Origin: Ylistrum balloti
Taxonomy: Eukaryota
Assembly: GCF_031769215.1 (NCBI RefSeq)
Contig: NW_026782092.1
Coordinates: forward strand, 434,001 to 498,000
Direction of reading: 5' to 3'
DNA length: 64,000 nucleotides
A program made the translations under genes and the position numbers. Below, one piece after another: positions 1-64,000 of this stretch; position 1 is the first letter of the stretch, and every line of letters begins with the position of its first letter. Under the pieces are notes generated by a model. The model did no database searches, was not told the origin of the DNA, and saw only the letters and a list, made by a program, of their open reading frames with translations.

Positions 1-716
1 GCAAACACATAAAATGTTGTGTCACATATAATACAATTCATTGATAGTGTTGACCATTGTCCATCTGACTCACATGTCGTCTCCGTGTCTCCCTTGGCTA
101 TTAGTCCAGCTTGACAACTGTATGAAAGGACCGTTCCGATAGACCTGTCATTTGAAATAGGAGTTGTAGCATCTACTACAATGGGTGGATCTCCACATTC
201 GACTGGATTCTGACCTTGAATAGTGGTCAGTGCAGCGGTCATCTCCGTGGCCGATACTGTTGTGGATGCTAACTCACTGCTGGTATTATTTAATGTAAAC
301 CAAGAAGCACACTCGGATGTTCCTGTGGACATTTCTACACACACCGATGACTCATCACAAGAATGACCAACACAAGACTTTAAAAGTTGTCCTTCAAACT
401 CCATCAATATCGTTCTTGTTGATGCTATTTCCTCCTGATTGGACGAAGTAGTGATATATGTGTTGTTATCACCAAGGTAACAGTTCAAATGCTCTAGGTT
501 ATATGCCACTGCTTTACAATTTGTCCGTAACAAACACTCTCTTGAACACTGCTGTATGCCAATATGTTCAAATACCAAAAACGCTTCTTGAGAAAGACTT
601 TGTATTATCTCAAATTTGTTGATAATGTCCTGACATCCCTGGCAAGTAATCATTTTGGCATTACTCAGAATTATAAAAACACCAATATATATTAAAAAAT
701 CTCTTGTCCTTTCCAT
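1..716 (-). CDS. Secreted PAN/apple-EGF-like-Thr-rich-CCP(sushi)-C-type lectin protein, family copy 1 (3' end runs off the window)
   Basis: Manual translation from ATG at 716, open to base 1 and absent from the ORF track: MERTRDFLIYIGVFIILSNAKMITCQGCQD...QCSRECLLRTNCKAVAYNLEHLNCYLGDN...SCVGHSCDESSVCVEMSTGTSEC...ECGDPPIVV...YSCQAG...TCESDGQWSTLSMNCIICDTTFYVF. The last residues match the start of the CTL domain of the 8323-9435 paralog. Confidence 0.88.
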   Translation of the reverse strand, partial: MERTRDFLIYIGVFIILSNAKMITCQGCQDIINKFEIIQSLSQEAFLVFEHIGIQQCSRECLLRTNCKAVAYNLEHLNCYLGDNNTYITTSSNQEEIASTRTILMEFEGQLLKSCVGHSCDESSVCVEMSTGTSECASWFTLNNTSSELASTTVSATEMTAALTTIQGQNPVECGDPPIVVDATTPISNDRSIGTVLSYSCQAGLIAKGDTETTCESDGQWSTLSMNCIICDTTFYVF

Positions 717-1296
717 TGTTCCTTGTAGATACAAAGTGGCCACCTAGCCAAGTTTATGCTATCTATTTATTGGTACCTAGCCGCAACTGAGCTATATTGA
801 TTAAATAAAAAAACGCTCACCGATGGGTGATTAATGATCGAAACACTTGCAAGTAACCCAAACGTGTATTGTCTGTAGTCATACAGCTGACTGGAGATGT
901 TTGACTGTAACCATCACAGTGTTAATTAAGGTGGAACGGTTGACGTACTGTGAGAAATAAAAGGTTGTACACAAGACACACAAGTGGAAGTGCACCGTTC
1001 TACATGCAATAAAATAGATTGGTACGATATAATGATTTAAAATGCATAATACACTTGTTTCGTCATTTTAGGACTGTCCGATCAGTTTCGGAGCAAACTA
1101 CTGAAATACTAGGTTGCAGTGCTTCGTATGTTGTGTTACAAATTTAGGAAATTATGTTAATGTTTCAATGAACTATGAAATCGTTGTTTTGGAAGAGAAA
1201 TTTCATGTCAGTATTTAAATCTTAATTGATGAAATTCTGTATACAGGCCGCGGTATCCTGTCTCTCGGCGCTCAGATGTTTAGAATGCGAAACGAG

Positions 1297-1317
1297 GTCA
1301 CGTGACGCATGACGTCA
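1297..1317. promoter_or_regulatory. Adjacent palindromic E-box (GTCACGTGAC) and CRE (TGACGTCA) ~590 bp upstream of family copy 1
   Basis: Exact motifs at 1297-1306 and 1310-1317; function untested. Confidence 0.25.
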
Positions 1318-1656
1318 AAGTCTTTTTTCTGCAATGATGATACTCTATTCACCAAATAAGACACTACTACACAGGTCACACCTTTATTCATTTACAAACG
1401 TTCAAACTTGTTTTAAATTGAAACCCACCTTCGTATATAGTTTTTGTTTACGTAACGATATATAACATGGATTTTTTTTCATGTTTTTGAATGGAAAGCA
1501 ACCAACAACTGGACATATAACATTAATCTTGAACTCCTGCTCAGTGAAAAATACACCCTGTTTGCTTCAGAGTTGAAACATTTTTTTTTAAATTAAAAAA
1601 TAAAAAAAAACAATGATATAAAATTGTAAATGCAAAGACATTTTACGTATTTCTAT

Positions 1657-1830
1657 CGGCCTCGTTGTATACTGATGGACAACAACTCTCGACCATATGG
1701 CGCTAGACTCTGTGAATTGGTATTTCCAAGCAGAAACTATCCGGACCATGTGGACGGGCCTAATCTGTCATCCGACCTTTACCCGACGCGTGGTCAAATG
1801 ACAGGAGCTTGCTGATGCTCTTTGTCAAGT
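1657..1830 (+). mobile_element. Degenerate Tc1/mariner (DD34E) transposase fragment
   Basis: RPRCILMDNNSRPYGARL resembles the Tc1 catalytic segment GPxFILMDDNARPHRAR; a shifted frame downstream gives QELADALCQ, like the Tc1 C-terminal helix. Confidence 0.6.
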
Positions 1831-1902
1831 TTTTTGCCTTATGGTAGAAATACATTTACTTTAGAATGATCCCTAAACTTTTGTGACCTGAATATATGAT
1901 AA

Positions 1903-3956
1903 AGGAGAAGTGCCAATTTAGGCTTTCTGGTGGCCATGACGAATACTTTTTATTTTTTGTCTATTAAAACCTTGAGGTCAGACGGTAATGACTTGACATT
2001 AATCTAAGGTCAGCTCAAGGCTGTTCAGTTGTTATAGGGTCACGAGTGGGGGATAAAATTCATAATTATTGCAATAATTATCAAATTAAAATATTTTTTT
2101 TAGTTTTTTTCTCTTAAATGTCATTTGATGATATATTTCAAAACCTTCATTAGAAAAAATGACCAAAACTTATGCCATTGTTGAAAAGTAGGTCACGGTA
2201 ACTAAGTGCCCTAATTACTAATTAAGTCACACTTGAGCACCGTTTTTTGTCTTAATGCATCTATAAACAATACGTTTATCACGTGCAGTGTATTTATTTG
2301 AAATACTTTTGTATGAATAGGAGCAATGAAGAAGTTACAGTCAGGGTAAGAGAGGCATGCCATTTAAATAGACTAGTTACAATTTAAAGTGCAAGAGCAC
2401 TAGTCACTATCTTATTCCGGTTAATGAAAATGAATATTGAATTATACTGTATGAAAAATTATTTCAAATAATTTTCACAGTATAATAATTCTTCCGTGCA
2501 TTAGTTGTATTCTTGAGCTTTAACATAAGATGGTTTGACACTAGAGCTTTAACATAAAATAGTATGACATCATGACATCTCCCTGATGTATACCTTGTTA
2601 ATGGTCTTGTTTCAAACACTAGCAAACTTCAGTAATCTACAATGCAGTGTATGTAACACATGGTATATCCAGATATATAAGTATACTTTGTTCTGTGCAG
2701 TTCGTACATGTATTGACTTATGCACATATCTTGTGTATCACTAAAATGTTAAATATAATTTCATTCATACAAGAATGACATATATGTAATAGTATTATAG
2801 TATTTTGTTTAGTTTTTATTAACTTTTTGTTATTTTTGTAAAATGCTAGTACACAAACAGTGTACTTGCTGCAAAGCAGATTATGAAGTCAGAATAAATT
2901 GTCTGAATCAGGCAGATGTTCTGTCTTTCGTGAAAGATAACATCAATAAAGATTTATGTTTAGGTGACCCTGTATGTAAGAAATGCAGAGGGAGATTCAA
3001 CAAACACCATGAACCAGTAGAGCATTCTAACAGTGGTTTAGACCATCAGAATGAGACATCTGACTCTAAAAGAATCAAACTTGATATTCCACGAGCTACG
3101 CTTACTGAATCGCGATGTTTCGTTTGTGGAAAGTCCAGAGATGAAAAAAGGTGTACAATCTTTGGATTGAATATTCAAATGGACTGACCCCAATATCAGG
3201 CTGATATTGTCAATGTAAGGTTGAGGCCAGAGTAGTCGGCTGCTGTGCCCACATTGCATCTGTCCTATGGTATCTTTCTTATGACCGACACCAGTCTGAT
3301 ACTGCACGAACAACTGCCTCCTCAAGTTTCCTTAGTTGTGTTGATGACGCAATGACGGTGGAGAACTGTTCAGATTTTGACAGCGACAGTGACTCCTAAA
3401 TGAATATCCCAACACCACCATTCCCCTTACTAAAGCAGTAAACAAAAATACAATCCTGTAAGTAATAGACAAAGGTCATTTATAATCCTGTGAAGCCTGG
3501 TGATAATTTTTTTTCCATTATAATATCACCCATATTTGCAAAAAATATTTCAAATAAATACAATGCACGTGATAAACATATTGTTTATAGATGCATTAAG
3601 ACAAAAAACGGTGCTCAAGTGTGACTTAATTAGTAATTAGGGCACTTAATTACCGTGACCTACTTTTCAACAATGGCATAAGTTTTGGTCATTTTTTCTA
3701 ATGAAAGTTTTGAAATATATCATCAAATGATATTAAAGAGAAAAAACCTATTAAAAAAAAAGATATTTTAGTTTGATAATTATTGCAATAATTATGAATT
3801 TGATCCCCCACTCGTCCCCCTCTATAACAACTGAACAGCCTTGAGCTGACCTTAGATTAATGTCATGTCATTACCGCCTGACCTCAAGGTTTTAATAGAC
3901 AAAAAATAAAAAGTATTCGTCATGGCCACCAGAAGGCCCAAAATGGTACTCCTCCT
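1903..3956 (+). mobile_element. Non-autonomous DNA transposon with ~410-bp terminal inverted repeats and AGG termini (Kolobok-like, tentative), internally deleted
   Basis: About 1903-2312 is the reverse complement of about 3540-3956 (e.g. AGGAGAAGTGCCAATTTAGGCTTTCTGGTGGCCATGACGAATAC vs GTATTCGTCATGGCCACCAGAAGGCCCAAAATGGTACTCCTCCT). The flanks ATAA/TTCG are not a clean TTAA TSD. Confidence 0.85.
2843..3399 (+). pseudogene. Transposase remnant: N-terminal Cys-rich part fused by deletion to a C-terminal SWIM zinc finger; catalytic core missing
   Basis: ORF 2843-3187 (CTCC...CKKC...IKLDIPRATLTESRCFVC); from ~3152 a different frame reads YNLWIEYSNGLTPISG*YCQCKVEARVVGCCAHIASVLWYLSYDRH...DSDSDS* (SWIM CxC...CxH). 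Confidence 0.75.
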
Positions 3957-5399
3957 TTCGGTGTGCGAGAACCAGAAGTCGGTGTTTCGTTTACATTTAA
4001 AGTTTTCATATCTAAAAAAGAGTCCAACATTTTCAAATATTTTACGTTTTCATTTTGCAAGATTTTGAAAGTACATACTTTAATAATTTAAATGATAATT
4101 AAATAATTTGGAACAGTTCGTGCTTATTGAAAAAAATATGATTAAATAATGCACATTGTCTTACACCCATTGCTCGCAGTACTCCGTCACATCACAGGCC
4201 CTAGGGACCTTTTCCTATTTTTAAACGCATGCCCTCAAGGTGCTGCACAAATCACCAAGTGGAGTTTAAATTTGTTCTTTGGAAAATTATCTTGTTATTG
4301 AAAGAGGTCCTTTTCTAGATTTAACAAACAGGAAAATTGTTTGGTTTCGATCGAACTTATCTGAGGCAAGTGTGGATTTCCGACGGAAAGTTGTTTCTGA
4401 TCGGAATAGACTGTGGCATAGTCAATCGCTATACATGTATATGCATATGCATATTCGGCAAAGATAAAGATGACGATGAAGCACAGTAAACACATATTTT
4501 TGCATTGGGTCTATGGTCTATGTATCTAACATACAGAACGGAATTTGGCAACAATTGATCAGTATTTTTGCTTTACAGTTTTACCAACTGATTTTTTTAA
4601 TAACATTTGAATTCTAATGATTTTGTTTGATCACGAAAAAAGGTCTGAAATTAAAGATTAAAGAATACATCATGCCTACCTGTACAGGTTTAGAAGATCA
4701 AATGAAATTACAGTAACATAGATCAGATTTCAAATACATAGGGTGTTGGCCAGAGGAGATTACTGCAGAATTGTCATTGGAAGGGAGGTAACTCTTTCAT
4801 TAACGCTAAAACACTATACAAACGGTAGGTAGACTAAATATAGAATTACTGTAGATTATAGGTATTACGTCCAGGAACACTGTTATAGTTATGTAGTGAC
4901 TGTTACATTCACAGTGTAATTTATAAGTTCTAGTAATAGGTCATGATTTCGACCAAAAATAACTGAGAGTTCTACAGCCCTTCACGTGTGCCTGGCTTGA
5001 TCATACCAATGTTAAACTGAAAGAATACAATCCAGAACTCTTCTTCTCATCAATCAAACAATCAAACTAAGCAGCCCTACCAAATATGTCATACATATCC
5101 ACACAGCTTCCATTCAATTTTGCCTTATAGGATTAGCTGATGCTTTATACACAAAATATATGTATCCGTGAATTTGATTGGTTAGTACGCTTTTACGCCG
5201 GTCAAAACATTTCACAGGATGTATCATGACAAAGTAGTTTAATACGGCTGTATTTGAAAGAGTTTCTGTCCTTTGTTGGTTTCATTATGTGAATCTCCAA
5301 TATCAGTTTTTGACTGATTTCATACAAACATGGTATGTAGGTTTAACCACCATGACAAGGAGTTGTGTTTTATCTGAATGGCAGTGTGAATCAAACTTT

Positions 5400-6620
5400 G
5401 ATTTCACTTTTTAAAAAAGAGGTGCTGTCCTTGCTGTTATCCAAAATGTCTTACGTCCGCGGTCCGTAGCCCGTGGTTCATCCGTGGTATGGACGTTCGT
5501 AAACTCTTATTGTTGTAGGTATCCCGTTAGACGTACCGAATGGATCTTTTACAAAGTGCAAGTATAAATGCCCCCTGACACGTGATGGGGGCACTTATGA
5601 GTCCTGAACTGATCATAAAAACAGAATGGCTGTCAGGCGGCTATTTTTCATTTGGACAAAAACAGGTGTTATTGCTATTTCTTGAGATGAACTGGATGGA
5701 TCTTATCAAATTCCATAGGTAAATGACGAAACCCTTCTTTGGTCTCTCGTTGTGCCCCTTTGATCATGAGTGTGATCAGAAAAACGAAATGGATGACCGG
5801 GTAGCCATCTTGGATTCTTATTTACCGAGAAGTACTATATGAGTCAAATTTCATATGTAGATTCAACTTGATCACTAGTTGTGCCGTCTGATTTTGGGAT
5901 TGATGATAACAAAATGGCCGAAAAGCTACACTATTGAATTAGGGAGTTTAAGAATATTATCGCTATTTCTCAGAGGGAACTTCAAATTTCAGATTCAGAG
6001 CAAAAAAGAGGAGATATTCACCTTTAAAAAGTAAAAAGAAAGATCAGACGATGACGGTCGTCAAGATTCCTGTAGGATCTCTTGTCACCATGTTAATATT
6101 GTCTGGAGACCTACCCTCTCCGTTGTCAACCAATTCCTTTCAAACTTAGTAGTATTTATCATCATAACATGAAACTGTGGGGGTTTTTGAACGGCATCTT
6201 GATCCGACTGTATTTGGGAGAGTTACTGCCCCTTGCTTTTTCTTAACGTTATCATTGATAAAGGTCTCTCTCAGATTTGCACCGATTTTTGTTTTTGCTT
6301 TTAACTTGACAGCTTTTTAATCATGACATGGAATTGTGTTTTCCTTACACAATAATTCGATTCAAAATCGTTGAAGGAGTTTTTTCCTTTTCAAAATATT
6401 TTTTTTTTCTAAACGTAAATTTGCTTCCTCGATTTCACACCAATTTCTCTGGATCTTTTGGAGTTTTTAACTATTTCATGAAATTGTGTATGCCTTCATG
6501 GCATCGTGATTTTACAAATTAAAATGAGTTATTGCCCTTAGTCTTGTTCAATATTTATATTTTGTCCGGATATCTCCTCCCTCAGGTTCAACTTATTTAT
6601 TTGAAATTTAGTACATGCAA
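5400..6620. repeat. Probable decayed bivalve Helentron/HINE-type interspersed repeat
   Basis: GTCCG-type microsatellite-like start, GCCATCTTGGATT and GAGTTA(C/T)TGCCC(C)TT motifs typical of these repeats; boundaries approximate. Confidence 0.3.
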
Positions 6621-7637
6621 TGGAGCGACATCTAGCCTCTAAAACCAGTAATGACTGCGTATGGCTGTAAGTTATTACTGAAAGATCCATGTCAAATCTT
6701 CATCCGAACTAGAGAAATTGATAACCACGTACAGGTCTTAATGGGGAATATGACAAGTGATGGAGATAAATTAAATGTACATGTCTGGGTGATATTTTAC
6801 TACACAAAATGTCAACTTATTAACCACTTAAACACTTTGAATTTCGTCAGAACATTGTATCAGTTCAGTTTTTTTTCTGTTTCAAACATGATCAGCAACA
6901 AAGACTTGTTTAATGGATATTATGTTTGCTTGTTATAAAACGCTTTGGATTCCATGAGACTGAAATGTCAAACTAAATTTGATACATTCTTAAACTCTAT
7001 TTGGGCTTGTGAGTCACACCGGAACAAGATGAAGATACAGAAAATTGTATTAAAATGAAATAATTTAATCGTCTTGATGGAACTGGTTACAATATCATAT
7101 AATTATAAACCGGCCACAGGTTGTCACGATAGCAAAATAATTTACAGAAAAAGGTTGAAGCACATGCTATTTACAATAGCTTCTAATTTTAATGGATGAA
7201 TAGTTTTATCATGTAATGGCAAAATGTATCAGTAAACATTAGAAAAAACAAAAACAAAAAATCAATGAAAATATCAAAAATAAATATTATCATTTAACAA
7301 ACCCCAGTAAAAGCAGAAATAAATGAAATAACAATAACATGTTAATGATAAACCTTTGCCGGAAATTACAATAATATTATTATACCACATATATTCCTAT
7401 ATACATAATCACAGCTTATTCCATATAGATGGTGGATTAATCGTATCAGCTTGTACGGATCATTATTGCCAGCTAGGATGGAAGTGGGAGTAATCATACT
7501 GTATGATGTCGCCGGATTTCCGGTAAATGTCTAGATATATTTCTACGCAGTTGTCATCGACAAGCTTATATAAAGTATAAATAAACGGATAATAATAGCT
7601 TAGCTACAACAGGTAATCCATCTAAAGCTTTGACATA

Positions 7638-7789
7638 CTGTCGAACCTCGTTATCTCGAACTCCTAGAACTCGAAGCATTTAGTATGTCCCAGTCAAACA
7701 TCACACAAAACATAAGAATTCACTGAAATAGAATCCTCGTGTATCTCGAATTTTCCAACCGTCGACTTCGAGATAACGAGGTTCGACTG
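7638..7789. mobile_element. ~150-bp MITE, Tc1/mariner (pogo/Tigger-like) termini
   Basis: TIRs CTGTCGAACCTCGTTATCTCGAA ... TTCGAGATAACGAGGTTCGACTG with TA on the left flank. Confidence 0.8.
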
Positions 7790-8322
7790 CAGGATAAAAC
7801 ATCATCTCATAGTCATGAAAAGTACCTTGAAATTGAACAGCAACCTTAACCACTTCTTTCCAGCTTTATGGTATTTTTAAATTGATTCCGAAGCAAAAAA
7901 CGCAAAAGGAAACATAGCACTTAGATTTTCTATCGTTTGACAATCGATCTGAGATTGATTGGTTTTCATTATTTCCAGACTAAAGGTGTATTGATCACAC
8001 ACACTACACCGGTATTCATTTAATCTGATTGATCCACAGAAAGATTATTCACGTCTTTGGTATTTCGAAGTATTGGTGCGAATGACGAGATTACATATAG
8101 AAAGCGTTGCTTTCATTTGTTCAGAATACTCTGTTTTTCCCGAATATTTTGATAATGAAAATATTTGATCCAAACAATTCCATATTTCTCTTTTCAACAA
8201 TTCAAATACTCAATATATTGGGAATAAGAAATATATGAAAGTGTATTAATGAAGTATGCATTATATATATATATATTTGTCGACAAATGGTAAATAAATC
8301 GATGAGATAGAAATTGACACCT

Positions 8323-9435
8323 CTACAGTTGCTCGCATACACTAAACTTTTCTTTAGTACACTGTATATCTAGGGTTTTACCGAGATCTGACCGTAAACT
8401 CAAGCAGTTTGTATCACCGAGTGAGGGGGCACCGGTTGTGAACAGGTCTATATTCACCATCGTACCGTCGGAATATACCCAGGTACCGTCTACTTCCTCG
8501 TCCGTCCCATCCACATATACTTGCACATTGAGATTGGTAACAAGGGTGGCTATTTTTTCACTGGTGTCAACTTTCGCTAGTTTACCTCCCATGCTGTTAC
8601 AATGAAGAATGGCATTCTCATAATTATTTCGCTGAGAATCTTCAATTCGATAGCAGAAATTTACACGTTCATCAAACACGAAGTAGTTTGTATCACATAC
8701 CGTGCAAAGAAGTGACATTGCCGACCATTGTCCATCTGTCTGACACCACGTGTCCGGATTTCCTTTCGTCACTCTTCCACTCTGACAACTGTATGTGAGG
8801 ACCGTTCCAACTGACCTATCTGGTGTATTGGGAGTCGTAGCGCCTATCACAGTTGGCGGATTTCCACACTCGACCGGATTCCGACCTTGAGTAGTGGTCA
8901 GTTTAGTGGTCAACCCTGTGGTTGATAAGGATGTCTGTGTGGATGTTACTCTTGTTGTATCTAATTTGCATTCCTTTGTCACAGTCGTTTGAATATATGA
9001 ACAGTTTGTTTCCAACCAGGGCAAGCACTTTGAATTTCCATTAGACAACTCCACACATAAAGACGACAAATCACAGGAATGACCAGCACACGATTTTAAT
9101 AGTTGTGTTTCAAAATGCATTAACCTCGTTCTTGTTGATGCTACTTCCTCCTGGTTGGACGAAGTAGTGATATATGTGTCGTTATCACCAAGGTAACAGT
9201 TCATATTCTCTAGGTTATATGCCACTGCTTTGCAATTTGTCCGTAATAAACATTCCCTAGTACATTGCTGTAGGCCAATATGTTCAAATACCAAAAATAC
9301 TTGCTGAGGCAGACGTTGTTTTACTTCAAATTCTGTGTTTATGAAGTTGTCCTGACATTTTTGGGATATGCATGTTGACATCCCAATAAATATAACTATG
9401 ATTCGAAACAATCTTGAGATTCCCATCCTCAACAT
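8323..9435 (-). CDS. Secreted PAN/apple-EGF-like-Thr-rich-CCP(sushi)-C-type lectin protein, family copy 2, complete, single exon, 370 aa
   Basis: Signal-peptide-like N-terminus; PAN-type CTRECLLRTNCKAVAYNLENMNCYL; SCAGHSCDLSSLCVELSNGNSKC; Thr-rich linker; sushi CGNPP...YSC...WCQTDGQW...C; CTL CY...NYENAILHCNSMGGKLAKV...VYVDGTD...GTWVYSDG...C...C...VCE. Confidence 0.92.
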   Translation of the reverse strand: MLRMGISRLFRIIVIFIGMSTCISQKCQDNFINTEFEVKQRLPQQVFLVFEHIGLQQCTRECLLRTNCKAVAYNLENMNCYLGDNDTYITTSSNQEEVASTRTRLMHFETQLLKSCAGHSCDLSSLCVELSNGNSKCLPWLETNCSYIQTTVTKECKLDTTRVTSTQTSLSTTGLTTKLTTTQGRNPVECGNPPTVIGATTPNTPDRSVGTVLTYSCQSGRVTKGNPDTWCQTDGQWSAMSLLCTVCDTNYFVFDERVNFCYRIEDSQRNNYENAILHCNSMGGKLAKVDTSEKIATLVTNLNVQVYVDGTDEEVDGTWVYSDGTMVNIDLFTTGAPSLGDTNCLSLRSDLGKTLDIQCTKEKFSVCEQL

Positions 9436-10615
9436 GTATCAAAATGCATTCGTACACGAGTGAGTCAGATGGTCATCCTTAAACAAGTAGATAAGCTTAC
9501 AATCATTTGTGACTGTGGCGTTAATGTATTGATTCTAAAGTAACCAACCAATGGAAGGTATAATAGACCTTAGGAACAATTCCTGACGACAATAATCATA
9601 GGAATTAGTGTCATACCCTTGCATGTTTTTCATTTCAAATCCCTGGAACATTGTGACATGGCTCTAATCTTCAAAGCAATCAACCTTGTAAGGAAAATGG
9701 TATTTTCTTTGATATCCAGTGTGCATTATAAGTACTTTGGCTTTTGCCCAAATTCTCGTTCCAAATAATATTAAGAATGAGAGTTAGGCGGTTAACTGAT
9801 TTCAAAGTGATATGGTTGGCAATTGTATCAATTGATTCCTGTCAACCAATTGTAAGAACTATCGACTTTGTGAGCAAAACAAAAACCATCGATATATCAT
9901 GCGACATTTTACATGTGTGTATCAACATAGTTGTATTCATATTACCTTCAACTTCAGCATGGCTTCACACACGTACCCATGCTCGAACGTACACACATTT
10001 AACGTAATTATTATAATTGCCTTTTACCAACGAGCATAGTAAATAAGAGATGTTAATTACATATTTTGACTATAATGTTAGGCATAAAAACAATATCATA
10101 TAAAAATGAATAAACTATTTACGAAACGAAAAAATGCTTCTTCTCTTTTTATTCTTGATAAACGTCAAATCCATTGGTCCATGTTGAAGTAGTCATTATG
10201 ACGTTACATACCTGTTTGTCAATCAATGTGTCAGTAAAACTTTTTGGATATAGGAGTTATATCATTTGAAAATCGATAGAGTGTCAGCAAATAAGGTCTA
10301 TACTCTTTGACTTCTAGAAAAGACACATAATTCTACTATTACACATCTACATGTTATTTTCGAATGTGATTTTTCATTGTAAGAAAAATCATTTAGATAG
10401 CATGAAAGTCAAGGAGTGAAGTTTGATATACTTATCTGTTTATTTCAAATGGGCATGTACCTATTTTATAAAATCATATGCCGTTTTTGAAAATAGAAAA
10501 AAAAATGAACCCTAAATAACAGCCTTGATAGATAATTTACTTTAAGAAAAATAAGTTAACAGTAGACAAGGCAGATATCACAGTACTGTACATAACATAT
10601 ATTATAACTCAATCC

Positions 10616-11055
10616 CTACCTTATTTTTTCTAATTCTAATTTTAATGTACAACGAAAGAGTTCTGTTTCAATTTCTGGAACGTGACGAATAACATTATCC
10701 CCTTTTAGGAAATAGTTTTCTATTCTAGGAAATCCTTTAATCTGATCCTGTCCCAGGATAGTAGTCAACTGCTCTAGAATATGAATACAGCTGTCACGTT
10801 TATGACTATCGTCGTCGGTATCGTTTGGCCAGCTATCGAACTGATGAAGCATGAACATCTTTAGATGGTAGCTACATAATTTCTTGATCTTCTCGTCGTG
10901 TTCTCTTTTTGTCTCCTCCAGCAGAGTCTTCAGGAAACGAAAAATAGGTTTTCTGATGCTTTTATCATTTCCACGATTTGCGTGAAGAATCAGCTGCTTC
11001 TCTGCTGCTGAAAATGAAATCCTCCACAAAAGTTTTCTTTCTTGTTCGGGATAAT
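10616..11055 (-). CDS. cGAS-like receptor (Mab-21/cGLR), last coding exon (C-terminal helical lobe)
   Basis: LWRISFSAAEKQL, FLKTLL, LCSYHLKMFMLH, IENYFLKGDNV are Mab-21/cGAS C-terminal motifs; acceptor TTATTGTAG|AT in phase 1; TAG stop at 10616-10618. Confidence 0.9.
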
Positions 11056-11653
11056 CTACAATAACAACCAAAAGACCATCTTTTCAACATAATCTAAACT
11101 CAAATCGATTAAAACTATAGTAAAATATGCACAAAAGAAGGATTTACACGGAGACTACTGAAAAAGCACACGGATAATATGACAAAGTGTTTCGGAAGAG
11201 TTAACGTCTTCTGTTTCAACCGTCATGAGAATTTTTCGTAAATCTATGTAACTGTTGTCACGTTTTTAATGGAGAATACAGTAAGAAAGTAACAAAATAT
11301 TACAACAAAAACTGATTTTTTCCCCACTGGTTGCTGTAAACAACTTTCTTCCATGAAAGATATAAAGTGAATTATCTTTTCCTATTCTCCTGGGTTTTTT
11401 TTCAGTATATTTAACAATTATCTTTAATTCTACCCACAGAAACCTTCATTAAACACCAGTAAGATAATTACATTTTTGAATTAAGACGAAACATTTCTTT
11501 TTGACTGATGTACAGATTAATTAATTTTGTATAAATTAGCATTAGTTCAAATCAGTATCAAAATCAGTCACGTGGTGTCTGAGTATTTTCATTTTAGCAC
11601 AGTTATTGCCAATGTTCCAACACATAGATAAAATTGTTGATAGCGATACTTAC

Positions 11654-11869
11654 CGGTCTCTGGACACGATTTAGCGACAACGTGGATTTTTTCCTTACAT
11701 TTATTCCACAGCTCATCGCTGTGGATCCAGTTTGGTGGCTTCTGTCTAAACTGTTTCGGCCAACCTCTGACTTCGATGCTTGGAACTAGATCAATGTCAA
11801 TAATTGGTTGTCCTCCTCCCGGGTTGTATAATATGGTATACGCTGGACTGTCCATGTCTTTTTTCTTTC
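11654..11869 (-). CDS. cGLR coding exon with third catalytic Asp
   Basis: DSPAYTI...IDIDLVPSIEVRGWP...HVVAKSCPET; acceptor TTTATGTCAG|GA, donor G|GTAAGT; 216 nt, phase 1-1. Confidence 0.9.
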
Positions 11870-12535
11870 CTGACATAAATTAAGAAACATTTTGGGTTTT
11901 TGTTAACAATAGATACAATGTTAACTTTAGGGCGAAACAAACATGAATTCTCAACTTTTAAAGTCCATTTTGATGATGTGCATGAAAACCCTTTAAATGA
12001 CATCATGTAGTTTAAGTCATTTGGTTATGATGATGATGCCTGTTATAATAACATTTGATAGTGTTGTGTATGTGAATTCAGTAGTGGTGGTAAGGACGTT
12101 GGATTAATAACATCAGGCTCACAGTCATTGTATATTGATTGTTGGATTGATGCATGGTTAAATGATCTGATACCTGATGGATGTACATGGTGGAATACAC
12201 AACTGGTAGTTTTGTGTATGCTCGTCGGTGTGATTAGTAGGTAAATATATTTACCCAAGAATTTTGTGAAGGTACTACATGTGTTGGTGTTTGTGGGTGG
12301 GTGTGTGCGGTTTTTTTTCTTTAAGGGTTGGTGGTAAATAATGTTTCTTAATAACGTGATGAATTAAGATTGCCCATTGAATGTCAAAATCTACAAAAAA
12401 ATTAAAATTCACGAACATTAACCTTTTTCACAGAATAATTATCGACACAAAATACAATTAAAGCAGGATATATATATATATCTTCTTTATGTGTAACGGC
12501 TAAAAGGGGAAGGGGATAAACAATACATTTCCTAC

Positions 12536-12752
12536 TTGTCACATTCCTACTATTAGCTGCCTCGGCAAATTCGTGGAACGCCAATGTTTTAAACTTTACA
12601 GGGTCCAGGAATTCTCCTGTCATCAGTTCAACTCGGTTTGTTTTTCTGAGGCCGATTTTGCAGAAGCCCTTTGGCATATCATTGTTCCATACAATATAAG
12701 CATCCATGCCCGTGGGTGATATCATAAAGTCGAATTCGTCGGGACTCATATT
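12536..12752 (-). CDS. cGLR coding exon with PDEFD catalytic motif
   Basis: NMSPDEFDFMI...GFCKI...FLDPVKFK; acceptor TTATTCAG|AAT phase 0; donor A|GTAGGA is weak (an alternative phase-1 donor lies 12 nt earlier). Confidence 0.85.
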
Positions 12753-13169
12753 CTGAATAATAAACGAATAGATACTGGTTATCGTAAACTCGTTGTGTAT
12801 CTGATTTATAAATATGTATGTTTACAAAACTAAGAACAAGCTATGCCGCAAATGAAAATGCAATTATTACTCAATCATGTGTTACTTAAACATTTGTTAA
12901 ATGGCATTGAAATACTAAAAGTAAAATTATCCATTATCTCTGGAAAAAGTTACTAACCATAACCAAATCAGACCTTGACCGGTATGTTATATGTATTTAA
13001 CTGCAAAGCAAAATATAGTTCGTTTTATGTATCTTTTAAAAGGTAAATGAGCGGAAACGAAACTACAATGCACATTATGAAGCCTGGTAAGCTTATACAA
13101 ACACCTGATATCCTGCACTCTCACTCCGATTACTTATATTTATTGCAATGCAAAGCAAATATCGCTTAC

Positions 13170-13382
13170 CTTCGTTCTATCATAATAGGATCCGGAAGTA
13201 AAGATGTCCCAGTTGAAAATGCTATTGTCATTAAGGTTCTTCCTAAATCGACGGTCGCCTTCTATGAAGTCCTTCACTATTCCAGCAGCGATATTGATAT
13301 CATTTATACGAAGTCGTGCGGTCTCCATACGTTGTGATAAATATCCACCCGGATTATTGAGTCGGGGAGGCAATTTTGGTGT
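13170..13382 (-). CDS. cGLR coding exon with spine helix and GS activation loop
   Basis: ...IFTSGSYYDRTK; acceptor TCTTTCAG|ACA, donor AAG|GTAAGC; 213 nt, phase 0-0; joins the next exon as SGSYYDRTKNMSPDEFD. Confidence 0.88.
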
Positions 13383-14324
13383 CTGAAAGACCATGCAAAA
13401 CTCATTACCGAACGTGTCATACATATCTTTGAAGTTTGAATTATACTACATTTAAAAAAAACAATTTTTAGTTGATAGTTAATATAGTTAATATTGCTTG
13501 TACAGTAAACCAAACAAAACTGCATTTTATAGCTGTTCCGTCCTTCTAAAACTTGTTAGTAATGTCAGAATGAGGAGAAGCACTGGCCCTAAAAGTCAAT
13601 AAATGTTCTTTTCATATATCTGGATTAAAACGAGACATCCAGAATATGACAAATCTCGGTGAGTAAATGTTCATCAGGAGTGCCTACCACATGCAATCTC
13701 GAAGATCCCTTAATAAAAAATACTGTACGTTCAAATAATAATTTAAATACATCATATATCTGGTTAGTCTTTCTAGGATGACAATGACCTGAATATTGAA
13801 ACCTATTATAACAGAAGCCGAGGACAACGGACAGTGATAATTATTATTTGGATTGTAATTGTTACAAATTACTGAAATGTTTGTTCTTCACTTTTCAAGC
13901 GAAGAGAGAGATCCCGATTGGATTATCGCCAGATGAAGCAAGTCAAGTAATTACCTTGTATATTTAGATTTTTTTTCTAATGTTGTTCAACGTTATATCG
14001 CTTAGAAATATTCCCAGATAAATTCAAACCGAAATGGCTGTAGAAGACGTGCTTTATTCCTTAGTAAACACTATTACTCCTCATTTTAATGCGAGATTTC
14101 AATAGCATGCATTCTTGTTAATAATGTAATAATTCTAACTATCAGAGATTAAATTCTGAATAAGTATTCTTGCGTTATCAATCATACTTTGTAACGTAAC
14201 AATTTTTGTTTTTCCATGGGATTGATTGGAAAATATGTATATCATATACGGGAAAACCTATGAGCACAACCTCGTGACAAATGGATAATCTACCTCATTC
14301 ATTCAGATGGAGAATCCTACAAAC

Positions 14325-14480
14325 CTGAGGCTTATCTGGCGTGACATCAGTCTTCAATGGCGCACCTACTTCGTCAAACACAGGTCTTTCTTTACTAGTT
14401 GTATCATCATAAACCGATCCAGAGACTTTCTTAACAGGCATGCATAAGGCTTTGGTCGGTTCCTTCGGGGTCATTAGAAT
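14325..14480 (-). CDS. Putative low-complexity linker exon between ZnF array and cGLR domain
   Basis: Open 156 nt (ILMTPKEP...VTPDKPQ), donor CAG|GTTTGT phase 0; acceptor AAAGCAG has a poor pyrimidine tract, so the 5' boundary is uncertain. Confidence 0.55.
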
Positions 14481-14847
14481 CTGCTTTGCAATCTTTTTGT
14501 TTAAAACAAAGTATAGAGTAAAACAAGTACATTTACAAATTTGTTGATGGACTTTCAATTTGTTTTAAAATATCTTTGGTAATGTGACGAACTGGTGTCG
14601 ACACTTGCATAAATTTGTGTCACATCACATAGCTTTATCAACCCACTCCGTTGTTGATCAAATTTTGATTTTATCTTTATACGAGGTGAACTTTTAAAAC
14701 AGTAAAATCGACACGGCAGTAGCAACAACAATAAGATAAAATGATAAAAAAGAAATACCACAAGGCAATTCAAAAGTTTGTTCAGAAATGATAGAACAAG
14801 CACGCGAAAAAAAGTTATCTTAACGGTGAAAGCTTTTAGATAGGTAC

Positions 14848-16392
14848 CTCGTTTGATCCAGGAAAGCGAACTGCCACCGTATCCGTAGCCTTACACTTCT
14901 CACTGACATCAGTGTGCATTTTAGTCTTATGTCCCTTCAAAACGGACTCAGTTTTAAAATCGTCCTTTCCACATATTTCACATGAAATGATGTCACTACC
15001 ATTATTATTTGGAATATTTGGTCCTTGTGCACCGCAATGCATTTTAGTCTTATGTCCCTTTAAACCGGCCTCGGTTTTAAAATCGTCCTTCCCACATATA
15101 TCACATGAAATGATGTCACTACCATTATTATTTGGAATATTTGGTCCTTGTGCACCGCAATGCATTTTAGTCTTATGTCCCTTCAAACCGGCCTCAGTTT
15201 TAAAATCGTTCTTTCCACATATGTCACATGAAATGATGTCACTACCATTATTATTTGGAATATTTGGTCCTTGTGCACCGCAATGCATTTTAGTCTTATG
15301 TCCCTTCAAAGCGGCCGCAGTTTTAAAATCGTCCTTTCCACATATATCACATGAAATGATGTCACTACCATTATTATTTGGAATATTTGGTCCTTGTGCA
15401 CCGCAATGCATTTTAGTCTTATGTCCCTTTAAACCCGCCTCGGTTTTAAAATCGTCCTTCCCACATATATCACATGAAATGGTGTCACTACCATTTTTAT
15501 TTGGAAAGTTTGGTCCTTGTGCACCGCAATGCATTTTAGTCTTATGTCCCTTCAAAGCGGACTCAGTTTTAAAATCATTCTTCCCACATATATCACATGA
15601 AATGGTGTCACTACCATTTTTATTTAAAAGGTTTGGTCCTTGTGCACCGCAATGTATTTTAGTCTTATGTCCCTTCAAACCGGCCGCAGTTTTAAAATCA
15701 TTCTTCCCACATATATCACATGAAATGGTGTCACTACCATTTTTATTTAAAAGGTTTGGTCCTTGTGCACCGCAATGTATTTTAGTCTTATGTCCCTTCA
15801 AACCGGCCGCAGTTTTAAAATCGTCCTTTCCACATATTTCACATGAAATGGTGTCACTACCATTATTATTTGGAATATTTGGTCCTTGTGCACCGCAATG
15901 CATTTTAGTCTTATGTCCCTTTAAACCCGCCTCGGTTTTAAAATCGTCCTTCCCACATATATCACATGAAATGGTGTCACTACCATTTTTATTTGGAAAG
16001 TTTGGTCCTTGTGCACCGCAATGCATTTTAGTCTTATGTCCCTTCAAAGCGGACTCAGTTTTAAAATCATTCTTCCCACATATATCACATGAAATGGTGT
16101 CACTACCATTTTTATTTAAAAGGTTTGGTCCTTGTGCACCGCAATGTATTTTAGTCTTATGTCCCTTCAAACCGGCCGCAGTTTTAAAATCATTCTTCCC
16201 ACATATATCACATGAAATGGTGTCACTACCATTTTTATTTAAAAGGTTTGGTCCTTGTGCACCGCAATGTATTTTAGTCTTATGTCCCTTCAAACCGGCC
16301 GCAGTTTTAAAATCGTCCTTTCCACATATTTCACATGAAATGGTGTCACTACCATTATTTGGAATATTTGGTCCTTGTGCACCGCAATGCAT
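14848..16392 (-). CDS. Exon with 12 tandem C2H2 zinc fingers (41-aa unit), predicted N-terminal part of the cGLR
   Basis: Unit CGAQGPNxxNxNGSDxISC(D/E)ICGK(D/N)DFKTxxxLKGHKTK(M/I)H = C-x2-C-x4-F-x5-L-x2-H-x4-H. The ORF ends ...GSNE|GTACCT, a phase-0 donor; without splicing it stops at 14836. Confidence 0.8.
14912..16392. repeat. Coding tandem repeat, 123-bp unit x12, with a 4-unit (492-bp) higher-order duplication
   Basis: GGTCCTTGTGCACCGCAATG recurs every 123 bp; in protein order units 1-4 = units 5-8 (apart from a 1-codon deletion in unit 1). Confidence 0.97.
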
Positions 16393-16584
16393 TTTAGTCT
16401 TATGTCCCTTTAAACCCGCCTCGGTTTTTCAAATCGTCCTTTCCACATATATCACATCTAATGAAGTGATTAATAATTATCCATGCAGATTCGGGTTCTT
16501 TAGATTAATCGTGCAGTTTTGTTTGGTGATCTTTTAGACCGGCTTCCGTTTTGAAACCTTCTTTTCCACCACACGTGAATTCAC
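16393..16584 (-). pseudogene. Disrupted 5' part of the ZnF exon: two degenerate fingers with an in-frame stop and a +1 frameshift
   Basis: Acceptor TATGTTTTGCAG|G at 16585; EFTCGGKEGFKTEAGLKDHQTKLHD*...CDICGKDDL, then CTCGGTTTTTCAAATC (9 nt) versus CTCGGTTTTAAAATC (8 nt) in intact units. Confidence 0.7.
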
Positions 16585-17417
16585 CTGCAAAACATATTGA
16601 TACAACCGATTATGGCGTTTTTCTAAACTCGAAAATTGACAGTTGCTTAACCTATTAAAGGGGGTTTTAGAAATTATTGCTAATTCGATCAAGTTAATTT
16701 TTCTTAAGTCACCTCCAAGGTTTTAAACTATTTGGCCCTTAGGCTTACTGACAAGGCATAGACGGACGAAACAATTGTATGATGCACTTTAATCCATTAT
16801 TTGGTTCTTCTTTTGAATTCTTATTTTTTTTAATATTCAGTGTGTGTCTATTGTCAATATTTAAGATTGCAAGTGATAGACACTGCCACGTTTTAATTCA
16901 TTCAAGTAGTGATAAGATTCAGAAGCTTAAATCGCCATATAAAGAAACGATTCCTAGTGTGCCAATAAAATAGGCTAGCATGATACATGTCGCCATGCTT
17001 TCCTATTTATAAAATTGCCCAAAGTGTTGAGTTCTTCACATTGGAAACACAACCGTATATTCTCGGACCCTTTGATTATTTGTAAGCAGTTAAACCAATT
17101 TAATCTTGGAAAAATCATTCATTTTAAAAGAAGATAAAGTAAGTATAAAACTTTATTTTTGGTAAATAATGATAATAATTATAGTAAATGTTTAACTTTA
17201 TACATGAAAAACCTAGCACAAAATAAACAATATGTTTGAATAAGACATAAATCAACTTGCCTTGCGCAAGCATTCCTATCTACCATTAATATTTCGTGAT
17301 GGAATTAATTGCAGCAGTTCTATCCTGGAACAGGGCATTTTACAATAGCATCTCGCTTTATCATAATGTAGGAGAAAGCGTTACAAACATTGAAGTTACT
17401 AGATTGAAGACAACCAA

Positions 17418-17670
17418 GGCGAATTGCGCCGTGTATGCAGGAAGATCAAGTAATTATCATTCACTCTAAATTTGTATATTGTTGAGGTGACTCAGCACTG
17501 CACTCGAATGATATACCTAATCAAGGGACCGAATCAAATACATTACAAAACACATGTACAACCAATGACATATTTTAAATGTATGACTAATTTGATCTGG
17601 ATCAATAATGATACAATCTTTTTTAACACCTACGTTTTGTAATATGTAGTTTTCGTAACACCTTTCGCTG
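17418..17670 (+). repeat. ~250-bp direct repeat, copy 1 (copy 2 at 18345-18614)
   Basis: Near-identical GGCGAATTGCGCC...GAGGTGACTCAGCACTG...TAACACCT(T/C)TCGCTG; both copies carry TGACTCAGCA. Confidence 0.9.
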
Positions 17671-18249
17671 GCTGGTACGCGAACGCTGTATGCCACGTGT
17701 AGGCCAGCAACGTAGACATGCGTTGTCATAAGTATATTTATACTATGTCCTTCGTCAATAAAAAAAAGACATTTCATGATGGAATTAACCGTCGTTGTTT
17801 GGTGAAAGTTTGATGGATGCTGTTAAAGAATATATTATTTCATTGTTTGATCAAATAACAACAAAATAAATAAACTAAAGTATAATACCGGAAACACACA
17901 TATCCTCCCCGACCTCTCACACACTTATTAAACCCCACACAAAAACATGTCGGACACAAAGAAATAATTTGAACGAGGACTACATCAAGCTTGATACTCA
18001 CCTAAAAACAATATCCTAAATTGTTGTACTCTCCCCACTTCTCAATAAGTGTATGTATACAAATGACGGCTCCTTTTTAACAACGCACATTTACTTTGTA
18101 AACTTGTTAACCAACATACACTAAAGGCAAGGCTATATTACATAGCTCCGATATCTGTCGATAAGCCCTTCCCCCTTAGATAATGTCGCTATGCGTAGGT
18201 AAGTAGGTGTGTGGGTTTATGTGCAATTCGACATATTTCGGAGAATTGA

Positions 18250-18311
18250 GAAAGTGAAAGTGAAATAGCATAGTTGTAACGGGAAAACCATGATAATAAA
18301 TGTGGGCGGGG
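18250..18311. promoter_or_regulatory. ISRE/IRF element with adjacent kappaB-like site and GC box, upstream of the ZnF-cGLR gene
   Basis: GAAAGTGAAAGTGAAA (18250-18265), GGGAAAACCA (18281-18290), GGGCGGGG (18304-18311). Confidence 0.55.
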
Positions 18312-18344
18312 CATCAAATGGGATTTACAAGAAAAAAAAAACGT

Positions 18345-18614
18345 GGCGAATTGCGCCATGTATGATCACGTAATAATCATTCATTCAAAATTTTATTTTA
18401 TTAAAAAAGGAAAGTTTTTATAATGTTGAGGTGACTCAGCACTGCGCTCGAATGATATACGTAATCAATGGACCGAATCAAATACATTACACAACACATG
18501 TACAACCAATGACATATTTTAAATGTATGACTGATTTGATCTGGGTCAATGCTAATACAATCTTTTTTAACACCTAAGTTTTGTAATATGTAGTTTTCGT
18601 AACACCTCTCGCTG
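18345..18614 (+). repeat. ~250-bp direct repeat, copy 2
   Basis: See copy 1; contains an extra AT-rich stretch near 18390-18422. Confidence 0.9.
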
Positions 18615-18761
18615 TGGCAATCAATTCACTATCATTTAGGTTTGAACACGGTGTATATATATATACTCAGCATCATATAACAAGAATTCCTGTCAGAAAG
18701 AACCTGTGGCTTATCGGCTTTTTCCGGATTACTAATAGTTTGAAGAAAAGCAAAAAAGTCG

Positions 18762-18780
18762 TGACGTCACGGGAAACCCC
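18762..18780. promoter_or_regulatory. Juxtaposed CRE/ATF site and NF-kappaB site
   Basis: TGACGTCA (18762-18769) 1 bp from GGGAAACCCC (18771-18780), which fits GGGRNWYYCC. Confidence 0.55.
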
Positions 18781-20515
18781 GACAGATGGAATTTAAATAG
18801 CATTTAGAATACAATACGAACTTTGAATATGAATGAACGTATGGTCACGAAATGTTAAGAGGAAAAACGAAAATAAAATGTACAGATTATTTTTCCGAAA
18901 GAAACAAGATTGTACAAAAACGCACACTTAAAGAGCACCTTTAAATTATTTAGTTAGGCACAGTAGAATAAAACAGTTAATGTAATTGCCCAAACTTTAA
19001 AGCCTAGGGGGCGACTGGGGAAAGCGATTTACAGAAAAGTCAATGTGCAGCAGCCCCATAACTACATAGATTTCGTAAGTTTCATATGTCAGAAATTTTA
19101 GACAAGCGTTAAGTTTATGTATGTGTTCTGACCCGTGCCACTTCTCGAATGAATCAAAACACGGCATGCTGGTTATAGAAAACACCCACCAACAGTGTCT
19201 ACCACCTGCTTTCTCAAAGATAGTACATAAATAATACTTTAGTTAGATATAGTAGAGCCATATTTTCGACCTTGACCTATGATAACACCGTAGTTTAAAA
19301 CGCTTATTGTTGCCATAGTGTCTGCAGGCATTTAAAGTCATTTGAACGATATGTATGACGGGAGTCTTCCTCAAAACTGTCCAATACCTTCTCCGAATTC
19401 AGATTATTGTATAGTGAAAAGCTTTCCTTGGAACTCCTTCATCTGGAAGAAACAATGGTAATAAAAATACAGAGCAATCTATATCCCAGTCGCTGCGTTC
19501 TCTTTCTCCAACTTTTTTAAAATAAAGAATTACATAAACACTGGAAGACAATAGAGGTGTCACCTATATACAGGTTGATTATTCACTGTTCATAGTTATA
19601 ATATAGCACTTCTTAGTAGATTTTAATAACATTTTTCTTAATTGTAACATATCAAAATCAAAACTCTTTTCCATCGGATCCTATAAACAATACATCTGTC
19701 TGAAAGGATACAATACACCAAATAGCATTAAGTTATCAAGTCATGTGGTGGTAATTATAATCAATAATAACATGTAACACGTTTCAATATACATTTAAAG
19801 ATCCTCGTGAAAAAAAAAACTGACATGTACACAAGGTTTATAAACTTAAGCATATTTATTAAATACACATACAAATAAACAGATTTAGTATACGTGTTGT
19901 CCTTTATGCAGAAGATGTATCCGTTGTGGGCGATGTTCTGTATACCAAACTTGTGCATCTGCCATGTTGATGGTTGATGAGGAATATGTGATAGACCTTT
20001 CTCATTCATTATATACTTATAAATAGCTTGGATGTTCAATTATGAATATATATTACAGAGAAAGATTATATAGGTGTTTGTTTTCTGTTCAAGTGATCAG
20101 GCAAACTATCATCAAGTTTACAATACTAAATGTTGTGGCTGTCTCATTTCTGTTTTTCATATCTGATGAAAATAACATGTCAAAACCAGTTCAAGATAAA
20201 AAATAACCAACATTAAATTCTATGTGGATAGATCCATGTTTGAGAGTAGAATCCGGGTTATGTGGGAGAATGTAGGTAAACAGGTGGGGGAACATCACGG
20301 GTGAAAAAGGACAGACTATAGCAACTGTCACAATATAACTGCATCAATGTTGTTTTCAAAAAGTGGGAGAAAAGAGAACACAACATAATGACAATATTTC
20401 ATACGTCTATATGTGCTAAGATGAAGGAGAATTAAACTGAAATAGGAACAAAATTCGGACAATTTGTGGGACGATAGGGGAAATAGGAAAACAGAATTTG
20501 AACAATATGGGACGA

Positions 20516-20826
20516 TATTCGGACGGATTGTGGGACGGTTGTGGGACTACAGGGAAGGTATTCGGACGGATTGTGGGACGGTTGTGGGACTACAGGGAAG
20601 GTATTCGAACGGATTGTGGGACGGTTGTGGGACTACAGGGAAGGTATTCGGACGGATTGTGGGACGGTTGTGGGACTACAGGGAAGGTATTCGGACGGAT
20701 TGTGGGACGGTTGTGGGACTACAGGGAAGGTATTCGGCCGGATTGTGGGACGGTTGTGGGACTACAGGGAAGGTATTCGAACGGATTGTGGGACGGTTGT
20801 GGGACTACAGGGAAGGTATTCGGACT
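20516..20826 (+). repeat. G-rich minisatellite, 43-bp unit, ~7.2 copies
   Basis: GGGAAGGTATTCGGACGGATTGTGGGACGGTTGTGGGACTACA, period 43 (20552, 20595, ...). Confidence 0.95.
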
Positions 20827-23800
20827 GATTATGAGACGATAGGTGTACTGAGGAACAGAATGGGAACGAAAGAGGAACTAGAGGGACAGAATAGGGACAG
20901 AAGTTCTAAACTCTTTTCCATCAGATATAATACTAAGATACCAAGATTTGTGTGATTATCCATAAAGCTACCGTGGGGTCTTATGTCTATTAGAAGTCAA
21001 AAGTAATATGTCACAAGGGCCGTAACTATCAACAATCACTCGGAGCTTTAAAACAGTAATTTGATGCGAGTACCAATCAAGTAACATGATGGAAATGTTA
21101 ATGTCATGAAAGTGTAGCAGCTGATAGAGAACATTATTTGTCCAAATTTGTCCTGCAATTCGTTAAACGCGTTTCAGTAGGAGAGTACAAGACAGTACAG
21201 AATATTACCCGCCAGAAGAAAATATTTCGAAACAAACCGCGTATAGTTGAAAGAAGCAACCGATATTTCCGTTTTTATTTTCTTTATTTTTTTTTCTGAT
21301 TTTTTTTTATGAATTAATTTGAAGATTATATTACAAAGGAAAATTAAATCATTGAATCGACATAGCTTCCTGTACGAATTGTTACATCACATTGCGTAAA
21401 ACATGAATATATATTAAAACACTTCATATAGCCATCCATTTCACTTTTATCGTCATTTAAAATCTAGAATCATGTTATAAAAACACAGGACATGTCTCAT
21501 GATGAAAAAGTTACCTATGTATTTTTCTTTGGGATAAGAAATTGAGATCAAGCCAGAGTTCATAAAAAGGGCAACTTAGCTATGAAGAATTCATAAGCAA
21601 ATAACAACGATATTGCTAACTAAAATATCGGGGAGTGATCTTGCAACCAAGATCAATATTTTAGTGAGCTGATACAATAGTTTCCTTCGTGGTGTAACAT
21701 TTGTTTACTATGGTCACATGACCTTTACATTCTTTGCTTTTTTCTTGTTATTTATATAATGTTCTCCGCCTGATTATTTCTTTTCTTCAGAGAAAGATAT
21801 GTGTAACCATGCCTAAGAGTGAATTATATTACGTTCTGTTTCAGTGTCACCTTGTGCAGGACTGGACAGTGAGGCTACAGCCTTTATCGTTGCAATACAG
21901 GAAGCTTTTAAGGAAAACCTTAATTGATCAAAACCAATGAAAAAATAACAATTATGAAAAACCCAAGATGGTAAGGTGTACTAGTCCCACAATTTTGATA
22001 AATTTCACGTTTTCCGATATTCCATGATTTCGAAAGAAATTAGAAATGCATTCTCAATATACAAACTTTTAACCCTGATAATGTTTCGTAAATTTAAATG
22101 ATACAAACCTTAAACTAACGTCCAGACTAAATTCTATTTAAAGGATTCTTCTTTTCATCGCTTTCTGTAGATAGAATCTTTCTGTTTGTTGGTGTAGCGA
22201 ATGGTTCGATAGTTTACAGTGTATGGGAATGTGACATTTCTGAGTTGGATTTACAAAGTTTTACATAGATATCCTCGATGAAGCAGAAGATGCTTAATCA
22301 TACGGGGCACCTGGTCTTTTTCTCCTTCTACATTTTCATGAAGTTCTTTACTTCATATTTTGTACTGTACTGATTTCTTTTCCGTTTATACAAATTATGC
22401 ATTTTATACTTCGGAATAACAGATTTTTTTCTCACATGTTAATATTCTAACGTGGATTCCATTTTAGAAATTCAACATTTGGCTGAATATATACCTTTTC
22501 TTTCTTGGTAGTTGCTCGCCTTGGGGACTAAGGGCCATCAACAATATCATATTACCTCCTACTAGGTTACAATAGACAGGGGAGGCGAGGAATATGAATC
22601 ACTGAAGTCAATAGTAGACTCTTTGCAGTATCTGCTATTCTCATAAGGAGACATTTTTTCCGGACACTAACATCCTTTGATATAATCATAACAGCGTAGG
22701 CCCCAGAGCGTAGCGCCGGAGATTATGATATGGGAATAAAATCATAAGTTTGACCTAATTACCTCCCTTTATATTTTTTAAGATTTTACAAAAGATACAC
22801 AAGTGAATAACACCTTAAAATGCAAATTTAAATAAGCCATAGTAGAGGCAATAGAATAAACTGCATCATACAGCTGTTTCGTTCTTCTAGTACTCGTCAG
22901 TGATGGTAAGGACATCTTAATAGTGTCTGATAGTTTTTAGAAGAAGGAATGGACTAAACCGTGGCATGCAGGTAACGGCAGGCCTCGGGGACTAAATGTC
23001 AACCAACAGTGTCCTACCTCCTGAAGATATCGAAATCACAATTGAATAACACCTTTCAGTACAAAATTAGATTGGACATAGTAGAGCCAAACTATCAATA
23101 TAAACATAACTGAAACATAACTTTTAGTTTAGGCAAAATGTAAAACCTGTTTAGTTCTCGCGAGAGTGAGAAAAGGACAATGTAAACTGTTCCTCCGGTA
23201 CCCAGATATTGGTATGACCAAATTATTAAAACCCTTATCAGCATATAATCTCGTTAAGAATATTCTGTTAAAACATAAACTTTTTCTCAAATATATGAAA
23301 AAAATACCAAACAAACATTCTTGTATCATTGAATGTAGTCCTATTATGACTTAATTAAACAAAATTGGGCAACCGGTCTCATCACAACAACGTGGTTCGT
23401 TAATATAAGGGAGGTAACTCTAATAGAAAGCAATGCCAAAGCACTTTTTTTCGTTTCGATGCATATACACAAGTTAGCAACTACTACAATATTCTGAATT
23501 TACATATTATACTTGTACACGTCTGCTCTTGTAAAACACTCCGACACGCCCACAGTAACTTATGCTTTCTGGCCTTAAGTCTTAGAATTATTCTGGAACC
23601 TAATTTTCCAAACCAAAGTCACTAGAAGTATATTAGTCAAATTCTTCAAATATGTCGTGACGGTGATTTGTTGTACTTTTGATTTAACAAAAGCGCTAAC
23701 CTTTCCTCACTTCTGATAACTTTAACTGTTGGATTTAAGAAAAGGGTTAAAAATATAAATTTTTATGTGCATTTTCCTGGAAACGACAGAATAAGATATT

Positions 23801-25370
23801 GTCAAACACAATCTCTATTACTATGGTTATGTTGAAAATGTCATTGGCGATTTTATTTTTTTTTAATTGTCAAACATGATCGAATTTGGTTTGATGGGGC
23901 GTGAAAGGTGAAATAAAGGTAAAAAACGAAAACAATAATCAAAATCAGTCGGGGAAAAAAACAAAGATGGGGAGATGCATTACTTCTGAAAGTCAGTAAA
24001 TTTCATAATTTTTCAATACTGACTCATTTATGGTCTATTTTGTGAATTGTACCACTATACGAATTAATACAGGCAAATAGGTTACGAACAACATTGAGGC
24101 TGAAGTCCGCCATAATAGCTTCCAATCGCAATTCCGAAGATTGTTAAACAATTAGTAAAGTCAACAGACTCATCTACATTGTACCTACATATTTGTGATA
24201 TAAAAAGTGCTTTACAATTCAAAAAAATAAAATAATGATGGTATCGAATAATTATTTTTTCTAACCTTATGTAAAAATCAGCTGAACAATACACTTGTGT
24301 ATTCGAGTATTGATTTGTCACTAAAGCTTGATCAAAATGTAATTCAGAGATCGAACACTCATTTAAGCCTTTAAAAGTCGTACATGAATGACATACACCA
24401 AAGAAACTCGGTTTGCATCACATTGGTACACAATTGTTTAAATATTGAAAATTTAATCGAGTGCTTCTAATTATATAATGTTCGTGTTTACTTTGAAATG
24501 GAAATAAAACAAAACGATTCGTTTTAATTTAACTTTACATAATGATTTGATTTGAAGTAAGCATAATGTTTTTTGTTAGAAATTTGTGCCATTAAGTCTC
24601 AGTATCCTATTGTAAACATTGTTGTACATCGACAAATATTACATGTACATGTAGTCAGATTTAAATTACTTACACAGTGTTCATAGCCACTTAATGCTTT
24701 AGCTTTAATTGAGTAATAGATAAAATGACGATAGGGAAAAACACGTATATCTGTCATTATATCAGTAATCCACTGACATACACAACAGATAAGGAATAAC
24801 ATTCCCACGGTTTACAGATATATTGTTGAATATGTTTGAACATTTTCTTTTTTGATAAATATTTTGGTAATTATGTATAACAATTTTAATGGTTTTACAA
24901 CTATTTCTTATTTTTTTTTGTAAAATAAGAAACAATAGCAAAAAAACGATAACGAACTTTAAGACATGTGCTGGATAACACTTAGTGTAACATGTACACA
25001 ACTTCAAGATAGATTTACAATTTTTAAAGTAACACGTTATGACATTCATACAGTGGCAAAAGAAGTTTTTGTTATCAATACTACGTCAAATATTAAAAAT
25101 TATTTCATTATGATAATTTAATTTATCATATGAAGACCACACACTCTTTACGGTCAGCTATTCCAACTTTAGTTAAAATCGTTAGAGTTATGTCCCTTGT
25201 ATCTGTAGAGTTAACTCCCTTGATGTTCATTACGTCATAGCCGTGCATTCGTCATTTTGCAAGGTCAAGCTTAGGCAGCAAAGAGTCAGTGGGCGTTTTA
25301 GTGAAAAAATATCCCTCCCACCCCTCCCGTTTTCATTTCAAATTCTGCTGTGCTTTTTTGTTTGTGTCTT

Positions 25371-25449
25371 TGCAGTGACCTGGACATCAGGAACCTATCT
25401 GTCAAGACTTGCAGTGACCTGGACATCAGGAACCTATCTGTCAAGACTT
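25371..25449 (+). repeat. Perfect 39-bp tandem duplication
   Basis: TGCAGTGACCTGGACATCAGGAACCTATCTGTCAAGACT x2. Confidence 0.9.
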
Positions 25450-27082
25450 CAACTACACTCCTTGCAGTGGCTCAGTTTTTTGCACTCTGACAACAGATTG
25501 CTTATTATTTCCTGAATCTAATATTAATGCCTCACTTACTAGTTAACATCAGCTATTTTTGGAGGAATTTTCTGTACCCAGTTTCCTCCATTCTTATGCT
25601 GATTCAGTTGAAGTCATTGGCCTATATTCGCCATCTATATAAAGTATTACATCCCTCAAAATAAATATGAACATAATCTGTAACAACCGTCTTGGTTATT
25701 ATTTAGTCTTCTGTTTGATAAATACAAACCCCTCAAACCTAAGCAAGTGTCGGTAGGGTACGTAGGTTCTTTGTTAGCAATTTTGAATCATACTCAACAT
25801 GTGGATTATATTAAGTATAAAGTGTTTTACACATCTATAATATAACAATTTGTTTATCAAGTGTTTATTGTAATACCAGTGTTACAACAGGGCATATAAA
25901 CTACTCTTCAAAAAACACTCTTACAAGTGAATACAGTTAAGTTTAATTAGACTAAATGTTTAGATTTTTATTTCATAATTGATAAAAAAAAACATTATAG
26001 CATTTAAATATCTGTTTAAAGTTGTGCACTTCCTGTTAATTATGATATTTCAAATTTTGTATAACCATTTTCTTGAAAATATAAAAGATTGATATAAAAT
26101 ACGAGCGACCCAACTTGAATTCATATCATTATAGTTTGGAAAGTGTTAATGCCTTTGCTCATGCGCGGTGCCGAAAATAGAAATCACAATAAAGCGGCAG
26201 GTTAAAGTAAGTAAGATACCATGAAAGCTGACAGATGATACTGATTTTTGACAGACGCCGGTTGAAGTCTATGACAGTATGATTTGGAAATTAATTATTT
26301 CCGTGTACGATCTGAAGTTCGGCGTGTTTCATGTTCATAAGTTTACTTGGTGGTACCGTTGATGCCAACGTTTTTCTCGCCATTTCGATTGGCCAAAGAA
26401 GCGAAAAACGCATATCCTTCCGGAGCACCTGATTTCATTCTCCTTGTACTGGTTTAGGTGTCACTGTAGAAAGTTTTGTTTTGTTCATATTTTGGTCTAG
26501 CTTCCTTAAATTTGAGTAAGATTTTGCTGACATATTGGTGTAAAATATGTCACAGTTGCAAACGACATTTGCTTTTGTTAGAAACATGGATTGAAAATGT
26601 AAAATGTATTGTTTCTAAAATACATCAAAGTAGAGGAGAAACATCCTATGTTTATCATTGCGGTCTATCTATTATGAGAGCGCTACTTCTGTAATAAGTA
26701 TACATAAGGATGCATCGATTAAAATGCGTGACACAAAAACTACGATGGTATAAATGTTATCTGATTGATCAACAAAACGAAGGCTGTGGTTATCCAATAA
26801 TAATTTGTATAAAAAGAGAACCTCTTTTCACAAAATCACGATATATATTTTGCAACAAGCCGTCAACTGACAGACAAGCTCATAAAACAAGATTCCAAGA
26901 AGTGAGGTTTACAGAAAATTATTGGAAATTTAACATTTGTCAGAGTGATCTCTTCTTTTTCTCTTTGTGTAATATGAATCACGACGTGTTTGACGCTCGT
27001 TAGTTTGTCTGTCGGTTTTGCTATTGTATACCTGATCTCATCTGAAAACCAGACGTTACTTACTTGGATTGACCAAATTGAA

Positions 27083-27126
27083 CATGACGGATGTAGTCGA
27101 TGAAGCAGAAGGTCGCTTACGCTTCA
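27083..27126. repeat. Short dispersed repeat fragment (also ~22276-22316, and inverted at ~35712-35755), oyster-type interspersed repeat end
   Basis: Shared GTCGATGAAGCAGAAGATGCTTA-like core in three places. Confidence 0.45.
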
Positions 27127-29141
27127 AATACATCTTGTCTTATTCCGTGCATTCGTTTAGGAGTGTACGTAAAACCATTTTTGTTCATATTTTATTGAAT
27201 TTGTGTTTTGATTATGATTGATGACGACGCGTGTATACTTAATATTGACAGGCAATCTAATCGATTGTAATCCTACGGAAAGGATGGATAAGGCATGAAG
27301 GAGGTGGTATTCTCCGTAATTGTGTAATCCTAGTTCGTTTTATTTGCCAGAGATGTAATAATGTACACAGAGGATAAAACATAGCTAATATCTAAAGCAG
27401 GAAGTGTTGATTTAAATTGATTTATCATTAGGATTAAGCAACACAGACTTGTTTTGTTTTTATACATGATGAATCAAATGGATGTGATCTATTCTGAAAG
27501 TAAACAAAATGCAGCATCTTCTCATTTCATCCTCACTCTGGCATGCATATCCTGTAGTTGGCTGGTACTTTATAGGCGGTTTTCCATGATATTCTGTGCC
27601 GTACACGAACAAGTTTTTTTTAACAATTTTGGAAAATGCTTAAGTCAACAGTTACTATGTGTTCAGATCAGAGGTATAACAGAACAAGTTGACGTAAGAG
27701 AGAGTAGTTATGTATATTGAATTGTTGTATGGTAGTTGGTATGGAACTGAAATATTTGGTCGCGAAATAATTACAGGACATGACAAGGGTATATCTGTAC
27801 TGGAAGTAAAATGGGATGCTAGCTTTAAATAATTGTTGTTGTAAAATATTTATGTTGTTATACCAGTAAGAGTATTGGATATCTTGGTATATCAGCTTAG
27901 GGAGAACATCATCCAAATGGCAATATATAGCACTTTATAGAGCAGTATTTGCGTCATTGTAAATGTGCGGAGGGTAACGCTGCTTTGAGAGGTTTTTTCC
28001 TCGTTGTACAATTAATGTAAACCCATACGACTTTTAATGGATGTATTTAATAGACCCTCATTTAGTTAACATCACTTTGCAAGGTTGTTGTTTTCTTCGA
28101 AGTTTTGATGAGACTCGTCTAGTGCATTACCACTCTTTAATATTTATTTCCCTCCGTCAAACATCAGAATGCAGAGAATTGTGCTTTGAAATTTCACCAA
28201 ACAGTCGTCTTTATTTCTATTCAGATTTGAGTCATTTGTATTTATGAAAGAAACAAATTAACTGTTTTCAGTCATTTGTTATAAAGATTACAACGCATTA
28301 AATGAATGCACTATCCACTTGCTATTACGATATAAAAACGCAAACCCTTGAATAATGTATATAGATTTATAGGGTAACATTCAATGGTTAAATGCATTTT
28401 CATATTCAAACCGGACAATTAATTGATTGGATGTAATATTGCATTCAGATGTAGAAAGAGTAAGAGGGTTTGTGTTATGATTATCACACTAGACTAACTA
28501 AGTAAACTGATAGTGATTGTTTCTTTACATTTTGGGACATTTTTTCTGTAAGTTTCTATTGAAAACAGGAAGAAAAACATACAAATAGAATCGTAATTCA
28601 AACTCAAGATCGACTCCCTTTTAAGAACACGACATCATTTAATTGGGTTGACCAAGAATCAGATTCACAGTGTCGGCAGCGTCGTTAAGCAAAAGGCACA
28701 TGCCTGTTCTTGTATTTTTACAATTGTGTCCGCCTCGATTTTCAGTTTGAAATGAGGTTATAGTAATATGCATGTAAAGATATATGGGTTTAAAAATGAG
28801 TTTTTAATCAATAGCTCTGATTTGTTTTCGATTTTGTAATGTCGCTAGGGAAACTAGAAATCGTCACTTTAAGTTAATTTCTCGCTATGGTTCGCTGGAA
28901 AATCCCGTTCAAAGATATCGTGACCCGATCGGTATAAGATTAATTCCACACACAACACAACACTTCGAACATCAAAGATATATTACTATTGAAAAGATTT
29001 ACGAAAGGCAAATCAACATTTCTCAATACATTTCTAGAATTAGATATATTATAGACAAAAGACGGGTTTTCATTCTTTTGCTACTGTGTTATTACCTATT
29101 AAATCTTTCAAAACATTGTTGATTGATAGATTTATTGATTG

Positions 29142-29144
<3 letters not shown>

Positions 29145-29200
<56 letters not shown>
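29145..29200 (+). repeat. (GA)28 microsatellite
   Basis: Uninterrupted GA run. Confidence 0.98.
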
Positions 29201-29203
<3 letters not shown>

Positions 29204-30486
29204 GAAAAGAAAATTAATATATGGTTATTATCTGTTACCAGTATTATAGTACTACCAAAACTGTGATTTATCTACACAGATAAGTGCCACTTTTACGCTA
29301 TACATCTCCGCCGGAAAATAATCATTTTCACATTGATCATTAACGTTAAAGAGTTATGCCCTTGAATGACTGGCTTCATCAGTTGACACTTCTTTTTATA
29401 TGGCTATCAATAGAATCCCTAACAACCAAAGTAATATGGTGCTTGGGAATCACAAGCTTTAGATATTTGTTTATATAAATCAAATGCTGTGAAACAAGAA
29501 AATCAGTTCTTATCTAATTCATTGGTCATTTTATTATATCAAGCTTACGTCACATGAAATATTCCAATGTGCCTGCTGAGTGCATCAACAACCATTTAAG
29601 TGTGCCGGTCAATAAAATACTATAAGAATAAAGACTCCAATATTTGTTTAAATCCGTCAAGAGATGTCCTGTATTTATGCTGATCGAAGAGGCAAACAAA
29701 GTTAATACCAGAATCAAGCCAACGAACAACTTACGCAATCCATTAAAACTAAGTATATACATATCAAACTTTTATATGTACAATATTGGAACATGAACAA
29801 CATATTGCCACTGTGTAATGTATGTATGTACATGCGTACTAATGTATCCAGAGAGAACAAATTTTCTAGTGATGCAAAATTAATACTACTGAAGTTGTTT
29901 GATCAAAATTGGTTCTGTTTTCATTAAAGAGACGGTTTCGTCATATTCTTTCATTTGCATGCCAGTTTGTATAGGTATAATGAAATGTGATGTGTTGACT
30001 TGATAGATATGGAAAGGTTCTGGTTCCTTTTGATCAGGCTGGCGATCTGGTCTCGTGGAAACTAGAAATTTGCTGTATGCATCAAGCCCATCCTTAAATT
30101 GAAAACTAGAATCAATTAGGTACTAGATAAAAGACAGGCATGAGTGTTAGTTGTCTTGTAGACATATAAAAGTTTATTTATAGTTACCTCAAAATGTGAG
30201 TTATCGGTCAGAAGAGTTTTTGATTCGCGATTTTCCATTGATGTTTACTATTGTTTTCGTGCCCCTTTAACCATGGGACAAAATTTAATTGATATTAATA
30301 ATACGCAAAATCCTCGTATAAATATGAAGCAAAAGTAAAAGTTCTGCACTATCAGTGAATGGAAATTTGTCAATTTACGTATACAACAGAATGCATTTTC
30401 GTGCAAGTCAAATTGTATCCATTGATTTATATTTTGACTCATATACAGTATATAGGAATCTCATTTCAGATGTAATGCAAATAAAA

Positions 30487-30517
<31 letters not shown>

Positions 30518-30769
30518 TCAGTTTTTGGATATTTGTGTTATACCTGTATCCTAAATAGGGACCAGTTGATCGGAATATAGATTTTGCATACGTTCGAAAT
30601 ATATATCCTATCCAATATTCATATATTGATAATATTTACTACCATAATATCGCGCATTCTTGTTCAATCATCCGCAAACATTAATCTCCGCCGATATCAC
30701 CTTATTTCATTGTCTGGAAATTATCTTTTCATGAAACATGGTGCGATTTTACGGCTTCTCACTAGAAAA

Positions 30770-31385
30770 AGTCCGTTATCCGTTTGGTTCAAATGTCGGT
30801 TTTGGATCACCAATAAACTAATAGACCTAAGATCAGCTGCATCATTGCATCATGGTTCCAACTGTTGGGAAAGAATTACTCGCAACCACTACAGTCGGTG
30901 AAATTCCATACCAGTGTGTTGATAGATTACTTGGTCGAAAATGTCGTCTTTACAGTTATTTCTTCTGATGTAAACTGTATTGTAGATGTCGAATAATTGA
31001 CCAAAGTATTAGCCTTGCATTCCGATAATTCACGTGCACACCGACGACACATCACAAGAATGACGATAACGCGATTTTAGAAGAGTGTTATACTTTGTGA
31101 TGCTATTCCCTCATGATTTGGCGAAGTAATTATGAATGTGTCGTTATCATGAAAGTAGCAGCTCAAAGTACTTAGTTTATATGTTACTACTTTGCAATTT
31201 GTCCGTAAGATACATTCTTTCACGCATTGTTGTATGGCAGTATGTTCAAACTCTACAAAAGCTTGCGCAGAGAGAGGCTGTTTATCTCGTGATAATCGTC
31301 ATTAATTCTTAAAAGAATGTTCCTGTGTCGTAGATATTTCAAGCAATTTCGTGGAATATATGAGTATGAGGAATGCCGCTCTCAT
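30770..31385 (-). pseudogene. Diverged PAN-EGF-CCP family pseudogene (copy 3)
   Basis: MRAAFLILIYST...KN**...FVEFEHTAIQQCVKECILRTNCKVVTYKLSTLSCYFHDNDTFIITSPNHEGIAS; frameshifted HSCDVSSVC and a degenerate CCP (GISPTVV...GDPKPTFEPNG); 3' end approximate. Confidence 0.75.
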
Positions 31386-32948
31386 CCAACAGTAACACCG
31401 TTCACGCGCTTCCGCCACGTGCAATAAGATATAATGGCCAATGACGATACCGCTCGTTTCGATATTGATGTAAAACGAATTCGATTTAGCGTAAGAGGAC
31501 TGAACAAAAGAAAAGACACACAAATGAATAGCGACATTTTATATAAGATACACGCTATAGCCAAACAATGAATTAAACTGCATGATACAGCTGCTGCGTC
31601 CATCAAGGACTCGTCTGTGATGCTAACAGACTAGATGTTGTACTGAGACACCTATTTCTGTGAATTGAGAAATGAATTGATGAATCAGTTTTACAACATG
31701 GTACTTGCCTCCTTTTCTAATTGTATTTGTTGGTGTTGTGTAGGATATCAGCGCCAATATAGATGAATGCTTTCTTTATCTGGTGAAATACAGCAATCCT
31801 ATTTCACATATGTGAGGTCTTCAGTATGGACGAACTTACCTTTATCCTAGATAACTGACCTAATAACTGTTTGTCTCATTTTACCTGTACATGATTCATG
31901 AGCTAAGTAGCACATAGTTGTGCCTGCCTCTATCAAGAAATTGTTTGTGATCTTGGTCTCATGTTGAACGACGTTAATTAAAGTTTGATTAACTTAGATG
32001 AGCAATAACATCATAGAAAATGTATTTTACTTCAATTTATTTTAGAACAGCACTATCCTATCCCCCCAAATGTATTTGCATTTATTTTGAAAATAACGGA
32101 TCAAGATCGAGAGACGACAAATAAAAGATTACCTACAATTAAATATTGAAAGTCGAACTCCAGTTATTGGAATTCAATGTCACAAACAGCTCGATGCCGT
32201 AATGTTCACCTGTGACGTTCCGCAGACCTAGCAAATCACAACTAAACAATTTCCAGAACAATATTGATCCCAGTATGTACACGAACTTTAACAGTCTTGA
32301 TAAGTATGTTCTTCAAAATTCAAAGAGTAGCGAAATACAGTTCATGTTATGTATAAATGGCTGTTTTCTATATTATGATGTAAACTGTTAATGTTTCCAA
32401 GTATCATCGTTGCGCTTTACGAAACAAAAGCTTCAAGTTGACTCAAAATCTGCCATATTCTGTGATGCTCTTGAAATGTAAATTACAATAAACGGGAAAC
32501 CATTAGGTCTTCTCTATGTGACAACGAATTCATTATTTTCATGATAGAGCTGATGAATGCGATGCTTATAAATACAACTTATTGACAAAGGATATTACAT
32601 CTTAAGCTCTTAAGCCTCGGATTATTAAGTCTCTTATTCTGTGTGCTGAACTTAACCGAGAAATATTTCAACAATTAGGCTACATGATTTATGGTCTTTT
32701 AACATATCTTATGTATTATTTGTGTCATTTCACTCAACCATCCTTATTGTGTAACAAATTCAGTTGAGCAATATTGATTTTTATAGGTTTTCGTCCACGA
32801 TGTGGATAAGTTAATTTGTCTCTTTGGAATCAATATCCAAAAGGTGCGGTAACATGTGACAGCCAGTGTAACACGTGACAGCCAGTGTAAGAGCATATTT
32901 AAGCCTTAATAAAATGATGATAACTGATGCATTCTTGTAGCTGCTAGA

Positions 32949-33706
32949 ATGAAGAACTGGATATCATTATGGTCACTGCTACCATTTCTCTTTGTAGCAT
33001 CGGTTGCTACCTATGGGTGTCAGGATAATTTTATATTCAATGCGTTTGAATTTCAACAACGTTTATCTCAGCCAGAGTTTTTGTTATTTAAGGAAGTTGG
33101 AATTCAGCAATGTTCTAGAGAATGTTTGTTACGGACAAATTGTACAGCAGTGGCGTATAGCCTAGAGAAATTAAACTGTTACCTTGGTGGTAACGGTACA
33201 TATATTACTACTTCGTCCAACCAGGAGGAAATAGCATCAACAAGAACGAGGTTAATGCAGTTTGAATCAAACCTTTTAAAGTCATGTGCAGGTCATACTT
33301 GTAATGTGTCGTCGGTGTGCGTGGAGTTGTCCAGTGGAATATCAGAATGTATGTCTTTGATTGTCATTATGATTGGGAATTAAGCAGTATAAACATTGAA
33401 TCGACGTCCACAACATATGAAAGTACATTGCTTACATCGGAAGAAACAACAATGCGAACGACAGCATCGGGCATAGAATTGACCACTTCACCAATCATGA
33501 TCACTAATTAAGACCAGAATCCAGTCGAGTGTGGAGATCCCCCGACCGTTATTGATGCTATTAACCCTATTTCGACAGAAAAGTCTGTTGGAACGGTTCT
33601 TTTATACAGTTGTGAACTTGGATGGATACCTACTGGTGATGGAGAGACGACATGTATGTCGGATGGAATTTGGTCAACAGTGTCACTAACGTGTATGGAT
33701 ATTTGA
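32949..33706 (+). pseudogene. PAN-EGF-Thr-CCP family copy 4; frameshift after the EGF-like module and a stop before the CCP (may yield a 144-aa truncated secreted protein)
   Basis: ORF 32949-33383; the shifted frame continues with a Ser/Thr linker, TAA at 33509, then intact DQNPVECGDPP...YSCELG...TCMSDGIWSTVSLTCMDI*. Confidence 0.85.
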
Positions 33707-36172
33707 TAACAAAAAATGACATCACGTGCGATATAATCATCATTTATGAACCGTGTATAAAAGATAGATAATCTGAGATTACAATTGTGTAAGTAATGTA
33801 AAAAATAATAGGTTTAACAAATTGTAATCTAATATTTTTTCACATGAAAGATATTTTTCATCACGATCCAGTGATCACTGTAATAACAATAACTATGTAA
33901 AAAGAGTTGTCATTAGTTCAAGGTCCCCTTCAGTTCGATATTGACATCATCATTACAAGAGTTCAGACGCATTGTAACGATGCCAAAAAGTAAGAGATTG
34001 AGTGAGAATATCGCTAAAAGTCGCAAATCAGTCTATTGTTATAAAGTTTCGTTAGACGCCTGTTCAAGGACAAAGGTTATATAATATATAGAGTGTTACT
34101 TCCGTTCCCGTTCTATATGCAATAAACAGTGTTTTTAATTTAAACATATTTCATATGAAAAATTGAAAAGGAATTGGACACACGTTATGACAACTAAGAA
34201 ATGCCCTTTTCCATCAACAATTTAACGGTGGAATCATTGAAATTATTGACAATGTTTATGATGTTAAACAAATACCTTAAGTAAAAAAAGAAAAAAGGAA
34301 ACATTAATATGATTCATTATACAATAATCATAACATTGTTTATACCATTGGTTATACCAGTACCCACAGTTTGCATTACATTTACGTATAGTTACATTTA
34401 GAATCCAAGTTACATATATCATAACTGACAGGAATCATCGATAATTTGTTACATCAGATAACATTACTAAGCACGACAATATCTTTTTATATAGTGTTGT
34501 ACGTGTAAACGTACAACAAATAGTTGTTATCATTAAAACTTAGTACATCAGAACCATGAAGTATAATATCAAGGTTGATAATAAAACATAATCTAGACAG
34601 TTTCCTAAACAGAATATCACGGCAATCGTTGTATTGGATAGTGAAAATTGTTTTCTAATGGGTAAGAACAGTTGCATGCTGGAGACAAGACTATATTAAT
34701 TTTGAAGAGATGAATAATGTGTTACTTACGTTTCCGTTCTATATACAAAATTAAGAACATGGTTTGATTGCTCATGATTGTTGCAACAACCAAGCAAATA
34801 TATTACATAAATGAATTGACTTGCTGACTGCTATCTATAAATGTAAGTCATAAATCTTAGTGAGGAATAAAATGTACGAGTGCAATGAGATCGAGATTTG
34901 GTCTGTACTATGTATTTGTATTGGATAGAAGCATTGCCGCAGTAGAGAAAAAAAACTGTCTTTTTAAAAATACGGTGATGAATCAATTTCTAATCATTGT
35001 TCTTCTTTCCTTAGTGTAATGGGTTACATTAAGATGTAGTTAACTGTAGATGTTGTTGACCCCGTTCAATCCGAATCCTTAATAATATTCAATTGTTCTG
35101 TTCAAATGCATTTTCAACTTATAGATCTTCTCGCAATTTTATTTGTTTTAACCAAAGTAAGGGGCGTCAGATGATTTCTTCGTATATTGACTGTAGTAAT
35201 TCGTGACTAAACAGTTCACACCTGTCCAAGGGCTCTCATTTGGGGTTTTACTAGCGCGTCCTTCGAAGTAACTGACCATATGCACTCATATAATCAAATG
35301 TGATGTTTTATTCATTGTTGACCTGAATTTATGATATCAGGGATTTAAATTCAAAATGAGTTCGATATGCACCGTACTATTACGGACTAGCAGATGTGCA
35401 ACATATATGAAGGCTACAATATATACCTATATAGCCATGGCTGCACGGGTCACCGCGTCTAAGTCTGATAAAATCACTCATCCATGACTGACACTATTCT
35501 ATCTGTGCGCTCACATGGTAACGATTCGACTGGCGCTAAGGGGACCTTATTCTGTTCGTGGCATAGGCATATTTCACTTTAACTTAACTTTCACCAAAAA
35601 CAAAGAGAAAAAAATTGAACAAAATCATAATCAAATATTCATACTCATATTCAATAAAATATTTACACGGAGACATCTGCACAAGAACAAGGAGAATAAG
35701 ACCATGTGTATCAGAGGAGTAAGCGTCTTCTGCGTCATCGACAACACCCGCCATGTAAATCTCGGTCAATCCAAGTAAATAATGTCACATATTCAGTGGG
35801 AGTAAGGTATACAACAACGAAACCCATAGACAAACTTTCAAATTCAACACTAACTCTCATTTTACATTTCGTGTTGTGTAACCAAATCAGATGTATCTTT
35901 CACTTTACCTTTTGTTTAAAAAATACTACCTTCCTTGTCGTGTCAGCTGTAACTTTGACTTTACATTTCGTGTCGTGTAGCGAAATCAGCTGTAATATTG
36001 ACTTTGACTTTGAACACATCGGCTGTGCTATATTGATTTTTGTAGCTTTTTGTCCTTGAAGACGATAAGTTAAATTGTAGCTTTGGAATAAATATCCTTA
36101 AGCTGAAGTTACACCTTGGAACCACTGTTAAACATGATTACATTTTACGAGTGCATTCTTATAGCTGCTAGA

Positions 36173-36723
36173 ATGAAAAGCTGGATATTGTTTTTGTCAC
36201 TACCTCTATTCTTCTGCGTAGTATCGGACGCTACACGTGAATGCAAGGATAATCTCATATCGATATCGTTTGACGATTTTTTTTTTATTTGAACACATTG
36301 GCATACAACAATGTTCTGGGGAATGTTTGTTACGGACAACGTGTAAAGCAGTGACTTATAACCTAGAGCATTTGAACTGTTACCTTGGTGATAACGACAC
36401 ATATATCACTTCTTCGTCCAACCAGGAGGAAATAGCATCAACAAGAATGATATTGATGGAGTTTGAATCAAAACTTTCAAATTCGTGTGCTGGTCATTCT
36501 TGTAATGGGTTCTGGTGGTGTCATAAACCCTGCTTCGACAGAAAGGTCGATTGGAGCAGTTCTTACGTACAACTGTGCACCTGGAATGATAGCTGATACT
36601 GAAACGGCTGGAATGATAGCTGATAATGAAGCGGCCGGAATGATAGCTGATAGTGAAGGGGAGACCGCGTGCGAGTGAGATGGAACTTGGACATCAGTGT
36701 CACTGTCATGTGAATATCTGTGA
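36173..36723 (+). pseudogene. Family copy 5 (parent A of the tandem array): frameshifted leader, deletion after the PAN, interrupted CCP
   Basis: MKSWILFLSLPLFFCVVSDATRECKDN is out of frame with FEHIGIQQC. Upstream GCATTCTT(A/G)TAGCTGCTAGAATGAA is shared with copy 4. The CCP is out of frame, with 27-bp repeats and E*DG. Confidence 0.8.
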
Positions 36724-38808
36724 CTGTACAACGTCAAGTGATGTATTTTGCAAACCGGACATGATAGAAATATACCGTGATTATGATTAAATCATTATGA
36801 GAGATATCAACATTAATACAAATATGGAAATAATCCTGGAAAACTGACTTGCTCTGCTGTAAATCAACTTAAATGGATATCATAAATCATAAGTTAATAA
36901 GAAGATTCTGCTTCAATATATCTATTTGAAGGTTTTCCAGTCGTTTCTATTATAATGCTATGGATTTTAGTGTATTATGTTGACAGAAAAGACAGAAAGA
37001 TTGAGTGTAAATTTCGCCTGCTGAAATTTCAAGTTCATCTGACCCATCTAACGATATTTTATTTTTAAGAATGCAAGTAAAAGGTCCCGAGCTATTGTAA
37101 ATGTAGGCTTTTTCGCTGTTTTTCAGTGGTTTTCGCACATGAAAGTATCACACTAGAATTTTACAACATATCAACAAAACTAACAGAATATAATGAGTTA
37201 GTTGTCGTTTATATCTGCGATTTTTAGATATTTATCATGCTAACACACTGATTAATGTTTAACTTTATACTTCTTAGCACGCAATTTTTCAGCGTAACAT
37301 TATCGGGTAAAATTAGAAAAAGTCAATAGACGAGACAGGTGAAGCAATCGAAGGTAATTAGGTACAATGGGAAATGGTGATTATTTACCTGTTCAGTGTC
37401 TAATTCGTCACATCACGCTCAAAAACCCGCTATAATGTATATCATATACTTGAAACATAATATAGCAAATGTGAACAAATGTTTTATTTTTATGTCATTA
37501 AGACCTAAGCTTACCATTTCATGAACAAAGTCATAAATTTGTTTTTGCCTTTTAACCATAGCGAGTATTCTTTCTCCTCATAGTTCAAGTCTTTTTTCAT
37601 GTTAAAGTGAAAAATGAAATGAAAAAAGTTAATGTGTGCTGGTTTAAAAAGAATTAAGCACATGTACTTCAGGGTAATTGATTATGCTGTAGGATCGAAA
37701 TTTTTGTTTTATAAATAGAATCTGAAATGTTAATTTCTTTCCCAAAACCTTCATAAATATCAGTGCGGTCTCTGTTTCCTTTTATCTGGGATCTGCAGAA
37801 CAAAAATAATCTATCTTTGCTGATATGGGTGTTTGGGATTTTTTTGAACAACATCTGTATCTCGAGACATTCCATTGTTTGGCTCTTCTGTATTCAAATC
37901 TAAAGTTATATTACAAGGTGATTCACCTGTGTATCTTTTGTATTACAATATACAAAAGAGCAGAAGCAGACATTACATCTAAAAAGCTGGACAGAAAAAA
38001 ATAACATCAAAACAAAAAACAAGAAAAAAAAAAAAAAAAAAACAAAACAAAACAGAGTGCTGCACTGGTTAAGGTCATAATTACATATTTCCTGATGTAC
38101 TTCTCTGTAACAGAAACGTTGTCGCGAAAGGGGTAAAGGTTTCACTCGAAATTACCCGACATTACGGACATACTTGTCCAAACGATTATATCGAACTTAC
38201 CCTTTAGTTTCTAATTGACCTTTAATACCTTCACATGATCACTTTGAATACAGATTCATTATTGGAGAACGAGAACTGGAATTTTTGCGATGAATTGTCT
38301 TTCATGAATGACATTGTATTCAAAGGATGCGGGATAAAGAAAAATTACAATTTATCAGATAAATCACCATATACACCTCCTTTAGAATAATATTTGTGTT
38401 CTAGTCTTGTGAGTACCTTTGTTTGTTCACGGTTTTGTTAGAAAATAACTGAATTAGGCCAACAGAATTAACAAATCAATAACATTTTTTGTTTTAAACT
38501 GCTGTTCTGTATTATGCCTGGGGAGTTCCAGTTCCAGAAGGTGAAGAAGTTATGTGATATTGCTTCATGTGTAATGGTGATATTCACTCCGGCATAGCTT
38601 ATCACTTAGGTGACGACTTAAGCTTTACGACCGAATCGTCCGCTTGATTTGCGAACACAATGAATCAATGGTCCCTCATTTAATTTTTATCATTTTGAAA
38701 TCACAGCTGATTGGTTACTTTGGGATATCCTAATGTTGCAAGTGCTACTTAGAGTACATTCTGCATTACGATTGTAAGTGTCTTAGTTGGAACATTTCTA
38801 TCTTGAAG

Positions 38809-39255
38809 ATGAGAAATTTTGCATTTTTCAAAGCCCTATATCTGTTTGCTTCTGTATCGTCAGTTGCTTGCCATGTATGTGAAGAACTTTTTATGAGTAG
38901 TGTGTTCGAATTAAACCAATGTCTTTCCCCGCCTGTGTTTTTGGTATTTGAACAAATTGGCATTCAGCAATGTTCAAGGGAATGCTTGTTACGGACAACG
39001 TGTAAAGCAGTGACTTATAACCTAGAGCATTTGAACTGTTACCTTGGTGATAACGACACATATATCACTTCTTCGTCCAACCAGGAGGAAATAGCATCAA
39101 CAAGAATGATATTGATGGAGTTTGAATCAAAACTTTCAAATTCGTGTGCTTGTCATTCTTGTAATGGGTTCTGGTGGTGTCATAAACCCTGCTTCGACAG
39201 AAAGGTCGATTGGAGCAGTTCTTACGTACAACTGTGCACCTGGAATGATAGCTGA
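38809..39255 (+). CDS. Chimeric family copy 6 (5' from copy 9, 3' from copy 5): signal-PAN plus frameshifted Cys/Trp tail, 148 aa
   Basis: ATG at 38809 (the track starts at the upstream TTG); MRNFAFFKALYLFASVSSVACHVC...CLLRTTC...SCACHSCNGFWWCHKPCFD...CTWNDS*; out-of-frame CCP remnant to ~39408. Confidence 0.7.
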   Translation: MRNFAFFKALYLFASVSSVACHVCEELFMSSVFELNQCLSPPVFLVFEQIGIQQCSRECLLRTTCKAVTYNLEHLNCYLGDNDTYITSSSNQEEIASTRMILMEFESKLSNSCACHSCNGFWWCHKPCFDRKVDWSSSYVQLCTWNDS

Positions 39256-39340
39256 TACTGAAACGGCTGTAATGATAGCTGATACTGAAACGGCTGGAAT
39301 GATAGCTGATAATGAAGCGGCCGGAATGATAGCTGATAGT
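39242..39340 (+). repeat. 27-bp micro-array (GGAATGATAGCTGATACTGAAACGGCT) inside the dead CCP; 3 copies in array unit 1, 4 in later units
   Basis: GMIADTETA-type repeats in ORFs 36463, 39122, 41812, 44509. Confidence 0.9.
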
Positions 39341-41498
39341 GAAGGGGAGACCGCGTGCGAGTGAGATGGAACTTGGACATCAGTGTCACTGTCATGTGAA
39401 TATCTGTGACTGTACAACGTCAAGTGATGTATTTTGCAAACCGGACATGATAGAAATATACCGTGATTATGATTAAATCATTATGAGAGATATCAACATT
39501 AATACAAATATGGAAATAATCCTGGAAAACTGACTTGCTCTGCTGTAAATCAACTTAAATGGATATCATAAATCATAAGTTAATAAGAAGATTCTGCTTC
39601 AATATATCTATTTGAAGGTTTTCCAGTCGTTTCTATTATAATGCTATGGATTTTAGTGTATTATGTTGACAGAAAAGACAGAAAGATTGAGTGTAAATTT
39701 CGCCTGCTGAAATTTCAAGTTCATCTGACCCATCTAACGATATTTTATTTTTAAGAATGCAAGTAAAAGGTCCCGAGCTATTGTAAATGTAGGATTTTGT
39801 CGCTGTTTTTCAGTGGTTTTCGCACATGAAAGTATCACACTAGAATTTTACAACATATCAACAAAACTAACAGAATATAATGAGTTAGTTGTCGTTTATA
39901 TCTGCGATTTTTAGATATTTATCATGCTAACACACTGATTAATGTTTAACTTTATACTTCTTAGCACGCAATTTTTCAGCGTAACATTATCGGGTAAAAT
40001 TAGAAAAAGTCAATAGACGAGACAGGTGAAGCAATCGAAGGTAATTAGGTACAATGGGAAATGGTGATTATTTACCTGTTCAGTGTCTAATTCGTCACAT
40101 CACGCTCAAAAACCCGCTATAATGTATATCATATACTTGAAACATAATATAGCAAATGTGAACAAATGTTTTATTTTTATGTCATTAAGACCTAAGCTTA
40201 CCATTTCATGAACAAAGTCATAAATTTGTTTTTGCCTTTTAACCATAGCGAGTATTCTTTCTCCTCATAGTTCAAGTCTTTTTTCATGTTAAAGTGAAAA
40301 ATGAAATGAAAAAAGTTAATGTGTGCTGGTTTAAAAAGAATTAAGCACATGTACTTCAGGGTAATTGATTATGCTGTAGGATCGAAATTTTTGTTTTATA
40401 AATAGAATCTGAAATGTTAATTTCTTTCCCAAAACCTTCATAAATATCAGTGCGGTCTCTGTTTCCTTTTATCTGGGATCTGCAGAACAAAAATAATCTA
40501 TCTTTGCTGATATGGGTGTTTGGGATTTTTTTGAACAACATCTGTATCTCGAGACATTCCATTGTTTGGCTCTTCTGTATTCAAATCTAAAGTTATATTA
40601 CAAGGTGATTCACCTGTGTATCTTTTGTATTACAATATACAAAAGAGCAGAAGCAGACATTACATCTAAAAAGCTGGACAGAAAAAAAATAACATCAAAA
40701 CAAAAAACAAGAAAAAAAAAAAAAACAAACAAAAAAACAAAACAGAGTGCTGCACTGGTTAAGGTCATAATTACATATTTCCTGATGTACTTCTCTGTAA
40801 CAGAAACGTTGTCGCGAAAGGGGTAAAGGTTTCACTCGAAATTACCCGACATTACGGACATACTTGTCCAAACGATTATATCGAACTTACCCTTTAGTTT
40901 CTAATTGACCTTTAATACCTTCACATGATCACTTTGAATACAGATTCATTATTGGAGAACGAGAACTGGAATTTTTGCGATGAATTGTCTTTCATGAATG
41001 ACATTGTATTCAAAGGATGCGGGATAAAGAAAAAATACAATTTATCAGATAAATCACAATATACACCTCCTTTAGAATAATATTTGTGTTCTAGTCTTGT
41101 GAGTACCTTTGTTTGTTCACGGTTTTGTTAGGAAATAACTGAATTAGGCCAACAGAATTAACAAATCAATAACATTTTTTGTTTTAAACTGCTGTTCTGT
41201 ATTATGCCTGGGGAGTTCCAGTTCCAGAAGGTGAAGAAGTTATGTGATATTGCTTCATGTGTAATGGTGATATTCACTCCGGCATAGCTTATCACTTAGG
41301 TGACGACTTAAGCTTTACGACCGAATCGTCCGCTTGATTTGCGAACACAATGAATCAATGGTCCCTCATTTAATTTTTATCATTTTGAAATCACAGCTGA
41401 TTGGTTACTTTGGGATATCCTAATGTTGCAAGTGCTACTTAGAGTACATTCTGCATTACGATTGTAAGTGTCTTAGTTGGAACATTTCTATCTTGAAG

Positions 41499-41945
41499 AT
41501 GAGAAATTTTGCATTTTTCAAAGCCCTATATCTGTTTGCTTCTGTATCGTCAGTTGCTTGCCATGTATGTGAAGAACTTTTTATGAGTAGCGTGTTCGAA
41601 TTAAACCAATGTCTTTCCCCGCCTGTGTTTTTGGTATTTGAACAAATTGGCATTCAGCAATGTTCAAGGGAATGCTTGTTACGGACAACGTGTAAAGCAG
41701 TGACTTATAACCTAGAGCATTTGAACTGTTACCTTGGTGATAACGACACATATATCACTTCTTCGTCCAACCAGGAGGAAATAGCATCAACAAGAATGAT
41801 ATTGATGGAGTTTGAATCAAAACTTTCAAATTCGTGTGCTTGTCATTCTTGTAATGGGTTCTGGTGGTGTCATAAACCCTGCTTCGACAGAAAGGTCGAT
41901 TGGAGCAGTTCTTACGTACAACTGTGCACCTGGAATGATAGCTGA
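41499..41945 (+). CDS. Chimeric family copy 7, same protein as copy 6
   Basis: Identical translation in the ORF track. Confidence 0.7.
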   Translation: MRNFAFFKALYLFASVSSVACHVCEELFMSSVFELNQCLSPPVFLVFEQIGIQQCSRECLLRTTCKAVTYNLEHLNCYLGDNDTYITSSSNQEEIASTRMILMEFESKLSNSCACHSCNGFWWCHKPCFDRKVDWSSSYVQLCTWNDS

Positions 41946-44195
41946 TACTGAAACGGCTGTAATGATAGCTGATACTGAAACGGCTGGAATGATAGCTGAT
42001 AATGAAGCGGCCGGAATGATAGCTGATAGTGAAGGGGAGACCGCGTGCGAGTGAGATGGAACTTGGACATCAGTGTCACTGTCATGTGAATATCTGTGAC
42101 TGTACAACGTCAAGTGATGTATTTTGCAAACCGGACATGATAGAAATATACCGTGATTATGATTAAATCATTATGAGAGATATCAACATTAATACAAATA
42201 TGGAAATAATCCTGAAAAACTGACTTGCTCTGCTGTAAATCAACTTAAATGGATATCATAAATCATAAGTTAATAAGAAGATTCTGCTTCAATATATCTA
42301 TTTGAAGGTTTTCCAGTCGTTTCTATTATAATGCTATGGATTTTAGTGTATTATGTTGACAGAAAAGACAGAAAGATTGAGTGTAAATTTCGCCTGCTGA
42401 AATTTCAAGTTCATCTGACCCATCTAACGATATTTTATTTTTAAGAATGCAAGTAAAAGGTCCCGAGCTATTGTAAATGTAGGCTTTTTCACTGTTTTTC
42501 AGTGGTTTTCGCACATGAAAGTATCACACTAGAATTTTACAACATATCAACAAAACTAACAGAATATAATGAGTTAGTTGTCGTTTATATCTGCGATTTT
42601 TAGATATTTATCATGCTAACACACTGATTAATGTTTAACTTTATACTTCTTAGCACGCAATTTTTCAGCGTAACATTATCGGGTAAAATTAGAAAAAGTC
42701 AATAGACGAGACAGGTGAAGCAATCGAAGGTAATTAGGTACAATGGGAAATGGTGATTATTTACATGTTCAGTGTCTAATTCGTCACATCACGCTCAAAA
42801 ACCCGCTATAATGTATATCATATACTTGAAACATAATATAGCAAATGTGAACAAATGTTCTATTTTTATGTCATTAAGACCTAAGCTTACCATTTCATGA
42901 ACAAAGTCATAAATTTGTTTTTGCCTTTTAACCATAGCGAGTATTCTTTCTCCTCATAGTTCAAGTCTTTTTTCATGTTAAAGTGAAAAATGAAATGAAA
43001 AAAGTTAATGTGTGCTGGTTTAAAAAGAATTAAGCACATGTACTTCAGGGTAATTGATTATGCTGTAGGATCGAAATTTTTGTTTTATAAATAAAATCTG
43101 AAATGTTAATTTCTTTCCCAAAACCTTCATAAATATCACATTAAGTGCGGTCTCTGTTTCCTTTTATCTGGGATCTGCAGAACAAAAATAATCTATCTTT
43201 GCTGATATGGGTGTTTGGGATTTTTTTGAACAACATCTGTATCTCGAGACATTCCATTGTTTGGCTCTTCTGTATTCAAATCTAAAGTTATATTACAAGG
43301 TGATTCACCTGTGTATCTTTTGTATTACAATATACAAAAGAGCAGAAGCAGACATTACATCTAAAAAGCTGGACAGAAAAAAATAACATCAAAACAAAAA
43401 ACAAGAAAAAAAAAAAAAAAAAAAAACAAAAAAACAAAACAGAGTGCTGCACTGGTTAAGGTCATAATTACATATTTCCTGATGTACTTCTCTGTAACAG
43501 AAACGTTGTCGCGAAAGGGGTAAAGGTTTCACTCGAAATTACCCGACATTACGGACATACTTGTCCAAACGATTATATCGAACTTACCCTTTAGTTTCTA
43601 ATTGACCTTTAATACCTTCACATGATCACTTTGAATACAGATTCATTATTGGAGAACGAGAACTGGAATTTTTGCGATGAATTGTCTTTCATGAATGACA
43701 TTGTATTCAAAGGATGCGGGATAAAGAAAAAATACAATTTATCAGATAAATCACAATATACACCTCCTTTAGAATAATATTTGTGTTCTAGTCTTGTGAG
43801 TACCTTTGTTTGTTCACGGTTTTGTTAGGAAATAACTGAATTAGGCCAACATAATTAACAAATCAATAACATTTTTTGTTTTAAACTGCTGTTCTGTATT
43901 ATGCCTGGGGAGTTCCAGTTCCAGAAGGTGAAGAAGTTATGTGATATTGCTTCATGTGTAATGGTGATATTCACTCCGGCATAGCTTATCACTTAGGTGA
44001 CGACTTAAGCTTTACGACCGAATCGTCCGCTTGATTTGCGAACACAATGAATCAATGGTCCCTCATTTAATTTTTATCATTTTGAAATCACAGCTGATTG
44101 GTTACTTTGGGATATCCTAATGTTGCAAGTGCTACTTAGAGTACATTCTGCATTACGATTGTAAGTGTCTTAGTTGGAACATTTCTATCTTGAAG

Positions 44196-44642
44196 ATGAG
44201 AAATTTTGCATTTTTCAAAGCCCTATATCTGTTTGCTTCTGTATCGTCAGTTGCTTGCCATGTATGTGAAGAACTTTTTATGAGTAGCGTGTTCGAATTA
44301 AACCAATGTCTTTCCCCGCCTGTGTTTTTGGTATTTGAACAAATTGGCATTCAGCAATGTTCAAGGGAATGCTTGTTACGGACAACGTGTAAAGCAGTGA
44401 CTTATAACCTAGAGCATTTGAACTGTTACCTTGGTGATAACGACACATATATCACTTCTTCGTCCAACCAGGAGGAAATAGCATCAACAAGAATGATATT
44501 GATGGAGTTTGAATCAAAACTTTCAAATTCGTGTGCTTGTCATTCTTGTAATGGGTTCTGGTGGTGTCATAAACCCTGCTTCGACAGAAAGGTCGATTGG
44601 AGCAGTTCTTACGTACAACTGTGCACCTGGAATGATAGCTGA
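44196..44642 (+). CDS. Chimeric family copy 8, same protein as copy 6
   Basis: Identical translation in the ORF track. Confidence 0.7.
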   Translation: MRNFAFFKALYLFASVSSVACHVCEELFMSSVFELNQCLSPPVFLVFEQIGIQQCSRECLLRTTCKAVTYNLEHLNCYLGDNDTYITSSSNQEEIASTRMILMEFESKLSNSCACHSCNGFWWCHKPCFDRKVDWSSSYVQLCTWNDS

Positions 44643-46879
44643 TACTGAAACGGCTGGAATGATAGCTGATACTGAAACGGCTGGAATGATAGCTGATAAT
44701 GAAGCGGCCGGAATGATAGCTGATAGTGAAGGGGAGACCGCGTGCGAGTGAGATGGAACTTGGACATCAGTGTCACTGTCATGTGAATATCTGTGACTGT
44801 ACAACGTCAAGTGATGTATTTTGCAAACCGGACATGATAGAAATATACCGTGATTATGATTAAATCATTATGAGAGATATCAACATTAATACAAATATGG
44901 AAATAATCCTGAAAAACTGACTTGCTCTGCTGTAAATCAACTTAAATGGATATCATAAATCATAAGTTAATAAGAAGATTCTGCTTCAATATATCTATTT
45001 GAAGGTTTTCCAGTCGTTTCTATTATAATGCTATGGATTTTAGTGTATTATGTTGACAGAAAAGACAGAAAGATTGAGTGTAAATTTCGCCTACTGAAAT
45101 TTCAAGTTCATCTGACCCATCTAACGATATTTTATTTTTAAGAATGCAAGTAAAAGGTCCCGAGCTATTGTAAATGTAGGCTTTTTCACTGTTTTTCAGT
45201 GGTTTTCGCACATGAAAGTATCACACTAGAATTTTACAACATATCAACAAAACTAACAGAATATAATGAGTTAGTTGTCGTTTATATCTGCGATTTTTAG
45301 ATATTTATCATGCTAACACACTGATTAATGTTTAACTTTATACTTCTTAGCACGCAATTTTTCAGCGTAACATTATCGGGTAAAATTAGAAAAAGTCAAT
45401 AGACGAGACAGGTGAAGCAATCGAAGGTAATTAGGTACAATGGGAAATGGTGATTATTTACATGTTCAGTGTCTAATTCGTCACATCACGCTCAAAAACC
45501 CGCTATAATGTATATCATATACTTGAAACATAATATAGCAAATGTGAACAAATGTTCTATTTTTATGTCATTAAGACCTAAGCTTACCATTTCATGAACA
45601 AAGTCATAAATTTGTTTTTGCCTTTTAACCATAGCGAGTATTCTTTCTCCTCATAGTTCAAGTCTTTTTTCATGTTAAAGTGAAAAATGAAATGAAAAAA
45701 GTTAATGTGTGCTGGTTTAAAAAGAATTAAGCACATGTACTTCAGGGTAATTGATTATGCTGTAGGATCGAAATTTTTGTTTTATAAATAAAATCTGAAA
45801 TGTTAATTTCTTTCCCAAAACCTTCATAAATATCACATTAAGTGCGGTCTCTGTTTCCTTTTATCTGGGATCTGCAGAACAAAAATAATCTATCTTTGCT
45901 GATATGGGTGTTTGGGATTTTTTTTAAACAACATCTGTATCTCGAGACATTCCATTGTTTGGCTCTTCTGTATTCAAATCTAAAGTTATATTACAAGGTG
46001 ATTCACCTGTGTATCTTTTGTATTACAATATACAAAAGAGCAGAAGCAGACATTACATCTAAAAAGCTGGACAGAAAAAAATAACATCAAAACAAAAAAC
46101 AAGAAAAAAAAAAAAAAAAAAAACAGAGTGCTGCACTGGTTAAGGTCATAATTACATAATTCCTGATGTACTCCTCTGTAACAGAAACGTTGTCGCGAAA
46201 GGGGTAAAGGTTTCACTCGAAATTACCCGACATTACGGACATACTTGTCCAAACGATTATATCGAACTTACCCTTTAGTTTCTAATTGACCTTTAATACC
46301 TTCACATGATCACTTTGAATACAGATTCATTATTGGAGAACGAGAACTGGAATTTTTGCGATGAATTGTCTTTCATGAATGACATTGTATTCAAAGGATG
46401 CGGGATAAAGAAAAAATACAATTTATCAGATAAATCACCATATACACCTCCTTTAGAATAATATTTGTGTTCTAGTCTTGTGAGTACCTTTGTTTGTTCA
46501 CGGTTTTGTTAGGAAATAACTGAATTAGGCCAACAGAATTAACAAATCAATAACATTTTTTGTTCTAAACTGCTGTTCTGTATTATGCCTGGGGAGTTCC
46601 AGTTCCAGAAGGTGAAGAAGTTATGTGATATTGCTTCATGTGTAATGGTGATATTCACTCCGGCATAGCTTATCACTTAGGTGACGACTTAAGCGTTACG
46701 ACCGAATCGTCCGCTTGATTTGCGAACACAATGAATCAATGGTCCCTCATTTAATTTTTATCATTTTGAAATCACAGCTGATTGGTTACTTTGGGATATC
46801 CTAATGTTGCAAGTGCTACTTAGAGTACATTCTGCATTACGATTGTAAGTGTCTTAGTTGGAACATTTCTATCTTGAAG

Positions 46880-47563
46880 ATGAGAAATTTTGCATTTTTC
46901 AAAGCCCTATATCTGTTTGCTTCTGTATCGTCAGTTGCTTGCCATGTATGTGAAGAACTTTTTATGAGTAGTGTGTTCGAATTAAACCAATGTCTTTCCC
47001 CGCCTGTGTTTTTGGTATTTGAACAAATTGGCATTCAGCAATGTTCAAGGGAATGCTTGTTACGGACAAATTGTACAGCCGTGGCTTATAACTTAAATAA
47101 TATGAACTGTTACCTTGGTGATAGTGACACATATATCACTTCTTCGTCCAACCGGGAGGAAATGGCATCAACAAGAACGATATTGATGCAGTTTGAATCA
47201 AAACTTTTAAAGTCATGTGCTGGTCATTCCTGTGATAATTCGTCAGTGTGTGTGGAGTTGACCAGTGGAGAATCCAAATGCATAGATTGGGTGAAGCCAG
47301 ACACATCCAGTAGCGAACTACACGGCTTTGAAGTTGAACAACCCATATCATCATTCAACATGCAAGTCAGTGTAACAAAGGACCAGATCCAGTGTGGAAA
47401 TCCCCCGACCATACAAGGTGCAAATAACCCAACTTCAACAGACAGATCAGTTGGGACGGTTCTCGTATACACTTGTCAGACTGGACTTGAATCTAAGGGT
47501 GAAACGGAGACTACATGCAAATCAGACGGACAATGGTCATCACTGTCATTAACCTGTACTTGA
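46880..47563 (+). CDS. Family copy 9 (parent B): intact signal-PAN-EGF-linker-CCP, no lectin domain, 227 aa
   Basis: Open ORF ending CGNPPTIQGA...YTCQTG...TCKSDGQWSSLSLTCT*. Confidence 0.88.
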   Translation: MRNFAFFKALYLFASVSSVACHVCEELFMSSVFELNQCLSPPVFLVFEQIGIQQCSRECLLRTNCTAVAYNLNNMNCYLGDSDTYITSSSNREEMASTRTILMQFESKLLKSCAGHSCDNSSVCVELTSGESKCIDWVKPDTSSSELHGFEVEQPISSFNMQVSVTKDQIQCGNPPTIQGANNPTSTDRSVGTVLVYTCQTGLESKGETETTCKSDGQWSSLSLTCT

Positions 47564-47727
47564 TTCGTGATCGCGCATAATTCATAAGATGATAAGGATG
47601 TGGCCCATGTGCGCTGTTATGCATGAACAATATACGGGCAACTGGTAAAATGAGTTACACAAGAATGATGGACAATGGTGTGTACTTATTTCATGGCAAA
47701 TACAAAGGACCTATTTCAACTGTTTAA

Positions 47728-48164
47728 AGGTACATGTAATTTTGCCCAAATCCCAATTTAATCTTTATTGTGCGTTATTTGTAACACCCCAGTAAAAGAA
47801 TGTATGTTTTTAAAAAAAATCCAAAAGTCACCTATAGTCTGAGCTATGACCTTTATGTATTTTATTATCCTTGACATGGGTGTGAGCCAGGGTGTACATC
47901 TTACTAAAGAACTTGTTAAAAAACTTATAATTATAAATCATTGAATTGTGTCAAACGCTCTTCATTAAAGTATGATGCATGTTTTTAACCCAAATATAAA
48001 GCTAAGTCTTACAAATATAAAAAGTTATGGAAGTTTTAACTGGGGGAAAATAATAATTTTTAAAGAAAATTGCATTAAAGTCAAGTTCTGGAAAAGTGTT
48101 TAACAAATTTACAATCGCTGTTCACCCAAAATATTTACACATTTTTGGACACTTATATGTACTT
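47728..48164. mobile_element. 437-bp terminal unit with its own short imperfect TIRs after a TTAA (KolobokP LTDR-like, tentative)
   Basis: TTAA|AGGTACATGTAATTTT ... ACACTTATATGTACTT (12/16 inverted match); directly abuts a SWIM-transposase remnant. Confidence 0.45.
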
Positions 48165-48467
48165 AGAGTACCGAAAGTTTCGTCGAATACCGGGAACGGT
48201 ACAATTGTTCCGAGGACAGATTTTCTTGCGAAGACAAAATAAAAAAATATTTCAAAATTTATTAGGATGCTTGTCTTTTCATAATGGAACATAACCAAAA
48301 GGGCATGGCTATTACATACATGTGTTAAAACACGGAATTTTTGTTTTAAGTAAAATTTATAATCCATCATAAGCCAAACTCCAGGCATACAATGATAATA
48401 ATTCAAAAATATTAATTACTTTTGTCAATTCAGCTTTCTGATTTCTTTGAGACATTGACATGTTAGC

Positions 48468-49100
48468 TCAAAGAATCTTTAAGCTTGTTACTGTGTGGTT
48501 GCATTGGCTTCTGATGTTCCGAACGCAATAATATCCCAAGTAATATATTATTGGTGCAACGTGGGCACAGATGCCACAGGTTTTTTTTCCTGCAAGACAT
48601 AAACAATAATATGTCTTCATAGGATCGTCAGATTCATTCTCGTCAAACTGAATCCAGCTTGTGAGGAGAATGAATCTGTCCTCGAATGTTATCATCATGG
48701 TGCTGGTTGACCCAAACCTGATCATCATCGCTTTATGTTTGATGTTCCACAATGTAACCGGGTAACTGTCTGTACCGCATGTGATGGTCTCCAGATATTC
48801 CAGACCCACACGAGTCAATGAGATATCGGATGCTTCAAATTTCTGCCATTCACTCTTAGCGTGTAACTCGCTTTGCCATAGCATTGCCTTTTTTGTAGGA
48901 ACAAAATCATTCGCCGAGTCAAGTTAGTACCTTGTTCCAATCGAATTGGATCTGAAACATATATGTGATATCTTAAGGCATTCAGACATGAAGTTACTAA
49001 CTTGCCAATGACCGCAATGAAGTAATTTGATGGAAGCTGATTCTTGAAAAGTACCCACTTCTTTAGACGTCCATGGTAGGACTCTGCAAATCATTGTGTT
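48468..49100 (-). pseudogene. Frameshifted C-terminal transposase remnant with SWIM zinc finger (same family as 2843-3399)
   Basis: WQKFEASD...EYLETITCG, alternate frame YIVEH...IRGQIHSPH, then WIQFDE...YYCLCLAGKKTCGICAHVAPIIYYLGY. Confidence 0.7.
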
Positions 49101-50667
49101 TTGGTGCAACAGGCAGCACTATAGACATGTACTTTAAATAGGTTTTTTTTGCTCGGTTTTACTAAGCAGAACATAATTGTTTATATCAATCATTGTATCA
49201 TGATGAAAAATGCTTCCGATAAGATATTTAGAACATACACGAGTATCAGGGAGGCACCAAAGTAAATAATTATGGATAAGGGAGTGACGGAGAGAATATT
49301 TATATATACCTGTCGTTATACTCTAAACCTAAAGAACACTTCCGATGTGAAGAGCGTTCTTCAAATCTTCAATGTGAAGAAGAGGTAGATGTGTAGGTTT
49401 CGTTTCCTTGTCATTTGGATTATCCTCAGTCTCCTCAAATGAATCGCATGTAACCTTAGAATCATTATAACTCTGAGTGTCGTTCTTTGCGCCAAGTCGT
49501 GGTCTTTTTCTAGGGTACCTAATGTACCTCCACTCTCTACAGCCAGCCCCTCTGTGTTAAGCATATGTTTCAACCAAACATTTCGAGGAGAATCTAGACT
49601 TCTTGTTGGTTTGAAGTTCTTTCTTTGATTTTTTAAATCTTGTTATGTAGATAAATCAAACAAGTAAAGAAACAGCAAAACTTATGAACAGGTTTAGGTA
49701 ACTAAGGTGTGGTACTAAATGTGCAATTTTAGTACAAAGTACTATAGTAGACCATAGAATATAACAGCTACCGCATTTTTAAACACTTCTGTGTCATTCA
49801 ATGATGAACTGATTCTAGGAAAATGTGTTGCCTGAATAACAAGCCATTGCTTAATGACAGCATCAATTACAACTGATGAATTACTTTTATATAATAATTG
49901 TTTCGCTTATTGGCAGTGCGAACTAATTTTGCTCATAAATTGTGTATCTGGTGAGTTCTGGACAAGGTTCACCATTTTTTGGCCTTCAGCTGCTTAGCCC
50001 AGCTTCAGCTTGAATGTTTTTACACAAGGAGCGATACTGCCAACTTATTGATTCATTAATGATGCACAGAATGCTTTGATATACATTTCATATCTAAATA
50101 AACAAGTACAGGTCAAGTAAGCCTTTCCTGTTTATATTTCAATGAGGCAACATGCGATTAAATATTATTTTCAATTAAAGACACATCGAAATATTGAATG
50201 AAATTGAAATAAACATATATTTAAAATAACACTCTGGATAAAATGTCAGAAATAATGGTAGATTCCTGATTCTACCATTACAAGAAAATCTGTCCCTGGA
50301 ACAGTTTTACCGGTTTTCTGTTTTTGTTAATCTGTATACATGTGTAGTCGTTTGTGAAATATTTCTGGTGACTATCATGTAGCTCAATCATTACTAGATT
50401 AGCTATTTATATTAATGGAGTGAGTTATCTCGGTAGATATAGAACAAAGATACCAAATATCGTAGATCTATATCTTTAACTTCTCTTTGATCTCCACATT
50501 GTATAATGTCAATGCATGAGTTCTATTAGTTTTCTAGGTAAATAAATCCGTTGTCATAATCAACAATGTTTATATTGATTACTTGTGTTGAAATAAAAAT
50601 ATTAGGATGAGTGGAGCCTCATGCTCCCTGAAAATATAATCCTCTCAGGCTTGTTAATGATTATATT

Positions 50668-50813
50668 TAGTCGAATCTCGTTATGTATAAGCCAGTGAGA
50701 CTGTGGGAAAAGTTCAAGATAACCAAGTATTCGATTTAAGTGGGTTTGGTGCGGTAACTTCGAATTAAACGGGTCTTCGCTTTAGAAGAGTTCGAGATAA
50801 AGAGGTTAGACTG
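50668..50813. mobile_element. Second, more decayed copy of the ~150-bp Tc1/pogo-type MITE family
   Basis: TAGTCGAATCTCGTTAT ... GTTCGAGATAAAGAGGTTAGACTG|TA; same TIR as 7638-7789. Confidence 0.7.
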
Positions 50814-52121
50814 TATATAAGAACAATTATTATTATTATTTGTTTTATATTATTTATAATAGCGATCAAATTATAGCGCTAAGGCAGGATTGCATATTTA
50901 AATATTACCGTAACTATCCGACTATTTTGAAAATGAAAGAAATATTGCAGCTTGTTTCTGGGGGGAAAATGTGAAATATTTATGTGAATCCTAATGGTTA
51001 AAACTTATCTCATATCTACAAAAATACAATGTATGGTTTCGATTTTTAGAAAAGATCGTCTTTCTTAACGATGCTAGTTTACTTCTTTTGACAGGAAATG
51101 TATGAAGGTCGAATGTGCAAACATAACAAATCCATCGAAATAACTTTACTACTGGCATGTTCTAGCTCTATAGGTAACAGAACATGTGCACAAATCCTTC
51201 CTATAACAAAACTGATGTAGTGAAGCACTCCAAACGCATAATCTGTATTATTTGTATAACAACAGAGTGGTATATTACATTACACTAATACTGTTAAATA
51301 CGAATTATACAGAATATATATATATACGTATATTGCTTCTGTGAGATTGTACAGAGTAATTAAAACCAACGATGTCCGTCAGCCACTTTAGCAATAAGGA
51401 GAGCAGATGTAAACCTACTCGAAAAGTACCGATGATCCTTAGAATAGTACCTTATAAAACTTCAATTAATAACTAATTTATTCTTAAATAATTATACCTG
51501 AGTCAAGTAATATCATGACATAATACCGGAGTTTGCTACATGATTTCTCTGACAAAAGAAATCAAGAACAAAAACATCTCTCTGATTGATTTATTGGTTG
51601 ACGTATTTAACGTCCGCTGCCGCCGATGTAATCAATGTTCAGCAGACGCGAGGTGGTGCCCTGTGTTATTCCTGCCTCTGTGAGACATGATCCTGTCCAT
51701 TTGGTACGTTGCCAGAGTCGGGCCTGCTCCCCGGAACTGCGTAATTCGTGAATCCTTTAGGGAAAATAGATGCAGTCGTTATCGCTACAATGTCTCATTG
51801 CTCCAATGAGTTCCTTTATCTTTGTTCTTAACTTTGATGTTACTAGCGTTTTTAATAGGCCTGACAGAATAACTACATGTAAATGGAATAATGAAATACT
51901 GGAATATATTGTATAATAAATATATGGAAATGAACCCAAACAAACCATGTTTGGTACATCCACGTGAAGCCACGCGCGAACATAAATAATTCCCTATAGA
52001 TTATTGGTTGTTCTGTAATCAATATATCAAAGCCAATACCATACGTCACAAACAGCTGACATACATATTAAAGATTAATATTTTTGATGCTTAAAAGTTC
52101 TGGACCTGAACATGTTAAAAG

Positions 52122-52823
52122 ATGGAAATCTGGACTATAATTAAAATAATTTTGCTACTCATTTGTGTATCAATATCCTTTTGCTTTAGATATCACTACA
52201 ATTTTATAGTCAGAGGATTTGGACTCAAACAATGCCTATCACAGCAAGTGGTTTTGGTATTTGAACACATTGGCCTACAGCAATGTTCTAGGGAATGTTT
52301 GTTACGGACAAATTGTAAAGCAGTGGCATATAACCTAGAGAATATGAACTGTTACCTTGGTGATAATGACACATATATCACTACTTCATCCAACCAGGAG
52401 GAAATAGCATCAATATTGATGCAGTCTAAAAGACAACTTTTAAAGTCTTGTGTTGGTCATTCTTGTGACGAGTCGTCTGTATGTGCGAAGTTGTCTAGTT
52501 GTCTATCAGAGTGTGTGGCGTATTTAGCGCCAGAGAGTACGCACAGCAGAATGACTTGTGGTAACAGCCCTTCGGAGGAAACAGATACACAAACACCATT
52601 GTTAGTCAGAGATTTCACTACTACACTTACCACTATTCGAAATATTAATCCAACTGAGTGTGGAAATCGACCAAATGTACATGGAGTGAATGTTATTACG
52701 TCACAAGAACGGTCAATCGGAACGGTCCTTACATACAGCTGTAAAGATGGACATGCAACAAAGGGAGACGACATGTTAAGACGGACAATGGTCGACAATG
52801 CCAATCAACTGTACTATTTGTAA
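52122..52823 (+). CDS. Family copy 10: signal-PAN-EGF-linker-CCP with a frameshift late in the CCP; decayed CTL remnant follows (possible pseudogene)
   Basis: 233-aa ORF; the shifted frame reads TTC*DGQWSTMPINCTICNTTYF, matching the CCP-CTL junction of copies 1 and 2. Confidence 0.8.
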   Translation: MEIWTIIKIILLLICVSISFCFRYHYNFIVRGFGLKQCLSQQVVLVFEHIGLQQCSRECLLRTNCKAVAYNLENMNCYLGDNDTYITTSSNQEEIASILMQSKRQLLKSCVGHSCDESSVCAKLSSCLSECVAYLAPESTHSRMTCGNSPSEETDTQTPLLVRDFTTTLTTIRNINPTECGNRPNVHGVNVITSQERSIGTVLTYSCKDGHATKGDDMLRRTMVDNANQLYYL

Positions 52824-54340
52824 TACAACATATTTCATGTCGTTTAGAAGTTTTGCGATACTGACTCTTTCAAACGCTTATATGATTTAGTGCACGATGT
52901 AGCATTTGAAACAGAATGGCAGCTTTGACGAACTGAGGACATGGGAGTTCAATAGCAAATATTTCGACGTTAACCTTGTACAATATTTTTGTATGGGCAG
53001 ATCATCTAATTCAGTCAAGATGTACTCAGATCAGTCGCTTGTTTAATTAAAATAAAAATAGTATCAATACATAAACACTTATTTTACCGGTAATAAGCAT
53101 TTGTATAGAACTACATTCTATATTATTGGGATTCTGTGACACATGATACAGAGGTGATACCTTTCATAAAAGATATATAAAACGGTTTTTGTGTAAGATT
53201 TATGTATTCGTGAGTTTCATTAGACAAAATATAAAGAGGAGCAAAGAAAATATAAATGTATGATATATATGTAATTTGAAATATCCCAGCTTAGCTTCGA
53301 ACTTCGAACCGGTCAAATGGTCCAGGCTATTTCAAAAGTTCGCCAGTTCTATCTGAATCGTGCCTTTATTTTGTGGTTACCTAACCACGTCCAAGAAAAA
53401 TCCTTCCTAAGGTTTATAAAAAAAACATTTATAAATTGTATGAACTGAAAATACCTCTGAACAACAAATACTTATTACCGATTCATTATTGGATCGAGTA
53501 TATTGACGCGAACCTTTCGACATCGCCATCTTGCCACCGCGAACCAATAAGCGGGCAACTTTTGAAGGTGATTTCGGAACTCAAATGTTATTTTCTAAAA
53601 ATCGTGATTTTGTTTAAAATTTATTTGATTGGGATTTAGATATATTTCGTATATTTCAGCAAGGAAAGTGTAGCCAGATCATATAATTTAATAAAATAAA
53701 TCTACATTAGTTGTTGTTAAACCACTGTGGTCTTTAACATAAAGATTAGTATATAAATATTTATTGCATTATTTTTGCTGATGATATAAACTAATAAGCC
53801 AATTTGATAAAAACTTATATCATCAATATATCGGAGGACATTGTACAACTGTTTGACATCAATCACAAACTTCCTGAAATTTAAAAACACCTCGATATGT
53901 TTGTATCGTTTGTCTTATTTATTTATCTATTTATTTATTTATTCATTTTCATTTTTATTATAATTATATTTTATTACTTTTAATTTTTAATTTGGTTTTC
54001 CCTTTTCAAAATTGAACAAATGATATGACAGAACATCTTTCAGGAATAAGAAGTGATATATATATATATATTCCGCGATCTCGTGAAATGTATATGATAT
54101 TGAATAACGAACCATTAATATCCTCTATATAATGGTTTCAAACATATCTTATAGGTAACATTGCTTTTATCATAATGTCTAATTTATCTTTTGTATCGTA
54201 TGTCTCATTGATAAATAAAAAATACCATAAATATCTTATGAGTTTATTGTTGGTTTCAGACATGTCATATTGATAAAACTGTCAGTGTGACACATATCTA
54301 ATTCGTCTGTTATTAGTATTATGTATGTGATGATGACATT

Positions 54341-55048
54341 TGTCTTGTTAATGTAGTGTTAGTATCATACATGTCTTGCAGATATAGTGTTAGTATCATA
54401 CCTGTCTTGTTAATGTAGTGTTAGTATCATACATGTCTTGCAGATATAGTGTTAGTATCATACATGTCTTGTTAATGTAGTGTTAGTATCATACCTGTGT
54501 TAGTATCATACATGTCTTTTCGATATATTGTTAGTATCATACATGTCTTGTCGATATAGTGTTAGTATCAAACATGTCTTGTTGATATAGTGTTAGTATC
54601 AAACATGTCTTGTTAATACAGTGTTAGTATCAAACATGTCTTGTTGATATAGTGTTAGTATCAAACATGTCTTGCTAATACAGTGTTAGTATCAAACATG
54701 TCTTGTCGATATATTGTTAGTATCATACATGACTTGTCGATATAGTGTTAGTATCAAACATGGCTTGTTGATATAGTGTTAGTATCAAACATGTCTTGTT
54801 AATACAGTGTTAGTATCAAACATGTCTTGTCGATATATTGTTAGTATCATACATGACTTGTCGATATAGTGTTAGTATCAAACATGTCTTGTCGATATAG
54901 TGTTAGTATCATACATGTCTTGTCTTGTCGATATAGTGTTACTATCATACATGTCTTGTCTTGTCGATATGGTGTTAGTATCATACATGTCTTGTTGATA
55001 TAGTGTTAGTATCAAACATGTCTTGTTGATATATTGTTAGTATCATAC
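54341..55048 (+). repeat. Minisatellite, 31-bp unit, ~23 copies
   Basis: GTGTTAGTATCA(T/A)ACATGTCTTGT(C/T)GATATA, period 31. Confidence 0.95.
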
Positions 55049-55398
55049 AATGACAGAAACAACAAAAATCCGTACATTTCTTTATTAGACCACAAGAGGT
55101 CAAAATGCACTCACTAATATAAACAATAAGATTTTTAAAAACCGGTCAACATCATTTCTATCGGAAATGGTCAAGACCCTAAAAAGTTCAGTGACAAACA
55201 ATGATGCAATCAATGTGTCCCGATCACATAAATGAATGACGTCACTATCCTTCGGGATCCTCCCCTTAGTGAATATTGCAACAAATCTGCAACAAAAAAA
55301 CCCAAGGAACAGTACATTTACCAATTTTGAAGTACATTGCATCACTTTCTTCAGTTCAAAATGAGACGGTTTTGCATTATATACCTTAAAATACCTAC

Positions 55399-56267
55399 CT
55401 AGCGAGGCAATGGGTACCAATAGTTGATCTGACGCTGGATACAAAGAGGAAACAGCACCATGTGCTTCTCTTCAAACTGGTGGCAGAATTTCCTTTCCCA
55501 GTAGAGGCTATCTCGGGGAAGCTCTTTGGTAAGAACCACGGATAACTCGAGTCCATAGTTGAACAATTTCATTGCTTTTGCTCGCTCGGCGAAATTGGCT
55601 TTGTCCTTCTTCCTAGATCCGGAAGGTTTCCACAAGGATTTCCGTTTGATTTGACATGGGACAGTTCCACAGTGTGGACAGCGTGAAGGACCTAAACACA
55701 CATTGTATATTCCAATACATCTTCAAAATAGTAAGGTTCCACAATTACCTGATAATATCACATATGTCCATTTGGAATGGAACATTTTAAATTTCGGACG
55801 GAGAAAATAAAACTTTTCCACTATTTTATCTACCGAGTTCAATCTCTCTGACCCCGGGGGTTTGATCCATCATTTATACCAAATTGAACTCATTTTATTC
55901 AAGACTGCAAAGTTTGGACAAACACCTTCATCCAGACTCCAGGAGGCAGAACAACCATTTATACTTAATTAGTTTCCCGTTTGCTCTGTGAACGCTCAAA
56001 GCAAAGGTCAAAATCCGTTTTGTCGTTATTGACTTATAGAAACTTTTGTTCAAAAAGGTGAATTGACGATGGACGCCGCGCCGTGACATATGGTCTTTGG
56101 TCCTGAAACTGAAACAATCAAAACTCAAATTATCGACATCACTTACGAGTTCTCCATTCCTTGAACTTTAAAAATATCGCCGACACGGCCTCTCTGATTC
56201 TGTTTCCAAGCGACGGCGCATTTCCCAATAATAGGGTCAGAAGTACACACACAAGGGTGTAGAACAT
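55399..56267 (-). CDS. Two-exon small protein A (56267-56147 + 55691-55399), 137 aa, hydrophobic N-terminus + CPHCxxxPC motif; unknown family
   Basis: Donor C|GTAAGT and acceptor TGTTTAG|GT join in phase 1: MFYTLVCVLLTLLLGNAPSLG...EWRTRPSRCPHCGTVPCQIK...FPLCIQRQINYWYPLPR*. Confidence 0.55.
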
Positions 56268-57593
56268 CTCGTGTCCAATTCGCTGAAATAAATTGAAATG
56301 ATTATCATTTTTTTTGGTACATATAAAAGACGTTTGGATAGGAATAGATACGTTTTCTACCCACTTATAAACCATAACTAGTGTTGAGGAAATGTGGAAT
56401 AGCTAAATATTGTGAAGAGAGCTATTGTATTTGCTTATTTGTGTGTGGGATGCTTTGTTTGGACTTTTTAGGTATTGAAAAAAACCATTGAAAACAGAAT
56501 TGATTGGGAAAAAGATGTTTTCTTCAATCTTTTAAATTACAACCTTGCTGACGTATTTAGCAAATAATTATGGAGTAAATTCCCTTACCAAGATCAAATC
56601 GGCTGGCGTTGGACATTCTTTCTTGATTTCGTTGGCAGTGACGTAATGATAAAACCTTTTCACATATCCGGGCTCAGGCTCCACGCTACACAAACAACGT
56701 TACAGGATGATGATGAAATATATTCTAAAGTTTAAGATTTACATATTGTTTACTCTAAAACCTTTGATATCACTGTAAAGATTGTTTTAAGCCCTAAGCT
56801 TGTTGTCTCACCCTATAAAATTATCTGTGTATGTCCAGTTGCTGATTATTGAATAAAATAGTGTTTAAACTAAAGATTATTAATTTCGATGTGTCGTATT
56901 TTCACGGGTTTTTTATGGAATCACGAGGAAGGACAAACAAATAAATAGAGATACGACGTAGTTTGTTCCGGACTTCCGTGAACTCAGTGTTTTGGTAACA
57001 CCGTAAAACTTTCGACCACCGAAAATAAAAATATTCATAGAATTTAGTGCATATTGATTTACTCAATATCATTAATCATCATTAAGTGAAAAACTTACCA
57101 CGTGAGGTCCCGATAAGCAGCAGGACCTTGGTGGATTGTACTCAGCATTACCACAAATAGCAGTAATAACTTGAAATCCATTGTGATACGTGAAAGATTC
57201 AACATAAAACGTTTTTATTTGGGGAGAGACTCATCATCTCCGCCATTGCTGATTGCTAAGCAGCTTAGCAACTAAAATGTGACGTCACAAATGGGCAAAA
57301 GTATTTAACCCATGATGACGTCATGCTTTTGTCTTTGTTACACAATGGAAGCGATTGTACACTAAAAGTTAATCTGACAAGGTTTTTTTCATGTCCAAAT
57401 TCATCCTACTTGTTGAGTAGGTGCTAAATGATCCTAAACATGTTATATTTATATGACTGATACACAGAAATACTATTAAAATATTACATTGTGTAAGTAT
57501 TATAGAAAAACAAAATCCATCTTGTGGGTATGGATTTCAGGGAAAAGGATACCGGAAGCACGATTTGCATTACCGAAACATCCAAAAAATAAT

Positions 57594-58245
57594 AACAAGA
57601 GGCCCATGGGCCTTAACGATCATCTGACATAAAATACAAGATTTCAAATTTTGAACTTATTTTACATGGATTTAAGAATCAAGGGCACTCAGCCACTACC
57701 TTGAAACTGGGTTAAGGTTATTCATTTCAACAAACTTCGTAAACCTTTATCCCAGCATGCTACAGGCCAAATATCATCGCCCTAGGTGTTCTGGTTATTC
57801 AGAGGATGTTTGAAGTAACACACTTTGGTCAGTGCCATGTCATGATCATTTCATGCAAGTGTTGGCTCAATCGCACGGCTGGAACTTGAGAAGAAGTCGA
57901 AAATGTGTTTCAAGATGGCGGCCATCTTGGATTTTGGACCAACGCGAAATTAACAAACTTTGGTCAGGACCATGTCACGATCATTTCAGGTAAATTTAAG
58001 ATCAATGTCACAAGCAGAACTACTTCAGAAGAAGTTGAAAACGTATTTTCGATGAATTTTCAAAATGGCGGCCATCTTGGATTTTTGACCAACCCGAAAT
58101 TAACAAACTTTAGTCAGGACCATGTCACGATCATTTCATTTAAGTTTCAGCTCAATGAAACATGTAGAACTTGAGAAGAAGTTGAAAATGTAAATTGTTT
58201 ACGACGGACGACGGACGACGCCGGACAAAAGGCGATCGCAATAAA
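57594..58245 (+). mobile_element. Helentron-associated non-autonomous (HINE/pearl-like) element with internal ~150-bp repeats
   Basis: Starts AACAAGAGGCCCATGGGCC; two CAA(G/A)ATGGCGGCCATCTTGGATTTT...TAACAAACTT units; GACG microsatellite near the end; absent from duplicate unit B. Confidence 0.75.
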
Positions 58246-59929
58246 AATGCAGAGTCCCGGATTATGTTTTTATCCGTAAATGAAAATGGTGTGACATTTA
58301 CAATTTTGAATCACCAGAAGCAAAATTTTTTTTATTCTTTTAGAAAAATTTGAAAGTCCTTTAGGAGATCGTCTTAACACTGATATATGGTAGACAATGT
58401 CAAATCAAGAATGAGTTCTGTTGCTCAAAACTTAAAATATTTAATTGTTTTGTTGCTAATATATCATATGTTTGAAACCTTCTGAAAAGTCGATGATTTA
58501 GTGAAACCACAACTGGTTTCGTTATATTAAATATCTTCGCGACTTAAACTAAAGTTTCACTAGTTTTGTCAAACTAAGCGAAGTGGTGTCGCGGTTTGAA
58601 TCTATACTTAAACTTGTTTATTTTTTTCCCTACCATTAATTATACACTGAAAATTCACATTTGTGTTCAATGCTTGTGTACAGCCATATATGATCATACA
58701 GTAGTAGGCCAAAATTTTAGAAACAGAAACATATATCTAAGTCAGCTTACTTAGTGTTACAATTAATTGTAGTCGATAATGCAGTTAAAGGGAGGTAACT
58801 GATATACCAAAAAGATGTTAAAACTAATGAAGGCCCGGCGCTCAACAGGGAATAAAATCATTTTATTTATTCATTTATTCATTTCCTTTCAGTGTTATTA
58901 TTACATAATATGGAAACAGTTTCTTCTCAACTATTCAGGTTTATCTCAAAACTACTCCTGTTAATTGCTATCTTTATACAGATATTTCTTTTTATAACTT
59001 TTATGCAATATATTTCAAATTTGTCGTTATAACAGAATTGTACATCGTAAATCTAGAACAGGAAAAAAATCCAGAGGATATGTAAGCTGATACGGAGGTC
59101 GATACGAGGTAAAAATAAACACACACACACAAAAAACAACAACATTTATATAGCAACCTAAGCGTGAGTGGCGAGTTTTTAGCATACGGCGCGTCTGTAT
59201 TAGATAAATGTTATAATCTGTTATATGTGGTCTGACTGAATCAACCGGTCTTGAAGTACTCTAATCTTCTAAAGGTGACATTTTTTATTGTCAATTAGAA
59301 AAGGGTGTCGGTTTTTACGTGGTATATTATTTCGAGTTGTACAACTGAGAAGTGCACCGTTTGTGTTGTCATGATTGCATTTGCTCCGGATGGCATGTGA
59401 CGGGCCTCCCGTATGTTGTTCAGCGATGTAGCCATCGGTCACTTCTTGAAGACCTCTCCTCAAAATGATCCTGGCTGTTCAGGGGTTGATAAACTCAGCA
59501 ATATAACAAACAACTGTACATGTAGATATTCAAAAGTGGATTACAATGTACTTTAGCCTGAGCGATTCAACGATTCATCCCTCCACTTCCTCAATGCTCT
59601 CTTATACATCTTCATCCTACTTCCTTTATTGAAAAGATGTTAAAAAAAAAGTCTTGAAATTGAAAAAAAAAAAAAATAAATAAATAAATGAATAAAAATC
59701 GAGTGTGATATTAAACGCATTTCCGATCACATTAATACATTTGTATTTCCCTCTGTGGTACGTATCATAGACAACCATCATCGGAGATATTGTCAGCGGT
59801 CAAGATCTGCTACATTCTTTTTCAAACTGACCTCTATGACGTAATAAAAAGATCAGTAAATCTGTGCTGCAATATATCAATATATCCCGCTTATAGTCAG
59901 CTTCCACTGCTACAGTGCTAAATAACCAA

Positions 59930-62900
59930 CACAACAAGAAATCCGTACATTTCTTTATTGGACCACAAGAGGCCAAAATGCACTGACGAATATAAACAAT
60001 AAGGGAAAAAAATTAAACACCATTGGTCCAGCTCATTTCTATAGGAAATGGTCAAGACCCTTAAACGTTCAGTGAACATCGATGATGCAATCAATGTGCC
60101 CGATTGCACAAATGAATGACGTCACTATCCTTCCGTCTCCACTCCTTCGTGGATGTTGCTACGAATCTGCAATAAAAATAGTTATATAAGAACAGTACAT
60201 TTACCAGTTTTGAAGTATATTGCATTCTTTTCTTCAGTATAAAATGTGAAGGTTTTGTAAGTATTTTGCAATCAAGACCTTAAAATACCTACCTAGCGAG
60301 GCAATGGGTACCAATAATTGATCTGACGCTGGATACATAGAGGAAACAGCACCATGTGTTTCTCTTCAAACTGGTGGCAGAATTTCCTTTCCCAGTAGAG
60401 GTTGTCCCGGGGAAGCTCATTGGTAAGAACCACGGATAACTCGAGTCCATAGTTGAACAATTTTGCTTTTGCTCGCTCGGCGACATTGGCTTTGTCCTTC
60501 TTCCGAGTTCCGGAAGGCTTCCACAAGGATCTCCGTTTGGTCTGACATGGGACAGTTCCGCAGTGAGGACAGCGTGAAGGACCTAAACAAACAATGTTTA
60601 TTCCAATACATCTTCAAGATACAAAGGTTCTACAATTGATCTGATAAGTCACATATGTCCATTTGGAAAGGAACAGTTAGATATATCCGGACGGAGAGAG
60701 GAAATATCACAATACAAGAGGTCGATCGTTCACATGGACATTTTAACTTTCACATAAGAAAATAAAACTTTTCCACTATTTTATCTACCGGGCTCAATCC
60801 CTCTGACCCCGGGTTTGGATCCATCATTTACACCAAATTGAACTCATTTTACTCCAGACTGTAAAGTTTGGACAAACACCTTTATCCAGACTCCAGGAGG
60901 CAAAACAACCATTTATACTTAATTGGTTTCCCTTTTGCTCTGTGAACGCTCAAAGCAAAGGTCAAAATCAATTTTGTCGTTATTGACTAATAGAAACTTT
61001 TGTTGAATAAAAGTGAATTGACGTTGGAAGCCGCGCCGTGACATATGGTCTTTGGTCCTGAAACTGAAACAATAAAACCTCAAATTATCGACATCACTTA
61101 CGAGTTCTCCATTCCTTGAACTTTGAAAATGTCGCCGACAAGGCCTCTCTGATTCTGTTTCCAAGCGACGGCGCATTTCCCAAAAATAGGGTCAGAAGTA
61201 CACACATAAGGGTGTAGAACATCTCGTGTCCAATTCGCTGAAATAAATTGAAATGATTATTTTTTTTCTTAGAATGGTACATATAAAAGAAGTTTGGATA
61301 GGAATAGATTTCTACCCACATATGAAACATAACTAGTAACTGAGGATATGTGGAATAAGAGATGAAATGAAACGGATAGATAGTAACAAAAGGACTTGAC
61401 ACAAATGTATTATAAGTATCAAATCCCTGTGTACATATCAATGGAACATACAAACATGATAAGAGATTCTGCTAAATATTGTGAAGAGAGCTATTATATT
61501 TGCTTATTAGTGTTTGGGGTCTTTTATTTGTGTTTTTCGTTTTCTTGGGCATTGAAAAGTATCATTGAAAACAGAATTAATAGAGAAGAAAATGTTTCCT
61601 TCAGTCTTTTAAATTACAACCTTGCTGACGTATTCAGCAAATAATTATGGAGTGAAATCCTTACCAAGATCAAATCGGCTGGCGTTGGACATTCTTTCTT
61701 GATTTCGTTGGCGGTGACGTAATGATAAAATCTTTTCACATATCCGGGCTGAGGCTCCACGCTACACAAATAAAGTTACAAGGTGATGATGAAATATATA
61801 CTAAAGTTTAAGATTTACATATTGTTTACTCTAAAACCTTTGATATCACTGTAAAGATTGTTTTAAGCCCTAAGCTTGTTGTCTCACCCTATAAAATTAT
61901 CTGTATACGTCCAATTGCTGATTATTGAATAAAATAGTGTTTAAGATTATTGATTTCAATGTGTCGTATTTTCACGGTTTTTTTATGGAATCACGAGGAA
62001 GGACAAACAAATAGAGATACGACGTAGTTTGTTCGGGACTTCCGTGAACTCAGTGTTTTGGTAACACCGTAAAACTTTCGACCATCGAAAATTAAAATAT
62101 TCTCAGAATCTAGTGCTTATTGATATACCCAATATCATTAATCATCATTAGGTGACAAACTTACCACGTGAGGTCACGATAAGCAGCAGGACCTTGGTGG
62201 ATCGTGCTCAGTATTACCACAAATAGCAGTAATAACTTGAAATCCATTGTGATACGTGAAAGATTCAACAAAAAACGTTTATATTTGGGGAGAGACTTAT
62301 CATCTCCGCCATTGCCGATTGCTAAGCAGCTTAGCAACTAAAATATGACGTCACAAATGGGCAAAAGTATTTAACCCATGATGACGTCATGCTTTTGTCT
62401 TTGTTACACAATGGAAGCGATGGTACACTAAAAGTTAAACTGGCAAGGATTTTTTTCATGTCCAGATTCATCCTACTTGTTGAGTAGGTGCTAAATGATT
62501 GATACACAGAAATACTATTGAAATATTACATTGTGTAAGTATTATAGAAAAACAAAATCCATCTTGTGGGTATGAATTTATAGAAAAGGTATAACAGAAT
62601 CCCGGTAATTTTGAATCACTTAATGCAGAATCGACTTTTTTCAAATTGAAATTTAAAACCCTTTAGGAATTCGTCTTAACACTGGTTTCATTATATGAAC
62701 TATCTTTGCGAGTAAAACTGTTTTTCGTTTGTTGTCTCGTTTCTACTTCCGGGATTTTACTAAAGCAGTGTTGTCAAAGTAAGAAAACAGGGGTGATGTC
62801 GCTGTTTCAATCCATACTTAAACACGTGTTTTTGTGTGCGTGTGTTTTTTTTTTTTTTTTTTTATGTTTTTATCCTTAATTTTATGTTAATTGCACATAC

Positions 62901-63392
62901 ATATATCATCACACAGTAGTAGGCCAATTTGTTCGAAACAAATGTAAAATATATCTTAGTCTAGTCGAAGGGAGATAACTCAGGAAATTGCGAGTTTTTT
63001 TTTTTAATTTTTATTTTTTTTTTGTACGACGTGTCTATATTCAATAAATGTTATAATCTGTTCTTTGTTATCTGAGTGAATAAAACAGTCTTAAAGCGCC
63101 CTATTCTTCTTACAGTAACTTTTATAAAGTCAAGTTGAATAAGGCGTCAAGTTATACGGAGTATTTTATTTGGAGTGAGAAACTGACCGTTTATGTTGTA
63201 GTGGTTGTGATTTTGGACAAGACAGTTAACCCTTATTGCTATAGATGGCATGCGATAGGGCTCCCGTATGTTGTTCAGTGAGGTGGCCAGCATCCATTAC
63301 ATGGAGATGCCACTTCAAAATGTATACGGGTTACTAAACTCAGCAATGAAACAAACAACTGTATATATAGAGACACTGATCTGAGCGATTCG
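59930..63392. repeat. Tandem segmental duplication, unit B
   Basis: See unit A. Confidence 0.9.
60293..61222 (-). CDS. Two-exon small protein B (61222-61102 + 60582-60293), 136 aa, paralog of A
   Basis: Same splice sites and stop; differs by several synonymous changes and one in-frame codon deletion. Confidence 0.55.
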
Positions 63393-64000
63393 CTCATATG
63401 TGTATGTGATAAATATTAAAAACTAATGATGGGGTGGTTGTTGTATTGCCGGATGGAGGTTTTCGAATTCTTATCCTGCTTACATTGACTCCATAACAAC
63501 GTCATATCATGGAGTGTTTGGAATACGAAAGGCCACTACTATGTCAGCTGGATTGAAGCAAGGACGTAAGTGTTCAAAGTATCAGAAAATGACAACAGAG
63601 TAAAAACATACAGTGGAAGACATCGTTAATGATACATCCGAACAATTCCAAGTATATCACTATTGTGCTAAGTCTGGCGCGGCCATGATGCAAACATTCC
63701 CGATCCCTCAGAAGCTGAACTACGGATCTGGAAAACCCATCTTAAACATAAAATTCAGCCAAGATAGGTTTTGCGTTCTCTCACTCTGTAACAAATTACG
63801 AAAGGGAAAGTTCCTGTCATCATCTGCTTTTTGAGATAACAAAGCCTGATTTTTTTCACATTGAAAAAAAAAAAAAAAAAAAACAAGCACAAATATTTCA
63901 AGTTCAAAAATTTGTAACTTCGTGATTTCACAAAATTCCCCCTATGAGAAAGTATACTTTACATGTAAGTAAACAGTGATTATTCAAATGTGCGTGGCAG

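Follow-up and report, generated by a model that had tools for sequence, protein, structure and literature searches.

Positions 10616 to 16392 on the minus strand of the window (the whole stretch of 64,000 nucleotides from Ylistrum balloti analysed here) most likely encode an innate-immune cGAS-like enzyme with twelve near-identical zinc fingers in front, an unusually large version of a known design. With a probability of about 0.72, we read this region as one gene, a scallop member of a finger-bearing clade of bivalve cGAS-like receptors (cGLRs), whose finger array has grown to 12 units and forms an accessory module. The combination of fingers and enzyme is already known from oyster and mussel cGLRs, and the novelty lies in how large and how young this array is.

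The earlier note had joined six minus-strand exons in phase into an open reading frame (ORF) of about 928 aa with an N-terminal array of 12 C2H2 fingers, and both statements hold. The rebuilt exons (14848-16392, 14325-14480, 13170-13382, 12536-12752, 11654-11869 and 10616-11055) add up to 2787 nt, which translate into 928 aa without an internal stop, and all splice junctions are GT...AG. The finger ORF itself (14836-16392, minus strand, 518 codons) encodes exactly 12 fingers by regular expression, and four Mab-21 exons lie downstream of it, spanning 13382-10616. The features are as follows.

16393 to 16600, minus strand: remnants of two finger copies, upstream of the ATG (three-frame translation; the TRF repeat reaches 16457)
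14915 to 16457, no strand assigned: 123-bp tandem repeat, 12.6 copies, 93% matches (TRF)
14848 to 16392, minus strand: exon 1, with the ATG, 12 C2H2 fingers and a 22-aa unique tail (ORF, Pfam, splice model)
14325 to 14480, minus strand: candidate linker exon of 52 codons, in phase 0 at either end, donor CAG/GTTTGT (splice model and weak similarity)
13170 to 13382, minus strand: Mab-21 exon 1 of 71 codons, whose end ...TSGSYYDRTK includes the GS motif (splice model, motif scan, Mizuhopecten identity)
12536 to 12752, minus strand: Mab-21 exon 2, with the catalytic EFDF motif and a phase 1 donor (splice model, motif scan, oyster intron match)
11654 to 11869, minus strand: Mab-21 exon 3, with the third acidic motif IDIDLV and donor CCG/GTAAGT in phase 1 (Pfam Mab-21, 1.2e-5)
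10616 to 11055, minus strand: last exon, completing the Mab-21 NTase domain, with the Mab-21_C helix bundle and stop codon (Pfam, PDB 8gjw)
10439 to 10444, minus strand: AATAAA polyadenylation-type signal about 170 nt past the final stop (sequence scan)

The domain search proposed in the earlier note returned both parts of the protein, with Pfam matches to zf-C2H2_4 over the array (E=7.5e-25), to Mab-21 on exon 5 and to Mab-21_C on exon 6 (8e-13), and the best solved match of the last exon is PDB 8gjw, 'cGAS-like receptor 1' (E=4e-21). The active site of the model is laid out as TSGS-x11-EFDF-x86-IDIDLV, including the GS motif and the acidic triad. The strict cGLR motif of Li et al. 2023, h[QT]GS-x8-20-[DE]h[DE]h-x50-90-h[DE]h, is matched neither by the model, which departs from it solely because Ser stands for Q/T before GS, nor, in like manner, by the biochemically active Cg-cGLR1 (KSGS-x11-EFDF-x95-IDIDLV). 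Homology, which these authors also use to define cGLRs, covers the NTase core as well as the C-terminal helix bundle. Identity of the core amounts to 33-42% with bivalve cGLRs and 73% with a partial Mizuhopecten model. The vertebrate cGAS core carries a zinc thumb, H-x5-CC-x6-C; a motif scan did not find it in the 356-aa core of the model, which rules out vertebrate cGAS proper.

All 12 fingers have the spacing C-x2-C-x13-H-x4-H, and each array unit of 41 aa consists of a 23-aa finger and an 18-aa linker. In an AF2 model of two units, the fingers fold as beta-beta-alpha with pLDDT of about 80, and the linkers remain below 50. The array has a mildly basic pI of 8.6, and helix positions 1-3 vary across units only among A/E, A/S and G/A/V. 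At the nucleotide level units 1-4 equal units 5-8, bar one codon missing from unit 1, resulting in a 492-bp higher-order repeat; these identical blocks could partly reflect an assembly artefact. Among the variable codon columns of the array, about 10 are nonsynonymous and 7 synonymous, a split that we count, along with the invariant zinc ligands, as a sign of coding constraint. Upstream of the start codon, the first relic (FIRCDICGKDDLKN...), which resembles finger 1 of the Mizuhopecten protein, is a 13th repeat copy with a frameshift, and the second is an older, diverged finger with a terminal stop (EFTCGGKEGFKTEAGLKDHQTKLHD, then stop). These relics probably belong to the 5' UTR or represent decayed coding sequence, and with no upstream ATG in the finger frame by three-frame translation, the 5' end appears partly decayed.

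Such features could also be expected if the locus were a repeat collapsed or over-expanded in assembly, or a young pseudogene without a proper start, which we regard as highly improbable. The identity of the two four-unit blocks, the frameshifted copy and the missing upstream ATG would fit this explanation, as would the variants in exons 4-6, of which 10 are nonsynonymous and 6 synonymous. An open frame of 541 aa also runs along the antisense strand of the repeat, and because of this the long finger ORF by itself is weak evidence for a gene. Against decay, 928 codons remain open over six exons, the catalytic motifs are intact, stops are absent among the variants listed, and the zinc ligands, together with the F/L core residues, are invariant among units. 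These ligands and the 45% identity to the Mizuhopecten finger array indicate that the array is more than chance. Against an assembly error, the summed contig depth over 14966-15100 in four independent DNA runs is 265-336, compared with about 15-30 in the flanks, and this roughly 10-16 times flank depth over one repeat unit is consistent with about a dozen copies.

The distribution of the same architecture in other molluscs, for which the earlier note had suggested a search, provides comparative support for a fused gene. The closest full-length relatives of the core come from oysters, mussels and Solemya and carry 1-7 homologous N-terminal fingers, and a Mizuhopecten model likewise combines the two parts. 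Fingers are present in 12 of the 16 clusters of relatives that score above 130 bits to the core and in none of the relatives scoring below 113 bits. In the tree, all finger-bearing cores (11/11) fall inside one clade of 15-16 rows (SH-aLRT 92 and 89), which also includes the window core, with a starred set at SH-aLRT 96, and no fingers occur in the 21 rows outside it. The finger signature common to oysters, mussels and scallops, C..C-x3/4-FK[ST]..GL..H.[ST][KR].H, is matched by every one of the 12 window fingers. Additionally, the three Mab-21 introns agree in position and phase with those of the Crassostrea angulata cGLR1 locus, where the counterpart of 13170-13382, 68 aa long, is an internal exon whose end has the same position and phase. 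Fused mRNAs in relatives are represented by the cloned CgcGAS cDNA of oyster, with its hemocyte band, and by an intron-free Logan contig of 2058 bp that encodes a 615-aa finger-plus-Mab-21 protein. Judged from sequence, fingers and cGLR are thus most likely joined in one protein at this locus, as the earlier note had proposed, given the architecture of the nearest-relative clade and the intron match to oyster cGLR1.

The junction between the two parts is where this gene model is most flexible. The exon 1 donor, GAG/GTACCT in phase 0, is weak (6/9 consensus positions), and an alternative in-frame donor, GAT/GTCAGT, follows 14908. The earlier note had named the linker-exon acceptor as a weak point, and the linker-exon boundaries indeed remain uncertain, with alternative acceptors after 14484 or 14493 (4 or 12 nt upstream), both in frame. 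Similarity of the linker region to the Mizuhopecten linker is weak and reaches upstream to 14507 (tblastn E=0.021), and its score was matched by 60 of 2000 shuffles (p about 0.03). The first Mab-21 exon is bordered by the acceptor tctttcag at 13383, in phase 0, and the donor AAG/GTAAGC, also in phase 0. Since the finger-exon donor and the 13383 acceptor are both in phase 0 and the linker exon measures 156 nt, the fusion remains in frame whether the linker exon is included or skipped.

The same junction can be read as the border between two genes, a poly-zinc-finger gene ending at 14836 and a separate cGLR that starts from an ATG at 13424 or from another first exon. The finger ORF reaches its own stop only four codons beyond the proposed donor, and the ATG at 13424, in frame 14 codons upstream of the acceptor of Mab-21 exon 1, could start a stand-alone cGLR of 375 aa. 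This product would probably be active, because published active constructs begin at the equivalent exon border, and cores of like extent from relatives are active in vitro. Further, the five sequencing runs found for the species are all DNA; their depth is even through the introns, and their contigs cross exon borders. We nevertheless consider two genes unlikely: beside the finger-bearing clusters described above, the fusion is seen in cloned or assembled oyster mRNAs and in the orthologous Mizuhopecten model, the oyster counterpart of the first Mab-21 exon is internal, and a good acceptor stands exactly at the conserved exon start. Neither AATAAA nor ATTAAA was found by sequence scan in the 745 nt following the finger ORF's stop, and such signals lie near 14058-14090. 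Stand-alone arrays of the window finger type were absent from the length range searched (285-906 aa).

It is also conceivable that both forms exist, with a fused transcript from the upstream promoter accompanied by a finger-less cGLR from the internal start, or by linker-skipping isoforms, so that promoter choice or splicing would set the finger content. Besides the in-frame ATG, this would agree with the frame being kept when the linker exon is skipped and with the several in-frame donors and acceptors. In relatives, Mytilus californianus RefSeq isoforms of 836 and 923 aa have 4 and 5 fingers, one unit apart, and oyster cGLR1 isoforms range from 540 to 634 aa. Isoforms that differ by a whole unit suggest, from the protein models, one finger unit per exon in Mytilus. 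However, all listed oyster isoforms retain both fingers and an internal promoter is not indicated by the present data, and we hold the coexistence of both forms to be rather improbable.

In regard to the type of finger, the earlier note had drawn an analogy to dsRNA-binding fingers of the JAZ/ZNF346 kind, and this analogy is not sustained. JAZ/U1-type fingers typically have the spacing C-x2-C-x12-H-x5/6-H, which occurs in none of the 12 window fingers. The Pfam jaz model PF12171 reaches only 42 bits as a sum over the 12 fingers, no single stretch passes, and Foldseek with the fingers returned only generic C2H2 matches, none significant and none of the top 50 a JAZ-type structure. JAZ/ZNF346 or U1/matrin-type fingers are therefore rejected on spacing, PF12171 and Foldseek. 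Classical DNA-reading arrays of the Zif268/KRAB-ZNF type repeat every 28 aa, are joined by TGEKP-like linkers and carry varied residues for base contact at helix positions -1, 2, 3 and 6. The window array contains no TGEKP linker, and the Foldseek matches to classical arrays are generic (E of at least 0.011). This type is rejected by the 41-aa period, the 18-aa linkers disordered in AF2 and the little variation of the helices.

Under the reading as one fused gene, the finger region would have grown by in-frame tandem duplication of the 123-bp unit within a single exon, the latest step probably being a duplication of four units (492 bp). The core is predicted to be a nucleic-acid-activated cyclic dinucleotide synthase signalling through STING, by homology to Cg-cGLR1 and Cv-cGLR1, two dsDNA-activated enzymes that make 2'3'-cUA. 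In front of it, the fingers may act as independent beads on flexible linkers, providing multivalent binding of low specificity, most likely to nucleic acid, and such binding could raise avidity or clustering on long ligands. The copy number would be expected to shift fast by unequal recombination. The earlier note had proposed that the array could act as a multivalent sensor or length ruler, an idea that published work narrows. At least in Cg-cGLR1 and Cv-cGLR1, the fingers are accessory and not the primary sensor, because the finger-less cores of these proteins already respond to dsDNA.

The earlier note had regarded the architecture as uncharacterised, which has to be revised, as CgcGAS of Crassostrea gigas (XP_019920349.1, 590 aa), with three fingers and Mab-21, was cloned as cDNA in 2021 (Qiao et al. 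2021, PMC8218723) and Cg-cGLR1 (Swiss-Prot P0DXB9, XP_011418942.2) has two fingers homologous to those of the window. The expression of CgcGAS is induced by poly(I:C), a band of ~60 kDa is seen in hemocytes, and the full-length recombinant protein binds dsDNA (Kd 1.6e-8) and poly(I:C) (Kd 2e-7), while the contribution of its fingers is a matter of speculation only (PMC8218723). CgcGAS resembles the window protein in its N-terminal fingers of the same signature (e.g. CHICGKDDFKSEGGLSRHITTVH), followed by linker, Mab-21 and Mab-21_C, with a core 39% identical to that of the window, but its three fingers have a 53-aa period and basic Arg/Gly/Ser-rich linkers, compared with 12 fingers and a 41-aa period here. 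Cg-cGLR1 and Cv-cGLR1 (Li et al. 2023; PDB 8gjw) fall into one clade with the window core and have the SGS-x11-EFDF...IDIDLV layout and the three Mab-21 intron positions. Both were assayed only as finger-less cores, which sense long dsDNA, with constructs beginning at 'SLSNFILSF...' and 'SVAPNF...', and the published domain table gives Mab-21 alone for the protein (Li et al. 2023). In the closely related C. angulata, separate exons encode the two fingers of cGLR1, whereas the window array occupies one exon.

The nearest relative is Mizuhopecten yessoensis P0001 (559 aa), identical at 45% of positions in the array and 73% in Mab-21 exons 1-2, in which fingers of the same type, with the same unit period of 41-42 aa, are joined through a linker to the orthologous Mab-21 exons. 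It has 8 fingers instead of 12, and its first finger carries a start codon where the matching window copy is frameshifted. This protein is a gene prediction, misnamed 'Zinc finger and BTB domain-containing protein 49' and without the C-terminal half of Mab-21. In Mytilus, the M. coruscus orthologue (CAC5406814.1, 1153 aa) and the RefSeq models of M. californianus, M. edulis, M. trossulus and M. galloprovincialis have homologous fingers before Mab-21, as in the window, and a core about 40% identical, but their fingers number 2 to 7 depending on species and isoform, in units of about 86-100 aa with acidic linkers and C-x2-C-x12-H spacing.

Human cGAS has an unstructured, polybasic, non-catalytic tail at its N-terminus. 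A simple analogy to a polybasic tail fails across the finger-bearing clade, because the N-terminal region of the M. coruscus protein is acidic (pI 5.0). The likeness is functional: although built of zinc fingers and not of a polybasic unstructured segment, the window array is, like the human tail, a non-catalytic N-terminal extension that could add DNA binding and multivalency to a Mab-21 core.

On the minus strand, the region 10616-16392 was rebuilt as a six-exon gene, and the in-frame join proposed in the earlier note holds: the spliced sequence of 2787 nt encodes 928 aa without internal stops, with GT...AG at every junction. The exons are as follows.

14848-16392, minus strand, zinc-finger array exon
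14325-14480, minus strand, linker exon
13170-13382, minus strand, first Mab-21 exon
12536-12752, minus strand, second Mab-21 exon
11654-11869, minus strand, third Mab-21 exon
10616-11055, minus strand, last Mab-21 exon

The finger exon is taken from a 518-codon ORF (16392 to 14836, minus strand). A Pfam check returned the proposed domains, with zf-C2H2_4 on the array (E=7.5e-25) and Mab-21 (E=1.2e-5) and Mab-21_C (E=8e-13) on the downstream exons; Pfam, homology and structure searches were made on the separate exons rather than on the spliced 928-aa model.

The array is a 123-bp tandem repeat (14915-16457; 12.6 copies, 93% matches), translated in the ORF as twelve 41-aa units, each comprising a C2H2 finger, ISC[DE]ICGK[DN]DFKT..[GAV]LKGHKTK[MI]H, and an 18-aa Gly/Asn/Pro-rich linker. 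Units 1-4 are nucleotide-identical to units 5-8 save for one codon absent from unit 1, which identifies a very recent 492-bp duplication, and units 9-12 are 95-97% alike. Variation lies in the linker and at helix positions 1-3 (A/E, A/S, G/A/V), the zinc ligands and Phe/Leu core residues are invariant across units, and the variable codon columns divide into ~10 nonsynonymous and 7 synonymous, a split suggesting that the array is under moderate constraint. In an AlphaFold2 model of two units, beta-beta-alpha fingers (pLDDT ~80) alternate with linkers below 50, a predicted beads-on-a-string arrangement, and the array as a whole has a mildly basic pI of 8.6. The spacing is C-x2-C-x13-H-x4-H in every one of the twelve fingers, and none has the C-x2-C-x12-H-x5/6-H spacing of JAZ/U1-type fingers, so that the likeness to JAZ/ZNF346 drawn earlier fails; the motif check also excluded a classical TGEKP-linked array. 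Foldseek with the two-finger model, which is unable to separate finger subtypes, returned only generic C2H2 matches (E at least 0.011), and a PDB sequence search with four fingers gave only marginal matches, some of them spurious (DARPin). The 541-aa ORF on the opposite strand (14912-16537, plus) reflects the repeat read in antisense, and ORF length within the repeat is thus not evidence by itself.

Immediately 5' of the start codon (16393-16600, minus strand) lie two relic finger copies. One, the 13th copy, resembles the first finger of the Mizuhopecten yessoensis protein and carries a 1-bp frameshift in an A-run, which could be genuine decay or an error of the assembly in a homopolymer; the other is an older copy terminating in a stop. 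No finger-frame ATG was found upstream of the start codon, and translation would begin at a Met within a repeat unit. In the Mizuhopecten orthologue, the start codon of the first finger stands at the place equivalent to the relic copies. Despite these relics, we consider it very improbable that the gene is decaying or misassembled. Summed contig depth over one unit (14966-15100) was 265-336, with roughly 15-30 on either side, a ratio that fits about a dozen copies and argues against a gross assembly artefact, and a variant list for exons 4-6, incomplete and weak as evidence, holds 10 nonsynonymous and 6 synonymous changes and no stops. The five sequencing runs holding window DNA behave as genomic DNA, with even depth over introns and exons, contigs spanning exon borders and no splice joints, and the locus is present in other individuals. 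Within the last cGLR intron, ~11116-11269 is a high-copy interspersed repeat: in four DNA runs its summed contig depth is 3800-6400, compared with ~20 on either side, and its borders show many loose ends. Missing from all four DNA runs are 39 bp at 11075-11113, 19 nt 5' of the acceptor of the last exon, an intronic indel between the assembly and other individuals near the likely branch-point region.

The finger-exon donor and the first Mab-21 exon acceptor are both in phase 0 and the linker exon measures 156 nt, so the fusion is in frame with or without this exon. Backing for the linker exon is thin but positive: when the Mizuhopecten linker was compared by tblastn with 13-15 kb of the window, the match was exactly the linker ORF (E=0.021; 60 of 2000 shuffles reach the score). 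This match runs upstream of the acceptor initially proposed (VLNKKIAKQILMTPKEPTKALCMPVKK--VSGS against VHGKEIVKQAAIPCKEVMKENCIKVKNESPTASGS), suggesting a true acceptor a few codons to the 5' side. ORF length was dropped as evidence for the linker exon, since ORFs of 85-96 aa were found elsewhere in the AT-rich region. Further in-frame splice sites are a donor (GAT|GTCAGT) after 14908 and acceptors after 14493 and 14484. The first 745 nt past the stop of the finger ORF contain neither AATAAA nor ATTAAA, and an AATAAA is located ~170 nt 3' of the final stop.

The best database match of the array is P0001, a 559-aa Mizuhopecten gene model named 'Zinc finger and BTB domain-containing protein 49', in which eight fingers of the same type are followed by a linker and a part 73% identical to the window's first two Mab-21 exons. 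No BTB match is among its listed Pfam hits and non-homologous sequence follows the second Mab-21 exon; P0001 is probably a misnamed and truncated finger-array cGLR. When its Mab-21 part was used to search for the annotated protein of the window's genome or a closer scallop orthologue, the sole match was P0001 itself. The last exon, searched exhaustively, yielded 98 relatives, and among these the top full-length proteins combine C2H2 fingers at the N-terminus with Mab-21 and Mab-21_C.

Finger-bearing full-length relatives from the last-exon search
Mytilus coruscus CAC5406814.1, 1153 aa, 7 fingers
M. galloprovincialis VDH93276.1, 780 aa, 3 fingers (regular expression)
M. trossulus XP_063404085.1, 3 fingers
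Solemya velum KAL5014422.1, 2 fingers
Crassostrea virginica 'cGLR 1 isoform X5', 3 fingers
Cg-cGLR1, Swiss-Prot P0DXB9, 2 fingers

Of the 16 clusters with scores over 130 bits against the window core, 12 have fingers, and no cluster below 113 bits does. A maximum-likelihood tree built from 37 cores places every one of the 11 finger-bearing rows, the window included, in a single clade of 15-16 rows (SH-aLRT 92 and 89), and none of the 21 rows outside it has fingers. Oysters, mussels and scallops have in common the finger signature C..C-x3/4-FK[ST]..GL..H.[ST][KR].H, which indicates that their fingers are homologous; the fusion dates back at least to their common ancestor, and it may be older, as the protobranch Solemya also has (more diverged) fingers. 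The N-terminal region is more basic in oysters (pI ~9.4) than the window array and acidic in M. coruscus (5.0); conservation across the clade lies in the fingers and not in linker charge. Finger counts are 2 in Cg-cGLR1, 3 in the Crassostrea gigas protein CgcGAS (XP_019920349.1), 2-7 in Mytilus species and isoforms, 8 in Mizuhopecten and 12 in the window, the most expanded array found (M. coruscus, 7).

The C. angulata cGLR1 locus, whose Mab-21 exons were mapped by hand, has three Mab-21 introns at the window's positions and phases.

Mab-21 introns common to the window and C. angulata cGLR1
Intron 1, after ...YYD[KR]TK, phase 0
Intron 2, after ...RRTQ / ...NVT, phase 1
Intron 3, after ...FPE / ...PET, phase 1

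The C. angulata exon homologous to 13170-13382 (68 vs 71 aa) is internal, with finger exons and small linker exons before it, and the gene differs in having its two fingers on separate exons, where the window has all fingers in one. Relatives make fused mRNAs, as seen from the 590-aa CgcGAS cDNA, cloned together with detection of a ~60 kDa hemocyte band (Qiao et al. 2021, PMC8218723), and from a 2058-bp Logan contig (SRR21102233) with an unbroken 615-aa finger-plus-Mab-21 ORF, the C. angulata cGLR1 gene having ~ten exons. From P0001, the clade-wide fingers, the intron match and these mRNAs, the array and the cGLR are probably one protein, and we put the probability of a single-gene fusion at roughly 0.7-0.8. 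That a finger gene, ending at the stop of its own ORF, and a cGLR gene stand side by side as two separate genes is unlikely on the same evidence; slightly less likely again is that both fused and finger-less isoforms are made.

Just downstream on the same strand, a single-exon 370-aa ORF (8323-9435, minus) has PAN, Sushi and C-type lectin domains (Pfam 2e-5, 4e-6 and 2e-10). A cluster of PAN/Sushi ORFs (32949-52823, plus; at 32949, 38803, 41493, 44190, 46874 and 52122) includes three ORFs of 150 aa spaced 2.69 kb apart and for that reason has the look of a lectin-like gene family that arose by tandem duplication.

Under the single-gene fusion, homologous fingers form an array in frame with, and N-terminal to, an intact cGLR core, SGS-x11-EFDF-x86-IDIDLV, which has the layout of active Cg-cGLR1; a vertebrate cGAS-type zinc thumb is absent from the window core. 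By analogy with its relatives, the core would be a nucleic-acid-activated cyclic-dinucleotide synthase signalling via STING. We tentatively propose, at less than even odds, that the array would serve as an accessory multivalent binding module raising avidity or clustering on long polymers, with finger copy number shifting fast through unequal recombination. More doubtful is a tunable module, in which the fingers would be weak independent beads for nucleic acid or another polymer and their copy number, from 2 in Cg-cGLR1 to 12 in the window by unequal recombination, would set the cGLR's ligand-length or concentration threshold or its clustering; were this true, bivalves would make a cytosolic DNA/RNA sensor more or less sensitive through repeat expansion and contraction. 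The locus is a good natural reagent that makes the effect of the finger module on ligand binding, threshold and clustering testable, and the 'ZBTB49' name of the scallop orthologue illustrates how easily finger-cGLR genes are split or misnamed in annotation.

Cg-cGLR1 and Cv-cGLR1 are, to our knowledge, the only invertebrate cGLRs shown so far to sense dsDNA. Both are activated by long dsDNA to make 2'3'-cUA (Li et al. 2023, preprint PMC9980059), as assayed with N-terminally truncated constructs beginning with the first Mab-21 exon (supplementary list, PMC9980059); PDB 8gjw is such a finger-less core. The fingers are thus dispensable for the in vitro dsDNA-dependent activity of these two enzymes. 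The domain table of the same study gives only Mab-21 for Cg-cGLR1 and its main text never mentions zinc (PMC9980059). CgcGAS binds dsDNA (Kd 1.6e-8) and poly(I:C) (Kd 2e-7), and its authors suggested that the fingers possibly aid recognition (Qiao et al. 2021, PMC8218723); our literature search found no study of finger function in bivalve cGLRs. The two dsDNA sensors belong to a clade whose natural proteins bear N-terminal C2H2 fingers that were removed in biochemical work. The earlier note's view of the architecture as uncharacterised has to be withdrawn, as CgcGAS had already been cloned and fingers with Mab-21 stand in Swiss-Prot P0DXB9: the finger-cGLR architecture was known and is in curated databases, and what is new here is an unusually expanded member of this described clade, with a visibly young array.
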